Shown here in pieces: positions 1 to 64,000 of a stretch of DNA of 64,000 nucleotides; position 1 is the stretch's first letter, and every line of letters begins with the position of its first letter. A model generated the notes under the pieces. It ran no database searches, was not told the DNA's origin, and was given only the letters and a program-made list of their open reading frames with translations. A program made the translations under genes and the position numbers. The DNA is from an uncultured Bacteroidales bacterium (GTDB lineage: Bacteria > Bacteroidota > Bacteroidia > Bacteroidales > UBA3824), in NCBI GenBank assembly GCA_946409405.1, contig CAMJWL010000001.1, forward strand, positions 310 through 64,309. Reading direction: 5' to 3'.

Positions 1-2
1 GT

Positions 3-161
3 CGAAGGGTTGACCTTACACCGTTGTTTGCCTATCCTGCATTCCAAGAACTGCGAGACAAAAACAAGTTCGTACAATTTGGTCTTGAAGATACCATCTT
101 TTGGGCAAACGGCGCGGACATTGCTCCCGAATACCTTTATGAAATCGGTAAGGCGGCGTGA
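3..161 (+). CDS. C-terminal fragment of a DUF2442-like small protein (5' end lies outside the window)
   Basis: Frame 3 is open from the window edge to TGA at 159-161. It reads ...FVQFGLEDTIFWANGADIAPEYLYEIGKAA, the W-x-x-G-x-D-I-x-P-E-x-L-Y ending I associate with DUF2442. It is absent from the ORF track because no start lies in the window. Confidence 0.45.
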   Translation, partial: RRVDLTPLFAYPAFQELRDKNKFVQFGLEDTIFWANGADIAPEYLYEIGKAA

Positions 162-168
162 GTTGAAT

Positions 169-384
169 TTAGTCGCCTTTTTCATCCACCTCCTTCCAAA
201 TTTTCTGGTATATCGACCGTCTGAAATTTAGCACACCACTCATAATTCCAGGCATTGTGTGCATACTGCCGCATTTGGGACATTGCATCGGCATACTCAA
301 TGCCGTCGCAAGATATTCGATGTTTGGCGCGACGAAACGTTTGCCGCAGTCGTCGCAGGTGAAGATGGTGTAGCCGAGGAGCAT
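169..384 (-). CDS. small zinc-ribbon protein, function unknown
   Basis: 71-aa ORF with two CxxC pairs (CDDCGK ... CPKCGS) typical of a Zn-ribbon. It sits in the AT-rich accessory block. Confidence 0.5.
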   Translation of the reverse strand: MLLGYTIFTCDDCGKRFVAPNIEYLATALSMPMQCPKCGSMHTMPGIMSGVLNFRRSIYQKIWKEVDEKGD

Positions 385-415
385 GATAGATAGGTTTTAA
401 CTTTCTAATATTTCG

Positions 416-676
416 CTATGCGTATTTTTGTAATACTAATGAGAAAAAATGATATATTTCAGGATAATAATTTGCTTTCTGACGGTCTTTGGCTGAGAAA
501 AAGACTTTTGCAATATATTTGCCGCCGAGCGTAGTGATTAACTCGCGACAATCGTCAAGCGTTCCTTCGTTGAATATTGTCTCCACCAACAAAGAATCGC
601 TTATTTTTTGTTTTTGGCTTTCGGGCGTGTACCAAAACAAATTTTTGTTTTTTTCTATTATTCCTGAGCGTGTCAT
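416..676 (-). CDS. hypothetical small protein
   Basis: 86-aa ORF on the same strand, 31 nt upstream of the Zn-ribbon gene. No motif recognised with certainty. Confidence 0.4.
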   Translation of the reverse strand: MTRSGIIEKNKNLFWYTPESQKQKISDSLLVETIFNEGTLDDCRELITTLGGKYIAKVFFSAKDRQKANYYPEIYHFFSLVLQKYA

Positions 677-868
677 AATTTGTCGTTTTTGTCAACATTG
701 CAAAAATAGTTTTTTTCTGCGGTAGTGCAAAATTTTCAGGAAAGTTTCTTTCGAGAAAAATGTGATGTCAGTCCGTGCAATTTTTGCACATATTGAACAA
801 TGCAAATAAGACGACAAAGGACGGACACTTGTACATCCGCCTTGTCTTGTACAATTGATTGACAAACG

Positions 869-1432
869 TTACAAACGGTCTATCATTTCGAGTTCGCCGC
901 TGTAAATCTGCGACCGCCAATCGTTGTTGCAATAGAAACCACAGGTATCTTGCAGTTTTTGTGCGACTTCTACGCATCTGTCGTCTCCGCCTCCGTGGAA
1001 TTTGATATGATAGCTGCCTTGTTTGCCTGGCGCAGGGTTTTCGCGGGTTACGCTAACATTCCAACCTATGGCTTTGAAGGCGTTGGAGATGGTCTGTGAG
1101 TTCGGATTCAAATAATTTCTCAAAGTCTCCATGTCAGGACATTCGATGATTTCGTCAAATGAATATTGCAAATTGCGCGGCATGAAACGTCCGTATGTAA
1201 CGGCATCATACATCTTTCGCACAAAGTCGCTCATATTGTAAATTTCGACGTTCTTACCCGAATGTACAAGTGTGTAAAACTCGTCGGCGACAGACCTCGA
1301 AACAGTTTCTATCCCCGAAAAATCGAGTAAATAACTATTATTAGGCTCAAGTGTTTTCGCAAACGATACCACCTGCGCCCTTATATGTATTCTTGCGCCG
1401 AAACGCTCTGATAGTTTTATTATTTGTTTCAT
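869..1432 (-). CDS. STAS-like (DUF4325-type) domain protein with an uncharacterised C-terminal extension
   Basis: The N-terminal ~90 aa (YLLDFSGIETVSRSVADEFYTLV) match the DUF4325/STAS-like pattern. The start lies 13 nt after the stop of the upstream GHKL ATPase gene. Confidence 0.7.
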   Translation of the reverse strand: MKQIIKLSERFGARIHIRAQVVSFAKTLEPNNSYLLDFSGIETVSRSVADEFYTLVHSGKNVEIYNMSDFVRKMYDAVTYGRFMPRNLQYSFDEIIECPDMETLRNYLNPNSQTISNAFKAIGWNVSVTRENPAPGKQGSYHIKFHGGGDDRCVEVAQKLQDTCGFYCNNDWRSQIYSGELEMIDRL

Positions 1433-1445
1433 TGCTTCACTTTTT

Positions 1446-2252
1446 TTATATATATTCGTAAATATTGAAATTTTCTGGCATTTTCAGAGGTATTTCCGCA
1501 AAAACTAATGTTCCACTCCATTCTGTTTGTTCCGGCATTGATAATATTATCTTCGAGCCTTTGTTGCATAGCATCAACGCCGATCCTGACAAAATGTACA
1601 TACTGCCATTTAAGCCATTAGTTATCATATTGATATTTTTTGAAATTCCATAACCTCTGTTTTCTGCCTCAGGAAGGTTTTTAGTAGAATATCCGTCTTT
1701 TGCCAACGCTATTGCTTTTGCGTCGCTATCGCCGATGCGGTCAATATATAAATTCTTTTGGACATAACTTCCAAGGATTGATATTCCGTTGTCTGCGATA
1801 CAAACGTCAATTACATTTTTCCCGGGGGGACGCCAATAGTACAATAACCCCTTTTGTGCTTTTGAATGTTCTTTGATATTGTCTGTTATTTCAGCGACAA
1901 ATAGTTTTATCGGGTTCATATTCAAATTACCAATTCCATTCAGAAATTCAGTCAATTTGTCATCTGCCTTTTCTAAATTGGCTTCATCTATATCAAAAAT
2001 ATAATCAGTAATATGGGTTGACAATACCTTGTGTCCACAATTGCTACAATAAAATTCAAGACAGGCATTGAATAGTTTATTGTTTACGTTCCGATTGTCA
2101 ACGGTTACGATACTACCATTCGATGTTATCAGAGCAATAGCATCAAAAAAATTGACAAATACTTTTCTAAAAGGTATATTGTCTCCCATTTCTGAAATTA
2201 TAACCGTATGTCCCATTTCGTTTTCAGTGTATTCTCGCCCCAAAGATAACAT
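1446..2252 (-). CDS. GHKL (histidine-kinase-like / SpoIIAB-like) ATPase
   Basis: N-box EITDNIKEHS, G1 box ADNGISILG and G2 box RGYGISKNI are present. The track ORF begins at a TTG (2330). I prefer ATG at 2252 (MLSLGREY...); ATG at 2216 is also possible. Confidence 0.7.
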   Translation of the reverse strand: MLSLGREYTENEMGHTVIISEMGDNIPFRKVFVNFFDAIALITSNGSIVTVDNRNVNNKLFNACLEFYCSNCGHKVLSTHITDYIFDIDEANLEKADDKLTEFLNGIGNLNMNPIKLFVAEITDNIKEHSKAQKGLLYYWRPPGKNVIDVCIADNGISILGSYVQKNLYIDRIGDSDAKAIALAKDGYSTKNLPEAENRGYGISKNINMITNGLNGSMYILSGSALMLCNKGSKIILSMPEQTEWSGTLVFAEIPLKMPENFNIYEYI

Positions 2253-2386
2253 ATAAAGTTTATATCTGCAAAAAATGTTTTTAAGTATTCGAAATTTCTT
2301 TGGTCGTAGGCGATGAAACGTTTGCCGCAAAGCGCAAACTGGGGATTTTTTTTGCTGTGGAATATGATTTGTAATATGGAGGTAGA

Positions 2387-3739
2387 TTATGAGTTTAGTG
2401 CAATGCGAAATCCATCACAATTTGTACAATTACCTGGATATTGATTATGACGTTCAAACGCATTGCAATATTGCTTTGATTCGAAATAGCAACTGCCGCG
2501 TAGAACTCGATAGTATCCGATTTCATTAGGGCTACCATCAGTGGGTGTATTCTCATAATTACTTTTTCCATCCCAAGCATCTTGACACCATTCACAGACA
2601 TTTCCTAACATATCATAAATACCAAGCCTATTAGGTTGTTTTTCTCCAACACGGTGTGTTTCTCCATTGGAATTCTGTTGATACCAAGCAGTTTTTTCTA
2701 TATTTATATTTCTATGCAGTTTTGAAAAAAGACTTTTCCCACCTTGCGCAGCATATTCCCATTCGGCTTCTGTCGGTAATCTAAAACCGTTTTTAGAATA
2801 ATCTGCAGTAACCGTTGCTTCAATTATTGATTCATTTTTGTATGTCTTATTTTCTATTGTATAAACTTTTTGCATATTTAGCCCTTCGCTCAACCTATTG
2901 CAAAATAAAATAGCGTCATACCATGTTACATTTTCCACTGGATATTTGCCACCTTTATTATTTTTACTTGGATTATACCCCATTATTAATAACCATAGTC
3001 CTTGTGTTACTTGAGTTCCTGCTATAAAGTAACTTGAAATGCTTTTTTCAACTTGATTTGTTTCATTACCCATAATAAATTTACCACCTTTAACATAAAT
3101 CATTGTAAAAGGATATGGGATTGGGAAATCACGATTCTTGCTAAATAATTTTTTAATCTTTGTATATGCGTCAATAATATAATTTGTTTTGTAATATTTT
3201 CTTATTTGCTTGACATAATTATCTAAATCTATGTCGTGTTTGATGTCTCCTAAAACACAACGTATTTTTTTTATTTCTTTCAAATAAAAACCATTCTTTT
3301 TTGCAGCGTTTTCTATTTCAGAATGATTATTGAATTGTTTGTATGATTCTCTTTTGTTTTCCCAAAATTTAATCAGTTTATCAACGAAAGTGTTGTCCAA
3401 TTTAAAATTGCCGCTTTTTATAGGTAGTAATAATCTCTGCCTAATAAGGAATCTGAACTTCATTATTTGTGAATATTCATACATACAATGTTCCGAATAA
3501 AAATATTTTTCACTAAGAACCAATACAATACACTTTCCTTTTTTGCCAATTTCTTTCTCAAATGCAGAGATACTATCTCCCGGTTGTAAATCGTCCATAT
3601 CAATTTTACAATCAAAACCTTCTCTATCTAATTTCTTTTCTAATTCATATGCAATGTCGGCAATATGTTCATATCCAATAGCATTATTATCATTCCTTGC
3701 ATACGAAAAATATACTGGATTCCCTTTATTGATACTCAT
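2387..3739 (-). CDS. TIR domain fused to an FGE-sulfatase (SUMF1/EgtB/PvdO-type) domain
   Basis: The N-terminus (PVYFSYARND...DDLQPGDSI...CIVLVLSEKYFYSEHCMYEYSQI) follows the TIR pattern. The C-terminal half has FGE-sulfatase hallmarks: VTWYDAILFCNRLS, RLPTEAEWEYAAQGG, GNVCEWCQDAW, RVLRGSCYF, GFRIAL. Confidence 0.85.
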   Translation of the reverse strand: MSINKGNPVYFSYARNDNNAIGYEHIADIAYELEKKLDREGFDCKIDMDDLQPGDSISAFEKEIGKKGKCIVLVLSEKYFYSEHCMYEYSQIMKFRFLIRQRLLLPIKSGNFKLDNTFVDKLIKFWENKRESYKQFNNHSEIENAAKKNGFYLKEIKKIRCVLGDIKHDIDLDNYVKQIRKYYKTNYIIDAYTKIKKLFSKNRDFPIPYPFTMIYVKGGKFIMGNETNQVEKSISSYFIAGTQVTQGLWLLIMGYNPSKNNKGGKYPVENVTWYDAILFCNRLSEGLNMQKVYTIENKTYKNESIIEATVTADYSKNGFRLPTEAEWEYAAQGGKSLFSKLHRNINIEKTAWYQQNSNGETHRVGEKQPNRLGIYDMLGNVCEWCQDAWDGKSNYENTPTDGSPNEIGYYRVLRGSCYFESKQYCNAFERHNQYPGNCTNCDGFRIALNS

Positions 3740-3755
3740 TTTTTCAACTTTTTAA

Positions 3756-3797
3756 ATCATAACCCCAAGATTGCCGTACACATATTGGGGTTATGAT
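3756..3797 (-). terminator. 13-bp perfect stem-loop between the dynamin module and the TIR gene (possible terminator, attenuator or processing site)
   Basis: ATCATAACCCCAA (3756-3768) is the exact reverse complement of TTGGGGTTATGAT (3785-3797), with a 16-nt loop. On the minus-strand RNA only UU follows, so it is not a canonical U-tract terminator. Confidence 0.4.
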
Positions 3798-3810
3798 TGT
3801 TATTCCTTTT

Positions 3811-5895
3811 TTACTTCTCTATTCCCATCTCCGCCATGTGTTTCTTCACCTCTGCGCTTTCGGCTTTCAACTTGTCGAGAAGGGCCTTGGCTTCGGCGAT
3901 GGCTTTGGCTTTGTTTGCCATCTTGCTTTGGATTTCGTCGATTTGGTTCTCCAAATCCGTCAAAATGCCCTCGGTATAGACTCCTTTGACGGCAGCAATG
4001 GTTCTCGCTCTACCATTCTCCAAACATGAGTTTAGATACGGCTCGAAATCATAACTGTTTTGAACTTTGTTTATGGTGCTTTTGATTTCCGTCACAAATG
4101 AATTGTGACTGAACCTATTGGCCAATTTGTCAAACAAACCGAAAGTTGCTCCAGTTAGGAAACCCTCAATAATAGCCCCAAATGCAGATTGTTCTTCAGA
4201 ATTGCTTGTATCAATTGGCTCAAAAATGTCGCCATTTTCGATGTCGATTTCGATTTTACGCTGAGCTTCTTTGGCAAGATCTTCCATCTCAACATCGGGT
4301 ATGTATTTGCCACATACCCTTCCCGCCTCGCTGAAAAAATCGCGAACTAACTCGTGCAATTTTTTCTTCATTTCCTGCACGATTTTGTTCATAAGACGTT
4401 TCAACGTTCTCGTATTCAAGATGTTCACTGTGGAGTCAAGTTGCGGTCTAATCACTTCAACATCATCCCATTTACTCCAATCATCGACAATTCTATTTAG
4501 TTGTTTGCATGCAGAATCCACCGCATTTTCCAAATCTTGTCTTCCTGTGTCAATGATGTCAGTCAAGCCGCCACCTGACGAAGAGATTTCCTCCTCCAAA
4601 CCATCAATTTTTTTGCCCAAACGGCTTTTTGCCTTGGAAATTTTTTCCTTCTTCTCGTCGAGATCCTCATCAGAAGTGTTGTAGAGTTTTATGCTGGTTT
4701 CCGTGGTGGCAACTTGCTTGGCAAGGTCTTCCAAACGTTTGGCTGCTGCAGCTTTTACGGCGTTAAGCGGTTTCTTGAACATGATTTCTGCCTTCTCTTT
4801 TTCTATCATGTCCTTGATGGCGGCTATGAGGTCGCCGATGTGGCTTTTCTCGGCAAACTGCTTGTAGTTGCTGATTTCAAAAGTGCCGCAGTGCCTGTCC
4901 CATGCGAATTTATAGGATTCGTTGGACGTGATTTTCGGCATGTCCTTTTCGGCAATTTTTGAGAGCAACGCCATTTCCGCCGACAACGGAATCGGTTCGG
5001 TATCTTTCAGGATTTCCGCCAATGTAGCATCGCCACATTCCTTGCTTGCATTGCGCAGTTCTTTCTTGACGTAATCCTTGATTTCGTCTTCTTTTTCGCC
5101 CTTTTCGTAGGCAAGGTCGTACTTGTTGATGCCAATCAAGACTTTGCCAATGCCGCACTTGCGGACATTCTCAAATAGGATTGTCCGGTCTGTTGCGTCG
5201 AATGCACGACCAGCAAATAGCAACATCACCACCACGTCCGCTTTTACAAGGAAATCTTTTGTGCGCTCCTCGCGCGAAACAATCGGGTCGTTGAAACCGG
5301 GAGTGTCAACTATCTCTACACCTTTCAGATACTCTTTCGGGTAGTAAATTGTTACCGATTTAGTGATGGAAACAAACTTGCCGTCCGCTCCCACGTATTC
5401 CACCAAATTATCGAAGGAATCCTCTTGGGTTTTGCCCAAATACTGCGACAGACTGCCGCCGAGTTTACGGGACTTGTCCACGAGTTCCTGTGCCGCCTGA
5501 ATTTTGGATTTCTCCAATTCGCTTGCGTCGTCAGTGCTTCTGGATGCCAAGGCTTTCTGCTCCTCCCAATCGTTGGTGCTGTAAAAATCAGCCACGATTT
5601 TTTTCTGCTCGCCGTAAGTGATTTTGGAGAGCGCGGCGGTCATCGGCGTAGTAGCCGCCGGAAGCACGTCCTCTTCAAACACAAAGGCATTCAGGAACGT
5701 CGATTTGCCGCACTTCATCTGTCCAATGACGCCGATGGTCAGCGTGTCCTGATTGATTTTTGCAATCAAATCATCGGCGGTCTTGCTGTTTTTGGCATCG
5801 TCAGAATCAAACCATTTGAACTCTTTGGCTTTCGTTACCATCGAAATCAAATCCTGCTTCTTCTGATGCAGTTCCTCAAAAATGTTCTGTGCCAT
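3811..5895 (-). CDS. dynamin-like GTPase C (soluble BDLP/LeoA-like architecture)
   Basis: G1 GVIGQMKCGKSTFLNA, G2 region TTPMTA, G3 DTPGFND, G4 INKYD, then a ~450-aa helical stalk. The start overlaps the upstream stop as TAATG. Confidence 0.85.
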   Translation of the reverse strand: MAQNIFEELHQKKQDLISMVTKAKEFKWFDSDDAKNSKTADDLIAKINQDTLTIGVIGQMKCGKSTFLNAFVFEEDVLPAATTPMTAALSKITYGEQKKIVADFYSTNDWEEQKALASRSTDDASELEKSKIQAAQELVDKSRKLGGSLSQYLGKTQEDSFDNLVEYVGADGKFVSITKSVTIYYPKEYLKGVEIVDTPGFNDPIVSREERTKDFLVKADVVVMLLFAGRAFDATDRTILFENVRKCGIGKVLIGINKYDLAYEKGEKEDEIKDYVKKELRNASKECGDATLAEILKDTEPIPLSAEMALLSKIAEKDMPKITSNESYKFAWDRHCGTFEISNYKQFAEKSHIGDLIAAIKDMIEKEKAEIMFKKPLNAVKAAAAKRLEDLAKQVATTETSIKLYNTSDEDLDEKKEKISKAKSRLGKKIDGLEEEISSSGGGLTDIIDTGRQDLENAVDSACKQLNRIVDDWSKWDDVEVIRPQLDSTVNILNTRTLKRLMNKIVQEMKKKLHELVRDFFSEAGRVCGKYIPDVEMEDLAKEAQRKIEIDIENGDIFEPIDTSNSEEQSAFGAIIEGFLTGATFGLFDKLANRFSHNSFVTEIKSTINKVQNSYDFEPYLNSCLENGRARTIAAVKGVYTEGILTDLENQIDEIQSKMANKAKAIAEAKALLDKLKAESAEVKKHMAEMGIEK

Positions 5896-7928
5896 TATTT
5901 CAGTTCGTTAAATTCTTTGATTTTCTTTTTCAGGTTTTCCTGAATTTCGGTGATGCGTTTGTTTCGTGATTCGTTAGTTCCTTTGTCGTCATACAAACTA
6001 AGCATCTCGATAACGGCTTTTTTGTACGGAAGGAAATTTTCATTCCACAAATTTATCACACCGTTAGAGATTGCATACTGTTTGTTACAGATTGCTTTCA
6101 GTTTGTATTGCAGAGAGTTGTATTCCGACTTTGAAAATTCAATAACATCATCTCTGAACCACTTTTCTTCATATGTTCCATAATCTGAAGCGGCTTCGCA
6201 ATCGTTTTTACAGTCTGCGCAATCGTCAGTAATATTGTCAACGATGTTGCTAATATTGTTGAAAAGTTCGTCCACTCTTTTATCTGACGCATCGCATTTT
6301 GAGATTGATTCCTGACAAGCCTGATTACATAGCCCCACCAAGTCGTTGACCCATTCTTGGACATCTTTCAAATAGCCACTTGTGTCATTGGAACGAGGAA
6401 CACTTTTTATAGTGTTCATTAGTTCATCGAAGTATTTCTGCCCTACCTTGTCCGACGATGAGAATCTGATGAATTTTTGAACAGATACACCTTCGTTTGA
6501 CAATGTACGTTGGATGAGGTTCTCCACTTGCTGTACATCTCTGTCCGATTTTGTATCAACCTTGTTGATAACCACATAAAGCGGTTTCCCCAAATGCTCT
6601 TTTATCACTTTGATGGATGATTTGTTTACTGTACCCGCATTAACATCGAATACCCAAAACAAAGCATCACACTCGTTGATAACATCAATTGTCCTTTGCG
6701 CATCCTCAGAATCATTGGAATTGAAACCAGGAGTATCCAATATGCTGAGATTGTTGAGGTTGCTGTTCTTGTATTCCATCACAAAATATTTCAGCATCGC
6801 CGAAACACCGTCAACCTCGTCCAACACTTCTTTGTTGATTTTCATGAATGTTTCTTTGCTCATTTGTTTCAATACATTGTCTGGCGAAACAAACTGAAAT
6901 TTATCAATATTTCCTCCAGTGATGTACGTGGGAATTGCGGTTGTCGCTTTGGCACTTACGGGTAGTTTTGCTGTATTGGAATCTCCCTGAGACAGAATCC
7001 TGTTTACAATGGACGTTTTGCCCGCCGAAAATTCGCCCACAAAGGCAATCGCCGTTTTGTTGGCAATCCACTTTTTGCGGCTTGTCGCAGCCCAATCTAA
7101 TGCCCCGAAAAAATAGTATTTCTCGTGGTCATGTAGATTTTCGTTGGAATCTTCAGGCCTTTGCAAACATTCCAAAACCCACGGATATAGTTGTTCCAAA
7201 ATTATGTCCTGAATGTCGTCGATTACATCGTACAATTTGGACATTTGGCTACCGCTTTGGGTTGCCTTTGCCGTCAGCACTTCTTTTACAAATGCCAATG
7301 ATTCTTTTTTTAGTTCCGCCGACCTTTCCGCATCTTTAAGGTCCACCGAAAGCGTTTGCACCTGTTCGTTTGCCGCTTCCAAATCTTTCTTCGACTTCCT
7401 CAAATCGTCTTCGATTTGTTTTTTTTGTTCCTCAAGTTTGCGTTTTTCTTTTTTCAACTTGTCGTTGAAATCCTCTTCCAAATCATCTTTCTCTTCCTCC
7501 AAGTCGGAGATTTTCTTTTTGAGTTTTTTGATTTCGTCAGAAGCCGATGCATCAACTTTGCCTTGCTGTGCGTTTTGCAGACGCTTGTCGAGGTCTTTGT
7601 TTTCGGACTCGAGTTGTGAGAGTTTCTTCTGCAAATCTGCTTTCTCTTTATTAAGAGAATCAATTTGCTCCTGTTGTGCTATTGATTGTGTAGCGTTGCC
7701 CTTGGATTCGAGGTTTTTCAGTTGCGTCAGCAATTCGTTTTTCTCTTTGTTGAGAGCATCGAGTTGTTTTTGCAACGCATCAGTTTTGGCATTCGTTTTT
7801 ACCTCAGCCAATTTCCTGTTAGAATCGGACGCAGAAAGTTGGTTGTTGTTTTTTGGCTTAATGAATATCAACGCCAAGCCGAAACCCGCCACAATGCAAC
7901 AGATGAATGCTATTGTCGTTGTTGCCAT
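5895..7928 (-). CDS. dynamin-like GTPase B with an N-terminal TM helix and a long coiled coil
   Basis: TM helix IAFICCIVAGFGLALIFI, then ~200 aa of K/E/L/Q coiled coil. GTPase motifs follow: G1 GEFSAGKTS (aa 298-306), ATTAIPT, G3 DTPGFNS, G4 INKVD. The start overlaps the upstream stop as TAATG. Confidence 0.85.
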   Translation of the reverse strand: MATTTIAFICCIVAGFGLALIFIKPKNNNQLSASDSNRKLAEVKTNAKTDALQKQLDALNKEKNELLTQLKNLESKGNATQSIAQQEQIDSLNKEKADLQKKLSQLESENKDLDKRLQNAQQGKVDASASDEIKKLKKKISDLEEEKDDLEEDFNDKLKKEKRKLEEQKKQIEDDLRKSKKDLEAANEQVQTLSVDLKDAERSAELKKESLAFVKEVLTAKATQSGSQMSKLYDVIDDIQDIILEQLYPWVLECLQRPEDSNENLHDHEKYYFFGALDWAATSRKKWIANKTAIAFVGEFSAGKTSIVNRILSQGDSNTAKLPVSAKATTAIPTYITGGNIDKFQFVSPDNVLKQMSKETFMKINKEVLDEVDGVSAMLKYFVMEYKNSNLNNLSILDTPGFNSNDSEDAQRTIDVINECDALFWVFDVNAGTVNKSSIKVIKEHLGKPLYVVINKVDTKSDRDVQQVENLIQRTLSNEGVSVQKFIRFSSSDKVGQKYFDELMNTIKSVPRSNDTSGYLKDVQEWVNDLVGLCNQACQESISKCDASDKRVDELFNNISNIVDNITDDCADCKNDCEAASDYGTYEEKWFRDDVIEFSKSEYNSLQYKLKAICNKQYAISNGVINLWNENFLPYKKAVIEMLSLYDDKGTNESRNKRITEIQENLKKKIKEFNELK

Positions 7929-8323
7929 TATTCTTTGTCTTTAAGTTGTTTGAGTTGAATTTGCAGAACTTCGCAGTTCTCTTTGTACTCCTTGACCTTG
8001 CGTTCAAGTTCCTCGTTCTGCAAGGTGAGGCTCTTGATTTTGCTCTTTGCCGAGTCAAGTTCGTCCTCCAAGTCATCCTTGGAATTGTCTGTGTCTTTGA
8101 ATTTTGCTCGCAGTTTTTTGTTCTCGGCAATCAAGTCTTCCTCCTTACGCTCCAAATCCTTATTGCGGTTGCGGAATTTCTCGTTCTCTGCAAGCACTTC
8201 ATCCAACTGCGACTGCAAAGAGTTTTTCTCTTTGTTGCCGCCCATGATTTTGTCTTTCAAGGCAATGCCGGTTGCTGCGCCCGCTACAAAGCCTACTACT
8301 GCTCCTATCATGCTGAATCTCAT
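7928..8323 (-). CDS. membrane-anchored coiled-coil protein (glycine-zipper TM helix, YtxH-like N-terminus)
   Basis: 131 aa: IGAVVGFVAGAATGIAL followed by an uninterrupted K/E/L heptad-like sequence. It lies 4 nt after the DLP-A stop and overlaps the DLP-B start. Confidence 0.7.
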   Translation of the reverse strand: MRFSMIGAVVGFVAGAATGIALKDKIMGGNKEKNSLQSQLDEVLAENEKFRNRNKDLERKEEDLIAENKKLRAKFKDTDNSKDDLEDELDSAKSKIKSLTLQNEELERKVKEYKENCEVLQIQLKQLKDKE

Positions 8324-8327
8324 TGAA

Positions 8328-10118
8328 TTAGTTAGTTAATAATTGTTTCTTGTATTCTTTGAGTTTCGACATTTTTGCGTCAAACTCCTGTTGTGATTGC
8401 TGTTGTTTGCGCTTCAAGTCATCAAGCGCATTGTTCATTTGGTCGAAAGTCTCCTGAACTTCGTTGCAAAGCGACTGCCTGATAGCGTCCACCACGGCGG
8501 CAGAAATCCTTTGCATTTCGCTCTTGAACTGCGGCAACAATGTGTTGTCCAAGTAGTTGTGGATGGCACGGCGGCGTTGCGGCTTACCCATAGTCTTGTC
8601 CGTTACCCAACCTACGGCGGATTCGATGATACCCTTGTTTTGTCCAAGTTGCTGACCGACATTTTGGTTGTAGTTTTCGATGGCGGTGTGCTGCTGATTG
8701 TAGTTTTTCTGCAACTGTTCCATCCGAGACATTGTTTTTTGGTTGGATGCAATGGAAGCAACATCTGTTACTGTGTCTGCTACGTCCGCTGCTGTGTCTA
8801 TCGCTGCCGCCGCCCCACCTGCTGCCGCTGCTGTTCCTGCCGTTGCAGCTACAAGTATCGCGGTTCCTGCCACTTTAACGCCATTTGCAATCCAATTGTC
8901 GTACTCGTGCCCCGCGCTGTTCAAATCGACGTTGTACGAAATGCCCGAAATTTGCAGACCGTTCATGTCGAGGTTTTCTATCGTGCGGAGTGTCAGGCTG
9001 TCGTCGGAGTTTCGCGTTTGGCGAGCCTTTTCGGTCAGAATGTTTTGGACACTGAGTTTAAAGTCGTTAAGCAACAAAGAAGATGTGTTGTTGATGGCGT
9101 TAACTGCCTCTGCGTCATAGTTTTTGCTGCTGCCAGTCGCAATGGCTTCGAGCCTTGCAAAGATTTCGTCCTCAAAGCGGTGCGAAATATCCCGTTTCAA
9201 TTTGTCGACGTTTGATGCCATCGAATCCACGAGTTTGTCTATTTTGCGGTGAAAATCCTCCAAATCGCGTTTCTGACGACGCACTGCCTCGTCAAAACCG
9301 CCCTCTACGGCGGTAGAGGCAATGAGTTGGTCGATGCGCTCTGCCAACGACTTTGTGAGGTTGGCTGTCCTCTGTTCACAAACTTTTTTCAAGATAGAGT
9401 TTTTGTCCGTCTGAATCTTTGCAAACAGCGCGTACATCTCGTCCAAATCGCCTTTGTCAGCAGATACGCACGCAATCTGATTGATTGGAATGTTGCAGTT
9501 TTTGCCAATGTATTCTTTTGCCGCCTTTACGTCCGCTGGCGACTTGGTGTCGCACTTTGTTATAATGAGATATACGGGACGTTTAGACAGTTCGGACTCC
9601 TTGATGAAGTCGGTCAACGATTTGGTAATCTGTTGGTTGACATCAACGGTCAGGAATATGCCGTCCGCTTGTGGCAGAAAGTCTGTGAGGACTTCGCGGT
9701 GTTTCCTTTCGGGTGACGAAAGACCGGGTGTATCCACTATTACCGTTGATGAAGGAACTTTGGTAGATGTGTCGAATACATTGATGATTTGTGCGTCCTT
9801 GTACACGTCGTTTTTAAGGTCGGCAATGTCGTCAACCTGAGTTTCTTTGCCGTCTTCAAAAACCGTTGCGCAACACTTTTCGCATCCAAAATGGATTACG
9901 TAAATTGTTGCAGTAGTGGGTTTTGTAGCCGTTTCCAACTTTTTGCTGTCGGTCAGGGCGTTAATCAGGGACGTTTTGCCCGATGAAAATTCGCCCACCA
10001 ATGGCAGTACCAAAAGGCTGTTTTCGTCAGAGAGTTTTTTGCTGACGTTTTCTGCCTCCGCCGTCAAATCAGAAAATCCCAATTCTTGGGAGATTTCCAA
10101 GATTTTGTCTATGTTCAT
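8328..10118 (-). CDS. dynamin-like GTPase A with an internal Ala/Gly-rich hydrophobic paddle
   Basis: G1 VGEFSSGKTS (nt 9969-9998 checked by hand), PTTATIY, G3 DTPGLSS, G4 ITKCD. A hydrophobic segment (VKVAGTAILVAATAGTAAAAGGAAAAI) sits within the stalk. Confidence 0.85.
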   Translation of the reverse strand: MNIDKILEISQELGFSDLTAEAENVSKKLSDENSLLVLPLVGEFSSGKTSLINALTDSKKLETATKPTTATIYVIHFGCEKCCATVFEDGKETQVDDIADLKNDVYKDAQIINVFDTSTKVPSSTVIVDTPGLSSPERKHREVLTDFLPQADGIFLTVDVNQQITKSLTDFIKESELSKRPVYLIITKCDTKSPADVKAAKEYIGKNCNIPINQIACVSADKGDLDEMYALFAKIQTDKNSILKKVCEQRTANLTKSLAERIDQLIASTAVEGGFDEAVRRQKRDLEDFHRKIDKLVDSMASNVDKLKRDISHRFEDEIFARLEAIATGSSKNYDAEAVNAINNTSSLLLNDFKLSVQNILTEKARQTRNSDDSLTLRTIENLDMNGLQISGISYNVDLNSAGHEYDNWIANGVKVAGTAILVAATAGTAAAAGGAAAAIDTAADVADTVTDVASIASNQKTMSRMEQLQKNYNQQHTAIENYNQNVGQQLGQNKGIIESAVGWVTDKTMGKPQRRRAIHNYLDNTLLPQFKSEMQRISAAVVDAIRQSLCNEVQETFDQMNNALDDLKRKQQQSQQEFDAKMSKLKEYKKQLLTN

Positions 10119-10183
10119 ACTATGGTTTAGTTAAGTGTATCCTAAAATTTGCCTTTTCTCTGACCTCGTTGTGAAAGGAAAAA

Positions 10184-10206
10184 TTTACCAGATTTTGCCT
10201 ACAAAG
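10184..10206 (+). repeat. copy 1 of the 22-23-nt motif TTTACCAGATTTT(G)CCTACAA(A/G)G
   Basis: tttaccagattttgcctacaaag, preceded by AAAAA as in copy 2. It lies between the small ORF stop (10262) and the DLP-A start (10118). Confidence 0.85.
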
Positions 10207-10261
10207 AGAAAGTCAATTTTCTTATTGTTTCGCTGCAAAAATTTTGCCGATTCTTGCGGTT

Positions 10262-10483
10262 TTAGCCGATTCTTTCCGATTCCAAAATCACTCCGTTCAA
10301 TGCCCGCATCTCCTGCAAATCCACGCCATAGACGCGCAGGAAGGCATCGCGGACGAGTTGACCTCCGTTGATTAGAATGGGATCGGCGAGAATCATCGAC
10401 GACACTTGGACGCTCATACCAGGTTCAAGTACCTGACCAGCAGTGTACCATTGTTTCTTTACTGTTATTTTGTACAGTGCCAT
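10262..10483 (-). CDS. small conserved-looking protein (73 aa; possibly the Bacteroidales DUF6140-type family, unverified)
   Basis: I place the start at ATG 10483 (MALYKITVKK...). The track ORF extends to 10630, but that extension covers motif copy 3 and leader sequence. The gene is same-strand, 143 nt upstream of DLP-A. Confidence 0.6.
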   Translation of the reverse strand: MALYKITVKKQWYTAGQVLEPGMSVQVSSMILADPILINGGQLVRDAFLRVYGVDLQEMRALNGVILESERIG

Positions 10484-10549
10484 AATAAGTAGGTTTAAGT
10501 AATTAAACAATTGTCCTCTGTGTACAACAAAGGCGCGAAACACCTTTAT

Positions 10550-10571
10550 CCTTGTAGGAGGCTCTGGTAAA
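10550..10571 (-). repeat. copy 3 (inverted) of the 22-nt motif
   Basis: The reverse complement reads tttaccagagcctcctacaagg. It is 19/22 identical to copy 2, differing only at three central positions. Confidence 0.85.
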
Positions 10572-10680
10572 CCTTTGTCAGAGATAAAAAGAATGGTATT
10601 CCGCGCCGAAATATATTCCGCCCACGTCAACGGGCAAAACTACTTCCATTTATATCCGCATCCGCCGCCCTGACAAAAAA

Positions 10681-10702
10681 TTTACCAGATTTTCCTACAA
10701 GG
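10681..10702 (+). repeat. copy 2 of the 22-nt motif
   Basis: tttaccagattttcctacaagg, preceded by AAAAA. It sits just downstream (minus-strand sense) of the candidate promoter at 10720-10750. Confidence 0.85.
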
Positions 10703-10719
10703 CTGCGGATTTGTTGCCG

Positions 10720-10750
10720 CAAATATAAATCCAAAGAACGGAATACCAAA
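10720..10750 (-). promoter_or_regulatory. candidate Bacteroidetes sigma-AB-type promoter (TTTG-N19-TATATTTG) reading toward the small ORF and the dynamin module
   Basis: On the minus strand: TTTG (10750-10747), a 19-nt spacer, then TATATTTG (10727-10720). This matches the published Bacteroides -33/-7 consensus TTTG / TAnnTTTG. Confidence 0.5.
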
Positions 10751-10923
10751 ATTTTTTTGCAACTTTTTTAGTCACAAATTTTGTTACAAAGAAAATGCAA
10801 GTTTTTCAGCCCTCAAAATTTTTTGCCGTGGTTTTATGTTTTTTGTCGGTATTTAGTAAAAAATCATACTAAATACTGAAACCTGTGAAAATTTTTATAT
10901 CTTTGCGCCAAAATCCACCGACA

Positions 10924-12267
10924 ATGATACCAAACGACTTCATCTCAGACCTCAACGCCATCAACCGTACCTATCTGTTTTTCAACGACAGAAAGGAGTT
11001 GGAAGATTTTACGGGCATTATTTTTTCCTACAACAATACTGCTGCAAAGGCAAGTTTTGAAAGGCGATACACAGCCTTTCAAAAACTCGCCGCTGATGCC
11101 AAAAAGATATGCGGCATCGACCTGAAGCAATTGCTCGAAATCTATGCGGAATTATCCGAAACGATAGCGACAGAAAAGCCGTCAATGTTTAAGAAATCAA
11201 GTATTTACGAACTATTGGATTCTTTCATATTTGATGATGAAATTGCGGATTATAGTCTCAGAATGGCGGTTAGGATTTTGATTATGACTAAACATTTGCC
11301 AAAATTCACTTCGCACAAGGGCCCGGCGGAAAACTTGTTGGGGGATTTTGAAAAGTTTTATGCTTTGATGGACGATTATTGCAAGGTTACCGGCAAAATT
11401 ACGTATGGTTATATCGACATTCACCGTGAAGCTTTGTATGCGGCAGATACAAAAAAATTGTCGAGGATAATGCTGATTTCTATTGCGGCGGATGTGTTGT
11501 TGACGATTCGCAATTACAACAATGAAAAGTCCAAATATGCCGCTGTCGCAAAGTTCCGAAACGAAGTCTATGATTTGACCGGCATTTATTGTAATTATGA
11601 CGGAGACAACACCCGCGATTTTTGGCTCTTGGAATATGACGACGATGAGCGCAAAAACTATTTCCTGTCGCATTATGTAAAAGTAGATGAGCATTATGAA
11701 TATACTATATATCAGATGTTTATAAGAGATTTTCGCGGATTGAATCATTTCACAATAATGAGCGAAAAATACGCCCGAAAATGGTGTGAAAACGGTTATT
11801 CACAAGATGAAGAAGCCTCGTTTTGGGTTGATTTTTCTCGCAAGCCTACCAATATTTACAAATCTGACGACAAGACAATCAAAAAACTCTCCTTCGACCG
11901 TGTCAGCAGCATGGGATTCGACATCAATTTGACTGAACTTTACCGTGTGGAAAATTCAGACCCTTACGTGAAATTAATCGAAAATGCCGTCTTGACCACC
12001 GACCCTAAATATCTATACTTCAAGTCTGGCAAACTCACTGCCATAACGGAGGATTATTTGTATTTTGATTTGCCCGACGATGTCCGCGCCGCACTCAATA
12101 CAAATCAGACCTCTATAAAAATCCGCCGCGAAAATGAATTAGCGTGTTATGACAGCATCAATTCTGATGTTTGTTTCGCGGTGTTTGCCGATGGTGCGGT
12201 GTATTTGGCGTTTTACAATTTAAACAAGTTTTACGATGTGAAGGAGTTTATTGACTGTATTCATTGA
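10924..12267 (+). CDS. hypothetical protein (447 aa), no recognisable domain
   Basis: Long ORF. The ATG at 10924 is preferred over the GTG at 10885 because a TAtcTTTG -7-like box (about 10897-10904) lies between them. A bidirectional terminator follows the gene. Confidence 0.7.
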   Translation: MIPNDFISDLNAINRTYLFFNDRKELEDFTGIIFSYNNTAAKASFERRYTAFQKLAADAKKICGIDLKQLLEIYAELSETIATEKPSMFKKSSIYELLDSFIFDDEIADYSLRMAVRILIMTKHLPKFTSHKGPAENLLGDFEKFYALMDDYCKVTGKITYGYIDIHREALYAADTKKLSRIMLISIAADVLLTIRNYNNEKSKYAAVAKFRNEVYDLTGIYCNYDGDNTRDFWLLEYDDDERKNYFLSHYVKVDEHYEYTIYQMFIRDFRGLNHFTIMSEKYARKWCENGYSQDEEASFWVDFSRKPTNIYKSDDKTIKKLSFDRVSSMGFDINLTELYRVENSDPYVKLIENAVLTTDPKYLYFKSGKLTAITEDYLYFDLPDDVRAALNTNQTSIKIRRENELACYDSINSDVCFAVFADGAVYLAFYNLNKFYDVKEFIDCIH

Positions 12268-12271
12268 TGAT

Positions 12272-12317
12272 AAAAAAAAGCCCAGAACGATGCTTCTAAA
12301 CATCTTCTGGGCTTTTT
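12272..12317. terminator. bidirectional rho-independent terminator shared by the 447-aa gene (+) and htpG (-)
   Basis: A 9-bp stem AGCCCAGAA / TTCTGGGCT is flanked by A8 on the left and T5 on the right. Confidence 0.7.
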
Positions 12318-12345
12318 GTATGTAGGCTCTGAATATTAAAAATAA

Positions 12346-14409
12346 TTATTTTCCTATCAGTTCCACGCTGCGCTTAACAAACTTCGTGAGGTCTTCGCCA
12401 CGGAGCATATTATTGGCGAGGAGGGCGAGGTCGATGAGCTGTTTTACGAGCTTGTTGCCATTGGCAAAGTTCTCAAACAGTGCCTTGCGGCGGGTCTCGA
12501 TGTCGGAGATTTTCTTTTGGAGTTCCGATTTCTTGTCCTTCTCCTCGGTGGAGATTTCCTCGTCTTTCTTGTCCTTGGTGAGTTTTTCGAGGCTGTCGAG
12601 GTCCGATTTGAGCGGTGCGAGTTCTTTTTCGAGACCTGACACTTCGTCAGCGGTGGCAGCCTTGGCGTCGGCGATGAGCTGCTTTACGAGCGGGTGCGCT
12701 TCGTTGACCACGAGGTTGAGATTGTCGGGCAGGTTGTTGTAGAAGCTTGCCTCGGGACCGCCGAGTTTGCCCATGTCTTTCATACGGCGCATAAATTCGC
12801 TCTGTGTGATTATGACAGGCATATCGTCGGCAGAGAGTGTGTCAAATTCCACTGTGAAATTCTTCTTGGAATCCTTGGGCGTCTGGCTGTCGAAGATGGC
12901 TGAATAGTCCTTCTTCTCTGCGTCGGTGAGTTGCGAAACGGGGTTGTCGTCCTTGCGGATGAGCTTGTCCAACGTGTCGGAATCCACGCGCATGAAACGG
13001 ATGTCCTGGTTTTTCTGCTCGATTTGGTTGATGAAATGGGCGTCGAAAGCCGAATCCATCACCAAAACATCGTAGCCCTTCTCCTTGGCGGCGGATACAA
13101 ATGAATATTGCTCCTCCTTGTCGGTGGCGTAGAGCGCGATTACAGTCTTGTTTTTGTCGGTCTGGTTGTCCTTGATGATGTTTTTGTACTCGTCGAATGT
13201 GAAATACTTGCCCTCTGTGTTCTTGTAGAGGAAGAAGTCCTTAGCCGACTCGTAAAACTTGTCGTTGGTCAACATGCCGTACTGTATGAAGAGTTTGAGG
13301 TCGTCCCATTTCTTCTCGAAGTCGTCGCGGTGGTTCTTGAAGAGGTCGGTGAGTTTGTCCGAAACCTTCTTGGTGATGTGGTTGCTGATTTTCTTGACGT
13401 TGGAATCGCTCTGCAAGTAGCTCCTCGATACGTTCAAGGGGATGTCGGGCGAATCCAATACGCCGTGCAGCAATGTCAAGAACTCAGGTACGATGCCTTC
13501 CACGCTGTCCGTTACGAATACCTGGTTGCAGTAGAGTTGGATTTTATTCTTCTGTACTTCGAGGTTGGTGCGGATTTTGGGGAAGTAGAGTATGCCGGTG
13601 AGGTTGAACGGGTAATCGACGTTCAAGTGGATATTGAAGAGCGGATCTTCGTATGTGCCGGGGTAGAGTTTCTTGTAGAACGCCTTGTAGTCCTCGTCCT
13701 TGAGGTCGGCGGGTTTCTTGAGCCAAAGAGGTTCGGTGTCGTTTACAATCTTGTCCTTGCCGGTCTCCACGTACTTGTCGTCCTTCCATTCCTTCTCCTT
13801 GCCAAATCCGATGGCAACGGGCAGAAACATGCAATACTTTTTGAGCAGCCCCTCGATTTTGCTGTCTTCGAGGTATTCGGTAGAATCTGCGTCGATGTGG
13901 AGTATGATGTCGGTGCCGCGGTCGGTGCGGTCGGCGTCTTCCATTGTGTATTCAGGGCTGCCGTCGCAAGTCCATTTAACCGCCTTTGTGTCTGGCTGCC
14001 AGCTCTTTGTGATGATTTCTACCTTCTCTGACACCATAAATGCGGAATAGAAACCGAGGCCGAAGTGTCCGATGATGGCGTCGATTGAATCCTTGTATTT
14101 TTCGAGGAAGTCGCCGGCAGACGAGAATGCAATTTGGTTGATGTACTTGTCAACTTCTTCGGCTGTCATACCGATGCCGTGGTCTGATACGGTGATGGTC
14201 TTGGCTTCCTTGTCAACCTTCACCCTTACGGTAAGGTCGCCGAGTTCTTCTTTGAGGTCGCCCTTGCGAGCGAGTGCCTTTACTTTTGTGGTGGCGTCCA
14301 CTGCGTTGGAGACAAGCTCCCTCAGAAATATTTCTTGCTCCGAATAGAGAAATTTTTTGATTACCGGGAATATGTTTTCACTGGTAACACCTATTTTTCC
14401 TGTTGACAT
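12346..14409 (-). CDS. htpG: molecular chaperone HtpG (Hsp90)
   Basis: 687 aa with Hsp90 signatures: FLRELVSNAVDA, GIGMT, QIAFSSAGDF, GHFGLGFYSAFMV. Confidence 0.97.
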   Translation of the reverse strand: MSTGKIGVTSENIFPVIKKFLYSEQEIFLRELVSNAVDATTKVKALARKGDLKEELGDLTVRVKVDKEAKTITVSDHGIGMTAEEVDKYINQIAFSSAGDFLEKYKDSIDAIIGHFGLGFYSAFMVSEKVEIITKSWQPDTKAVKWTCDGSPEYTMEDADRTDRGTDIILHIDADSTEYLEDSKIEGLLKKYCMFLPVAIGFGKEKEWKDDKYVETGKDKIVNDTEPLWLKKPADLKDEDYKAFYKKLYPGTYEDPLFNIHLNVDYPFNLTGILYFPKIRTNLEVQKNKIQLYCNQVFVTDSVEGIVPEFLTLLHGVLDSPDIPLNVSRSYLQSDSNVKKISNHITKKVSDKLTDLFKNHRDDFEKKWDDLKLFIQYGMLTNDKFYESAKDFFLYKNTEGKYFTFDEYKNIIKDNQTDKNKTVIALYATDKEEQYSFVSAAKEKGYDVLVMDSAFDAHFINQIEQKNQDIRFMRVDSDTLDKLIRKDDNPVSQLTDAEKKDYSAIFDSQTPKDSKKNFTVEFDTLSADDMPVIITQSEFMRRMKDMGKLGGPEASFYNNLPDNLNLVVNEAHPLVKQLIADAKAATADEVSGLEKELAPLKSDLDSLEKLTKDKKDEEISTEEKDKKSELQKKISDIETRRKALFENFANGNKLVKQLIDLALLANNMLRGEDLTKFVKRSVELIGK

Positions 14410-14557
14410 TTTTTCTTATTTAATGATTTGTTGATTATCTGATTTGTTGATTTGCAATGGTTGTGCCGAAGTGATTTTTATGACAGGATGGCAGAAGATG
14501 GCAAGTTTTTGGCAGTGCTGGTGCTGACAGATGCTGACATTTTGCCATTTGTACAAC

Positions 14558-14586
14558 AAAAAAAGCCCCGGAACTTAATCCGAGGC
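14558..14586 (-). terminator. probable terminator of the 63-aa gene
   Basis: Stem GCCCCGGA / TCCGAGGC (one mismatch), followed on the minus strand by a T7 run (A-run at 14558-14564 on plus). Confidence 0.4.
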
Positions 14587-14611
14587 TTCTTTGAGTGCGG
14601 TGCCGGAGCGT

Positions 14612-14803
14612 TTAATACAACTCCGTCGAGGGCTTGTAGGTGTTTTCTACGATGATGTAGCTTGCACTCTCGTAATGCTGTTCGTCAATCACGTTGACGG
14701 GTGCATTGTTTACCAACGTTTTCGCCCAGAGGAAGAGTTTGCTGTGCCTGTCGGCGATGCCCGTGTTGTCGGTGAAGGGCAGTTTCAATTTGATTGTTCT
14801 CAT
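14612..14803 (-). CDS. small hypothetical protein (63 aa)
   Basis: The ORF is bracketed by a candidate TTTG/TAnnTTTG promoter upstream and a hairpin plus T-run downstream. No motif recognised. Confidence 0.5.
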   Translation of the reverse strand: MRTIKLKLPFTDNTGIADRHSKLFLWAKTLVNNAPVNVIDEQHYESASYIIVENTYKPSTELY

Positions 14804-14880
14804 TTTCTTAAAAGTTTTAAAAAGTTGTTTTGAATAAAATTGTTTGTTGTTGTTTTGTAATCTGTTTTTTGATTACGTTG

Positions 14881-14912
14881 CAAAAGTATAACGATATTTT
14901 ATAACTTGCAAA
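14881..14912 (-). promoter_or_regulatory. candidate promoter TTTG-N20-TACTTTTG for the 63-aa gene
   Basis: On the minus strand: TTTG (14912-14909), a 20-nt spacer, then TACTTTTG (14888-14881). Confidence 0.4.
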
Positions 14913-15126
14913 TTTTTCTGTAATTTTTTTTCAAAAATAATATATTTTTCTATGTAATTTATATTTTGTTTTATTTTTTTATTCTTGTAGTATGGTTTAC
15001 AGATAGTTGTAGGGCATAAATTTTTATTATTTGTTAGATAGTTAAATAATGTTAACAATTTTACAAATACATTTTTATTTTTTGTGTTATAATGAAAAAA
15101 TAACGGCGCATTGGAGATTGTGTCGC

Positions 15127-15157
15127 AAAAAAAAACGCACATCTTCGGCGATGTGCG
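15127..15157 (-). terminator. rho-independent terminator of the TPR/SpoIIE gene
   Basis: 8-bp stem CGCACATC / GATGTGCG (15136-15157) with a 6-nt loop. A T9 run follows on the minus strand (A-run 15127-15135). Confidence 0.7.
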
Positions 15158-15203
15158 TGGTGGGTAGGATATTGTTTTCCAATAGGTGATAAATCGTTGG
15201 CTG

Positions 15204-17432
15204 TTACAGTTTTATGGCGAGGAAGGTGATGTCGTCGAGTTGCTGATAGCCGTTTTGCCAAGAGTCTATGGCGTTGTTGATGGCGGCGTGTTGTGTGGGG
15301 AAGGGTAGGGGAGCGAGGTCGCCTACGAGTTTAAAAAGTCTTTTTATCGAAAAATGCTTGTATTTGGAGTGCGCGTCATCGATGTAGCCAAATTGGTCGG
15401 TGATACCGTCCGAAAACATATATAATGCGTCGCCCTTGTGTATGCTTACGGTTTTTTCGTTGAAATCTTTGAAGTCGCCTACGTAAATTCCGATTGGCAT
15501 TTTGTCGTGTTTTATTTCCGTAAGTGTACCGTTGCTATAAATCCACAGCGGTCTGTACGCTCCGGCGTAGTGTAGCGTATCTGTTTCGGTGTCTATGATT
15601 ACCAGTGCGAGGTCTATGCCGTCCATGTTGACTTTTTCGCCACGGTCGTATTTTTCTTTGCTCTGTCCGAGAGCCGACATCAGGCGGCGGCGCATTTGGT
15701 TTAGTATTAGGGATGCCGAGCCGTTGTTTTCGATTACAGAGGGTGCGAGGTCGTTGAGCAGGGTGATGCCGAGCATGCTTACAAATGCGCCAGGCACGCC
15801 GTGTCCCGTGCTGTCGGCGCATACAGCCATTTTGTATTTGCCTACGCTGTCCGCCCAATAGAAGTCGCCCGCCACGATGTTGAGGGGGCGGTAGATGACG
15901 TAGTAATCGCTGAAAATTTGCTGCATCATCGCGTCGTCGGGCATTACGGAGCGTTGTATAAGGCTCGCGTAGCCTATCGAATCTTTGATTTGAAGGTTTT
16001 GCGAGGATATTTCTTCGTTTTGCTTGGCGAGTTTGTCCCTTTGGGTCAGGATTTCCTCTTGCTGCGATATGATTTCCGATTTTTGTTGCTGGAGCGTTTC
16101 GTTTTTTTCGTTGAGTTCGCGGTAATGCCTCCGCGTCCTCAATACTTCAAACACGGCGATTAGCACTCCCAAGATTAACGCCACTGAGGCAATTTGTATT
16201 ATCCTTGCCCGAAGTTGTTCGCGTTCCCTGTGCTGCTGCATTTCGTCGTCAAATTTTGCCTGCGCCATTTCCTGCGTGGTCATTATCGCGTAGTCTATGG
16301 AAGCCTGGCTGTTGACGTGTTCGTAAAATTTTGACTTATAATAATATGCATTCTTGTAGTCGTTGAGAGCCGTGTAATACCTGTCGTGCGCCAAGTATAT
16401 GTTTTCAGTGCAGTCGGTGTTTACAAAACTGCTGTCAATCCTTGCTTGCAGCGAGTCGAGGAGTGGTTTTGCTTTGTCGTATTGCTTGCCGAGCGTGTAA
16501 TAGTTTGCCTTTTGAATGTCAAATTGTATTTTCTCGCCGTTTTGGATTTTTTCGATTATTGCGTAGCCTTCGTTGATGCATTGCCACATTGTGTCGAGAG
16601 CCGATTGCAGTTGTTCCCCTTGGTAATCGTATATCGTCGCTTCTTGAAAAATCAAGTCTGCTTTTGTGCCAAGCAACTGATAGCGAGAGTATAGGAAATC
16701 GGTTTTTATCGTGTTTGCTTTGTTGATGGCCTGCCTTGCCTTGGCGATGAGGCTGGTGTTTTTTTCGGAACTCGTATGTTTGTATTGCACGATGTACAGG
16801 GTTGCAAGTCCGTCGTAGTCGTCAAGCAGGTCGTCGGTGTTGTTGTTGGCAGAGTCGAGTGCTATTGCTTTGTAATACATCTCCTCCGCCTGCCGGTACA
16901 TCTTTTGGTAAAAACAGTTTTGAGCCATCAAACTGGTGCAACGTGCGATGTATTCGGGGTCGCCCAGTTCCTCGAATAATTGCAGGGCTATGTCGTAGTA
17001 TATGTACGACTGTTTGTAGTTGCTGAGGTAACTGTAATTGTTGCCGAGCATCTCGTAGTTTTTGGCTTTGATTTTTTGGTTTCCTATCGAGTCGGCGATG
17101 ATGATAGCGCGGAAGTTGCATTGGATTGCGCTTGCGTAGTCGTCTCTGTATGAGAATGCCCACCCCTTGTACCCCCATGCCTTAGCCTCGTAATAGGCGT
17201 TGTTTTGGAGTTTGGCGAGATGCAGTTGCCTCTCTGCCCATACGAAGGTGGAGTCCACGTTGTAATGGCCTTCGGCTATCTTGTCGCAGATGCGGAGTTT
17301 GACGAGAGCGTTGTTGTCCAACTGGGAATATAGCGACACGAGGCTGTCGAGGTACGCATCGTCCTTGTCCTGTGCCGAGGCTCGCGCCGACACGGAGATT
17401 ATTAGTATCAATATGAGGACGATGTGTTTCAT
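15204..17432 (-). CDS. TPR-repeat sensor with a TM helix, coiled coil and PP2C/SpoIIE-type Ser phosphatase domain
   Basis: Signal peptide, TPR-like Y/A/N repeats, and TM helix IIQIASVALILGVLIAVF. SpoIIE core: GDFYWADSVGKYKMAVCADSTGHGVPGAFVSMLG ... SDGITDQ. Confidence 0.9.
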   Translation of the reverse strand: MKHIVLILILIISVSARASAQDKDDAYLDSLVSLYSQLDNNALVKLRICDKIAEGHYNVDSTFVWAERQLHLAKLQNNAYYEAKAWGYKGWAFSYRDDYASAIQCNFRAIIIADSIGNQKIKAKNYEMLGNNYSYLSNYKQSYIYYDIALQLFEELGDPEYIARCTSLMAQNCFYQKMYRQAEEMYYKAIALDSANNNTDDLLDDYDGLATLYIVQYKHTSSEKNTSLIAKARQAINKANTIKTDFLYSRYQLLGTKADLIFQEATIYDYQGEQLQSALDTMWQCINEGYAIIEKIQNGEKIQFDIQKANYYTLGKQYDKAKPLLDSLQARIDSSFVNTDCTENIYLAHDRYYTALNDYKNAYYYKSKFYEHVNSQASIDYAIMTTQEMAQAKFDDEMQQHREREQLRARIIQIASVALILGVLIAVFEVLRTRRHYRELNEKNETLQQQKSEIISQQEEILTQRDKLAKQNEEISSQNLQIKDSIGYASLIQRSVMPDDAMMQQIFSDYYVIYRPLNIVAGDFYWADSVGKYKMAVCADSTGHGVPGAFVSMLGITLLNDLAPSVIENNGSASLILNQMRRRLMSALGQSKEKYDRGEKVNMDGIDLALVIIDTETDTLHYAGAYRPLWIYSNGTLTEIKHDKMPIGIYVGDFKDFNEKTVSIHKGDALYMFSDGITDQFGYIDDAHSKYKHFSIKRLFKLVGDLAPLPFPTQHAAINNAIDSWQNGYQQLDDITFLAIKL

Positions 17433-17445
17433 AATGTGTCGATTG

Positions 17446-17940
17446 TTATTTTGTTATTGTAAATACTCCACAAGGGCTGCTTTGCTTGATTTCTTCGCCG
17501 TTGAGCAGCCAGTGGTCTTCGCTTTCGAGTATGTCGGTGATTTTGCGTTTTAAATGGATTACGTCTTGTGTGCCGTCCTTCCATGTCAGTGTAAAATCGG
17601 TGTCGTACTCTTGGTTGCCTTCCAGTGTGCCAAAATATGCCATGTACCTGTTTGTGGCTTTGTTTTTGCCAAGGATTAACTCCGGGTTTTCGTCCGAATA
17701 CTTGGTTTGCATGCGGTAAACCGTGCCGTTGTAGGTGAGCATGAAGTCGTTGCCTACATAGTATGTCGCCTCGTAGTTGAGGAGGTCCACAGTGTCCTTG
17801 TTTTGCACATATATCTCTAATTCAATAGGATACCATTCCACTGCTACCAACGCGTCTGGTGTGTCGTGCTTCTTGCATGACGGCATCGTTAATGATAGCA
17901 TTACAAGCAATGCCGCCAATAGTAATGTTAGTTTTTTCAT
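17446..17940 (-). CDS. lipoprotein, function unknown
   Basis: Signal peptide with lipobox-like LSLTMPSC. Confidence 0.7.
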   Translation of the reverse strand: MKKLTLLLAALLVMLSLTMPSCKKHDTPDALVAVEWYPIELEIYVQNKDTVDLLNYEATYYVGNDFMLTYNGTVYRMQTKYSDENPELILGKNKATNRYMAYFGTLEGNQEYDTDFTLTWKDGTQDVIHLKRKITDILESEDHWLLNGEEIKQSSPCGVFTITK

Positions 17941-17985
17941 CGTTTTTGCGAATTTTTTGTATCGCGCAAAATTACAAAAATAATT

Positions 17986-19341
17986 TTATATCATCATTTT
18001 TGTTTTCACTTTTTCCGCAAAATTAGCCAACGACGGGTCTCGCGCACCCATCAGCAGTATTAGGTCGCCGGTATGAGCGTTGGTTTTGAGGTAGGGGATA
18101 ATGTCTTCTCGTTCAGGGATATACAATGCGTTTTTGCCGTTTGCGCAGATTCCGTCGGCAAACTCCTGCGCGGAAATCGACTTGTCGGCAGTACCGCCGG
18201 CGTAGTAGATTTGGGAGAAAATCATCACGTCCTGTGGGCGGAGTAGGGCGGAGATTTTTTGGATTAGTTCGTCTTTCATCAACCTCGACGGCGCAAATCC
18301 GTGCGGCTGAAACCACGCTATCACCCTTTCCGATACCGATTGACACGCCGACAGTGATGCCGAGATTTTGGCGGGGTTGTGCGCAAAATCGTCCATTATC
18401 GTGATTCCGGCACGAGAACCAATGATGCAGTTACGTCTGTAAATGCCTGTGTAATTGGCTAATGCAATGGCTGAGTCTTGGTCGTTGATGCCCAAAAGCC
18501 GCGCCACGGAGATGGCTGCCAGTGCGTTTTCCATATTGTGGCGACCGATGGACGAAATTTTAAACTGGGTGCCGTTGCTTTTAAATGTAATATTATCTAA
18601 ACTTTGTGTAAAATTTTCTGCAAAATTAGTACATTTGATATTGCAACTGAAATCGTTTCCTTCTCCGCGTGAGAATTTTGCGCTGCGAGGGTTGTCGAGG
18701 TTGACAATCAGCGTCTTTTGTGTGTGGTCGGCGAAGGTCTGAAACAGCGGCATCAACTCCTCTATCGGTTTGTGGTCGCGGTCGATATTGAGGATGAGAC
18801 CAATTTGCGGGCGGTATTTTACGATGGTGCCGTCGGATTCGTCGGTTTCGATTACCAAAATGTCGCTCGTGCCGACAGCCGCGTTGCCGATTTTGCCATT
18901 TTTTTGGAGGCTCACGAGTCCTGCGCCGGTGATGAGGCTCGGCGATAGTCCGCATTGCTCCAGGATATGGTAAATCATAGCCGTCGTTGTCGATTTGCCC
19001 GATGTGCCGGCAACTGCGATGGTGCGGTTTTGTGCGCAGATTTCCGCCAGAAGGTCGGAACGGTGTATGGTCTTGATGCCGTGCTGACGTGCAAAGGCGT
19101 ATTCAGGCACTGTGTCTTCGATGGCAGTGCTTACTACTACGAAGTCAGTGTCTTGGTCGATTGTTGACTCGCCCTGCACGTAACAGCGGATGCCCTCGGC
19201 TTCCAATTGTTGGCGGCTGAGGTCGCCTTCGGGTTTCAGAAAAATCCTGTCGCTGCCCGCTACCGTATGTCCTTTGCCGACGAGGTACTGCGCAATCGCG
19301 CTCATCCCCGCTCCGGCTATGCCGATGAAGAAGTATTTCAT
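17986..19341 (-). CDS. Mur ligase family protein (MurC/Mpl-type)
   Basis: MKYFFIGIAGAGMSAIAQYLVGKGHTVAGSD (Rossmann N-domain) and the P-loop AVAGTSGKSTTTAM. I prefer the start at ATG 19341 over 19383. MurC versus Mpl cannot be decided by eye. Confidence 0.85.
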   Translation of the reverse strand: MKYFFIGIAGAGMSAIAQYLVGKGHTVAGSDRIFLKPEGDLSRQQLEAEGIRCYVQGESTIDQDTDFVVVSTAIEDTVPEYAFARQHGIKTIHRSDLLAEICAQNRTIAVAGTSGKSTTTAMIYHILEQCGLSPSLITGAGLVSLQKNGKIGNAAVGTSDILVIETDESDGTIVKYRPQIGLILNIDRDHKPIEELMPLFQTFADHTQKTLIVNLDNPRSAKFSRGEGNDFSCNIKCTNFAENFTQSLDNITFKSNGTQFKISSIGRHNMENALAAISVARLLGINDQDSAIALANYTGIYRRNCIIGSRAGITIMDDFAHNPAKISASLSACQSVSERVIAWFQPHGFAPSRLMKDELIQKISALLRPQDVMIFSQIYYAGGTADKSISAQEFADGICANGKNALYIPEREDIIPYLKTNAHTGDLILLMGARDPSLANFAEKVKTKMMI

Positions 19342-19541
19342 GATGGTTACAAGTATATTATCAGAGATTTGTTTAAAAAACAAAGATAATCATTTTTTGC
19401 AACAAAATCTTCTGTTTCCTAAAAAAAAATTAACACAAAATATTTATTCAATTCTGTTTTGTTTTCGGGCGGAATTTTTTTTGCCAAATATGTTTTTTTG
19501 TTTTACATTTGCGGTCGGATACCAAAACACGCGGCAAGATT

Positions 19542-20465
19542 ATGGAAAAAGATTTCCTTGTACGGTTTGACTTCGCGATAAAGAGCCTTCTGAGGCACAA
19601 GAAGAATTTTGACATCTTGGAGGGGTTTATCGAAGTCTTTTTGGGTAAGAAATGCACTATCGTCGATATACTTGAAAGCGAGAGCAACCAAGAGGATTCC
19701 GACGATAAATTTAATCGTGTCGATATCAAAGCGAAGGACGACAAGGGCGAGATTTTTATCGTTGAGGTTCAGACCACGCGCTACACGTATTATTTGGAAA
19801 GGGTGCTTTACGGCGTTTCCAAGGCGGTAACGGAGCAGATGAGCAGTGGCGACAAGTTTGGCGAGATACATCAGGTGTTTTCTATTTCGATAGTGTATTA
19901 CGACTTCGGCATTGGCGACGACTATTTTTACGAGTGCAAGTCGGAATTTGTGGGCGTTCACACGCACAACGTCCTTCAACTCAACAGGCGCGAGGAACTT
20001 TCTGTAGCCGAAATCGCCAATGGCGACAAACGCGAGTTCAAATATAGCAAGATAACCTCCGCCGACATTTTCCCAAAATATTATTTGATACGCATCAATT
20101 CGTTTCGCAAGGCGATAGCCAACGCTATGGACGAGTGGATGGACTTCCTCAAAAACAATAGCATCAAGCCCGACACTACCGCCCCCGGTTTGGCACAGGC
20201 TCGCGAGAAGTTGCTCTATGGACGTATGACCAACGAGGAGCGGGCGCAGTACGACCGTCATTGGATGTCGCTCCGCAACGAGGAAGAGGCGATAGAGGAG
20301 GCAGAAATCGGCGGATTGGAAAGAGGAAGGGAGCAAGGCCGCAAGGAAGGTGAAAGGCAAAAGGCCATTGATATTGCTCGCAACCTCAAAGCCGCCGGAA
20401 TCGACATCGACATCATTGCGCAGTCCACCGGACTCGCCATCAACGAAATTGCAGCCCTCGTTTAA
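19542..20465 (+). CDS. Rpn-family PD-(D/E)XK recombination-promoting nuclease / putative transposase
   Basis: FDFAIKSLLRHKKN...RVDIKAKDDKGEIFIVEVQ (PDDEXK_2 pattern) plus the typical C-terminal IDIARNLKAAGIDIDIIAQSTGL tail. Start taken at MEKDF. Confidence 0.8.
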   Translation: MEKDFLVRFDFAIKSLLRHKKNFDILEGFIEVFLGKKCTIVDILESESNQEDSDDKFNRVDIKAKDDKGEIFIVEVQTTRYTYYLERVLYGVSKAVTEQMSSGDKFGEIHQVFSISIVYYDFGIGDDYFYECKSEFVGVHTHNVLQLNRREELSVAEIANGDKREFKYSKITSADIFPKYYLIRINSFRKAIANAMDEWMDFLKNNSIKPDTTAPGLAQAREKLLYGRMTNEERAQYDRHWMSLRNEEEAIEEAEIGGLERGREQGRKEGERQKAIDIARNLKAAGIDIDIIAQSTGLAINEIAALV

Positions 20466-23400
20466 AATTCTGGTATAATATATTCCTGTCTCAGTTTTCT
20501 TCTCATCACCACGTCAAGCACCTTCTTTGCGAAGCGTCGCTCGCCTTTTTGCTGTTTGTTTTCAAAGCCGGCGGTGGCTTTGACGCCGGAGAGGATCGAT
20601 TGCACCCAATATCCTGCAAAACTGCGGCCTGGGTTGCATTGGGCGTAGATGTAGCCGATGCGGCGGCTGTTTTTGGTGTGTACTACCGTGTTGGCGAGGA
20701 GCGAGACGAGACCTCTGCGTTTTTGCTGAACGCTGTCGCGTTTGTTTACCTGCAATTTTAAATCACGATACACGATGTGCGATTCGCCGCGAGATTCTAT
20801 GTTGTCCGACTTGAAATTGACCTGCGCCGCAGAAACCGTGCCGCTGTTTATCTTGGCAAAAATGGCGTTTTCGAGGTACGGATTGAGGTCGGACAAATTG
20901 ACGGTGTCTGCCTTAAAATTGCAAATAAATTCGTCTGTGGGCGAATCCATCACGTATTTGATTCTTGCGCCAACGTTGGCAATGTCCATCAACTTGCCCG
21001 TAGCCGATAGCAGCATCGCATTGTTTCGGGCGATGTCGGCGGGGTCGTTGGTAAAATTGAAAACTTTGCCGCTTATATCGTTGACGGTGAGCAGACCCGG
21101 CACGCCCGCTTCGGGGTTCAGTTGCTCCACGCCTACGAAAGAGTTGCGGACGTAGGTGGTGTCAACGGTGATTTTTACGGGTATGCGCTCCTTGATGAAG
21201 GCGTGGAGGTTTGGTTTGGGCGTGCTGAAGTCGTTTGGCTTGGTCTGATTCTCGTAACTCTGCATCTGGAATCTTTCTACGTCCAGTCGTCCAATGTCTA
21301 TCTTCTTGTCGGTAAAGAGTTTAGGAATATCAAAATCATATACGTAGCCCTTCTCGCAGTTGAAGTAAATCGCGCTTTTGCGCACGTCAAAATGGTTGTA
21401 AAAATCGTATCTCGAAATTAACGGGCGGTAGTCCACTTGGTCTATTACGCCGGTGCGGTTGATGGGGTCCACCACCACGCGCCCAAAATTGATGCGGTAG
21501 AGACTGTCGCGGAAATTGAAGGTGTAATCGTTGATGCCCACCAAGATATGGTTGGCGGGGTAGGGGGAGTCGTGTTCGGACTCGGTGTCGATTCCGTCGG
21601 CGCGGAGGTCGATGTTGCCCCAAAAAAGTTCGCGTTTCATGGGGCGTTTGAGGTTGATGCTTGCGCCGTCGGAGGCAACGTTGTCGATGGCAAAATTCCA
21701 TTTCAAATTATCCAACGAGAATTTTTTGCGCGGTTTGTTGGGGTCTTTAACCTTCTGAGTGATGCGCACTTCCGGATCTTTTAAATAGAGCGAATTGGCG
21801 GCTACTTTTTTGTTGAACGCCAATTGCTGGTAATCCAAACCCGTGAGGAGTATTTCGGGAACTTTTACGCCGGCGCGGGTGGTGTCTTGTGGATTGCCAA
21901 ATGCAATGTCGGTTATTGTGGTGGAGTCGTCTTGGTGGTGTAGATGGCTGATGGTCAGGTTGTTGAGTTTTATTTTTGCGAATACGTCCGTAATGTCAAG
22001 ATACGGATTTTGGAAAGTAATCAGGCTGTTTGCCTTGTGGAGGTTTGCGCTGTCGAGGCTAAAATTTTGGCATGAAACGTCCAACTTTGCGCTTGCAATT
22101 TTGTCGGCGTGTTCGTTGATTATGCTAAATTCGCTCTTAAAACTATGTACATTGTTGACAATGAGGCCGTTAAAAAACTTTTGACGGCGTTTTTTCTGAG
22201 GATTTTTTGGGGCGTGTACGCTGTCCTGTGTGCGCATTATGGCGATGGATGCGTTGTCAAAAATGCAGTTTTCCATCTTGAAAACTCCCGTGCTGTCGTA
22301 TGCGGCAAAGTCAACGCCGTCCACCATTATGGCAGGGCAGTGGGCGTTGATTTGGTTGCGACTGTTGCTTTCGAGCATATTGTCGGGGTATATGGAAAGG
22401 TCTGATACTGAGATATTTCCCTTGTCGGTGCTCATTTTTATGTTGCCCGTATTCACTATGTGCGTCTTGTCGGGCAGGAGAAATTGGAAGTTGTTGAGGT
22501 CGAGAGTGTAAGCCTTTGCCAACATTATTTTTGTGTCGGGCGACACGCTGTCTTTGTTGTAATAAAAGCCGTTTACGTTGAGCATGAAGTTTGACGAGGT
22601 GCCAGTGATGATGTTGTTTGACGTGTCGCGGATATTGAAACTTAGTATGCTGCTGTCTGCTTGCAGCGTGTCTATCTTGACGAGGCTCAGTTGCTTGGGA
22701 ATCATGCGCGCTATTATCCTGTCCATTAATTTAAATTTGGCGAGCATCGAATCGAGTTCGTGTTGCATGGCTTGCCTTACCGAGTCGTCCACGGGAATTT
22801 CGTGGGCTTGTTGGCGGAGTTCGGGGTAGATGTTGATGTAGAAATGCGGTTTTTGGATGTTGAGATTTTCCACGTTAACTTTGCCATGGTATAGAAAATC
22901 AATGAGGTTGGTCTTGGAAAATTCGGTTTTGCTGATTTTGATGTCCATGTGCGAATGTTTGTGCAGACGGCGCAGGGAGTTGACTATTGCGGTGTCGTTG
23001 TCGGCGGAAAACGAGACGTCGCTCATGGATACTTTGTCTTTTTGAGTATCTACGGTTAGGTTGCCGCAACGGAGAGTGTGGATGCTTTTTGACGGCTTGA
23101 TTACGGCGTTTTCGATGTTGAGTTTCAGGCTGCTGCTGCGGAATGGGATTAGTTCGTCCTTGATGATGCTGCGGTTGAGGGTCAGGTTGCCGATTACGAG
23201 CGTGAGTTTGCCCGACAGAGTAAGGCTGTCTTCCTTGATTGAGGCTTTTGATGTAATGTCTATTTTACCTTTGTAAATCTGCGTTGTTTTGATTTTCAGC
23301 GAGTTAAAATATTCGTTGGAGAGGGCGGTGAGGAGTTTGCCCTTGCCTGGCGCGGATTTGGTGGTGTCGTTGCTGTTGATAAAACTCATAGTCTTGATGT

Positions 23401-24883
23401 CGGGCAGCATGATGTTGAGCCGTCCGATTTCAAATGCTTGCGAATTGTACGCTTTTTTGAAGTCTATGTCGTTCACTTCCAGGCGCGGAACGGATATTAC
23501 GATGGTCTTTTCGGTGGAGTCGCGGCGGTAGGCGGAGAGCGGTCTGATGGCTATTTTGGTGGCTTTTACGATGCCTTTGTCGGTGGAAACAAACACTGAA
23601 TCTGCCGCAAACTGATGCCGCAAGTCGGGCAGGAGCATACGGTATTTGTTGATGCCTATTTCGAGGTTGTCGGAGTATAAAATCTTATCGTGGTCGCGGT
23701 TTGCGAGCGAATCTAACGTAAATTTTTGGAGCAAAATGTCTATTTTTTCGATGTCGAAGGCTGGCTGTTTGGCGGTGGGTTTTGTGAGGCGCATGGAGGC
23801 ATCGTTTACGGTGATATTATCTACCGCAATCCGCCTCAACGTGCCTTGTATCAGCGAGTAAAGGTCGGTTTTCTTGGCTTCAAACTGCTTGCTTTCAGGA
23901 TTGACCTTGCCGCCGTTGTGAAACTTGATTTTGGGCGCGTAAATCCATACGCCACTGAGAGTAACGTCTTTATTGAAGTATGCGCGGCTGATGTCGAGAC
24001 CCGATATAAGGATGGAGTCCAACGTGGCATCAAACCTATTGTCTGTGCTGCTTTTTTTCCCATAGGAAATCATCTGTACATCTTTGGCGTATATGCTTGA
24101 ATCAGAAGTGCTTATGGTCAGATTTCCCGCTGTGATGCGGTGGATTTGGTCGGCGAGGGCGATGTTGTAGTTGCGGGAGCGGATGGTGATTTCGTCAGAA
24201 TAGAAAAACTGATTCCTCGCCAAAAACTTCTCCTCGTTTAAGTAAAAGTTCCTTAGTGTAATGTCAATTTTGCTAATACCAAAACGCTGGTCGTCGGTGA
24301 TTTTGGTGTGGAAGTCGAAGAATCCGTCTGTGATGTCTATCTTTCTGATGTTCAACGCTTTGAAAAACTGACTTACTATCGGGTACAAGTCGGTGTGTAC
24401 GGCGTCGTATTTTATTTTTTCGTCGGTTTTGTCGGGCTTGCCAACAAGCCTAACCATAGGATGCTCGATGTTTATCTCCTTGATATACAGTTCGTTTTTG
24501 GAGAAAAACGACTTCAATCCGATGTTTTCGATTACAAGGCGGTCGGCTGAAATATTGTAAATGCCATTGTTGTAATGTTCCTGTTCTATGCGGCGGAGAT
24601 ACGCCGTAGTGTCGGGGTGCAGCGAAAAACCTTCGAGTTCTATCGTCTTTGCCAACAGGTTGATTCTCAGCCCCGTAAAGTCCATTGTGTAGAGGCCTTT
24701 GCTGTTGTTATATACGGCATCGCAGACGCTTATTTTTGCAATCGTGAGGGCGTGGTAATAGCATACGTATTGCAATGCTCCGATTATCAATGCCAAAGGG
24801 ATAAGGATTTTAATCAGAGTTTTAAGGATGCTGCGCCGTTTGCGTGGCTGCTGTTTTGATATGTCGGTTTCCTCAGTGTTCAT
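20462..24883 (-). CDS. AsmA/TamB-like giant envelope-biogenesis protein
   Basis: 1473 aa with a single N-terminal TM anchor, then a long beta-rich repetitive body. Its start overlaps the ampG-like stop by 11 nt. The family call is by architecture only. Confidence 0.7.
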   Translation of the reverse strand: MNTEETDISKQQPRKRRSILKTLIKILIPLALIIGALQYVCYYHALTIAKISVCDAVYNNSKGLYTMDFTGLRINLLAKTIELEGFSLHPDTTAYLRRIEQEHYNNGIYNISADRLVIENIGLKSFFSKNELYIKEINIEHPMVRLVGKPDKTDEKIKYDAVHTDLYPIVSQFFKALNIRKIDITDGFFDFHTKITDDQRFGISKIDITLRNFYLNEEKFLARNQFFYSDEITIRSRNYNIALADQIHRITAGNLTISTSDSSIYAKDVQMISYGKKSSTDNRFDATLDSILISGLDISRAYFNKDVTLSGVWIYAPKIKFHNGGKVNPESKQFEAKKTDLYSLIQGTLRRIAVDNITVNDASMRLTKPTAKQPAFDIEKIDILLQKFTLDSLANRDHDKILYSDNLEIGINKYRMLLPDLRHQFAADSVFVSTDKGIVKATKIAIRPLSAYRRDSTEKTIVISVPRLEVNDIDFKKAYNSQAFEIGRLNIMLPDIKTMSFINSNDTTKSAPGKGKLLTALSNEYFNSLKIKTTQIYKGKIDITSKASIKEDSLTLSGKLTLVIGNLTLNRSIIKDELIPFRSSSLKLNIENAVIKPSKSIHTLRCGNLTVDTQKDKVSMSDVSFSADNDTAIVNSLRRLHKHSHMDIKISKTEFSKTNLIDFLYHGKVNVENLNIQKPHFYINIYPELRQQAHEIPVDDSVRQAMQHELDSMLAKFKLMDRIIARMIPKQLSLVKIDTLQADSSILSFNIRDTSNNIITGTSSNFMLNVNGFYYNKDSVSPDTKIMLAKAYTLDLNNFQFLLPDKTHIVNTGNIKMSTDKGNISVSDLSIYPDNMLESNSRNQINAHCPAIMVDGVDFAAYDSTGVFKMENCIFDNASIAIMRTQDSVHAPKNPQKKRRQKFFNGLIVNNVHSFKSEFSIINEHADKIASAKLDVSCQNFSLDSANLHKANSLITFQNPYLDITDVFAKIKLNNLTISHLHHQDDSTTITDIAFGNPQDTTRAGVKVPEILLTGLDYQQLAFNKKVAANSLYLKDPEVRITQKVKDPNKPRKKFSLDNLKWNFAIDNVASDGASINLKRPMKRELFWGNIDLRADGIDTESEHDSPYPANHILVGINDYTFNFRDSLYRINFGRVVVDPINRTGVIDQVDYRPLISRYDFYNHFDVRKSAIYFNCEKGYVYDFDIPKLFTDKKIDIGRLDVERFQMQSYENQTKPNDFSTPKPNLHAFIKERIPVKITVDTTYVRNSFVGVEQLNPEAGVPGLLTVNDISGKVFNFTNDPADIARNNAMLLSATGKLMDIANVGARIKYVMDSPTDEFICNFKADTVNLSDLNPYLENAIFAKINSGTVSAAQVNFKSDNIESRGESHIVYRDLKLQVNKRDSVQQKRRGLVSLLANTVVHTKNSRRIGYIYAQCNPGRSFAGYWVQSILSGVKATAGFENKQQKGERRFAKKVLDVVMRRKLRQEYIIPEF

Positions 24884-26150
24884 CAGTTAAATATTTGGTT
24901 TTCTTGGCTTTAACTGCAATCAGCAACGACGGCAATGCGCACACTGTAACCCACACAAAAAACATTGTGTATCCCATGATGCTTTGCAGCCAGCCGCTCA
25001 CCATGCCAGGCAGCATCATGCCCGCCGCCATAAATGCCGTGCTGATAGCGTAGTGCGACGTGGAATATTCGCCTTTGGAAATCCTTAGCATGAACACCGA
25101 ATAGGCCGCAAAACCGAATCCGTAGCCAAATTGTTCGATGCAGACCGTTGCCGCCACTGCAAGCCAACTGCTGCACTCTGTTGCGGAAAGTATGGCGTAC
25201 ATTATGTCGGGCAAATTTAAACACATAATCATTGGTATCAGCCAATATTTAAGACCGTTGCGGGCGATTACAATGCCGCCCAGTATGCCGCCCACGCTCA
25301 TTGCAATAAGTCCAAAAGTGCCGCTGATGGTGCCTATGGTGTCGGTGTCAAAGCCAAGTCCGCCGTTGTCTGGCGAATCCATCAGGAACGGAATTGCCAT
25401 CTTGGAGAGTTGCGCCTCGCCGAGACGGTAGAGAAGCAAGAGTCCAAGTATTATTAAGATATTGTCTTTCAGGCAAAAAGCCTTCAGTTGCTGCCAAAAA
25501 CTTTCAAAAACGCCGCTAAGGTTTGTGGGTGCGTTAGGCGATGCGGTTGCTGCCTCTGCCTTGGCGGTTTTTGGCAGCATAAATATATGATACACACCGA
25601 ATAAAGCCATCAGCACGCCCAATATTGCAAATGTGATGGTCCACGCCAATTGGACGTTGTATTTTTTCTCCAAGATTCCCGCCAAAATCACCAACGCGCC
25701 TTGGCAAAGCATCATTGCAATTTTATAAAACGTACTTCTCATCCCCACCCAAGCCGCTTGTTGCTTGTCGTCGAGGGCTTCGATGTAGAAACCGTCTGCC
25801 GCGATGTCGTGTGTGGCAGACAAAAACGCCGCCAGCCAAAACAGTATTATTGTGTATGTAAGCCAATTGTCAAAAGGCAACGCCAAACCCACAGAGCCGA
25901 GTGCCGCGCCGAGTAGGATTTGGCACGTTACAATCCAAAACTTGGATGTCCGCAGCATTTCCACCACGGGACTCCACAGCGGTTTGATGAGCCATGGCAG
26001 GTAAAACCAACCCGTGTAAAGGGCTATGTCTGTGTTGCTTAGCCCCTCCACCTTATAAAATATAAGGCTCAGAATCATTACCGCCGTGTAGGGGATGCCC
26101 TCTGCCAAATACAGGGTCGGCACCCAAAATGCAGGTTTGTTTGTTTTCAT
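24873..26150 (-). CDS. ampG: MFS transporter, AmpG (muropeptide permease) family
   Basis: About 12 TM helices. The N-terminus WVPTLYLAEGIPYTAVMILSLIFYK...LPWLIKPLWSP is typical of AmpG-type MFS proteins. Confidence 0.75.
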   Translation of the reverse strand: MKTNKPAFWVPTLYLAEGIPYTAVMILSLIFYKVEGLSNTDIALYTGWFYLPWLIKPLWSPVVEMLRTSKFWIVTCQILLGAALGSVGLALPFDNWLTYTIILFWLAAFLSATHDIAADGFYIEALDDKQQAAWVGMRSTFYKIAMMLCQGALVILAGILEKKYNVQLAWTITFAILGVLMALFGVYHIFMLPKTAKAEAATASPNAPTNLSGVFESFWQQLKAFCLKDNILIILGLLLLYRLGEAQLSKMAIPFLMDSPDNGGLGFDTDTIGTISGTFGLIAMSVGGILGGIVIARNGLKYWLIPMIMCLNLPDIMYAILSATECSSWLAVAATVCIEQFGYGFGFAAYSVFMLRISKGEYSTSHYAISTAFMAAGMMLPGMVSGWLQSIMGYTMFFVWVTVCALPSLLIAVKAKKTKYLTDEH

Positions 26151-26416
26151 AATTTCATTGTATTGTAGTGACCTTACTGGCAGAAATTTTACAAAACATA
26201 AAACTTTTTAGCCATCGACAAAAATAGAGAATTTATATCAGAACACCAAACATTTTTCAAGTGAATGAGTTCGAGGGGGATGTTAATGACGTGTTTTTAT
26301 TGCTAATTATTCCGTTCTCATTTTGAGTAGCCACAAATGTACACAAAATTTTAATCAATAGCAAATATTTTTTGTAAATCCACAACTTTTCTAATGACAC
26401 ACACTTTTTTGGGGAT

Positions 26417-27226
26417 TTAGTTTGTATTTTTATTAGTATCCAAAGAGAATAATTCTTTTAGATAATATACATCGGTAGGAGAAACAATATAATATCTGTA
26501 ATGCTGTGTAAAATCATCAATGACAATTGCATTGTTTGACTTCTGAGTCGAAATTGCAACGGCAGAGATATGCCCATCGGAATATTCAAATGTGCATAAA
26601 ACCACATGATTGCTAAGTTTTTCTTTATACCCTTTTTTCCGTTTATATTTTTTTATTATGGAATCCAATTTGGCAATTTCTGTTTCTGCAAAAACAGATA
26701 TGATTGTTTTCCTTTTTTTTAATTGATTAATCATTCTACGTGCGCCAGAAGTGCTATATTTGCTTGCATACAAATGGTGCAAGATGTTAACCCCTGTTAT
26801 ATATGTTTTTATCAGGTTCGTATTGGACAGACTGTCAAGATATTTTTTTTTCCATGCATTATTTTTATGAAAAAAAATTTTGGACATAGTGAATATTTGC
26901 GCATTAGGATGTAAATTTTGGCTATTAAAAAAAATGTGGTCATCGTTCATAAAACGTATATTTCCATTGGTATCATAAGAAAAACTATTTTTGAAACCCA
27001 AGTCTTCCTTTGAAACCTGTTCAATCGTCTGGTATTTATAATGTTCCATATAATAGCGCGTTATTACTGCGGATGTGTCTTGCACTTCTGCAATGTCTAT
27101 TATTATTGGTGCACCATATATTTTGATTGCATAAATATGCATATAAACACTATCAGAAGGTATTGTCTGTGCTATGCATGATACCTTGACAAGTATTAGT
27201 ATTATTAACATCAACGTTTTTTCCAT
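26417..27226 (-). CDS. candidate immunity protein for the RHS C-terminal toxin (exported, signal peptide)
   Basis: The start at ATG 27226 (MEKTLMLIILILVKVSCIAQ) lies 10 nt after the RHS stop. The gene is AT-rich (37 G+C in 26501-26600 by hand count). The assignment is positional only. Confidence 0.6.
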   Translation of the reverse strand: MEKTLMLIILILVKVSCIAQTIPSDSVYMHIYAIKIYGAPIIIDIAEVQDTSAVITRYYMEHYKYQTIEQVSKEDLGFKNSFSYDTNGNIRFMNDDHIFFNSQNLHPNAQIFTMSKIFFHKNNAWKKKYLDSLSNTNLIKTYITGVNILHHLYASKYSTSGARRMINQLKKRKTIISVFAETEIAKLDSIIKKYKRKKGYKEKLSNHVVLCTFEYSDGHISAVAISTQKSNNAIVIDDFTQHYRYYIVSPTDVYYLKELFSLDTNKNTN

Positions 27227-27236
27227 TATTCTTGAC

Positions 27237-30200
27237 TTAGAAATTAAAAAATTGATATGAAAAAAGATCAAGACGCGCCCCCACGGAGTATGCTTTAAGC
27301 ATACCATGTAGCAAATACGGATGAATACCGATATTCGGTATTCCATTAAGCCATAGGGCTATGGAATTCATATTTACACAATTGATGGAAAATCCCTGAT
27401 AAGGCAAAGCATCTCCAATTTTTCGCATAACAGAAAATACGGTTCTGTTTACTGATAATTTCACTTCATAGCAACCTAAATCTTTATGTATCGGATAATA
27501 TGACGTACTTTTGCTATACGCAAATGCCGATTTTTTAAAACCAGCCGCTTCTTGCATAAAACCTGATTTTGAAGAGACAATTTTTGCTTTTGAACTTTGA
27601 GAACGTTGTTCATCATCGGGACCGTATGATAGAAGAGTATATCCTTCTTCATCGCTTGTAGCACTATGAGAAAAAAAACTTCCCTTTTCCGTTTGTACTA
27701 TTGCATTTGTCGAGTTTATCAGAGAATTAAAGTCCCTTAAATTAGCCATCACTCCCAAGCCATATCCAAAATTGTCCAGTATCGAATTGCCTGTTTTCCC
27801 CAAGTATCCATATTGCAATCCGTATTCCCCTAATGACACCGACCCAAGTCCGAAATTCATGCTTATGGGAATATTTTGTCCGCACATTCTTCCCATCATC
27901 GCCATTCCAAAAGAATTCGAAAATGATCCTGCCATTAGTCCAAGAGTATTTGACATTATTACATTAGAAGACGATACATAATTTCCAAGTCCTCCTGATG
28001 CGGCTCCTATACGCGCACCTAAAAAAGTTGTAGCAATCTTTCCTACAACATTTAACTCTGCTGATTCGCCGATATTATATCCTTGAATACCTCCGCAAAC
28101 TCCTCCTATTGCGTATGGAAGCCATCCCCACCAAAACTCCCCCGTCGGATCCGTATATTTCAGCGGATTGTTCAGGCAATAACTGAACCGGTTGAAGTTT
28201 TGGCTATTGGTAGGATCCTGAATGAGCGGGTCGGGCGACAGGAACTGCGCCAAATACGGGTCGTAGAGCCTTGCGTTGGCGTTGATGAGCGAGAATTGGT
28301 CGAGATGCTCGTGCATCGTGAAGCCACGGGGGAAGTTGTAGCCGAGATTGTTCTTTGTTATCGTGCGGACACCGAAGGGGGTGTATGTCGCTTCGTATTT
28401 GGATTTTACTTTGTCGTCCACGAGTTTCAGGACGCTGCTAACATTGTCTGTAATAGCGTAGTATGTATCGCTCTTGTCGCCTTTTTTGAATACGACAGCC
28501 GCAAGGTTGCCAAAATCTGAAAAGACATAGTGTCGAGATGTTACTACGCCATTGGCATTTTCTTCTTCATAATCAGGAAGATAATATGTTGTTACATTAT
28601 CCTTGTTACATTTATACACCGACTTGATACGCTCATTGTCGGGCGAATAATATATGGTATATATCTTGATTGAATCAGGGTTGCTGTCGTCCGTAATGGT
28701 TTCGGGTTTGCGGAACGGGGTGTACTTTATTCTTTGCTCCAATGACTTGACCGCTCCGTTCTCGTTGTCAACAGACGATACGGCGTGGGGCTGCGACGCT
28801 TTGTATTCGTATTCTCCTATGCCGGTCTGATACAGAATGTTGCCATTGGAGGCGTATTGGTATTCATAGTTGTTGTTAATCTTTGTCAGGCGGTCGGATG
28901 AGTCGTATTTAAATGTTTCTGAGTCGGTATATTTTCCTTTTCGGGAGGTCAAATTTTGGAATCTGTCATACGTAAAGTCAATCCGGTCGCTGCTGCTTCC
29001 GCTGTTTGGCGAACCAAATGTTACATATCTCAATGTGTTGTCCGGATTGAAGTACGAATCTTTGAAAACTCCACCTGTTATTTCTGTTGAATGGCGGCCA
29101 TCTTTTGCATAATTGTCGGAATACAAAGTCCAACAATATTTCCCTGCCAAACTTGTAGAAATATGAATTCCTGCCTTATACGAATATCTTTCCTCAGACT
29201 TGTCAGGGAAGATTTTTGATGCTAATTGTCCATTGTCGTTATAAGAATATTGGTATGTGAAATTTCTGCCGTCAATGGTGTATATTACTTTGGTCATACG
29301 GTCGTACTTGTCGTAGGCGTATGCTATTGCTGATGTAGCATTGTAAAGTTTCGTAAGGCGTTTTTTCTTGTCATATTTATATTTGGTAGTGATACCGCCG
29401 CATTTACGTTGCGCCAATAGTCCGTTAGAATATGTATTTTCGGTGACAACATTTCCTCTTGTCTGTTTGATTGTCCTGCCAAAAGAATCATACACATAAC
29501 TTTCCGTCCCGGCATCGCTGTCGGTGATTGACTTCCGCAAGCCGTTGGGGTAATATTGCAACGATACTGTTGCACTAAGGCTTGTGATTGTCTTGGCTTT
29601 ACCATTGGAAAAATATTTGTAGTTTACTGTCGATTTGTCGGGCATTGTGATTGTTTTGACATTGCCCCAATCGTCGTATTCTGTTACGGTCTTGCGTCCG
29701 TTGTCGGTTACTTCTGTTTTGTTGGCAGAGTACCTGTATGTTATCGCGTGGGCGTTGTCGGTATGCTCCATCAAAGAGCCGTCATAGTCGTATCTATTAA
29801 TGGTTGTCTCTTCGTATGAACCCGCCTTCGATACTATTTTTGTGGGCTTGCCGTGGATATCGTATGTGTATTCCGTGGTGATATTTTGGCTACTCATTGA
29901 TGATACCAGACCAAGTTTTTCTTCCTTTACAATATGCCCTGCATTGTCGTATATGTTTTTCGTCCACGGCGTTGCTGTACCTAATGTCGCCACAAAATAT
30001 CTTGCTCCATTCCAGCCCCTGACAGTTGACTTCCGAGTACTGTCGGGGGAAATGGTTTCTGTATTGAGATCCCACGCATCGTATTTGAACGTGGTTTTCA
30101 GAGGATTGGCATTGTCGGAGGCGTCTGTTTCTGATGTAAGATTGTCAAACTGGTCGTATGTGTATTTCGTTAACGTATTTAGCGGCTTGGAACGCTTTTT

Positions 30201-33047
30201 CGTTACAAGGCGGTGCGAACCGTCGTATTTGTAAATGGTTGACAAGGTGTCGCTCCCCTTGCCGAAAGTGTGCTGCTCCGTGATATTGCCGTAGTTGTCG
30301 TATTTACAAAGAGTGGTCAAAGCAAAGTTGGTGTTGTAGTTTTCAACGGACTTTGTTACGTAGCCCTTTTGCGTATTGTACTCAAAATACTCTTGGGTTG
30401 AAAATGCTTTTGTGTCGTCAGGATGTTTTTGCTCTGTTACGACAAGGCTGGGTTGGTAGATGCCGCCCGACAGGACATAGTTTTGGTACTTTTGCAGTTT
30501 GTAACTTTTGTCGTTAAAGACTGTCTTGCTGCTCAAAATGTATCCGTGTTTAGTGTCGTATGTATTTGACGTTACGTATTTTTGGTTATAGCGGTCTGTT
30601 CCTGTAATGGTTGATGGGTATGCAAAATGCCTTTTCCCTGATAGTTTGCTGAATGACCATTCTGTTTCTTTACACTCGAACCATGCGCCTGTACTTGTTG
30701 TGCGCACCTTTTGCGGTACATAGTAATCCATGTTCCATTCGTCAACCATAGTTACCGTGCTCTCTACCAAATCAGGATACCTTACTTCCCTATATTCGTA
30801 TCCTAAAATGCCTTTGCCTTGTAGATGCGTCAGAAGGTATTTGTACTTGTAATTGATAGTCATGCTTGGTGCAACACCGTTGTGTTGTGTTGTAGATGAA
30901 ACAACAGCCAGCGGGTAAACCTTCTCAACCATAGGGTATTTTACAGTTCCTGATTTTGAATATATTTTTGGGTCCGTCAGATTGCCGTAGTTTATGGATA
31001 GATTTCTTTCGTTAAATTCTGAAATCCACGTGATTTTGTTATACGCATTGGCGTATGAATCAGAATAAAATGGCCTGTATGCGTATAATTTGCCGTTGAC
31101 ATCCACACGTAATACCTCCTGATAGCCATCTCCGTTGAAATCGCCTGTTACAAAATTATAATAAACGCGCGCCACGTCGCCGTCCCATTCTCGATTGTAT
31201 GCTATTGTGAACCTGTTGCCTTCGGATTTAAGCCAATAGTCATAATTTTTTGAGTGGCGATAATATTCTTTGCGTCCGGAATGTTTGAACATCGCCTTAG
31301 AAACAAGCAAGTCTGCCTTGCCGTCGCAGTTGAAATCCGTTACTTCCACACAAAACTGGTCATCGTCCTTTTTTGTATCGGTAATGTCATATATGCCCGT
31401 CAGGTCGATGGCAGTAATCGATGTGAAACTGCGGTTGCCGTTGTTTTTCAATATATTGAAAGTGCTTTCACCCTTGACATTGTACAGAATTTCCGATACG
31501 CCGTCGCCGTCAAAATCTCCGACGCGGATTATGGCACAGTCTGTGCTAATTTTGGGAATAGATGTTTTATAGGAGTCGGAAAAAGCCATGTTTAACCTTA
31601 ATCCATATGAATCGGATTTGTCTGCATAACCCTTGTTCCATAATAATGTTGAACTATTTTCGGTTACGACCAAAATGTCTAAAAGCCCATCACCATCGAA
31701 ATCTCCGTTTAAAACACCTTCTGGTCGTTCTGCAAGCGAAACTTGTATGTTGTCATACGTCCCTGAATTATATTGACTAAGCCCCTGAATGTATATTGTA
31801 TATTTGCCATTGTCTTCTTGTGTCTTTCTAGCACACAGCAGACACTCTTTCCCATTGGCAAAATAATCGCCAACTGCAATAGCTGGCATTTCAGGTTCAT
31901 TAGAACCATATCGGTAATCGTCGCATGCGTTGCCATCAAACGTATTGTATGCTTTTATGCTTACATCATACGAAATTTTATTAAGCCCCTTGTTCCTTTC
32001 TGACAAAAACGGTTGTGATACCACCAATAGTTCCGACCTGCCATCGCCATCTATGTCTGCTGCAAATTGCGATGCAACAATATATTTCAAAAGGTCGGAA
32101 AGCCTTTTGTCATAATTAATGTTTTTCTCCAGTTCGATTTTTTTGTAGAATTTTAATGACGAATTGTTGTCAAACAAGTACAAATATGCGTAATGACTGT
32201 CAACAAAAGCAATATCGTCAATGCCGTCGTTATTAAAATCGCCAGAAATTATATCCACATCTTCATAAGAAAAATCAGAAGAATTAGGGACTGCGATTTC
32301 TTTTTTGTTGTTAAATGCAGAAGTTGACGAACTTCCCCACGAAAATTCGGTCGGATATTTTTGCTCGCCCTTTGAATTTTTTTCTACTATTTGCGAAATC
32401 TTGGAAAAACCGTTGCTGCTCACATACGACAAATTGTAACTGCGCCAAAGCACGGCGTTCTTTTTGATGTCTATCTTGCTCAGACGTTTTTTGATTTGGA
32501 ACGGTATTTTGTTGAAACAATTGACCACATCAGTTCTTGTTTCATAGACGAAGCAAATTGTTACTGCTCCTGTTCCTACGCCGTATGCTATCGTAGAGGG
32601 ATATACGCAATTGTTTTCCGTCCTATAAGTGTATGAAATTCTGTTTCCAAAATTGTCCGTTACAGCAAACAGATAATAAACTTGGTAATTGCTGTTTATT
32701 TTTCTGTATTTCAGCGTCTTGCCGTTTTGCTTGACGGTTATTGTGTCGTTTTTCAGTGTAATGTCGGTGTTTGGGTCGTTCTCGATATAATATTTGCCGT
32801 TGGAACCATTTATGAGTCTTTGACCATCCATAGAAAGAGCGACATAGCCGCTATTTGCAACCATATCAGAAGTCTTGTCGTCGTAATAATAATTGCCTGG
32901 TACTCTTGATATTGCGGAAAGACCCGCAATATTGAAACCTAATCCGCACATACCGTTTACCAGCAAGGCTGTTGTATGACAAGAACAACGAGGGCTGCAT
33001 TCCATTGATTCCCATAGGAACTTCAATCGGAATCGTGTAAGTAGCAT
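27237..33047 (-). CDS. RHS/YD-repeat polymorphic toxin body (FG-GAP/VCBS propeller, RHS cocoon, variable C-terminal toxin); N-terminus displaced by a frameshift
   Basis: FG-GAP motifs are present (GDFNNDGIDD, DIDGDGRSE, GDFDGDGLLD, GDFDGDGVSE, DFNCDGKAD, GDFNGDGYQE). There are many YD repeats (YKYDGSHRL, YTYDQFDNL, YVYDSFGRT, and others). The RHS core ends in RLYDPYLAQFLSPDP...NNPLKYTDPTGE. Confidence 0.9.
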   Translation of the reverse strand: MLLTRFRLKFLWESMECSPRCSCHTTALLVNGMCGLGFNIAGLSAISRVPGNYYYDDKTSDMVANSGYVALSMDGQRLINGSNGKYYIENDPNTDITLKNDTITVKQNGKTLKYRKINSNYQVYYLFAVTDNFGNRISYTYRTENNCVYPSTIAYGVGTGAVTICFVYETRTDVVNCFNKIPFQIKKRLSKIDIKKNAVLWRSYNLSYVSSNGFSKISQIVEKNSKGEQKYPTEFSWGSSSTSAFNNKKEIAVPNSSDFSYEDVDIISGDFNNDGIDDIAFVDSHYAYLYLFDNNSSLKFYKKIELEKNINYDKRLSDLLKYIVASQFAADIDGDGRSELLVVSQPFLSERNKGLNKISYDVSIKAYNTFDGNACDDYRYGSNEPEMPAIAVGDYFANGKECLLCARKTQEDNGKYTIYIQGLSQYNSGTYDNIQVSLAERPEGVLNGDFDGDGLLDILVVTENSSTLLWNKGYADKSDSYGLRLNMAFSDSYKTSIPKISTDCAIIRVGDFDGDGVSEILYNVKGESTFNILKNNGNRSFTSITAIDLTGIYDITDTKKDDDQFCVEVTDFNCDGKADLLVSKAMFKHSGRKEYYRHSKNYDYWLKSEGNRFTIAYNREWDGDVARVYYNFVTGDFNGDGYQEVLRVDVNGKLYAYRPFYSDSYANAYNKITWISEFNERNLSINYGNLTDPKIYSKSGTVKYPMVEKVYPLAVVSSTTQHNGVAPSMTINYKYKYLLTHLQGKGILGYEYREVRYPDLVESTVTMVDEWNMDYYVPQKVRTTSTGAWFECKETEWSFSKLSGKRHFAYPSTITGTDRYNQKYVTSNTYDTKHGYILSSKTVFNDKSYKLQKYQNYVLSGGIYQPSLVVTEQKHPDDTKAFSTQEYFEYNTQKGYVTKSVENYNTNFALTTLCKYDNYGNITEQHTFGKGSDTLSTIYKYDGSHRLVTKKRSKPLNTLTKYTYDQFDNLTSETDASDNANPLKTTFKYDAWDLNTETISPDSTRKSTVRGWNGARYFVATLGTATPWTKNIYDNAGHIVKEEKLGLVSSMSSQNITTEYTYDIHGKPTKIVSKAGSYEETTINRYDYDGSLMEHTDNAHAITYRYSANKTEVTDNGRKTVTEYDDWGNVKTITMPDKSTVNYKYFSNGKAKTITSLSATVSLQYYPNGLRKSITDSDAGTESYVYDSFGRTIKQTRGNVVTENTYSNGLLAQRKCGGITTKYKYDKKKRLTKLYNATSAIAYAYDKYDRMTKVIYTIDGRNFTYQYSYNDNGQLASKIFPDKSEERYSYKAGIHISTSLAGKYCWTLYSDNYAKDGRHSTEITGGVFKDSYFNPDNTLRYVTFGSPNSGSSSDRIDFTYDRFQNLTSRKGKYTDSETFKYDSSDRLTKINNNYEYQYASNGNILYQTGIGEYEYKASQPHAVSSVDNENGAVKSLEQRIKYTPFRKPETITDDSNPDSIKIYTIYYSPDNERIKSVYKCNKDNVTTYYLPDYEEENANGVVTSRHYVFSDFGNLAAVVFKKGDKSDTYYAITDNVSSVLKLVDDKVKSKYEATYTPFGVRTITKNNLGYNFPRGFTMHEHLDQFSLINANARLYDPYLAQFLSPDPLIQDPTNSQNFNRFSYCLNNPLKYTDPTGEFWWGWLPYAIGGVCGGIQGYNIGESAELNVVGKIATTFLGARIGAASGGLGNYVSSSNVIMSNTLGLMAGSFSNSFGMAMMGRMCGQNIPISMNFGLGSVSLGEYGLQYGYLGKTGNSILDNFGYGLGVMANLRDFNSLINSTNAIVQTEKGSFFSHSATSDEEGYTLLSYGPDDEQRSQSSKAKIVSSKSGFMQEAAGFKKSAFAYSKSTSYYPIHKDLGCYEVKLSVNRTVFSVMRKIGDALPYQGFSINCVNMNSIALWLNGIPNIGIHPYLLHGMLKAYSVGARLDLFSYQFFNF

Positions 33048-33210
33048 TGCCCAGTTCGCCTACATTAAACGCTCCGCCCATTGGCAAAATCGTATTCGAG
33101 GACGTAGATGTCAGGTCAGGGTTAGTGGGATAACCGTAATCCACAGTTTGCGAATAGGATACAGATTGTAAGGCTACCAAAAATAATAATATCGCTAATA
33201 TTTTTCTCAT
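32866..33210 (-). CDS. signal peptide plus SpvB-like N-terminus of the RHS protein (frame-shifted fragment)
   Basis: MRKILAILLFLVALQSVSYSQ followed by GGAFNVGELGNATYTIPIEVPMGINGMQPSLFLSYNSLAG. The sequence continues in the other frame as NGMCGLGFNIAGLSAISR. Confidence 0.8.
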   Translation of the reverse strand: MRKILAILLFLVALQSVSYSQTVDYGYPTNPDLTSTSSNTILPMGGAFNVGELGNATYTIPIEVPMGINGMQPSLFLSYNSLAGKRYVRIRFQYCGSFRNIKSTRQLLLRRQDF

Positions 33211-33608
33211 TTCTTGATTACCTTAAAAACCTCCGCATGAACATTGTCTGATACCTTTATAATATACGCACCAGATGTAAACTCCGTGAAGTCTATCGAA
33301 AGATTTTCTGACACGTCATCGAATTGCCTAAGTTTTTTGCCAGAAACATCAGAGACAACAATGCTGTAAGTTCCTGACTTGAACTCAATTTCAAGATAAT
33401 CAATTATTGGATTCGGGTGATAGGAAACAACTTTCTTCGCAAGATTTACCCCCTCCACCTGTACGATTATGGGCTTGGTGTCAATCGTACACGGTGAAGT
33501 TTTTACGATGCGCTCGCCGAACTCATTGTATTCAAATTCAACGTGCTGTGCCGATGCTGTCGTTATGGAGACAACTACGAATAAGATTATTATTTGAAAA
33601 TGTTTCAT
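33207..33608 (-). CDS. small secreted protein consisting almost only of a T9SS C-terminal sorting domain
   Basis: Signal peptide, then CTD motifs YHPNPIIDYLEIEF, VSDVSGKKL, SGAYIIKV and the ending FKVIKK. Its stop overlaps the RHS start as ATGA. Confidence 0.75.
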   Translation of the reverse strand: MKHFQIIILFVVVSITTASAQHVEFEYNEFGERIVKTSPCTIDTKPIIVQVEGVNLAKKVVSYHPNPIIDYLEIEFKSGTYSIVVSDVSGKKLRQFDDVSENLSIDFTEFTSGAYIIKVSDNVHAEVFKVIKK

Positions 33609-33732
33609 TTTTTGTTTATTTTTACAGCGCGAAATTAGATAATAATCTACTAAATCATATTTTTTTTTACGTTAATTCTATGTTATATTTTGGTGTATGT
33701 CAAATTTGTTCTAATCTCGCGTAGCGACTACC

Positions 33733-34815
33733 TCAATACTTTTTTTCAATCATTACATTTTTATAGTAATAACGCAAAATTTCGTCGTATTTGTACCCCT
33801 TGCTTGCCATTACCGCCGCGCCAATCTGACACATTCCCACGCCGTGTCCCCAGCCCGCGCCGTGCAGGACAAATGTGCCGTTGGAGGTTTTCTCCACGTC
33901 AAACCACGAACTATACAAATGCGTCTGGCTTAGTATGCGCCTGATTTCCAACTCTTTGCCGAAAATTTTCGTGCATTTTGTGCCTACAATTTTCAGGCGC
34001 GTGATTCTACCTGATGCGCCGCGTTCAAGTGGCACGATGTCGATGATTTCGCCGAAGTCGATGCCTGTTTTTGTCTTCAACAATTCTTGCAAAACGCTCT
34101 GACTTAGCGTCTTGGTCCAACGATAAAAATCTTTCGACTGTTGGTCGTAATCGTTGAGTATAGTCTTCAACAATGCCGCGTCGTCTGTATTGCAGTAAGG
34201 ACATTCCACGGATTCGAGGTAATTGTAATGCACTGGCTGCCAACAGTTTTCAAAAGTTTCCGTCTTGCCGCCGCAACTCTTGGAAAACCTTGCGTCGCAC
34301 ACTTCGCCGTTGTACGTGAGGAACAGCCCGCGAGTATCCTCGATGGCGCGTTGCACGTTTGGATTGTAACTTTTGGTGATGCCTTGATAGCGTTGGCAAT
34401 GGTCGTCGGCGCATACGTCAAAGAGGTTGTGAGCCTCGCGGTCGTACCACGTGCAGATTTCGTCGTTGGTGATAACGGGTTTACCATCAGGCTTTTTGCC
34501 CTGGATTTGCGCCATCAGCCAACTCCGCGAAATTATAGCGTGTGCTTTCAAAAGTTCTATGGGGCAATCGCCGCTCATCTCAGAGCTGATGACGCTCGTG
34601 ATGTATTTTTCGAGTGGTATATGGTTGATTAACAATACCTTGCTTCCGACTACCTTAACGGAAAACGTGCCGTTGAAACGTTGCCTTTCGCGCTTGTTCC
34701 AATGGAATTGCTTGCCTATTTCCACGTCTGCAATCTCGATGTTTCCGTCCGCCGTTGGGCAAAAATTCAGTTCGTCAAACTCCCCGATGCCAACATTTAT
34801 GATTGGTTCTTCCAT
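33733..34815 (-). CDS. SpoIID/LytB domain protein (peptidoglycan remodelling)
   Basis: AHAIISRSW, CADDHCQRYQG, and GAGWGHGVGMCQIGAAVMASKGYKYDEILRYYY. Confidence 0.9.
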   Translation of the reverse strand: MEEPIINVGIGEFDELNFCPTADGNIEIADVEIGKQFHWNKRERQRFNGTFSVKVVGSKVLLINHIPLEKYITSVISSEMSGDCPIELLKAHAIISRSWLMAQIQGKKPDGKPVITNDEICTWYDREAHNLFDVCADDHCQRYQGITKSYNPNVQRAIEDTRGLFLTYNGEVCDARFSKSCGGKTETFENCWQPVHYNYLESVECPYCNTDDAALLKTILNDYDQQSKDFYRWTKTLSQSVLQELLKTKTGIDFGEIIDIVPLERGASGRITRLKIVGTKCTKIFGKELEIRRILSQTHLYSSWFDVEKTSNGTFVLHGAGWGHGVGMCQIGAAVMASKGYKYDEILRYYYKNVMIEKKY

Positions 34816-34832
34816 GATGCTTTTCGTAGTTG

Positions 34833-35876
34833 TTAACTATTCGTCAGTGTCTGTTGATTGAGCGACGGCTGCAACGACATTATTGCGCCGTCGTCCATTG
34901 CGATGTTGGTGCCGTCTTCGGGTTTGTTTATGCTGCCGATTACCTTGAAAAAATCGTTGTCCTTGATTTTTTCGTAGGTGTTGAGCGGTATCGTGAACAG
35001 GAGTTCGTAGTCTTCGCCGCCGTTGAGGGCTGCCACGATGGGCGCGATGTTAAATTCCTTCGCCATCTTTTCGGTGTCGGGGGCAATTGGTACGCGCTCC
35101 TCAAAAATCTCGCAACCTGCATTGCTTGCGCGGCAGATGTTGATGATTTCGCTCGCCAGACCGCTCGATACGGCTATCATTGAGGTCGGCTTTATCTGTT
35201 TGGTTTTGAGATATTTGAGAACTTCTGCCTGCAATTCGGGCTTCAACTGTCGGCGGAGGATGTACTCGTAGCCTTGGAGTTTTGGCTGCGTGGAGGGTGC
35301 TGCGTTGAAGATAGATTTTTCACGCTCCAATAGTTGCAGACCCATGTATGCCGCTCCGAGGTCGCCGGTAACGCAAAGAAGGTCTGTTGGTTTTGCACCG
35401 CTGCGCATTACGATGTCGCTTTCGTCGGCGCGACCGATTGTGGTGGCTGATACGGTGATGCCGGTGCGCGAGGTTGTGATGTCGCCGCCGATGAGGTCGA
35501 TGGAGTATTCGTCGCAAGCCGCGTGTACGCCGTCATAAAATTCGAGGATGTGCTGCTGCATCACCTTGTTGCTCACGGCGAGGGCAATTGTCATCTGTAT
35601 CGGCGTGGCGTTCATAGCGACAATCTTGGTTGCCGCCGCCACTACTACCTTGTAGCCCAAGTGTTTGAGCGGTGTGTATGTCAAGTCGAAGTGAATCCCT
35701 TCGGCAAAAATAGAGGTGCTTACGAGGGTGCTCTCGCCGCCGTCGTAATGAGCAATCGCAGCATCGTCGCCGATGCCGTGTTCGGTCTCCAAATGCGTCA
35801 GGCTGACGTTTGCCTTGATTTTTTCTATCAGCCCCGCCTTGCCGTTGGGGATGGATGTCTGTTCGTTTTCTGTCAT
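34833..35876 (-). CDS. thiL: AIR-synthase-related / thiamine-monophosphate kinase (ThiL)-like protein
   Basis: GIGDDAAI near the N-terminus and GGDITTS in the PurM-like fold. Start taken at ATG 35876 (MTENEQ). Confidence 0.75.
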   Translation of the reverse strand: MTENEQTSIPNGKAGLIEKIKANVSLTHLETEHGIGDDAAIAHYDGGESTLVSTSIFAEGIHFDLTYTPLKHLGYKVVVAAATKIVAMNATPIQMTIALAVSNKVMQQHILEFYDGVHAACDEYSIDLIGGDITTSRTGITVSATTIGRADESDIVMRSGAKPTDLLCVTGDLGAAYMGLQLLEREKSIFNAAPSTQPKLQGYEYILRRQLKPELQAEVLKYLKTKQIKPTSMIAVSSGLASEIINICRASNAGCEIFEERVPIAPDTEKMAKEFNIAPIVAALNGGEDYELLFTIPLNTYEKIKDNDFFKVIGSINKPEDGTNIAMDDGAIMSLQPSLNQQTLTNS

Positions 35877-35966
35877 AATAAATTTAATGAAAAATTCATT
35901 TGCAAAATTAACAAATTTTTGTTTCTTTTGCAATCTAAAATATATATAAAAAAACTAAATTGCGAG

Positions 35967-36431
35967 ATGATGGCAAAAACTTTAATGTTGGTTTTTATGA
36001 CACTGATATTCAGTACGTTGACGGTGGAGGCTCAGCGTGTGGTCTTCGACATCGACGAACTCGGCATATTCCCAGACAGCGAGGGCAATGCTCCGGCTAA
36101 TGCGAGCGTCAACTGCGACCCCGCGTTGAAGAGCATCGGGAGCGGTCTTATTGAGGCTGGCAAAAAGCGTCAGTCGTATGGATACAGTGTGCAGATATTC
36201 TTTGAGTCGGGTGTTGACGCGCAGACGAAGGCGGAGAACGTCGCAAAAAAGTTCAAAAACGACACCAAGAGCAACGAGGAGGCATACGTGTTCTACGAGG
36301 CACCTTACTTTAAGGTTCGTGCTGGCGACTGTCGCTCGCGTTTGGAAGCCACGAGACTCAAAAAAAACATCGAGGCGCAGTTCCCGGGATGTTTTATCAT
36401 AGAATGTAAGATTTCTTATCCACAATTATAA
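35967..36431 (+). CDS. SPOR domain protein (peptidoglycan-binding), exported
   Basis: Signal peptide MMAKTLMLVFMTLIFSTLTVEAQ. C-terminal SPOR pattern: YSVQIFFESG...AYVFYEAPYFKVRAGDCRSRLEATRLKKNI. Confidence 0.75.
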   Translation: MMAKTLMLVFMTLIFSTLTVEAQRVVFDIDELGIFPDSEGNAPANASVNCDPALKSIGSGLIEAGKKRQSYGYSVQIFFESGVDAQTKAENVAKKFKNDTKSNEEAYVFYEAPYFKVRAGDCRSRLEATRLKKNIEAQFPGCFIIECKISYPQL

Positions 36432-36475
36432 TAGAATAGGTTTTTTGTTGTACTTTTGCAAAAACTATTTTAGAA

Positions 36476-37318
36476 ATGTCAAAAGGGAAAAAAGAGCGCA
36501 TAGACTACAAGGTAATCATCTACGACGACAATAAACTCATGGAGTTGTCGTCGTTTAGGGTTACGTCGGTAAGTATCATTGCCTACGTGGGTTTGGCTGT
36601 GATAGTGATAGCCGCCATTGTAGCAGTGCTGTTTATATATACGCCGCTCAATTCGATGCTGCCGAGGATGTCCGAAAAACGTTTTCGCAACGAGTTGGAG
36701 AGCATGGCGTTCCGTATCGACAGTCTCGAAAGGGTGATTGTGGACAGGGATGTGTATTTTAAGACCATATCCGACGTGTTGTCGGCAAACATCGACACCG
36801 AGGCTTCGGAAGAAGGCACGGAGATAGAGCGTCAGAAGATAGACTTTGCCCGCAACAAGCACGACTCCATACTCCGCTCCCTTATAGAGGAGGAGGAAAA
36901 ACGCACCCTCGCTGCCATCAGTGGCAACGACCGCGAAAACAACCTCAAAAAACTCATGTTTTTTATGCCTGCAAAGGGTACGTTGGTGGCGGGTTTTGAT
37001 GTGTCTGCGCGGCATTTTGGCATCGATATTGCGACCAAAGGCGACGAACCGGTACTTGCCACGCTGCCCGGCACGGTGGTGTCGGCATCGTGGAACGTGG
37101 AGACCGGCAACGTCATACAAATACAGCACGACAACAACATCATCTCCATATACAAGCATTGCTCGGTGATGCACAAGGGCGTGGGCGACAAGGTGGAGGC
37201 TGGCGAGCCTATTGCCATCGTGGGCAATTCGGGCGAATACACCTCGGGACCGCACCTGCACTTTGAACTATGGCACGACCGAGTGCCGGTGAATCCCGAA
37301 TTGTACATTCCGTTTTAA
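36476..37318 (+). CDS. M23 family metallopeptidase
   Basis: N-terminal TM anchor, HFGIDI, and the active-site region GNSGEYTSGPHLHFELW. Confidence 0.9.
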   Translation: MSKGKKERIDYKVIIYDDNKLMELSSFRVTSVSIIAYVGLAVIVIAAIVAVLFIYTPLNSMLPRMSEKRFRNELESMAFRIDSLERVIVDRDVYFKTISDVLSANIDTEASEEGTEIERQKIDFARNKHDSILRSLIEEEEKRTLAAISGNDRENNLKKLMFFMPAKGTLVAGFDVSARHFGIDIATKGDEPVLATLPGTVVSASWNVETGNVIQIQHDNNIISIYKHCSVMHKGVGDKVEAGEPIAIVGNSGEYTSGPHLHFELWHDRVPVNPELYIPF

Positions 37319-37364
37319 TCGGCACTACGGAGATGCGTTGATAACTATAAGATAATCAGACAAC

Positions 37365-38528
37365 ATGGACAAAATAAGACATATTGCCATATTGGGTTCT
37401 ACGGGCAGTATAGGAACGCAGACATTGGACGTTATCGAGCGCAATCCGCAGAGATTTGCAGCCGAAGTCCTTACTGCTGGCAGCAATTGGGAGTTGCTTG
37501 TACAGCAGGCCGTTAAGTTTCAACCCAATGCCGTAGTGATAGCCGATGAGACCAAGTACGCGCAGACACGCGACGCCTTGAAGGATTATCCAATCAAGGT
37601 GTTTGCGGGGACGGACGCAATCTCGCAGGTGATGGAATTTGAGAGCATAGACATCGTGGTAGCGGCGTTGGTTGGCTACGCGGGTCTGTTGCCCACCATC
37701 AACGCCATCCGTCACGGCAAGGCTATCGCCCTCGCCAACAAGGAGACTCTCGTAGCCGCTGGAAGCATCGTAACGGCTGAGGCTGTGAAGAATCGTGTGC
37801 CTATCTTGCCTGTCGATAGCGAACATTCTGCTATATTCCAATCGTTGATAGGCGAGCAGGGCGACATCGAGAAAATACTGCTCACGGCGTCCGGCGGACC
37901 TTTCCGTGGGATGTCGAAGGAGAATCTGAGCACTGTTACCAAAGAGGCCGCCCTTCATCATCCTAATTGGAACATGGGCGCGAAGGTAACGATAGACTCG
38001 GCGTCGATGATGAACAAGGGTCTCGAAACCATAGAGGCAATGCACCTGTTTCAAGTGCCGATAGACAAAATCGAAGTTCTTATCCATCCGCAGAGCATCA
38101 TACATTCGGGCGTTCAGTTTGTGGACGGCTCGGTGAAGGTGCAGATGGGAATGCCCGATATGCGGTTGCCCATACAGTTTGCGATAGGCTATCCCGACCG
38201 TTTGGCGAGCGATTTTCCACGTGTGGACTTCTTCTCGCTGCCGCACGGGTTGACCTTTGAAAAGCCCGACTTGCAGACCTTCCGCAACCTTGCAATCGCG
38301 ATGGATTCTGCCCGCAAGGGTGGCAATGCGCCTTGCGCCATGAACGCCGCAAACGAGGTGGCGGTCAAAAGGTTTTTGCAGGACAAGATAGGCTTCTTGC
38401 AGATGTCGGATTTGATAGAGGATGTTATAGCCAAGACGCCCTTTGTCGCAAGTCCGACCCTCGACGACATTATCGAGACGCACAAGGAGGCTACAAAGAT
38501 AGCGGAGGCTTCCGCAGAAAATTATTAA
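37365..38528 (+). CDS. dxr: 1-deoxy-D-xylulose-5-phosphate reductoisomerase
   Basis: ILGSTGSIGTQTLDV, LANKETLV, PVDSEHSAIFQ, HPNWNMGAKVTIDSASMMNKGLE. Confidence 0.97.
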   Translation: MDKIRHIAILGSTGSIGTQTLDVIERNPQRFAAEVLTAGSNWELLVQQAVKFQPNAVVIADETKYAQTRDALKDYPIKVFAGTDAISQVMEFESIDIVVAALVGYAGLLPTINAIRHGKAIALANKETLVAAGSIVTAEAVKNRVPILPVDSEHSAIFQSLIGEQGDIEKILLTASGGPFRGMSKENLSTVTKEAALHHPNWNMGAKVTIDSASMMNKGLETIEAMHLFQVPIDKIEVLIHPQSIIHSGVQFVDGSVKVQMGMPDMRLPIQFAIGYPDRLASDFPRVDFFSLPHGLTFEKPDLQTFRNLAIAMDSARKGGNAPCAMNAANEVAVKRFLQDKIGFLQMSDLIEDVIAKTPFVASPTLDDIIETHKEATKIAEASAENY

Positions 38529-38552
38529 TAACACCTAAATAATGAAAAAGAG

Positions 38553-39932
38553 ATGATGGAACGTCAGATTACTTCAAAAAAGTCGATTGCCTACGTAATC
38601 GTGGTGGTATTGGATATGATAATGCTCCTTCTGTTGTTTTTGGGGCTAACCCATTTCTTCCCGAAGATTGGCGATTTTGACTACGCGACATGGTGGTGGT
38701 TTGGCTCTTATTGGGTTGCCACACTAATGCTGCCGCCGCTGGCATACCGGCGTGTGGCGCAGATGGATTTGGTAATGCTCAGGAGTTCTAAGACCGCATT
38801 GCTGATGGGGTTGCTGTACTTCTTTTTTAATAGGACTATTGCCGACATGCTGTTTTCGTGGGGCATGGTGTTGACATTTGCTCTTTTGCTGCTGACGCTC
38901 ATAGTGTCGAGGATTTTGGGGTCGTGGATTGTGGCGACGTTGCGCCGTCGCGGCATCGACAACTGCGAGGTGGTGTTTGCCGGCGCAGGTGTGAATCTCG
39001 GCAAACTCTACGAGGCAATGTCCGACAAGCGCATCGGCTATCATATCCACGGATATTTTGAAAACAAGGAGTCGCGCAACCTTGGCGACAAACTTCCGCG
39101 CCTCGGCGATGTGAAGGACACCGTGGATTATCTTAAAAAACACAAGGTGGATATGCTTGTCTGCAATATCGGTACCGACCGAGAGACCGAGATTATGCCG
39201 ATAATGGAGTATTGCGAAAACAATTTTATCAAGTATTACACTGTACCAAACGTTTACAACTACCTCAGACGTTCCATGATTATGGAGTTTGTGGGCGAGA
39301 TGCCGGTGTTGGCAATCCGCAACGAGCCGCTCCGCCGTCCGTGGAATCGGTTTCGTAAACGCGCTTTTGATATTGTATGTTCTGGATTTGGACTTTTGTG
39401 CTTGTCGATACCTTTTGCAGTGGTTGCCATCGTTATCAAACTCAAATCGCCGGGTCCCGTATTATTTAAGCAGAAGCGCGGTGGGCAGGACGGCAAGGAG
39501 TTCATTTGTTATAAATTTCGCAGTATGCACGTGAACGACGAAGCAGACACCAAGCAGGCCACCGAGGACGACCCGCGCAAATATCCGTTTGGCAACTGGA
39601 TGCGCAAGCACAATGTGGATGAGTTGCCGCAGTTGATTAACGTATTCAAGGGCGACATGAGCCTTGTGGGGCCGCGTCCGCACATGCACATGCACGACGA
39701 GTATTACGGCAATGCCATCAAAGGCTATTCTGTAAGGCGTTGGGTGAAGCCGGGCATCACGGGATGGGCGCAGGTAAATGGTTATCGCGGCGAAACCAAG
39801 GAAATGTGGCAGATGGAGGAGCGCGTGGTTCGCGACATCTGGTATCTCGAAAACTGGTCGTTCTTCCTCGACATCCGCATCATCTTCAAGACCATATTTA
39901 ATACGTTGCGTGGAGAGAAGGAGGCGTATTGA
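38553..39932 (+). CDS. polyprenyl-phosphate hexose-1-phosphate transferase (WbaP/WcaJ-type bacterial sugar transferase)
   Basis: N-terminal TM bundle. C-terminal motifs: KRAFDIV...SPGPVLFKQKRGGQDGKEFICYKFRSM...DELPQLINVFKGDMSLVGPRP. Confidence 0.9.
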   Translation: MMERQITSKKSIAYVIVVVLDMIMLLLLFLGLTHFFPKIGDFDYATWWWFGSYWVATLMLPPLAYRRVAQMDLVMLRSSKTALLMGLLYFFFNRTIADMLFSWGMVLTFALLLLTLIVSRILGSWIVATLRRRGIDNCEVVFAGAGVNLGKLYEAMSDKRIGYHIHGYFENKESRNLGDKLPRLGDVKDTVDYLKKHKVDMLVCNIGTDRETEIMPIMEYCENNFIKYYTVPNVYNYLRRSMIMEFVGEMPVLAIRNEPLRRPWNRFRKRAFDIVCSGFGLLCLSIPFAVVAIVIKLKSPGPVLFKQKRGGQDGKEFICYKFRSMHVNDEADTKQATEDDPRKYPFGNWMRKHNVDELPQLINVFKGDMSLVGPRPHMHMHDEYYGNAIKGYSVRRWVKPGITGWAQVNGYRGETKEMWQMEERVVRDIWYLENWSFFLDIRIIFKTIFNTLRGEKEAY

Positions 39933-41389
39933 TGTTTTTCTCCAAAATACTCACAGCCAAACAGATGCACTCTCTCGATGCCGCTATCATCGACCGAGAA
40001 GGCATTACCACACAGCAACTTATAGAACGTGCTGCGCAAAATCTCTCTGTGCGAATCATGCAGCGATTCCCCGACACCAAAAGGCGTTTTATGATTTTTT
40101 GCGGCGGGGGCAACAATGGTGGCGACGGTCTTGCCATCTCGCGCATCATGTACGCAAAAGGTTACGACGTGGAGTGTTTTGAATTGAAATCAGGCTTTGA
40201 GATTCCTCTGTTTAAGGCGTCGGACATTATAATTGATGCAATTTTTGGGTCGGGACTCAACCGCCCTATTGAGGGTTTTGCCGCCGAGGTGGTCAAAGCC
40301 ATCAATAATAGCGGCTGTTATGTGATTTCTATTGATATTCCTTCGGGTTTGAAGGACGATGCCATTGCGTCCGATGCAGATGGTGCGGTGGTCAAGGCAG
40401 ATTTGACGTTGACCATTGAGAGTCCGTTTCTTTCGCTATTGATGCCCGAAAATTACGATTATGTAGGTGAATTTGAGATAGTGCCGCTTGCTGTTGACGA
40501 CAGCGAGATGGCGTATTTTGATACAGATTATCATTATGTAACGTTGTCGGACGCAAAAAAAATGTACCGTCCGCGTGGAAAATTTGCGCACAAAGGCACT
40601 TTTGGACACACATTGATAATGGCGGGAGCAGAAGGCAAGGCGGGAGCGGCGGTGATGTGCGCCAAGGCTTGTCATCGCGCTGGGTCGGGATTGGTAACCG
40701 AATGGGCACCATCTCCTGTTGCCAACATTATGCAAGTATCATCGCCTGAAACTATGGTGGAAACTATGTTAAAAAACCGTGGCGCGGCAGAATCTCTCTC
40801 GTTAGACAAGTTCAGTGCAATAGGCATTGGCCCGGGTATAGGAACAGATGATCTTGTTGTTGACAAGATTGTTGACTTATTGGGAGCGTCGCAGCAGACG
40901 CGCATTGTGCCTATTGTGCTTGATGCCGACGCGCTCAATATTACTGCGCGTCATCCTGCCGTTTACAATTACCTTCCGCCAAGCCAAACCATCTTCACGC
41001 CACACCCCAAGGAGTTTGAGCGGCTGTTTGGCAAGACAAACAATTCTATTGAACGCCTCGCGCTCCTCTCCCAAAAGGCAAAGGAACACAATATTATAAT
41101 AGTGTTGAAAGGTGCGCACACCGCCATCGCCGACCCTGACGGCAACATCTATTTTAATTCTACCGGCAATCCCGGCATGGCGACGGCTGGCAGTGGCGAT
41201 GTTTTGACTGGCGTAATTTCGGCGTTGCTGTCCCAAAAATATCCGCCCTTACATGCTGCAATACTTGGAGTTTTTGCACATGGATTGGCTGGCGACATTG
41301 CTGCGCAAAAGATTGGTATGCAGGGTGTTATCGCTTCGGATATAATTGACGCTCTGCCATTGGCGTTCAAAAAAATTGCGGAAAACTAA
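39932..41389 (+). CDS. nnr: bifunctional NAD(P)H-hydrate repair enzyme (epimerase/dehydratase)
   Basis: YjeF-N motif CGGGNNGGDGL and the C-terminal kinase-like GKAGAAVMCAKA...TAGSGDVLTG. The ATG at 39932 overlaps the upstream TGA; the track start at 39929 is a TTG. Confidence 0.9.
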   Translation: MFFSKILTAKQMHSLDAAIIDREGITTQQLIERAAQNLSVRIMQRFPDTKRRFMIFCGGGNNGGDGLAISRIMYAKGYDVECFELKSGFEIPLFKASDIIIDAIFGSGLNRPIEGFAAEVVKAINNSGCYVISIDIPSGLKDDAIASDADGAVVKADLTLTIESPFLSLLMPENYDYVGEFEIVPLAVDDSEMAYFDTDYHYVTLSDAKKMYRPRGKFAHKGTFGHTLIMAGAEGKAGAAVMCAKACHRAGSGLVTEWAPSPVANIMQVSSPETMVETMLKNRGAAESLSLDKFSAIGIGPGIGTDDLVVDKIVDLLGASQQTRIVPIVLDADALNITARHPAVYNYLPPSQTIFTPHPKEFERLFGKTNNSIERLALLSQKAKEHNIIIVLKGAHTAIADPDGNIYFNSTGNPGMATAGSGDVLTGVISALLSQKYPPLHAAILGVFAHGLAGDIAAQKIGMQGVIASDIIDALPLAFKKIAEN

Positions 41390-41461
41390 AAAAAAATTTG
41401 GTGGTAATTAAATTCTTTTGTAACTTGCCGCCAAATAAAATAACTTAAAATACGAAACAGA

Positions 41462-41896
41462 ATGAAAAAAATATCGATTTTGTTGGCAACGCTCGTTATT
41501 TTAGTGGCTTGCGTTGTAGTATCGTGCGGCGGTAGCAACGGCGGCAGCGACCCTGATGACCCTGTGGAACCCACAGCCAAATTTTTGACGGCGGATGCTT
41601 TCGCCAGGTCTTCGTGGAAGGGCGAGAAAAACGGCAAGGAATTGACGTTGGACGTTACAAGCAAAACTTCGATGACGTTGAAATATTACGAGAAAAAAAC
41701 TTTGTCGAAGAATACCGATCCCGAGCCTACCGAGCAGTTTGAGGAAAAGACTGTAAACATTACCTACTCTTTTGACGCGGCAAAAGGCGTTGCCACCGGT
41801 TCTGCCAACAATGTGGCTTACGTTGCAACGTTGACCTCGACTACGGCTATGGATTTCACGATGGGTTCAGAGACTTTGAAACTCACAAAGAAGTAA
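41462..41896 (+). CDS. lipoprotein, function unknown
   Basis: Signal peptide with LVACVVVSCGGS. Confidence 0.7.
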   Translation: MKKISILLATLVILVACVVVSCGGSNGGSDPDDPVEPTAKFLTADAFARSSWKGEKNGKELTLDVTSKTSMTLKYYEKKTLSKNTDPEPTEQFEEKTVNITYSFDAAKGVATGSANNVAYVATLTSTTAMDFTMGSETLKLTKK

Positions 41897-41921
41897 GACT
41901 TTTATTTTCCCCCTTTTTTTC

Positions 41922-41967
41922 AGATGTCCGGTTTTTTTATTTTTTTTTGCCGGGCATCTTTTTTTTT
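41922..41967 (+). terminator. rho-independent terminator (best on the plus strand) in a convergent gap
   Basis: 10-bp stem AGATGTCCGG / CCGGGCATCT (one G-U pair on plus-strand RNA), followed by T9. Confidence 0.55.
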
Positions 41968-43936
41968 ATTCTGCTTCGTCGTCATCTTCGTCGTCCTCAT
42001 CCTGCGTTATCACAATGCCAACAATGGAGATGTCGTCCACCTGTTCGAGGTTGCCTCGCCATGCTATGTGCTTGTTGTAGAGAAATTTTGCCATGTCGTC
42101 GGCGTTGTCCATTTTGGAGGCTTCTATTATGAGGTTGGCAAAATTGCGGCGGCCAAGTTTTTTGCCAAATTCGGAGCCAAATTGATCCGCGTATCCGTCG
42201 GAGCATACGAGAAGCAGGTCGCCGTCTTCGAGTTGCTGCCAATGGTCTTCAAACTGGAAATTTTCGGAGGGCGAGATGCCGCCAATCGACACCTTGTCTG
42301 GGTTGATGGTGGAGAGTTCGCCATTGCGCACGAGGTACAGCGGACGGTATGCGCCGGCATATTGTACGGTGGTGTTGCGCGAATTGATGATGCAGAACGA
42401 CATATCCATGCCGTCGATGCCGCCCACCTTGGACGACAGGCTGCTTACGGCTTCTTGCAGTTTGTCGTTGAGGTTCATAAGTATTGTTGAGGGCGGGTCT
42501 TCTATGCGACATTCTTGCAATATCTCGTCCAAAAACACCTTGCCCATCATCGAGACAAATGCACCTGGAACGCCATGTCCTTCGCAGTCGCAGAGAGCCA
42601 TGTATTTGCGCCCAAATTTTTCGCCCATCCAGAAGAAATCGCCAGACACTATGTCTTTGGGCAGGTTGATGAGGAAACTTTTCTTAAACCTCTGGCGGAG
42701 ATATGCCTGACCCGTCATCAGAGCCTGTTGTATGGTGGAGGCGTATTCTATGGATTTGGTAACGTCCTTGTTTTTGAGTTCTATTTCGTTGCGCTGCTTT
42801 ACGATTTCGAGTTCGGCTTTTTTGAGGGTTGTGATGTCGGTGTCAACGTCCACCACCTGCACTATTTTCCCCTTTTCGTCGAGGGTGGGTGTGAGGGTGG
42901 TCTGCACCCAAACTTCGTCGCCGTTTTTCTTGTTGTGAGGCAGGGTGAAGGTTACTGATTTTGCATTTTCATATACAAAGCGGAAAAATTCTACAGCATC
43001 TTTCTGCCTGAGCGCGTCGTTGTAATTGGCAGATTGGGCGGTGTATTCCTCCACGGTGTAGCCATACACTTTGGTGAACGAGTTGTTGAGCCACGTTACA
43101 TTGCCGCTGCCGTCGAGGAGCATCACGGCGTTGTCGGTGTTGCGGAGCGCGGTGGACATTTTCATGAGTTCGCTCTGACTTTTGCGGAGTTCGTTGAGCG
43201 TCTGTTCGAGTTCGAGGCGGTGGGCGATGTACTGTTTGTTTTGGCGTTCGGATGTCCTCGCCGTGCTAAAATTGACTATCGCCGTCTCCAGATACGCCAC
43301 GATGCTGCGCACGATGTTGGTGCGGTGTTCGTTGAAGTAGTATGGTTCGTGGTTGAAGATAGACAACACGCCAAAAATGATGTCGTCGTCGTAGAGCGGG
43401 ATGTATAGAGCCGAGCCGCTCACATTTTTGCTCACCTTGTATTTGCTGGTGTCGAGGTAACGCGCCACTTCCTTCTGGTAATCGTTGATTAATACAGTCT
43501 TGCCGTTGCGGAAGCAGTAGATGTTTACGTTGTTGCATACGTCGAGGTTGTAGCGGGCAAAGGGTATCGTCTCGCTCTCGATATTGAAGAAGGAGAAGTC
43601 GAGGCTGTTAAAGAGACCGTTGAGAATGCCGATGCCGATGGAGTCTGTGTGTATGAACTTGCGGATGGCATCGTAGGTGATGTTGTAGATTTCCTTTTGC
43701 TTTTTGTGCTTGATGATGCGCAGCCCCGACTGACTTAGCGCAAAGTATTCCTTGATGACGCGGTCGGTGTCTCCCTTGATTTTTTTTGTGGACTCCTGTG
43801 CCTTTTGGAGTTCGCGCCGGCAGTCGTCTATGGTCTTTCGATAACGCGCAATCTTCCTCCTGTAGCGGATGTGCATCACTACACATGCCGCCACAAATGC
43901 TGTAATCGCGATTATGGTTAATATCGTGTATTGCAT
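41966..43936 (-). CDS. TM-anchored GAF/PAS sensor with a PP2C/SpoIIE-type phosphatase domain
   Basis: N-terminal TM helix. PAS-like region: NAVMLLDGSGNVTWLNNSFTKVYGYT...GDEVWVQTTLTP. SpoIIE core: SGDFFWMGEKFGRKYMALCDCEGHGVPGAFVSMMG...SDGYADQ. The C-terminal tail is acidic. Confidence 0.9.
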   Translation of the reverse strand: MQYTILTIIAITAFVAACVVMHIRYRRKIARYRKTIDDCRRELQKAQESTKKIKGDTDRVIKEYFALSQSGLRIIKHKKQKEIYNITYDAIRKFIHTDSIGIGILNGLFNSLDFSFFNIESETIPFARYNLDVCNNVNIYCFRNGKTVLINDYQKEVARYLDTSKYKVSKNVSGSALYIPLYDDDIIFGVLSIFNHEPYYFNEHRTNIVRSIVAYLETAIVNFSTARTSERQNKQYIAHRLELEQTLNELRKSQSELMKMSTALRNTDNAVMLLDGSGNVTWLNNSFTKVYGYTVEEYTAQSANYNDALRQKDAVEFFRFVYENAKSVTFTLPHNKKNGDEVWVQTTLTPTLDEKGKIVQVVDVDTDITTLKKAELEIVKQRNEIELKNKDVTKSIEYASTIQQALMTGQAYLRQRFKKSFLINLPKDIVSGDFFWMGEKFGRKYMALCDCEGHGVPGAFVSMMGKVFLDEILQECRIEDPPSTILMNLNDKLQEAVSSLSSKVGGIDGMDMSFCIINSRNTTVQYAGAYRPLYLVRNGELSTINPDKVSIGGISPSENFQFEDHWQQLEDGDLLLVCSDGYADQFGSEFGKKLGRRNFANLIIEASKMDNADDMAKFLYNKHIAWRGNLEQVDDISIVGIVITQDEDDEDDDEAE

Positions 43937-43998
43937 GGCGCAGTTGTCTTCTTTTTTCGCGTGGCTAAATTAACAATTTTTTTTGTTTTTACGAACTT

Positions 43999-44634
43999 TT
44001 ATCTACAAAAACCTTGCAATATTGTATCAACGTGCGTGCCGAGAGTGCGAAGTGCTGCGTCAATTTGCCATTTTTCTTGTTTTTTGGGGACGATATGGTT
44101 GGACGTGCAGCGGATTTCGGCGTATTCCACGTGCTGCATGGCGCATACGTAACTGTATGCCGCAGATTCCATGGTCTCCAGGTCGGCTGGAAATTTTTGG
44201 AGGAGGCTTGCAACGTGTTTTGGGTCGGTGCAGGTGCGCGAAACGGTGTTTGCGGTCGCCGTGGGCAAATCCAATGCGTTGGCAAATTCGCCTGACACAT
44301 TATATATATATTTGTCGTGGAACGGCGGCTTGTTGCTATCGAGGAACATAGAGCCTACGAGCGGTGAGAAATCGCCATTTTCGTCTTCAAATCCGATGTC
44401 GGCAAAGGTGGATTTTGCCACGCGAAAAGTTTGGCAGAGTGCGCGGTCTATGTTGTAATCGCCCGCAATGCCTGCTGCAAGCACGAGGTCGTATTTTTGT
44501 GTGGTGAGTGCATGGGTCAGGTTATAAACGGTTTGAAACACGCCTACGCCCGTTATAAGTCTGTAAGCGTTGGTGTTGGCTACGTATTTGAGTTCGTTGG
44601 CGCTTGCTGCGCACAATAAGATATTATGTTTCAT
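43999..44634 (-). CDS. PNP/UDP-1 family nucleosidase, futalosine-hydrolase (MqnB)-like
   Basis: 211 aa: ILLCAASANE...LVLAAGIAGDY...ETMESAA, the pattern of the MTA/SAH-nucleosidase superfamily. The subfamily is uncertain. Confidence 0.55.
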   Translation of the reverse strand: MKHNILLCAASANELKYVANTNAYRLITGVGVFQTVYNLTHALTTQKYDLVLAAGIAGDYNIDRALCQTFRVAKSTFADIGFEDENGDFSPLVGSMFLDSNKPPFHDKYIYNVSGEFANALDLPTATANTVSRTCTDPKHVASLLQKFPADLETMESAAYSYVCAMQHVEYAEIRCTSNHIVPKKQEKWQIDAALRTLGTHVDTILQGFCR

Positions 44635-44701
44635 TTTTATTGGATTATTTGAAAAAATAACTGTAATTTTGCAGACACAAATTTATGAAAATTTTTTTTA
44701 A

Positions 44702-45343
44702 ATGATAGATTTTATAGAAAATGGCATCAAGCCAGACACAGACACACGGTATTATAAGGTAGAGAGATACAATGAGGAAGCCACGGCGGGCATTCAGACG
44801 GCTATTGGCAGCATTTTGCAGCATCTCGGCGAAGACACTTCCCGCGACGGCATCGTACAGACGCCGATGAGGGTAGCAAAGGCGTTGCAATTCTGCACAC
44901 AAGGCTATCAGACCGACCCGAAGAAGATGTTGGAGGGCGCGTTGTTTCACGAAAACTATTCGCAGATGGTGCTTGTAAAGGACATCGAACTTTACTCCCT
45001 CTGCGAACACCACCTCTTGCCCTTCTTCGGCAAGGCGCACGTGGCGTACATCCCCAACGGCATTATAACGGGGCTTAGCAAAGTGGCCCGCGTGGTGGAT
45101 GCCTACGCTCGCCGTCTCCAAGTGCAGGAACGTCTCACCATGCAGATACGCGACTGCATCCAGGACACCTTGCATCCGCTTGGTGTGGCTGTGGTAATCG
45201 AGGCTCACCACCTCTGCATGATGATGCGCGGTGTGCAAAAACAAAATTCTGTAACCACTACGTCCGCATTTTCGGGTATTTTTCTCCAAAGCAAGGCAAC
45301 GAGGGAGGAGTTTTTGAGTTTGATACAGAGGTCGCTGAGGTAA
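44702..45343 (+). CDS. folE: GTP cyclohydrolase I
   Basis: [40 protein letters not shown], and RLQVQERLT. Confidence 0.95.
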
Positions 45344-45435
45344 TCTTGTCCGCTAAATTTTTTTGCAATTTTCGGGGAAAGGTGTTATATTTGCCGTGCA
45401 TTAAAAACAGCAAAACACACTTATAGATAATTATT

Positions 45436-46032
45436 ATGAAAAGACTTACTATCCTCGCCGCCGTCCTCCTCTCGCTTGCGGGCTGCGGCACAGAATCCAG
45501 CGTGGGCGACATGGAGATGAACAAGTTTCTGAGCGACCTTTCGCAGGCGTATTTGACGGACTTCAATGGTCCCAACCCCGACGACATTACCAAGATTGAT
45601 TTTGCCGTCAAAAGACTTGCGATAGACAGCCCCGACGCTTTCACTCAGGACGGCAAATTTTTGGTTGTGGACGCCGACAAGGTGCATGCCGCCGCCGACA
45701 AGTATTTCGCTTATCCTATTGTAAGGGACGACAATACCAGCGAAATAGACTTCATAGACGGCAAATATTCGTTCCGCAAGGGCAACGACAATGAGTATGT
45801 GTTTTCCCAGGTGGAAAAAATCCTTGGTTCCAAGGGCGACACCATCATGGTAAGTGCGCAGACGTATTCGTGCAAGCCGGGTTGGAAAGGCGACATCAAT
45901 GCTTCGCCCAGTGCATGGGAGGCAACTGACCCCGGCAACATCCCCGTCAAAGGCAAGGTGATGCGCACCGTGCTTGTTAAAAAGGCGGACGGATACCGCG
46001 TGTTGTCTTACATCCCCGCCCAAAACAATTAA
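45436..46032 (+). CDS. lipoprotein, function unknown
   Basis: Lipobox LSLAGCGTES. This call is preferred over the antisense 200-aa ORF. Confidence 0.7.
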   Translation: MKRLTILAAVLLSLAGCGTESSVGDMEMNKFLSDLSQAYLTDFNGPNPDDITKIDFAVKRLAIDSPDAFTQDGKFLVVDADKVHAAADKYFAYPIVRDDNTSEIDFIDGKYSFRKGNDNEYVFSQVEKILGSKGDTIMVSAQTYSCKPGWKGDINASPSAWEATDPGNIPVKGKVMRTVLVKKADGYRVLSYIPAQNN

Positions 46033-46793
46033 AACTCCACCGTAAGACCGTCGTATGCCAGGTGGACGTGGGGCGGAAGTTCGCGCTGAGTCTCTTGGTG
46101 CGCCATGTTGTGGCTGATGTGCGTGATGTACGCCTCGCGTGGCTTGATGCGGTCTATCATCAGGAGGGCTTGCGGCAGGGTGAAGTGTGCGGGATGAGGA
46201 GGTTCTTTGCGCAGGGCGTTGATTACAAGATATTCTGTGCCTTCGATTGCGGCAAGTGTTTCGTCTGCAATGCTCCCCGCGTCTGTTATGTACGTAAACC
46301 TGCCTATTCTGTAAGCAGTAACCACCATCTGCGCGTGCATTACGGGCAGGGGCAGTATCTCCACGCCCGCTGCCATGAACGGTTGGAAGTCTTGGATTTC
46401 ATGCAGTTCGATGTCGGGGACGCCGGGGTATTTTGGCTCGGCAAAACAGTAAGCGAAGTCGCGCCTTATCGTGCCGCTTGTGAAGTGGGAGGCATATACG
46501 GGGATGTCCTGTTGCTGTATGTAGCAGAAAGGCCTTATGTCGTCCAGCCCCGCCAGGTGGTCGCGGTGGGGATGCGTGATGAGTATCGCGTCGATGTGTC
46601 GCACGTTGTTGGCGAGGCATTGCTGTCGGAAGTCGGGACCGGTGTCTATTACAATGGTGCGTCCCTCCGTCTCAATAAGCACGGAACTCCTGAGCCGCTT
46701 GTCGTGCGGGTCGGCGGACGTGCAGACTGGGCAGTCGCAACTGATAATCGGCACTCCCAAAGACGTGCCTGTGCCTAAGAATTTGACTTTCAC
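46029..46793 (-). CDS. MBL-fold metallo-hydrolase (PhnP/GPDQ-like)
   Basis: GTGTSLGVP, the metal motif THPHRDHLAGL, and an N-terminal CDCPVC Zn knuckle. Confidence 0.85.
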   Translation of the reverse strand: MKVKFLGTGTSLGVPIISCDCPVCTSADPHDKRLRSSVLIETEGRTIVIDTGPDFRQQCLANNVRHIDAILITHPHRDHLAGLDDIRPFCYIQQQDIPVYASHFTSGTIRRDFAYCFAEPKYPGVPDIELHEIQDFQPFMAAGVEILPLPVMHAQMVVTAYRIGRFTYITDAGSIADETLAAIEGTEYLVINALRKEPPHPAHFTLPQALLMIDRIKPREAYITHISHNMAHQETQRELPPHVHLAYDGLTVEF

Positions 46794-46884
46794 GGTGTAT
46801 TTTGTGTCTGTTGTTGAATTTAAAACACAAAAATACTAAAAATATTGAAATTTGGATTGTTATTTGTTTATAAATAATAAAAAA

Positions 46885-47373
46885 ATGGCGACATTAGACG
46901 AAATTCAGAAATCCTTGGAAGACAACAGGGACAAAGTCCATAAGAAAGACTATGCCTTTTTCCGCGTCGATTATATTGCCACGCTTGCCAAGGCGAGTGT
47001 CCGCGAGGGGTGCGACTGCCGCGAGTGCTGCGCCAACACCGAAAAACTCGCGCTTTTTGCCGCCACCTACGCCGATTTGATTAATTCGGGCGAGGCGGGC
47101 AAAAGACAGTTGGAGGATTGTCTGGACGAGGTTACCAATCATCTTGTCAAGCAACATGGGTATGCGCGGACGGGATGGTATAAGGCGATGTATTCGTTTA
47201 TAGGCTTTGGCGCGGGGCTGGTGCTGGCTTTTATGGCGGTGCTGCTGTTGCGTCAAGGGGTGGAAAACATCAAGTCGGTGTTTCTCGTGGTGCTGTTTTT
47301 GGGCATAGCGGCGGGGTACATCGTGGGAGTGCGCAAGGATGCCAATTACAGACGAAATCATAAAAATTTGTAA
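46885..47373 (+). CDS. hypothetical membrane protein with a Cys cluster
   Basis: The start at ATG 46885 gives MATLDEIQ. It has a CDCRECC cluster and two C-terminal TM helices. Confidence 0.55.
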   Translation: MATLDEIQKSLEDNRDKVHKKDYAFFRVDYIATLAKASVREGCDCRECCANTEKLALFAATYADLINSGEAGKRQLEDCLDEVTNHLVKQHGYARTGWYKAMYSFIGFGAGLVLAFMAVLLLRQGVENIKSVFLVVLFLGIAAGYIVGVRKDANYRRNHKNL

Positions 47374-47455
47374 AATGGAGCGTAAACCGTTTGCTGTCCC
47401 CATTTTTTTAGTAAATTTGCAAAATATTTAAACATAAAAATCAGTAGTAACAATT

Positions 47456-49237
47456 ATGAGGAAAAAAACTGTTAATTATTTGGCCCTTATGTTAGCCACG
47501 GCGTTCCTTGCCTCTGGCTGCAACGGCCTTAAAAAGATGGCGCAAAACGCTGACCTTATCCAGAGGAACGTTACGCCAAGCCCGTTGGAGATGCACGCCG
47601 GTAGAGTGCCCGTGTCTATCACCGTTACCTTCCCGCCCAAGTACTTCGACAAGAAGGCGTACTTGGTATGCACGCCTACGCTCAAGTCTATCGACGGCAA
47701 CGAAATCAGGATGAAGAACGCTACGCTCCAAGGTTCGGCGGTAAAGGACAACAACACCACCATCGACTACAAGAAAGGCGGTACCTATACATATAGGGAC
47801 ACTATTGATTACTCGGATCCTTACAGAAGGTCCGACCTCGTGCTCAATATGAAGGGTACCAGAGGTGGCAAATCAGAGACCGTTGCCGACGTGAAGATTG
47901 GCGACGGTGTCAATGTAACCCCGCTGCTCGTGCAGGAGGGTGTGCGCGTGGACAATGAGGCAGAAGATGCTGCAGCAAAGAATGCCGCTGGCAACGCTGG
48001 CATGACCATCGACGTCAAGATACAGAAGCCCAAGAGCAGCCTCACCACCAAAAATCTTACCATGTACTACCCCTTGCAGCAGTCGTCCCTCGACCGCAAG
48101 GAGCAGAAGAAGGGCGAGGTTGCCGACTTCGTTAACCTCATAAAGGCCGCTGCCGATGATGCCAACACCACCATCAAATCCATCGAGGTGGCTTCATACG
48201 CATCGCCTGACGGTCCCGAAGACATGAACCGCAAACTCGTGGACCAGCGCGGCAAGACCGGCGAAAACTTCACCAAGGAAAAACTCAAGAAGGTGGAAGG
48301 CACAGGCAACGTAATCTCCCGCCAGACCACTCAGGCTGAGGACTGGGAAGGCTTCAAGAAGATGATGGAATCGTCCAATCTCCGCGATAAGGATCTGATT
48401 CTCCGTGTGCTTTCGATGTACTCCGACCCCAACACCCGCGAGCGCGAAATCAAGAACATCGCCGCTGCATATACTTCGCTCAAATCCAACGTGCTGCCCA
48501 AACTCCGCCGTTCGGAAATCAACGCTGTATTGCAGACCAAGGAAAAGACCGACTCCGAACTTGCATCGCTTGCTAAGAGCAGTTTTGACGAACTCACTCA
48601 GGATGAGGCTCTCTACGCTTCTACAATGTCTTCCATCGACAGCAAGGAGAAGATTGCCATCCTCAAAAAATACACTTCAAAGTACCCGCAGGACTGGCGC
48701 GGATTCAACAACCTCGGCACCGCTCTCATCCGCGACAACCAACTTGCAGAGGCTTCCAGCCAGCTCAACAAGGCTAAGTCTATCGACGGCAACCAGGCTA
48801 TTGTCTATAACAACCTCGGTGTAATCGACCTCTCCAACAAGGACTTCGTGAAGGCTAAGGAAAACTTCACCAAGGCTAAGAACATCGGATGCGACGAGGC
48901 TGGCTACAACCTTGGCATTATGAACATCCGCGACGGCGAATACGACAAGGCTGTTGCCAACTTCGGCAGGAAGCCCACCTTCAATAAGGCTCTCGCTCAG
49001 GTGCTCGCCAAGAACGTAAGCGACGCTTCCAGCACAATCAACCAGGTGAACAGCCAGGACGCATACGTCGATTACTTGAAGGCCATCATTTCTGCCAAGA
49101 ACAACAACGAGGACGGCGTGATGAAGAGCCTCAGAGAGGCTTGCAAGAAGAATCCTTCTCTGAAGAGCTATGCTGCGCTTGACGTAGAGTTTATCCGCTA
49201 CTTCGGTCAGCCCAACTTCAAGTCGATTGTCGATTAG
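47456..49237 (+). CDS. TPR-repeat lipoprotein
   Basis: Lipobox FLASGCNG. The C-terminal ~200 aa are TPR-like (NNLGTALIRDNQLAEA, YNNLGVIDLSNKDFVKAKENFTKA). Confidence 0.7.
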   Translation: MRKKTVNYLALMLATAFLASGCNGLKKMAQNADLIQRNVTPSPLEMHAGRVPVSITVTFPPKYFDKKAYLVCTPTLKSIDGNEIRMKNATLQGSAVKDNNTTIDYKKGGTYTYRDTIDYSDPYRRSDLVLNMKGTRGGKSETVADVKIGDGVNVTPLLVQEGVRVDNEAEDAAAKNAAGNAGMTIDVKIQKPKSSLTTKNLTMYYPLQQSSLDRKEQKKGEVADFVNLIKAAADDANTTIKSIEVASYASPDGPEDMNRKLVDQRGKTGENFTKEKLKKVEGTGNVISRQTTQAEDWEGFKKMMESSNLRDKDLILRVLSMYSDPNTREREIKNIAAAYTSLKSNVLPKLRRSEINAVLQTKEKTDSELASLAKSSFDELTQDEALYASTMSSIDSKEKIAILKKYTSKYPQDWRGFNNLGTALIRDNQLAEASSQLNKAKSIDGNQAIVYNNLGVIDLSNKDFVKAKENFTKAKNIGCDEAGYNLGIMNIRDGEYDKAVANFGRKPTFNKALAQVLAKNVSDASSTINQVNSQDAYVDYLKAIISAKNNNEDGVMKSLREACKKNPSLKSYAALDVEFIRYFGQPNFKSIVD

Positions 49238-49396
49238 GAATTGGTGTAGATTTATTGATTTATAATACGTGTGCCGCGATGGACTTTAAGTTCGTCGCGG
49301 CTTTTTTTTGTTTGTTTGGAATTTTATCTTTACATTTGCGGTGCAAAAGTTGGAGTGCAGGCGGTTCGTCTGCCGTCATCATTAAACATTAATATT

Positions 49397-49876
49397 ATGA
49401 AACCAACACTAACCATCATTCTACTTGCCCTTGTGTCGTTCGTAATATCGTGCGACCCCGGCAGGATATATCAGGAGCGCAAGAGTCTTTCGCCCGAAAT
49501 GACGTGGGACAAGGATACATTGTTGACCTACAAGGTTGACGTGCAGGATATTCAGACTGCATACGACATAGAGATAGACATCCGCACGGTAGATTTTTAT
49601 CAGTTTTCCAATCTGTGGCTGTATATCAACACCATATCGCCTACGGGGGTGATGCAGAAGGACACTGTGGAGTTCAGGTTGAGAGACGACAAAGGATTCT
49701 CCAACGGACACCGTATGGCGTTTGGCGAGGTGGAGGACTACGATTTCTATTTCAAGCGTAATGTCAAATTCCCCGCCCCAGGCACATACACCTTCCAACT
49801 CCAGCACGGAATGAGGATGGAGATACTGCCTTTTGTAGATGAGGTGGGTGTTACGGTGAGGAAGCATGAAGAGTAA
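49397..49876 (+). CDS. gldH: GldH-like gliding-motility/T9SS-associated lipoprotein
   Basis: Start at ATG 49397. Lipobox VISCD, then W-KD...Y.I.IDIRT..FYQFSNLWLY...SPTG...GTYTFQLQHGMR, which is collinear with Flavobacterium GldH as I remember it. Confidence 0.65.
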   Translation: MKPTLTIILLALVSFVISCDPGRIYQERKSLSPEMTWDKDTLLTYKVDVQDIQTAYDIEIDIRTVDFYQFSNLWLYINTISPTGVMQKDTVEFRLRDDKGFSNGHRMAFGEVEDYDFYFKRNVKFPAPGTYTFQLQHGMRMEILPFVDEVGVTVRKHEE

Positions 49877-49921
49877 AGATTAAAGAGGGGAGAGTAAAGA
49901 TTAAAGTATAAAGAATAAAGT

Positions 49922-50623
49922 ATGGCAAAAAATAAGTTAGAAAAATTTGCAGAGATGGCGAACTTCGCCAATGTCGTGCAGCCCGCCGAACTGATGGTGC
50001 AGAATTTTGAGTACAAGGGCAAGTGGAGCGCGGATTTTTTCCACAACGACCATCCCATCACCCTCGAACTCGGTTGCGGCAAGGGCGAATATACTGTCGC
50101 ACTCAGCAAGGTGTATCCGTCGGTTAATTTTATAGGAGTTGACATCAAGGGTGCGCGTATCTGGAAGGGAGCAAAACAGGCGTTGGAGGAAAAAATCGCA
50201 AATGCCGGATTCCTGCGCACGAGGATTGATATGATAGACAATTTTTTTGGCGCGGAGGAAGTGTCGGAGATTTGGATTACCTTCGCCGACCCGCAGCCCA
50301 AGAAGCAAAACAAGCGTCTTACGTCGGCGTATTTCCTCAATCTTTACCGTCGATTCTTGAAGCCGGGCGCAATCGTCAACCTCAAAACCGACAGCCGCCT
50401 TCTGCATTTCTATACATTGGAACTCCTGAAAGCCAATAATATAGAACCCATAATGCACACCGACGACCTGTATGGTTCGCCGCTGCCTGACGTTAATTTG
50501 GGCATCAAGACGTTTTACGAAAATATGTTTCTCCAAGAAGGGAAACGCATCACATACTTGAAATTCAGTATGGACATCAGCAAGGAGATTGTTGAGATTC
50601 CGAAGTTTGAATTTGAAGAGTAA
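49922..50623 (+). CDS. trmB: tRNA (guanine46-N7)-methyltransferase
   Basis: SAM motif LELGCGKGEYTVAL, NFIGVDIKGARIW, and ITFADPQPKK. Confidence 0.9.
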   Translation: MAKNKLEKFAEMANFANVVQPAELMVQNFEYKGKWSADFFHNDHPITLELGCGKGEYTVALSKVYPSVNFIGVDIKGARIWKGAKQALEEKIANAGFLRTRIDMIDNFFGAEEVSEIWITFADPQPKKQNKRLTSAYFLNLYRRFLKPGAIVNLKTDSRLLHFYTLELLKANNIEPIMHTDDLYGSPLPDVNLGIKTFYENMFLQEGKRITYLKFSMDISKEIVEIPKFEFEE

Positions 50624-51790
50624 ATGGAAAAAGACAAGGAAAAACAAGAAAATACAAAAGAAAAATTATCATTTTGGCAGCGTGTGTTGAGGTTTTTCGG
50701 CAAGATTAACGTCGCTCTCACTGTCTGCCTGATAGTTGCTACGGTGTTGTGTTACAGCGCGGCGTATGTCAATCCCGACAAATTCCCTCTTTCGGGGCTT
50801 GCGGGTATGGCATTTCCTTTCGTGCTTGTAATCGACGTGCTGTATATGTTGCTCCTGGCCTTCTTGAAAAAATATTCCACATTCATAATGCTTGCCGTCA
50901 TTGGGGCTGGCTACAAGTTTATCGACCGCACCGTTCAATTAAATCCGCTGCATTATGTGGATGATTTTGACGACAACGATTCGTCGTTTTCGTTGATGAG
51001 TTTCAATGTGCGCTTGCTCGACCGTTACAATTGGATTAAGAGCAAGAACGACACCAAGACCAAGATTTTTGAGTTTCTGAAATACGAAAATCCCGATGTG
51101 ATTTGTTTTCAGGAGTTTTATAACAACAGCAAGGATTCCATCACCAACGAACATATAATCAGCGAATTGTTGCAAGCGGGATACATCGCCCGCGATTACA
51201 ATCCCGCCGACATTCAGCACAACACCAACAAGGGCTACCGTATTTTTTCAAAATATCCGCTCTCCTGCACCACGCCCATCTACGACCACACCGACAATAT
51301 CATCGGCATCTATACCGACGTGGAGTTTAAGGGCAACAAGGCGCGGATTTTCAATATTCACCTGCGCTCCATCAAACTCGGCTACGACGATTACGACTTC
51401 ATCGACCAAATCGACAAGAAAAACAATTCTGAGCAAGTGTCGGGCGTTAGAAACATCTACAACAAACTCACCAAGGCGTATTCTATGCGCGTCCAACAGG
51501 CGGAGTTGATAAGGCGGTTGATGGAAAATTCGCCCTTCCCGGTGATTCTGTGCGGCGATTTCAACGAGCCGCCGGTTTCGTATTGTTACCGCGAAATCAT
51601 CGGCAACGACCTCTGCGACGCATTTTGCGAAAGCGGCACGGGGTGGGGTGGTACGGTGCGCCTGAGTTTTATGCGGTTTCGCATCGACTACATCATCCAT
51701 TCACCCGCATTGGAGAGCCGCGCCTTCGATACTCACCACGAAAACCTCTCCGACCATTTCGCCATAAGTTGCAAATTCAAATTCCGTTGA
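50624..51790 (+). CDS. endonuclease/exonuclease/phosphatase (EEP) family membrane protein
   Basis: N-terminal TM helices. EEP motifs: SFNVRLLD, DVICFQEF, CGDFNEPP, SDHFAI. Confidence 0.85.
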   Translation: MEKDKEKQENTKEKLSFWQRVLRFFGKINVALTVCLIVATVLCYSAAYVNPDKFPLSGLAGMAFPFVLVIDVLYMLLLAFLKKYSTFIMLAVIGAGYKFIDRTVQLNPLHYVDDFDDNDSSFSLMSFNVRLLDRYNWIKSKNDTKTKIFEFLKYENPDVICFQEFYNNSKDSITNEHIISELLQAGYIARDYNPADIQHNTNKGYRIFSKYPLSCTTPIYDHTDNIIGIYTDVEFKGNKARIFNIHLRSIKLGYDDYDFIDQIDKKNNSEQVSGVRNIYNKLTKAYSMRVQQAELIRRLMENSPFPVILCGDFNEPPVSYCYREIIGNDLCDAFCESGTGWGGTVRLSFMRFRIDYIIHSPALESRAFDTHHENLSDHFAISCKFKFR

Positions 51791-51792
51791 TT

Positions 51793-52917
51793 ATGTTCAT
51801 CGCTACAATCATAATACTCATAATAACAGCCATTTACGTATATTTGGTGACGAAGTGTTGCATCGTTTTTCATAATTATGACGACAACGCCACCACTGCG
51901 CCCACTACTCTTGCGCCCACTCCCTCCGTGCCCTCCGTGTCCTCCGTGAGAGCCACCGACATCATCGTATCCGCCAAAAACGAATCCGCCAACATCTCCA
52001 AATTCCTCGACAGCATCAAATCTCAGACCCTCCCCGGCGCACACCTTATATTAATAGACGACCATTCCATCGACAATACCTACGACCTTGCCGCCGCACG
52101 TCAGGACGTTGACATCACCCTCTTGAAAAACACGGGCAAGGGCAAGAAACAGGCACTCGATTTTGGAATTTCTCACAGCAATGCTGATTATATTTTATCG
52201 ACGGATGCCGATTGTTTTCCGCAGCCGCGATGGGCAGAGACCCTCGTAAGTGCCGCCCAAAATGTGGATGCCGATATGATAATGGCTCCCGTAATCATCG
52301 AAGCCCCCGACAAAACCAAAATGTTTCAACGCCTGTGGCAAGCGGAATCTTTTGCGCTAATCACCATTACGGCAGGTACTTGCATTGCTGGTCGTCCCGT
52401 AATGTGCAACGGCGGCAATATTGGTTACCGTTCCACCTTCATCAAAAAATCAATCGGCGACATCAATGGCAAATACGCCTCGGGCGACGATATGTTTATG
52501 ATGGAATCGGCGGGAAGGCAGCACAAGCGTTTTGTCTATGCCAAAAATCCCGATGCCGTCATCCGCACCGATGGCGTTGAAAATATCCATCAACTACTCA
52601 ATCAGCGTGCGCGTTGGGTGAGCAAGACCGGCGGATACACCGATTATTATATATTGTTTTTTGCGTTTGCCATTCTCCTCGGCAACTTGGCAGCCATAGC
52701 CGCGCCGATATTGTGGGCTTGTGGCGGTGCGTGGTGGATGGCGTTGTCGGTATTGTTATCAAAATTTGCCGTCGATTTTGCGTCGGTAAGAGTTTCGTCT
52801 GAGTATTATAATGAGCATCAACGGATTATGGATGTAGTAGTCCTCGGCATAGTGTATCCGTATTACGTAGTGGCGGCCATATTCACGTTTTTGGGTAGAG
52901 GATTCAAGTGGAAATAG
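51793..52917 (+). CDS. family-2 glycosyltransferase with C-terminal TM helices
   Basis: Start at ATG 51793. IIVSAKNES, LILIDDHSIDNT, the DAD motif in STDADC, and QRARW. Confidence 0.85.
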   Translation: MFIATIIILIITAIYVYLVTKCCIVFHNYDDNATTAPTTLAPTPSVPSVSSVRATDIIVSAKNESANISKFLDSIKSQTLPGAHLILIDDHSIDNTYDLAAARQDVDITLLKNTGKGKKQALDFGISHSNADYILSTDADCFPQPRWAETLVSAAQNVDADMIMAPVIIEAPDKTKMFQRLWQAESFALITITAGTCIAGRPVMCNGGNIGYRSTFIKKSIGDINGKYASGDDMFMMESAGRQHKRFVYAKNPDAVIRTDGVENIHQLLNQRARWVSKTGGYTDYYILFFAFAILLGNLAAIAAPILWACGGAWWMALSVLLSKFAVDFASVRVSSEYYNEHQRIMDVVVLGIVYPYYVVAAIFTFLGRGFKWK

Positions 52918-53057
52918 ACTTAACAATATCGTTGCAAAAAAATATTTCAAAAAAAATTTGCAGTATAAAAAATAATGTGTAATTTTGCACACCCGATTAT
53001 TATCAACAGTTAGGTACAGTTTTTATTGAACAAAACAACGATTTAATTTACAAAAAA

Positions 53058-53519
53058 GTGGATTCAATTAGTTACAAGACGGTCTCCCTCAACAAGGCGA
53101 CCGTTAAGAAGGAATGGCTGCTCGTTGACGCGGCAGACCAAACCCTTGGACGCTTTGCATCCAAGGTAGCCATGCTTTTGAGAGGCAAGTACAAGGCCTC
53201 TTTCACTCCGCACGTTGACTGTGGCGACAATGTAATCGTCATCAACGCCGAGAAGATCCGTCTCACTGGCAACAAGATGGCACAGAAGGAGTACGTACAC
53301 TACTCAGGCTATCCGGGCGGTCAGAAGATTGAGATTGCCAAGGATTTCTTCAAGAAAGCCAACGGCCCCGAGAGGATGATTGAGAAGGCTATTCGCGGCA
53401 TGCTCCCCAAGAACAAACTTGGCGACGCCATCATGCGCAACCTCAAGGTTTATCAGGGCGACAAGCATGAGCACGAGGCTCAGCAGCCCAAACTTATTAA
53501 TTTAAATGACCTCAGATAA
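53058..53519 (+). CDS. rplM: 50S ribosomal protein L13
   Basis: GTG start. WLLVDAADQTLGRFASKVAMLLRGKYK...HVDCGDNVIVINAEK. Confidence 0.97.
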   Translation: MDSISYKTVSLNKATVKKEWLLVDAADQTLGRFASKVAMLLRGKYKASFTPHVDCGDNVIVINAEKIRLTGNKMAQKEYVHYSGYPGGQKIEIAKDFFKKANGPERMIEKAIRGMLPKNKLGDAIMRNLKVYQGDKHEHEAQQPKLINLNDLR

Positions 53520-53521
53520 TC

Positions 53522-53911
53522 ATGGCAGAAGTTATTAACAAAGTAGGCAGAAGAAAAGAAGCCGTAGCCCGCGTGTATTTGTCGGCTGGCACCGGCGTGA
53601 TTAAGGTTAACGGCAAGGAAGTCAACGAGTACTTCACCGTTCCGCAGTTCCAGAAAGTCGTATTGCAGTCGCTTGAGGCTCTCAACGCCCTCAACACCTA
53701 CGACATCAAGGTGAACGTATGCGGCGGCGGATTCAAGGGACAGGCAGAGGCCATCCGCATGGGCATCGCAAGGGCTCTCGTGGAAGTGAACCCCGAAGAC
53801 CGCGTAACCCTCAAGAAGGAAGGCTTCTTGAAACGCGACGCCCGCGTTGTCGAGAGGAAGAAACCGGGTCGTCCCGGCGCACGCAAACGCTTCCAGTTCA
53901 GCAAGCGTTAA
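53522..53911 (+). CDS. rpsI: 30S ribosomal protein S9
   Basis: GRRKEAVARVYL...GGGFKGQAEAIRMGIARAL...ERKKPGRPGARKRFQFSKR. Confidence 0.97.
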   Translation: MAEVINKVGRRKEAVARVYLSAGTGVIKVNGKEVNEYFTVPQFQKVVLQSLEALNALNTYDIKVNVCGGGFKGQAEAIRMGIARALVEVNPEDRVTLKKEGFLKRDARVVERKKPGRPGARKRFQFSKR

Positions 53912-54020
53912 TTTCAGTTTAGTATCCAAATCGTCGAGACCGATGGCGCATGTGATTTGTCCTGTTGCTACCCGGCGATTGAATTAAGTAGAATGTAAAC
54001 AAACAAAACAACAAAAAGAA

Positions 54021-54824
54021 ATGGTAAGTTTCGAAGAATTGTTAGACGCAGGTGTACATTTCGGACACTTGACAAGGAAATGGAATCCTGCAATGGCTCC
54101 CTTCATTTTCATGGAGAAGGGCGGAATCCACATCATAGATCTTCACAAGACGGCTGCAAAACTCGAAGAGGCTGCCGCCGCAATCAAGCAAATCGCTAAA
54201 TCGGGTCGCAAGATTCTCTTTGTTGCCACCAAGAAGCAGGCCAAGGAGATCGTTGCAGAAAAAGTTCAGGCTGTCAACATGCCTTACGTTACAGAGCGTT
54301 GGTCGGGCGGTATGCTCACCAACTTCCCCACTGTACGCAAGGCCGTAAAGAAGATGCAGTCGATAGACAAGATGATTTCTGACGGCACTTTCGACCAACT
54401 CTCCAAGCGCGAGAAGTTGCAGGTAAAGCGTCAGAGCGCAAAACTCGAGAAGAACCTCGGTTCTATCGCCGACCTCACCAAGACTCCCGCCGCATTGTTC
54501 GTAGTGGACGTTTTGAAGGAGAAAATCGCCGTTAAGGAGGCTCACAAACTCCACATCCCCGTATTCGGCATGGTGGACACCAACTCCAACCCCAACGACG
54601 TTGACTTCGTAATCCCCGCCAACGACGACGCCGCAAAGTCTATCTCCATCGTTCTCGACGTTATCACCAAGGCTATTGCCGAGGGCGTTGCAGAGCGCAA
54701 GTCAGACAAGGACGTTGACAGCAAGGACACCAAGGTTTCGAGCCACAACAAACCCCGCAAGACCCGCGCTCGCAAGGGCGAAGGCTCCAAGGACGAGGCT
54801 CCCGCTGAGGAATCCGCTGAATAA
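54021..54824 (+). CDS. rpsB: 30S ribosomal protein S2
   Basis: LLDAGVHFGHLTRKWNP...ILFVATKKQAK...RWSGGMLTNF. Confidence 0.97.
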   Translation: MVSFEELLDAGVHFGHLTRKWNPAMAPFIFMEKGGIHIIDLHKTAAKLEEAAAAIKQIAKSGRKILFVATKKQAKEIVAEKVQAVNMPYVTERWSGGMLTNFPTVRKAVKKMQSIDKMISDGTFDQLSKREKLQVKRQSAKLEKNLGSIADLTKTPAALFVVDVLKEKIAVKEAHKLHIPVFGMVDTNSNPNDVDFVIPANDDAAKSISIVLDVITKAIAEGVAERKSDKDVDSKDTKVSSHNKPRKTRARKGEGSKDEAPAEESAE

Positions 54825-54883
54825 TTCAGGCGCACCTTATATATTAAGGTAATCAATCGAAAAAACAAACATAATGCTTCCTT

Positions 54884-54925
54884 CCTTTTTGAACAAGAAA
54901 GGAAGCATTTTTCTTAAATATAAAT
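54884..54925 (+). terminator. rho-independent terminator after rpsB
   Basis: 10-bp stem ATGCTTCCTT / AAGGAAGCAT followed by a T-run. Confidence 0.65.
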
Positions 54926-54950
54926 TAATTGAATTAATTGAAATTCGTTT

Positions 54951-54990
54951 TAATTCATTTTAATTCGTTTTAATTTATGTTTAAAGAAAA
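54951..54990. repeat. four phased 10-nt AT-rich repeats (TAATTCGTTT-like) upstream of tsf
   Basis: aaattcgttt / taattcattt / taattcgttt / taatttatgt, in exact 10-nt register. Confidence 0.7.
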
Positions 54991-55053
54991 AAGCCGCCCT
55001 CAGGCGCATAACCAAGAAAATTTTTGTTTAATCAACAATATTATACTTTCAAA

Positions 55054-56043
55054 ATGGCTGAAATTAAAGCAAGCGACGTTAAGAAACTCCGCGATCTTAC
55101 CGGCGCAGGTATGATGGACTGCAAGAAGGCACTCGCCGAGAGCAACGGCGATTACGATGCCGCAATAGATATTCTCAGGAAAAAAGGTCAGAAGGTGGCA
55201 AGCAAGCGCGCCGACCGTGAGGCTAAGGAAGGCTGTGTACTCGGCGTTAAGTCTGCCGACGGCACCAAGGCTTACGTGGTATCGCTCAACTGCGAGACCG
55301 ACTTCGTTGCCAAGAACGAAGATTTTGTAAAACTCACTCAGGGCATCCTCGACGCCGCTGTTGCAGCCGACGTCAACGACCTCGAAGCCCTCAAAGCATT
55401 GCCTTACGGTGCAAGCACTGTGGCTGAGGAGGTGGTTCAGTTTAGCGGCAAGACCGGTGAGAAGATGGAACTCGCTTACTATGGCAAGGTGTCTGGCGCA
55501 CAGGTATATTGCTACAACCACATGGGCAATCGCCTTACCGCTCTCGTTGCTTACAACAAGACCCTCGACGAGACCGTTGCCAAGAACGTTGCAATGCAGG
55601 TAGCCGCAATGGCTCCTATCGCTGTTGACAAGGACGGCATCTCTCAGGAGATTATCGACAAGGAAATCGAAGTTGCTAAGGAGAAGACCGTACAGGAGCA
55701 GATTCAGAAGAAGGTTGAAGCCGCTCTCAAGAAGGAAGGCATCAATCCCGCTCACGTTGACTCCGACGACCACATCGCTTCCAACATCACCAAGGGTTGG
55801 ATTACCGAAGAACAGGGCAAACTCGCCAAGGAAATCAAGGAGAAGGTTGCAGCCGAGACAGTTGTTCCCGCTCAGATGGTTGAAAACATCGCCAAGGGCC
55901 GTCTCAACAAGTTCTACGAGGAAGTTACCCTCCTCAACCAGAAGTACGAGCAGGACAACAAGATTACCATCCGCGAGTACCTCAAATCGGTTGACAAGGA
56001 TTTGACCGTTACCGAGTTCAAGAGGTTTGGTCTTGGTTACTAA
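55054..56043 (+). CDS. tsf: translation elongation factor Ts
   Basis: Start at ATG 55054. VKKLRDLTGAGMMDCKKAL...LRKKG, and LNCETDFVAKNEDF. Confidence 0.97.
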   Translation: MAEIKASDVKKLRDLTGAGMMDCKKALAESNGDYDAAIDILRKKGQKVASKRADREAKEGCVLGVKSADGTKAYVVSLNCETDFVAKNEDFVKLTQGILDAAVAADVNDLEALKALPYGASTVAEEVVQFSGKTGEKMELAYYGKVSGAQVYCYNHMGNRLTALVAYNKTLDETVAKNVAMQVAAMAPIAVDKDGISQEIIDKEIEVAKEKTVQEQIQKKVEAALKKEGINPAHVDSDDHIASNITKGWITEEQGKLAKEIKEKVAAETVVPAQMVENIAKGRLNKFYEEVTLLNQKYEQDNKITIREYLKSVDKDLTVTEFKRFGLGY

Positions 56044-56072
56044 GAGGATAAGAAGAAGTTTATTTTGATGTT

Positions 56073-56111
56073 GGAGACGCTCTTATTTAATTAAGGGAGT
56101 CTCCTTTTTTT
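56073..56111 (+). terminator. rho-independent terminator after tsf
   Basis: Stem GGAGAC(G)CTCTTA / TAAGGG(A)GTCTCC followed by T7. Confidence 0.6.
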
Positions 56112-56151
56112 ATTCTTTGCATGAAGGAGTGATTTTTTTTTGCAGATAGTA

Positions 56152-56721
56152 ATGATTCAGGCAATGAACGAGAAATTTCCATACGGTACAGATATTAACA
56201 CCTACATTGACAAGGCGTTAGAAAAATTGAAATACACATATCCGTGGGCGACCAAGGATATGATGACGTACTCATACGCCATTGAGGACGTGGATGGCGA
56301 GCCGCGATTTGTGAGGTATTTTCGCTTGGACGACGGCAGATTTCAGCGAGTGGTGGAGGATTGTTTTGGCGACAAGTTCATTGACGAGGTAGTCCGCCTC
56401 AATTCCGACCAAATCGAGCGTGCCAATCCCATAAAAGAAGTTTTTGACATACCGTTGCCACGTGAGATATGTTTTGGCGGCGATTGGATGCTCGAAAAAT
56501 ACCAATTCCGCAGCCACAATCTCGGCGGTTTTTCAACGATGGTTCAGGCAGGCAACCGTTGTACGGGCGGCAACAGGGTGTTTTTTATTCCGCCGTCGCT
56601 GTTGGAAGGCTCGTATGAGGATTTCCTCGACAAATACAACGAAATGGTGCCGGGCTGTTTCGGCGTTGACAAGGAATACCTCAAAACGTTGGATGGTCTA
56701 AGGGAGTTTTTGGGGTTGTAA
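56152..56721 (+). CDS. hypothetical protein (189 aa)
   Basis: ORF with ATG at 56152 (the track start at 56140 is a TTG). No motif recognised. Confidence 0.55.
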   Translation: MIQAMNEKFPYGTDINTYIDKALEKLKYTYPWATKDMMTYSYAIEDVDGEPRFVRYFRLDDGRFQRVVEDCFGDKFIDEVVRLNSDQIERANPIKEVFDIPLPREICFGGDWMLEKYQFRSHNLGGFSTMVQAGNRCTGGNRVFFIPPSLLEGSYEDFLDKYNEMVPGCFGVDKEYLKTLDGLREFLGL

Positions 56722-56866
56722 TAGATTGATAATGAGTGTGGAGAAAATTTTTTCTCAAAAATTTTTGTCATTTCCAAAAAACTTCCTATTTTAGCCACGG
56801 CAAAAATGTATCGGAAGATTGATGCCTTTTGCCTGATTTAATAACCAAAACATTTAAAACAATTAT

Positions 56867-59800
56867 ATGGCATCAACTGAATTGACACCCGATTTCGTCT
56901 TTGAGACAAGTTGGGAGGTCTGCAACAAGGTGGGCGGCATTCACACCGTGGTTTCCACCAAGGCGCAGACTATGAAGTCCAAGTTCGGCGACAACCTCGT
57001 TATGATAGGCCCCGACATTTGGCAAAACTCCGAGGAGAACCCGGAGTTTGTCGAGGACAAGACGCTCTACACCGATTGGAGGGAGATGATCAACCGCACC
57101 GAGACCCGCGTAAGGATTGGCCGTTGGAAGATTGTCGGCGAACCTATCGTGATTCTCGTCGATTTTTCGCAAAACATTTCCAAGAAAGACAAGATTTTTG
57201 CGGAGTTGTGGGAGACCTACAAACTCGACTCAATCTCAGGCGATTGGGGCTACATCGAACCCGTCATCTTCGGATATTCGGCGGGCAAGGTCATCGAGAG
57301 TTTCTGTACCTACAACCTCAAACCCGAAAACCGCGTCATCGCGCACTTCCACGAGTGGATGACCGGTGCGGGAATCCTTTACATCGAGAAGTACGCGCCC
57401 GAGATTGCCACTGTGTTCACCACGCACGCCACAGCAATCGGACGTAGCATCGCCGGCAACGGTCAGCCTTTGTACGGCCCCATCAAGAATTACGACGGCG
57501 ACACCAAGGCGCGTGAGTTCAATATGGTGGCTAAGCAGTCGTGCGAAAAACTCTCCGCGCTCACTGCCGACGCATACACCACCGTGTCCGACATCACCGC
57601 CATCGAGTGCAAGCAGTTCACATACAGGGCGGTAGATTATGTAACGCCCAACGGTTTTGAGGACGACTTCGTTCCCAAAGGTTCGGTGTTCAACACCCGC
57701 CGCACAGCCGCCCGCGCCAAGATGTTGGAGGTGGCAGGCAAGTTGTTCACCGAGAAGTTTGACGACAAGAACACCGTAATCCTCGGCACGTCAGGACGTT
57801 ATGAATACCGCAACAAAGGCATCGACGTATTCCTCGAAAGCCTCAAAAAAATCAAGGATCTCGGTACCCTCGACAAGAAGAAGAAACTCTTGGCAATAAT
57901 CACCGTGCCCGCCAACCACTACGGCGCACGTCCCGACCTCGTTGCAGCCCTCAACGGTGGCAAGGAGCCTGTCAAGAACGACCAATATTCGCGTTACCTC
58001 ACGCACGGACTTCACTACGTGGAGTACGACGCAGTGTGCAACCGCGCCATTCAGTTGGGTCTCGACAACGGCAAGGACAGCCAAATCAAGTTGATTTTTG
58101 TGCCGTCCTACTTGAAGGGCGACGACGGAATCTTCAATATGCCTTACTACGACTTGCTCGTTGGTATGGACGTAACAGCCTACCCGTCATACTACGAACC
58201 TTGGGGCTACACGCCGATGGAGTCGATAGCATTCTCGGTGCCGACCATCACCACCGACCTCGCGGGCTTCGGCAAGTACAGCGAAAAACTCCTGCCCGCC
58301 GACGCAAAGCCCGTTGTAGTGCTTCATCGTACCGACGACAATTATAATGAGGTGTCCGAAAGCCTCGCCAAAGCCGTCATTGAGTACGCCAACCTCGACG
58401 CAAAGAAGATGGAGGTCAACCGCAAGGCTGCATACGCGCTCTCGCAGCAGTTCCTGTGGAAAAACCTCGCAAAATACTATCTCAAAGCATATTCCACCGC
58501 GTTGGAGCGCACCAAGACGCGCTACGACGAGGCGGACTTTACCAAATACTCACACGAATCGTTTAACATAAAAGAAATAAAAGTGAACAATCCTATTTGG
58601 AGAAACATTCAGGTGCAGCCCAACCTGTCCGGCAAGTTCAAGGGCTTGGAGGAGATGTCCTACAACCTTTGGTGGTGTTGGAACTACGAGGCTGAGGAAA
58701 TGTGGCAGACCATCGGCGAAGACGGCCTTTGGGACAAGTCGGGTCAGAACCCCGTACAACTTATGCGTATGGTGGACCTCAACCGCTTGTCGGTACTCGA
58801 AAACGACGCAGAATTCATTGCAAAATACGAGAAGGTGTATGCCAATTTCAAGGCATATATGGACGAGAAGAAGAACGCCAAGGGTCCTTCGGTGGCTTAC
58901 TTCTGTATGGAGTACGGCATCCACGACTCGCTGAAAATCTTCTCGGGCGGCCTCGGCATCCTCGCCGGCGACTACTTGAAGGAGGCTTCCGACTCCAACG
59001 TTGATATGGTGGCAGTCGGCTTGCTCTACCGCTACGGCTACTTCCGTCAGAAGATTTCCGTATGGGGCGACCAAATCGCCGAAGACATCCCGCAGGACTT
59101 CAAGTCGCTGCCTATCACGGAGGTTAAGGATACTGATGGCAACCAACTCCAAGTTCAGGTGGCGTTCCCGGGCAGAAAACTCACCGCCAACGTTTGGAAG
59201 GCTCAGGTAGGCCGCATCGAACTCTACTTGCTCGACACTGACTTCGAAGCCAATTGGCAGGAAGACCGTGGAGTTACCCACCACCTCTACGGCGGCAATC
59301 AGGAAAACCGCTTGAAGCAGGAAATGCTCCTCGGTGTCGGCGGCGTTCGCGCACTCCGCAAGATGGGCATCACCAAGCAGATTTACCATATGAACGAGGG
59401 CCACGCGGCTCTTATGGGCATCGAGCGTCTCAACAACCTCATCACTGAGAACAAGTTTACCCTCAATGAAGCCCTCGAAATCGTTCGCGCATCCACCCTC
59501 TACACCACCCACACGCCCGTACCGGCAGGCCACGACGCATTCCCGGAGGATATGATTATGACCTATATGGGACACTATCCGCAGCGTCTCGGCGTATCGG
59601 TGAGGGACTTCCTCGCCCTCGGCAAGAAGAACGTGGACGACCGTGGCGACAAGTTCAACTTCTCGTACCTCGCTTGCCAACTCTCTCAGGAGGTCAATGG
59701 CGTGTCGATGCTCCACGGCGAAGTTACCAAGAATATGTTCAACTATATGTGGGACGGTTACTACCCCGAGGAACTCAACATCGGCTACGTCACCAACGGC

Positions 59801-61126
59801 GTTCACTATCCGACTTGGGCTGCCAAGGAGTGGCAACAGTTCTACAACAAGACCTTCGATCCCAAGTTCATCAAAGACCAAAGCAACGAGTCTTTGTGGA
59901 ATGTGATTCAGAATGTTGACGACGCCGAAATTTGGAAGATGCGTCAGCAGAAGCGCAAGGATCTCATCGACTACATCAAGGTGAAGATGGCTGCCGACTA
60001 TCAGGCACGCGGCGAGGCTCCGTCGTCGATGGTTCGCATCAAGAACACATTGAACCCCAACACTTTGACCATCGGTTTCGCTCGTCGTTTCGCTACCTAC
60101 AAGCGTGGCAACTTGCTCTTGACCGACCTCGAAATGTTGAAGAAGATTGTTGACGACCCCGAGCGTCCCGTACAGTTTATCTTCGCGGGCAAGGCTCACC
60201 CCGCAGACGGCGGCGGACAGGGCATCATCAAGCAGATTGTTGAAATCAGCAAGCGTCCCGAGTTTGCAGGCAAGATTCTCTTCCTCGAAAACTACGACAT
60301 CGCCCTCGCCAAGAAGTTGGTTTCGGGTGTCGATATTTGGATGAACACCCCGACCCGTCCGCTCGAAGCATCGGGTACGTCGGGTATGAAGGCTGTTATG
60401 AACGGCGCAATCCACTACTCCGTGCTCGACGGTTGGTGGGTGGAAGGCTACCGTCCCGACGGCGGATGGTGCTTGCCGCAGGAGCGCGCTTACCAAAACC
60501 AAGACTATCAGAACCTCCTCGACGCTGCCACCATCTACCGCACAATCATCGAGGACATCTGCCCGAAGTTCTACACCCGCAATGCGAAGGGCGTTCCCGA
60601 GCAGTGGGTGAGCGTCATCAAGAACTCCATCGGACACATCGCGCCCAATTTCACTATGAAGCGTCAACTCGACGACTACTACGAGCGTTACTACAACAAG
60701 TTGGCTGTAACGGGCGCAGAAGTCAACGCCAACAACTACGAGGTTGCCCGTCAACTCGCCGCTTGGAAGTACAAGGTGGTACAGCATTGGGAGAACATCA
60801 AGGTTGTCAAGATTAACTTCCACGAAATCGTCAAGGACGCGCTCTATATGGGCGAAGAATACTTTGGCGAGGTGGTTCTCGACCTCGGTGGCCTCAGCGC
60901 AGAAGACCTCGGAGTTGAGATGGTGATGACCGAACTCAGCAACGGCGGTTCCAAGTTGCTCTCCAAGGCTCCGTTGACCTTGCAGAAGGTGGAAGGACGT
61001 TTCGCACACTACTCCGTAGAACTCCGTCCCGTTAAGCCGGGCAACTTCAACTACGGTTTCCGCCTCTTCCCGACCAACAAGAACCTCGTCCACAGAACCG
61101 ACTTCGCATTGGTTAAGTGGCTGTAA
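56867..61126 (+). CDS. fused glycogen synthase (GT3, eukaryote-like) and alpha-glucan phosphorylase (GT35)
   Basis: The N-terminal ~550 aa carry FETSWEVCNKVGGIHTVVSTKA and HFHEWMTGAG (GT3). The C-terminal ~830 aa carry GGLGILAGDYLKEASD, HTPVPAGHD and the PLP-lysine motif EASGTSGMKAVMNGA (GT35). Confidence 0.92.
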   Translation: MASTELTPDFVFETSWEVCNKVGGIHTVVSTKAQTMKSKFGDNLVMIGPDIWQNSEENPEFVEDKTLYTDWREMINRTETRVRIGRWKIVGEPIVILVDFSQNISKKDKIFAELWETYKLDSISGDWGYIEPVIFGYSAGKVIESFCTYNLKPENRVIAHFHEWMTGAGILYIEKYAPEIATVFTTHATAIGRSIAGNGQPLYGPIKNYDGDTKAREFNMVAKQSCEKLSALTADAYTTVSDITAIECKQFTYRAVDYVTPNGFEDDFVPKGSVFNTRRTAARAKMLEVAGKLFTEKFDDKNTVILGTSGRYEYRNKGIDVFLESLKKIKDLGTLDKKKKLLAIITVPANHYGARPDLVAALNGGKEPVKNDQYSRYLTHGLHYVEYDAVCNRAIQLGLDNGKDSQIKLIFVPSYLKGDDGIFNMPYYDLLVGMDVTAYPSYYEPWGYTPMESIAFSVPTITTDLAGFGKYSEKLLPADAKPVVVLHRTDDNYNEVSESLAKAVIEYANLDAKKMEVNRKAAYALSQQFLWKNLAKYYLKAYSTALERTKTRYDEADFTKYSHESFNIKEIKVNNPIWRNIQVQPNLSGKFKGLEEMSYNLWWCWNYEAEEMWQTIGEDGLWDKSGQNPVQLMRMVDLNRLSVLENDAEFIAKYEKVYANFKAYMDEKKNAKGPSVAYFCMEYGIHDSLKIFSGGLGILAGDYLKEASDSNVDMVAVGLLYRYGYFRQKISVWGDQIAEDIPQDFKSLPITEVKDTDGNQLQVQVAFPGRKLTANVWKAQVGRIELYLLDTDFEANWQEDRGVTHHLYGGNQENRLKQEMLLGVGGVRALRKMGITKQIYHMNEGHAALMGIERLNNLITENKFTLNEALEIVRASTLYTTHTPVPAGHDAFPEDMIMTYMGHYPQRLGVSVRDFLALGKKNVDDRGDKFNFSYLACQLSQEVNGVSMLHGEVTKNMFNYMWDGYYPEELNIGYVTNGVHYPTWAAKEWQQFYNKTFDPKFIKDQSNESLWNVIQNVDDAEIWKMRQQKRKDLIDYIKVKMAADYQARGEAPSSMVRIKNTLNPNTLTIGFARRFATYKRGNLLLTDLEMLKKIVDDPERPVQFIFAGKAHPADGGGQGIIKQIVEISKRPEFAGKILFLENYDIALAKKLVSGVDIWMNTPTRPLEASGTSGMKAVMNGAIHYSVLDGWWVEGYRPDGGWCLPQERAYQNQDYQNLLDAATIYRTIIEDICPKFYTRNAKGVPEQWVSVIKNSIGHIAPNFTMKRQLDDYYERYYNKLAVTGAEVNANNYEVARQLAAWKYKVVQHWENIKVVKINFHEIVKDALYMGEEYFGEVVLDLGGLSAEDLGVEMVMTELSNGGSKLLSKAPLTLQKVEGRFAHYSVELRPVKPGNFNYGFRLFPTNKNLVHRTDFALVKWL

Positions 61127-61150
61127 GAGGATACCCTAATTGAATTATAA

Positions 61151-61197
61151 ATCCCGTCCGGAAGTGAGATATGAGACTTTCGGACGGGATTTTTTTT
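61151..61197 (+). terminator. rho-independent terminator after the glycogen gene, in a convergent gap
   Basis: 10-bp stem ATCCCGTCCG / CGGACGGGAT, a 20-nt loop, then T8. Confidence 0.75.
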
Positions 61198-61203
61198 GTA
61201 TGG

Positions 61204-62961
61204 TTATTTTGACAAGACTTCCCAATGTCCGCCCCTCGCAGAACCGACGCGGCGGATGATGCCCTGTTCACGAAGAATTTTTAGTTGTTTTTCAATGCCT
61301 TTTACAGTTAGTTGTAGAGCAGATGCTAATGCGGATTGGGTCATTTGGGGATTTGCAATTAGTAACGATATAATTTTATCCCTACTTTTTCCCCTACTGT
61401 CCTCTATTTTTAGGGTGCTTTCCTCCCTACTTTTTCCATTTTTAGTGTTGTTTTCTGCGATATTTTCGGGGGTGTTTTCGTCGTCCGCCTCCATAGAAGC
61501 ATAGTATGTCTTCAACATTTGCCAATGTCCGTCCTTGTCTGTGCCCACACGTTGAATTATGCCCTTAGAACGCAGTCTATTGAGGATTTTCCAAACACCG
61601 CTACGTGATAACCCTGTAACTTTTTGAAAAATTGGGATGGGTGCGGAAGGGTTTGCTGTTATGGTTTCTACGATGATTTGTTCGTTTTTGATGCTACTCT
61701 TCATGTTACTTTTCATATTACTTTTCATATTACTTTTCATGTTACTTTTTGTGTCCGTGAAAACATTTGGAGTAGCATTGTTGTCGTCCCTCATTGCAGA
61801 TGTTAATGTTACTTTCAACATAAAATCCATCTGTTTATATATCGGCGCGGGGTTGCCGGCTTCGTCCATCTCTCTAAACATTCGATCCACACCCTCACCA
61901 AATTCTTTTGCCAACTTGTATTGTTGCAAGAACTGAACTATCTTTGGATTGCGCGAAAAGTGCATCTGTCGTATATTGTCGATGCGAACCATACCTGGCA
62001 GGATGCCCGGACTTTCAACGACGTAGTGGTTGTCGAATATCTTGATGATGATGTCTGTGCCCAAAATGCTGTAATCGCGGTGGGCTACGGCATTGACAAT
62101 AAGTTCTGTCCAACAGAATGGGGGATATTGCGGTATTGTTACGAAACGTGCTCCGTCGCCCAAAAATGTATATTCTTTGATTTGTGTATCTACAAAGTCG
62201 ATTGCCTTTTGCGTCATCTCCAAAATCCGACCCTCAAACCAAACGTCCTTCACCACGTTCATTTCGCGACCAAAACGTTCTTCGTCGCCATAATAACGCA
62301 CAATCCGCACCCTTGCCCGTTGGAAAAATTGCTGAGGGTTTTTGCCAAACAACAAAATTGCCGCCCCCGACACCTTGTCTTTCCCATTTTCGGTAGTTAT
62401 GAAATTTTTGTTGGTGCGCAGATATGTTTTCGCGTTTTTGGCGTAACCTATTTTATGGCAATATTCTGTTACAAAATCAAGGTCGATGTCGTCGATTGTG
62501 GCTCCATAAACCGGTTCGTCCTCATAATAACGACATCCTTTGGCATAGAACAATTGCATCCGCATCTCAAAATTAAGTTTTTTGGATTTGTCGCCGACGC
62601 GGTAAAATGCTTCGTCTGTCTGATTGGCGTGGACGCGCATACTTGGCTCTACGTGCATTATAAGTATATGGTTTGCATTGCCTTTGTAATCAACACATTG
62701 TACAAATTTGACATCCACATTTACCGAAGGAACGCAATAGTCGAACGGAGCGCGGAGCAATTCGTTAAGGTGTTCCTCGTTACCGTCGATGCCTGTGATT
62801 TTCCCGTTGTCTTCAATGCCTATCGCCACGTCGCCGCCGTCTGCATTGGCAAACGCAACGATGATAATTGCCAAATTTTTTGGCTCGATGCGAAAACTTT
62901 TCCTGTCAAATTGCTGACCTTCGGGCTGTTGCTGTAAGGTGTGTATGTCGTAAATGTTCAT
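61204..62961 (-). CDS. AlbA_2 (Schlafen-type) / HATPase_c_4 / tandem winged-HTH protein ('RecG-like' putative regulator)
   Basis: AlbA_2 pattern: EGQQFDRKS...IIIVAFANADGGDVAIGIEDNGKITGI. HATPase_c_4 pattern: ELIVNAVAHRDYSILGTDIIIKIFDNHYVVESPGILPG. Two wHTH motifs (LSRSGVWKILNRLRSKGIIQRVG; LTVKGIEKQLKILREQGIIRRVG). I prefer the start at ATG 62961. Confidence 0.85.
   Translation of the reverse strand: MNIYDIHTLQQQPEGQQFDRKSFRIEPKNLAIIIVAFANADGGDVAIGIEDNGKITGIDGNEEHLNELLRAPFDYCVPSVNVDVKFVQCVDYKGNANHILIMHVEPSMRVHANQTDEAFYRVGDKSKKLNFEMRMQLFYAKGCRYYEDEPVYGATIDDIDLDFVTEYCHKIGYAKNAKTYLRTNKNFITTENGKDKVSGAAILLFGKNPQQFFQRARVRIVRYYGDEERFGREMNVVKDVWFEGRILEMTQKAIDFVDTQIKEYTFLGDGARFVTIPQYPPFCWTELIVNAVAHRDYSILGTDIIIKIFDNHYVVESPGILPGMVRIDNIRQMHFSRNPKIVQFLQQYKLAKEFGEGVDRMFREMDEAGNPAPIYKQMDFMLKVTLTSAMRDDNNATPNVFTDTKSNMKSNMKSNMKSNMKSSIKNEQIIVETITANPSAPIPIFQKVTGLSRSGVWKILNRLRSKGIIQRVGTDKDGHWQMLKTYYASMEADDENTPENIAENNTKNGKSREESTLKIEDSRGKSRDKIISLLIANPQMTQSALASALQLTVKGIEKQLKILREQGIIRRVGSARGGHWEVLSK
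61689..61748. repeat. 12-nt tandem repeat (4 good copies plus 1 degenerate) inside the AlbA_2 gene, encoding (KSNM)n
   Basis: tcatgttacttt / tcatattacttt / tcatattacttt / tcatgttacttt at 61701-61748, preceded by a degenerate copy. The protein reads KSNMKSNMKSNMKSNMKSSI. Confidence 0.9.
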
Positions 62962-63040
62962 TGCTGAGTGTTTGTAGTATTCCGTCAAGGCAAAAATAAA
63001 AAGAATCTTGCGAAACAAAAAAGTTTTTGTCGAAGTTTTT

Positions 63041-63072
63041 TTTGCACATCTCCCAAAAACAACTTATATTTG
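63041..63072 (+). promoter_or_regulatory. candidate promoter TTTG-N20-TATATTTG
   Basis: TTTG at 63041-63044, a 20-nt spacer, then TATATTTG at 63065-63072. No convincing ORF occurs for the next ~330 nt. Confidence 0.45.
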
Positions 63073-63318
63073 CATACCTCAATGCCGTACCATACGGCGG
63101 CGAGGAAAGTATATATTGTAGGCGTTTATGACGCTATGTTTTTGACATCCTGAAACTTCGCAACTTTCAAGTATTCGTCAAGGACGTGGCAGCGATAAAC
63201 GTCCGTGTGTGTATATTATCGGTACTCAATGTATATTGTGTGCCATTATTATACTTGTACGGCGTGAGGTATCGTTGCTCGTTTTTTACGAATACGGGTA
63301 ATGCGAAGACCTCAGGAT

Positions 63319-63355
63319 GTGGAAACGGGCAGATTAAAGATTCCACGCCTTTTTT
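63319..63355 (+). terminator. weak hairpin plus T6, a possible terminator
   Basis: Stem GTGGAA / TTCCAC (63319-63324 / 63341-63346), a 16-nt loop, then GCC and TTTTTT. Confidence 0.3.
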
Positions 63356-63403
63356 GTGTCAAGTCTGACCTCGGAATCTAATCAGACAACAAGCATTAAG
63401 GCA

Positions 63404-63616
63404 ATGAGCATCCACATCGGCGAAAAGATAAAGGCAGAGTTAGAGCGGCAAGGACGCTCTAAGGTGTGGCTCGCGCATCAAATCAACCGCACTGTGCCAA
63501 CGTGTTACAATCTTTTTCAAAGTGCCGAAATTGACACCGGCATCCTCAAAATCATCTGCAAAGCCCTCAACCACGATTTTTTCATCGACCTTTCCAAAGA
63601 TTTACATTCTGAATAA
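63404..63616 (+). CDS. XRE-type helix-turn-helix protein (70 aa)
   Basis: Start at ATG 63404. IGEKIKAELERQGRSKVWLAHQINRTVPTCYNLFQSAEIDTGILKIICKALNHDFF matches a small HTH family common in Bacteroidales accessory DNA. Confidence 0.7.
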   Translation: MSIHIGEKIKAELERQGRSKVWLAHQINRTVPTCYNLFQSAEIDTGILKIICKALNHDFFIDLSKDLHSE

Positions 63617-63685
63617 CATAAAATATTTTTTACGATTTCGTAAAATTCTTTTTATAAAACCATAAAGAAAAACCGAAATTGATTC

Positions 63686-63717
63686 TTTGGCGGGTCGGGA
63701 AATTGTGCGTATGTTTG
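63686..63717 (+). promoter_or_regulatory. candidate promoter TTTG-N20-TATGTTTG
   Basis: TTTG at 63686-63689 and TATGTTTG at 63710-63717, 25 nt upstream of the ATG at 63742. Confidence 0.45.
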
Positions 63718-63741
63718 CGGTGTAACAAAAAACAATAAAGT

Positions 63742-64000
63742 ATGGCACTTGTCTTTATAATAGCATCACTTGTGTACTTGGGGGTCTGTTGTTTTTTTTA
63801 TGAAGAGGACTATTTCAAGCACATGTTAAAAACGTGGCTTATTCCGTTTGCCTTGGTGGTAATTGTTTTGCTATTCCTTGCAGATAAAATTGACGTTCCA
63901 AATTTTGTTTCGCTTTTCGCAATTATTGGAAGTGCTTCTTGGTTGGTGAATATGATATTTTACCATATCTTGAAATTTTACAGTAGGCTTCATTTGCGCG
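63742..64000 (+). CDS. membrane protein, 5' part only (runs off the window)
   Basis: ATG at 63742, then an open frame to the window end: MALVFIIASLVYLGVCCFFYEEDYFKHMLKTWLIPFALVVIVLLFLADK... with at least three hydrophobic helices. It is not in the ORF track because no stop lies in the window. Confidence 0.5.
   Translation, partial: MALVFIIASLVYLGVCCFFYEEDYFKHMLKTWLIPFALVVIVLLFLADKIDVPNFVSLFAIIGSASWLVNMIFYHILKFYSRLHLR

Follow-up and report, generated by a model that had tools for sequence, protein, structure and literature searches.

Introduction

The locus described here raises the question of what is achieved when an N-terminal TIR domain is joined, in a single polypeptide encoded directly downstream of a triple-dynamin operon, to a C-terminal FGE-sulfatase-type (FGS) domain, and whether such a protein operates on its own or together with its neighbours. 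Prokaryotic immune systems are known to use TIR domains as well as FGS sensors of lectin fold. The gene, which is referred to as TIR-FGS, was analysed within a 64-kb stretch of DNA from an uncultured Bacteroidales bacterium (the window). The reading favoured with somewhat better than even confidence is that TIR-FGS is a self-contained, one-polypeptide sensor-effector of bacterial conflict or immune type, standing alone from the dynamins.

The gene and its reading frame

TIR-FGS is encoded by an intact open reading frame of 450 aa at 2387..3739 of the window, on the minus strand as are all features given below, with the ATG at 3739 and the TAA stop included; all the motifs quoted from it in an earlier note on this DNA are present. 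The public gene call P0001, 100% identical and 365 aa long, starts at Met86, so that half of the TIR domain is lost. The 450-aa reading is supported because homologue alignments begin at residue 1, with I3, N4, P8 and Y10 invariant. Since the public call cuts the TIR domain, the gene would escape automated surveys of defence systems.

Neither a signal peptide nor, by a hydropathy scan, a TM helix was found in the protein, from which it follows that both domains would be cytoplasmic and the ligand intracellular. An NTPase domain was found neither in TIR-FGS nor in the adjacent non-dynamin genes. The PADLOC matches of TIR-FGS are only marginal (PDC-S66, 2.7e-4; SAVED_TIR, 6.7e-4), which places the gene outside every catalogued defence system. 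A search of a phage database returned weak matches to the FGE domain only, with the TIR module absent, and the architecture is not described in a TIR survey paper or in a 2026 TIR preprint.

A plant-like TIR domain with a candidate catalytic glutamate

The N-terminal half is a member of the TIR superfamily with the flavodoxin-like TIR fold, as the earlier note had proposed. The domain spans approximately residues 8-186 (3182..3718) and is plant-TIR-like, including the helical alphaD-alphaE half, as seen by Pfam, profile matches, Foldseek and AlphaFold. The Pfam TIR family (PF01582) was matched over residues 25-170 with E 9.4e-11 and 42.3 bits against a cut-off of 21.3, and TIR_2 (PF13676) with E 4.3e-9 and 37.3 bits against a cut-off of 28. 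In the AlphaFold model, which was built from an alignment of only 13 sequences, residues 1-186 have pLDDT values of 70-90, and a Foldseek search with this model retrieved the TIR domains of Roq1, RPP1, RUN1 and RPS4 with probability 1.00 and target TM of 0.60-0.67 over about 185 columns. Sequence-profile matches of the TIR half were likewise to Roq1, RUN1 and RPS4, the best similarity being to plant NADase-type TIRs (E 2e-7), with TcpB at only 0.075.

The length of the domain revises one element of the earlier description, in which a linker of about 100 aa had been placed between the two domains. Most of that segment is the second half of the plant-like TIR, and the true inter-domain linker is confined to approximately residues 187-209 (3113..3181), where pLDDT falls below 50 and where gaps open in the alignment with TM- or GYF-bearing homologues. 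Unlike in most paralogues, this linker carries neither a TM helix nor a GYF domain.

The glutamate previously suggested as catalytic is Glu88 (GAA codon, 3476..3478), within an S-x-H-C-M-Y-E motif. It aligns with the Glu of C-L-D-E-L, the plant C-L-x-E motif, in RUN1 and Roq1, and position 88 is Glu in 44 of 45 family relatives, all 45 of which also carry S76, Y79, H84, C85 and M86. One of the Foldseek matches, PDB 7s2z, is by its entry title the RUN1 E100A mutant, and we take the position of E88 to be that of RUN1 E100 and SARM1 E642. Conservation across the family extends through residues 107-160 (I107, K108, G110, W126, E143, A146, Y152). From these alignments, the TIR domain of the window protein is probably NAD-cleaving.

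A TvpA-like domain of lectin fold

Residues 212-447 (2399..3106) constitute the FGS domain, to which a C-type-lectin fold and a TvpA-like, non-catalytic character are assigned by Pfam, the match to TvpA, Foldseek and family cut-offs. The domain is complete, as had been noted before: Pfam FGE-sulfatase (PF03781) was matched with E 6.8e-35 and 121.4 bits against a cut-off of 23.3, over profile positions 4-254 of 255. Over the C-terminal 217 residues, TvpA (PDB 2y3c) was matched with E 8.2e-42, against 3e-10 for true FGEs. The same entry was the top Foldseek match of the domain (E 1.8e-11), with CarF and FGE structures also among the matches; residues 335-450, the C-terminal 115 or so, are poor in the AlphaFold model (pLDDT <50).

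The Cu-binding catalytic cysteines of FGEs lie five residues apart (C336 and C341 of the human enzyme). In an alignment to the S. coelicolor FGE (6muj), the first of the two corresponds to E420 and only the second is retained (C425), a state shared with TvpA, which fits a non-catalytic reading. Because the catalytic pair is incomplete, identity as a formylglycine-generating enzyme of SUMF1 type was ruled out. Identity as EgtB, OvoA, SenA, PvdO or GldK-PorK was ruled out as well, with scores far below the NCBIfam cut-offs: EgtB 47.1 against 360, PvdO 48.3 against 500, SenA 33.3 against 420, OvoA 20.6 against 400 and GldK 69.3 against 350, the enzymatic and structural equivalogs of the superfamily other than OvoA giving 33-92 bits against cut-offs of 350-544. 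Judged by these comparisons, the FGS domain is a predicted non-enzymatic, TvpA-like domain of lectin fold, in agreement with the earlier suggestion of a sensor-type domain in place of a sulfatase-maturation, EgtB or PvdO enzyme, and it would be expected to bind a ligand.

A receptor-like family in rumen Bacteroidales

Among 1.84 billion representative proteins, 52 clusters belong to the TIR-module family at E<=1e-30, and the genomic loci of the family all come from rumen Bacteroidales MAGs (35/35), with up to 7 copies per MAG, including tandem pairs and fragments. The module is fused to a range of partners: FGE (7), GYF_2 (4), Lcl_C (3), TPR (3), NB-ARC (2), LRR, Sel1 and DUF285, NB-ARC being carried by only 2 of 46 members. 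Of 39 members, 25 have a TM helix behind the module, and in these TM paralogues the TIR is placed on the cytoplasmic side because of positive-inside charge. Read from the sequences, the part that the family conserves is the TIR module; in most paralogues a TM helix comes next, and beyond it interchangeable domains that face outward. The window TIR-FGS is a soluble variant of this small, receptor-like family. The earlier note contained neither the connection to TvpA and DGRs nor the TIR module as a conserved unit.

The surroundings of the homologues are heterogeneous and island-like, not metabolic operons, a point on which the earlier proposal had been made to depend. Near the family members, many of the genes have ordinary housekeeping functions and are not known for defence. 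No recurrent partner gene able to act as a signal receptor was found among the family loci, and direct NAD+ depletion is therefore favoured over the production of a signal.

Some bacterial TIR proteins are not NADases but modulators of host signalling or scaffolds. TIR-FGS might be a non-immune protein, such as an adaptor or scaffold, a component of surface or adhesion signalling, or a TLR modulator of TcpB/TcpC type, with its lectin-like domain binding rumen glycans. Such a role would be in keeping with the extracellular C-terminal domain of most paralogues, with partner domains that are also common in adhesins (Lcl_C, LRR/BspA, Sel1, Big), with family neighbours that are mostly housekeeping or glycan-utilisation genes, and with the presence of TcpB among the weak TIR matches. 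However, the candidate catalytic Glu and its surrounding motif are nearly invariant in the family, the plant NADase-type TIRs match better than TcpB, a secretion signal is missing and the TIR is cytoplasmic, and the rise in copy number, the tandem arrays, the pseudogenes and the variable presence between strains are what would be expected of conflict genes. A non-immune function is considered unlikely on this balance, and a sensor-effector of conflict type remains the preferred reading.

The copy number, the tandem pairs and the shuffling of domains form a pattern that is typical of immune receptors. A broader and more tentative proposal, held to be possible though by no means probable, is that the TM-TIR paralogues of rumen Bacteroidales, together with the soluble window copy, make up an undescribed repertoire of pattern-recognition receptors in which an envelope cue leads to NAD+ cleavage. 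Each TM paralogue would combine a cytoplasmic, catalytically competent TIR and a single TM helix with extracytoplasmic lectin folds (FGS or Lcl_C), LRR, Sel1 or unknown folds. The cue could be phage adsorption, the effector of a competitor or a foreign glycan, and cytoplasmic variants such as the window TIR-FGS would sense intracellular ligands.

A variable cassette downstream of a dynamin operon

The genes upstream of TIR-FGS match PADLOC LeoA (2e-20) and LeoBC (7e-12), and the last dynamin gene is separated from TIR-FGS by 71 nt (3740-3810). The strong hairpin reported in this gap was recovered at 3755..3798 (14-bp stem, dG -21 kcal/mol, z -4.4), with 0 of 200 shuffles folding equally well, and so was the difference in base composition, the GC of the gene being 0.31 against 0.43 and 0.39 in its flanks. 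In two relatives of the dynamin operon (L040, L042), unrelated strong hairpins occupy the same position. The hairpin has no U-tract and was not flagged by a terminator scan, and no canonical Bacteroidetes promoter is visible in the gap; for these reasons, TIR-FGS may be co-transcribed with the dynamin operon.

Through alignment and synteny with a relative whose dynamin is 94% identical (L038), it was found that TIR-FGS is carried by a strain-variable cassette of about 1.52 kb (2273..3790). Window and relative are identical outside these coordinates and unrelated inside them, with sharp boundaries, the cassette being replaced by about 0.79 kb of unrelated sequence. The boundary runs through the hairpin, whose 5' arm belongs to the conserved flank and whose remainder is inside the cassette. 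TIR-FGS is present in none of the seven dynamin-operon relatives with readable sequence past the last dynamin, a count from which L045 was left out because its sequence ends inside that gene. In the six relatives the slot always holds a co-oriented gene, and its cargo differs in all of them (unrelated ORFans, a Sel1 protein, a YhcG nuclease), mostly without a Pfam match. Thus, the triple-dynamin (LeoA/LeoBC-like) operon is conserved and is followed by an insertion hotspot, and TIR-FGS is a cassette in this hotspot instead of a fixed part of the operon.

The absence of the cassette from so close a relative argues for independence from the dynamins, and is stronger evidence than that on which the earlier note had based the same view. 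That note had also allowed TIR-FGS to serve the dynamin genes, or neighbouring GHKL/STAS genes, as their effector arm, a suggestion for which no support was obtained: when all window neighbours were searched by tblastn, neither the dynamins (within ±10 kb) nor the downstream genes p294 and p187 were found in any of the 37 homologue loci. The identity of p294 with GHKL proteins and of p187 with DUF4325/STAS proteins is putative, matches to these families being absent from Pfam, NCBIfam, PADLOC and PDB sequences even at E<=10.

In a further version, an Eleos-like (LeoA/LeoBC) triple-dynamin core would act with any gene in the slot, and TIR-FGS would be its variable arm, either effector or sensor. 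The LeoA and LeoBC matches of the upstream genes speak for this, as do the constant presence of a co-oriented slot gene, which begins only 14 and 5 nt past the dynamin stop in L043 and L044, and a gap with neither a clear promoter nor a U-tract. Against these observations stand the 0/37 loci of TIR-module relatives with a dynamin within ±10 kb, the lack of a common theme in the slot cargo, the strong hairpin between the dynamin and TIR-FGS genes, with unrelated strong hairpins at that place in L040 and L042, and the sharp fall in GC. This version is regarded as quite improbable, and the standalone sensor-effector is retained.

The variable segment and the DGR question

The resemblance to TvpA, a DGR variable protein and the best structural relative of the FGS domain, carries a further implication. 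TIR-FGS might be, now or recently, the target of a DGR acting in trans, with the C-terminal segment of its FGS domain rewritten from a distant template repeat; in the literature, FGS sensors are often DGR-linked, with the TR sometimes elsewhere in the genome. The segment in question comprises residues 416-442 (2414..2494), between RVLRG and GFRIAL, a stretch that we place at the variable region of TvpA. No other part of the domain varies as much, mean column identity being 0.50 here against 0.69-0.82 elsewhere, and 18 of the 27 codons of the segment are NNY, against 212 of 423 (p=0.07), the value for L010 being p=0.03; in these two genes the excess is weak, and in the window segment it is not significant.

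Against this, no template repeat was found in the 64-kb window, either by a generic repeat search or when the last 260 nt were compared with both of its strands in an adenine-tolerant scan, the best candidate having 9 non-A mismatches in 60 nt, and no RT was detected by Pfam among the window ORFs scanned. Self-BLAST with a mismatch-composition filter gave no TR/VR pair in 45 related loci, the RVT family is absent from the recurrent neighbours of the family, and an RT or DGR template repeat occurs in 0/37 homologue loci. A DGR target in cis was ruled out, with no TR in the window or the related loci and no RT among the window ORFs scanned, and diversification in trans is judged very unlikely.

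Finally, the reading of TIR-FGS as a metabolic FGE-superfamily enzyme, active in sulfatase maturation or in chemistry of ergothioneine, ovothiol or pyoverdine type and only incidentally carrying a TIR-like domain, is effectively refuted: its support, a full-profile Pfam match and weak matches to EgtB, PvdO, SenA and OvoA, is set against equivalog scores of 20-48 bits where 360-500 are required, the change of the first catalytic Cys to Glu, the lack of a DinB or iron-binding N-domain, and the lack of sulfatase or biosynthetic genes either recurring near the family or beside the window gene.

Proposed mechanism and significance

As a standalone sensor-effector, TIR-FGS would be set off by the binding of an intracellular ligand, such as a protein of a phage or a macromolecule bearing glycans or other modifications, to its FGS domain. 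The protein would then cluster, and the clustered TIR domains would assemble composite active sites, by which NAD+ could either be consumed, so that growth stops or the infection is aborted, or be turned into a nucleotide signal. In this scheme we infer the NADase activity, the ligand-triggered oligomerisation and the immune role alike.

If confirmed, TIR-FGS would provide a tractable bacterial model for the activation of TIR NADases by a ligand without the need of an NTPase, and its relatives a model for the evolution of receptor repertoires through domain shuffling instead of hypermutation. The layout of the family, with a cytoplasmic TIR, one TM helix and a swappable outward domain, suggests that a signal is relayed through the membrane to an enzymatic TIR; were this true, the TM-TIR repertoire would represent a bacterial functional analogue of the Toll-like receptors. 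In addition, the hotspot downstream of the dynamin operon indicates a site where rumen Bacteroidales collect variable cargo, which may be related to defence.

Comparison with known systems

Eleos (LeoA/LeoBC) is the system whose models are matched by the neighbours, but TIR-FGS is no described component of it and is not accompanied by dynamins at other loci. In Thoeris ThsB, TIR-STING, TIR-SAVED, PycTIR, SPARTA TIR-APAZ and SpbK, the TIR domain is an NAD+-consuming or signal-producing antiphage module, and SpbK has the one-protein sensor-effector design that is proposed for TIR-FGS. TIR-FGS differs from these bacterial systems by having no ThsA, CD-NTase, cyclase or Argonaute partner and by a sensor domain of another kind; the Thoeris model was not among the PADLOC matches at E<0.01 for TIR-FGS or its neighbours.

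The plant TIR NADases RUN1, Roq1, RPP1 and RPS4 are the best profile and fold matches of the window TIR, and they share with it the S-x-[WH]-C-[LM]-x-E motif and a length of about 170-185 aa that includes alphaD-alphaE. The identity, however, is only about 17-21%, the NB-ARC-LRR is replaced by a lectin-fold sensor, and the activity of the window protein is predicted. The Toll-like and IL-1 receptors resemble most paralogues in having a single TM, a cytosolic TIR and a variable extracytoplasmic domain (LRR in one paralogue). In the paralogues, by contrast, the order is reversed, with the TIR N-terminal, and the enzymatic Glu is kept, so that the likeness is one of architecture without sign of common descent; the window TIR-FGS differs additionally by having no TM helix.

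TvpA (Treponema denticola variable protein 1) shares with the FGS domain the lack of the FGE catalytic Cys pair and the retention of the second Cys. It is nevertheless a stand-alone DGR target without a TIR, whereas the window FGS is fused behind an effector with no TR or RT within reach. Closest in concept are the FGS conflict systems. Kaur, Burroughs, Iyer and Aravind proposed FGS as an invader-sensing lectin domain placed C-terminal to effectors that include TIR (eLife 2020, 2021), and DGR-diversified STAND/CLec "antigen sensors" have been described since (PNAS 2024, PMC10907252). The systems in these reports are built around an NTPase (STAND or the vWA-MoxR ternary system), often with a linked DGR, and show enrichment in multicellular cyanobacteria, actinobacteria and Chromatiales; TIR-FGS comes from gut Bacteroidales, and no NTPase, partner genes or DGR were found for it. 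What they have in common is the syntax, an N-terminal effector such as TIR followed by a C-terminal FGS or CLec domain, and the proposed logic, in which an invader-binding lectin domain licenses the effector. Therefore, while the known FGS-effector fusions act via an NTPase switch, often with DGR hypermutation, TIR-FGS would represent the minimal and direct joining of such a sensor to a TIR.

Reading frame and domain architecture

The TIR-FGS gene lies on the minus strand at 2387-3739 as an uninterrupted ORF of 450 aa with an ATG start. All motifs quoted in the earlier note were found in it, and the TIR plus FGE-sulfatase architecture was confirmed. Over the curated Pfam cut-offs, the protein matched TIR (PF01582, aa 25-170, E 9.4e-11), TIR_2 (E 4.3e-9) and FGE-sulfatase (PF03781, aa 212-447, E 6.8e-35, covering profile positions 4-254 of 255). 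The public gene call for the same sequence, P0001, has 365 aa and begins at Met86; half of the TIR domain is thereby lost, with the segment that leads up to the catalytic motif, and automated defence-gene surveys would therefore miss it. The 450-aa reading is the right one, because homologues align from residue 1. Neither a TM helix nor a signal peptide was found in the protein. Conclusions on its architecture and genomic context are drawn with high confidence.

In the AlphaFold model, aa 1-186 have a pLDDT of 70-90, and the model can be superposed on whole plant TIR domains across ~185 columns with a target TM of 0.60-0.67. Most of the stretch previously described as a ~100-aa linker proved to be TIR, as judged by the Pfam match to aa 170, this superposition and the family-wide conservation of residues 107-160; the disordered linker is restricted to about aa 187-209. 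A profile of the N-terminal module retrieved plant NADase-type TIRs as top matches, with Roq1 (1.9e-7) and RUN1 (2.2e-5) followed by RPV1 and RPS4, and much weaker matches to TcpB and animal adaptor TIRs. The family motif S-x-H-C-M-Y-E aligns on the plant S-x-W-C-L-x-E-L, so that Glu88 falls on the catalytic Glu, E100 in RUN1; the title of the RUN1 entry PDB 7s2z names the E100A mutant. The candidate catalytic Glu proposed earlier is thus substantiated, being Glu in 44 of 45 relatives recovered from genomes, across which S76, Y79, H84, C85 and M86 are invariant.

Among solved structures, TvpA was by a wide margin the closest relative of the FGE-type domain (E 8.2e-42 over 217 residues, vs about 3e-10 for genuine FGEs), which was also the top Foldseek match (1.8e-11). 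When aligned with the FGE of S. coelicolor, the domain has Glu420 at the first catalytic Cys position, and the second is kept as Cys425, as it is in TvpA. The C-terminal half is a non-catalytic C-type-lectin-fold ("FGS") domain with a predicted binding role. Identity as EgtB, PvdO, SenA, OvoA or GldK was rejected, with NCBIfam equivalog scores of 20-70 bits against cut-offs of 350-500.

A family with a constant TIR module

The module HMM identified ~45 ORFs in 35 loci from 13 MAGs (maximum 7 per MAG), all of them ruminant-gut Bacteroidales. An exhaustive HMMER search of 1.84 billion representative proteins gave 52 clusters at E<=1e-30, vs 3,294 generic TIRs at E<=1e-3. The TIR module is the constant part and the C-terminal part is variable: among 46 members, Pfam recognised FGE-sulfatase (7), GYF_2 (4), Lcl_C (3), TPR (3), NB-ARC (2) and LRR, Sel1, DUF285 and Big (1 each), and many C-terminal domains had no Pfam recognition. 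Tandem pairs with different C-terminal domains occur in at least seven loci (L003, L004, L006, L009, L021, L023 and L025) and fragmented copies in L030, L036 and L037, which suggests rapid birth-and-death turnover. Looser TIR_2-FGE fusions beyond the tight family (P0074, P0086, P0103 and P0111) indicate that the TIR and FGE combination arose more than once.

A single TM helix follows the module in 25 of the 39 members having a substantial C-terminal part. Lys+Arg averaged 4.0 in the TIR-side flank vs 1.6 on the far side, and in 22 of 26 cases the TIR side had the higher positive charge. The positive-inside rule would place the TIR of these paralogues in the cytoplasm, with the variable domain facing outward, and the family may represent transmembrane TIR receptors with shuffled ectodomains. 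Within a limited literature search, no description of a TIR-TM-variable-domain family was found, and this family of possible receptors is a more interesting lead than the TIR-FGS gene alone. The TIR-FGS protein belongs, with P0010, P0013 (GYF-containing) and P0140, to the soluble minority of FGE-bearing members.

Family genes have mixed surroundings, with 165 Pfam families represented among 117 neighbouring ORFs, and only AAA-ATPase_like/PDDEXK_9, AAA_14, TPR and AbiEii recur. The commonest non-family neighbour is AAA-ATPase_like/PDDEXK_9 (PF09820/PF08011), in 6 of the 117 ORFs and with two copies beside the gene of protein P0012; AbiEii toxin genes adjoin TIR-module genes twice. Loci listed for either neighbour are L006, L010, L012, L015, L024, L028, L035 and the P0012 contig. 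No sulfatase, EgtB or RT context was found among the 117 ORFs, so the metabolic-operon setting that the earlier note had weighed against its reading was not seen.

Proposed mechanism

An immune NADase mechanism is proposed for the TIR-FGS protein with moderate confidence. The FGS domain would bind a ligand, binding would lead to self-association, and the TIR domains would form composite active sites around Glu88 that cleave NAD+. The TIR-FGS protein would need a cytoplasmic ligand; most paralogues would meet theirs outside the cytoplasm and relay the signal through the single TM helix. Direct NAD+ depletion is favoured over second-messenger signalling because no recurrent partner able to read a TIR-made signal was observed; it is possible that such a signal is read by a receptor encoded elsewhere. 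The gene is a plausible candidate defence gene of recognisable type; PADLOC gave no convincing model for the protein.

Genomic context

Upstream of the TIR-FGS gene lie three GTPases with matches to Dynamin_N and to the LeoA and LeoBC (Eleos) models of PADLOC. The conserved dynamin module (3811-10630) runs DUF6140 protein, dynamin (596 aa), 131-aa coiled-coil/TM protein, dynamin (677 aa) and dynamin (694 aa). It is syntenic at 43-94% identity in the relatives L038, L040, L042, L044 and L045, which are contigs from metagenomes of rumen and human gut; L040 has the 677-aa dynamin in an additional copy. Downstream, also on the minus strand, lie p187 (869-1432) and p294 (1446-2330), neither of which gave a hit in sequence searches of Pfam, NCBIfam, PADLOC and PDB, permissive thresholds included; the GHKL and DUF4325/STAS labels given them in the earlier note were not confirmed.

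The suggestion that the TIR serves as effector arm of the dynamin genes or of p294/p187 was not supported: homologues of any window neighbour were found in none of 37 loci with TIR-FGS relatives (35 from the genome scan with the TIR-module profile and 2 from contig look-ups). Nor was a TIR-FGS gene found in eight metagenomic loci with relatives of the last dynamin, seven of them readable past that gene and L045 ending inside it. In L038, a near-identical relative, the last dynamin is 94% identical and the order htpG-p460-DUF6140-dynamin×3-p294-p187 is the same, with a dynamin-to-p294 spacing of only about 0.7 kb. Outside an interval bounded by ~2272 and ~3791 the two DNAs are identical, and inside it they are unrelated; this replaced interval measures 1.52 kb in the window vs 0.79 kb in L038, where it holds a different 192-aa ORF. 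The same slot carries other cargo in L040, L042, L043 and L044. This hotspot extends from the last dynamin gene to a conserved 71-aa zinc-ribbon gene (169-384), spanning ~700-3790 in the window, 8788-9550 in L038, 10098-10865 in L040, 10957-11613 in L042, 4140-4600 in L043 and 4952-8987 in L044. Its genes differ per relative and are co-oriented (ORFans of 100-255 aa, a Sel1-repeat protein and a YhcG/DUF1016 PD-(D/E)XK nuclease), the p294/p187 pair being confined to the window and L038. Because of the sharp L038 boundaries, the varying cargo and the lack of shared neighbours in relatives, the TIR-FGS gene is a cassette that varies between strains within a hotspot, and it does not count among the conserved components of the dynamin system.

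The 71-nt gap behind the upstream dynamin gene contains a hairpin with a 14-bp outer stem (3755-3798; dG -21 kcal/mol, z -4.4, no shuffle equally stable), and the GC content of the TIR-FGS gene is 0.31 vs 0.43 and 0.39 in its flanks; both the strong hairpin and the deviating base composition described in the earlier note were borne out. A functional link with the dynamin system has a low probability. It would agree with the co-orientation of the slot gene with the dynamins in every case, its start 5-14 nt past the dynamin stop in two relatives, and the failure to see a canonical Bacteroidetes promoter on inspection of the 71-nt gap, but L040 and L042, too, have a strong hairpin of unrelated sequence behind the dynamin stop. 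The gene lies ~10 GC points under its flanks; for most paralogues at other loci the difference is 0-5 points. The strain-variable cassette may have been acquired recently from a donor of lower GC.

In L038, the p294 homologue (9468-10375, aligned to window 1446-2252) falls in two overlapping frames, seen as two tblastn segments, and its ORF stops after 146 aa, pointing to either a pseudogene with a frameshift or a fault in the assembly. From this alignment, the true start of p294 is likely ATG 2252, not TTG 2330.

Tests for DGR diversification of the FGS domain

TvpA is a Treponema DGR variable protein, and a DGR was tested for because TvpA-like FGS domains are classic DGR targets. When the last 260 nt were compared with both window strands in an adenine-tolerant scan, the best match still had 9 non-A mismatches in 60 nt, and a generic repeat search of the window returned nothing. 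Self-BLAST with a mismatch-composition filter, applied to the window and all fetched loci, recovered nothing beyond a palindrome and a tandem repeat at a contig end, and no reverse transcriptase was present among the window ORFs scanned. A DGR acting in cis was rejected, as the window searches gave no TR-like repeat or RT. Action in trans, with the TR elsewhere in the genome, is improbable. The VR-equivalent segment (aa 416-442) is the most variable part of the FGS domain (mean column identity 0.50 vs 0.69-0.82), and the NNY-codon excess that AAY mutagenesis predicts is weak (p=0.07).

Other genes of the window

The other genes are housekeeping (HtpG, MurC-like ligase, Dxr, glycogen synthase/phosphorylase, NAD(P)HX repair), together with SpoIIE phosphatases and an RHS/FG-GAP giant. 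Conflict-type genes at 20462-24883, 27237-33047 and 61204-63018 are unrelated to the TIR-FGS gene. A 1,473-aa ORF with no Pfam match adjoins a 1,936-aa FG-GAP/RHS-repeat protein, and a Schlafen AlbA_2 + HATPase_c_4 + wHTH gene lies close to the window end. A sharp low-GC patch (0.29) with strong GC skew at 14750-15250 lies just downstream of a SpoIIE/TPR phosphatase gene (15204-17432, minus strand), overlapping its 3' end.

Comparison with known systems

FGS/CLec, TvpA-like domains are described as invader-sensing modules C-terminal to effectors, TIR included; they sit in STAND or vWA-MoxR systems, are frequently diversified by DGRs and are over-represented among multicellular bacteria (Kaur et al. 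eLife 2020, 2021; PMC10907252). Whereas the TIR-FGS protein has no NTPase, partners or DGR and its host is a gut Bacteroidales, it has the same syntax and the same presumed logic as the FGS systems of Kaur and PNAS 2024.
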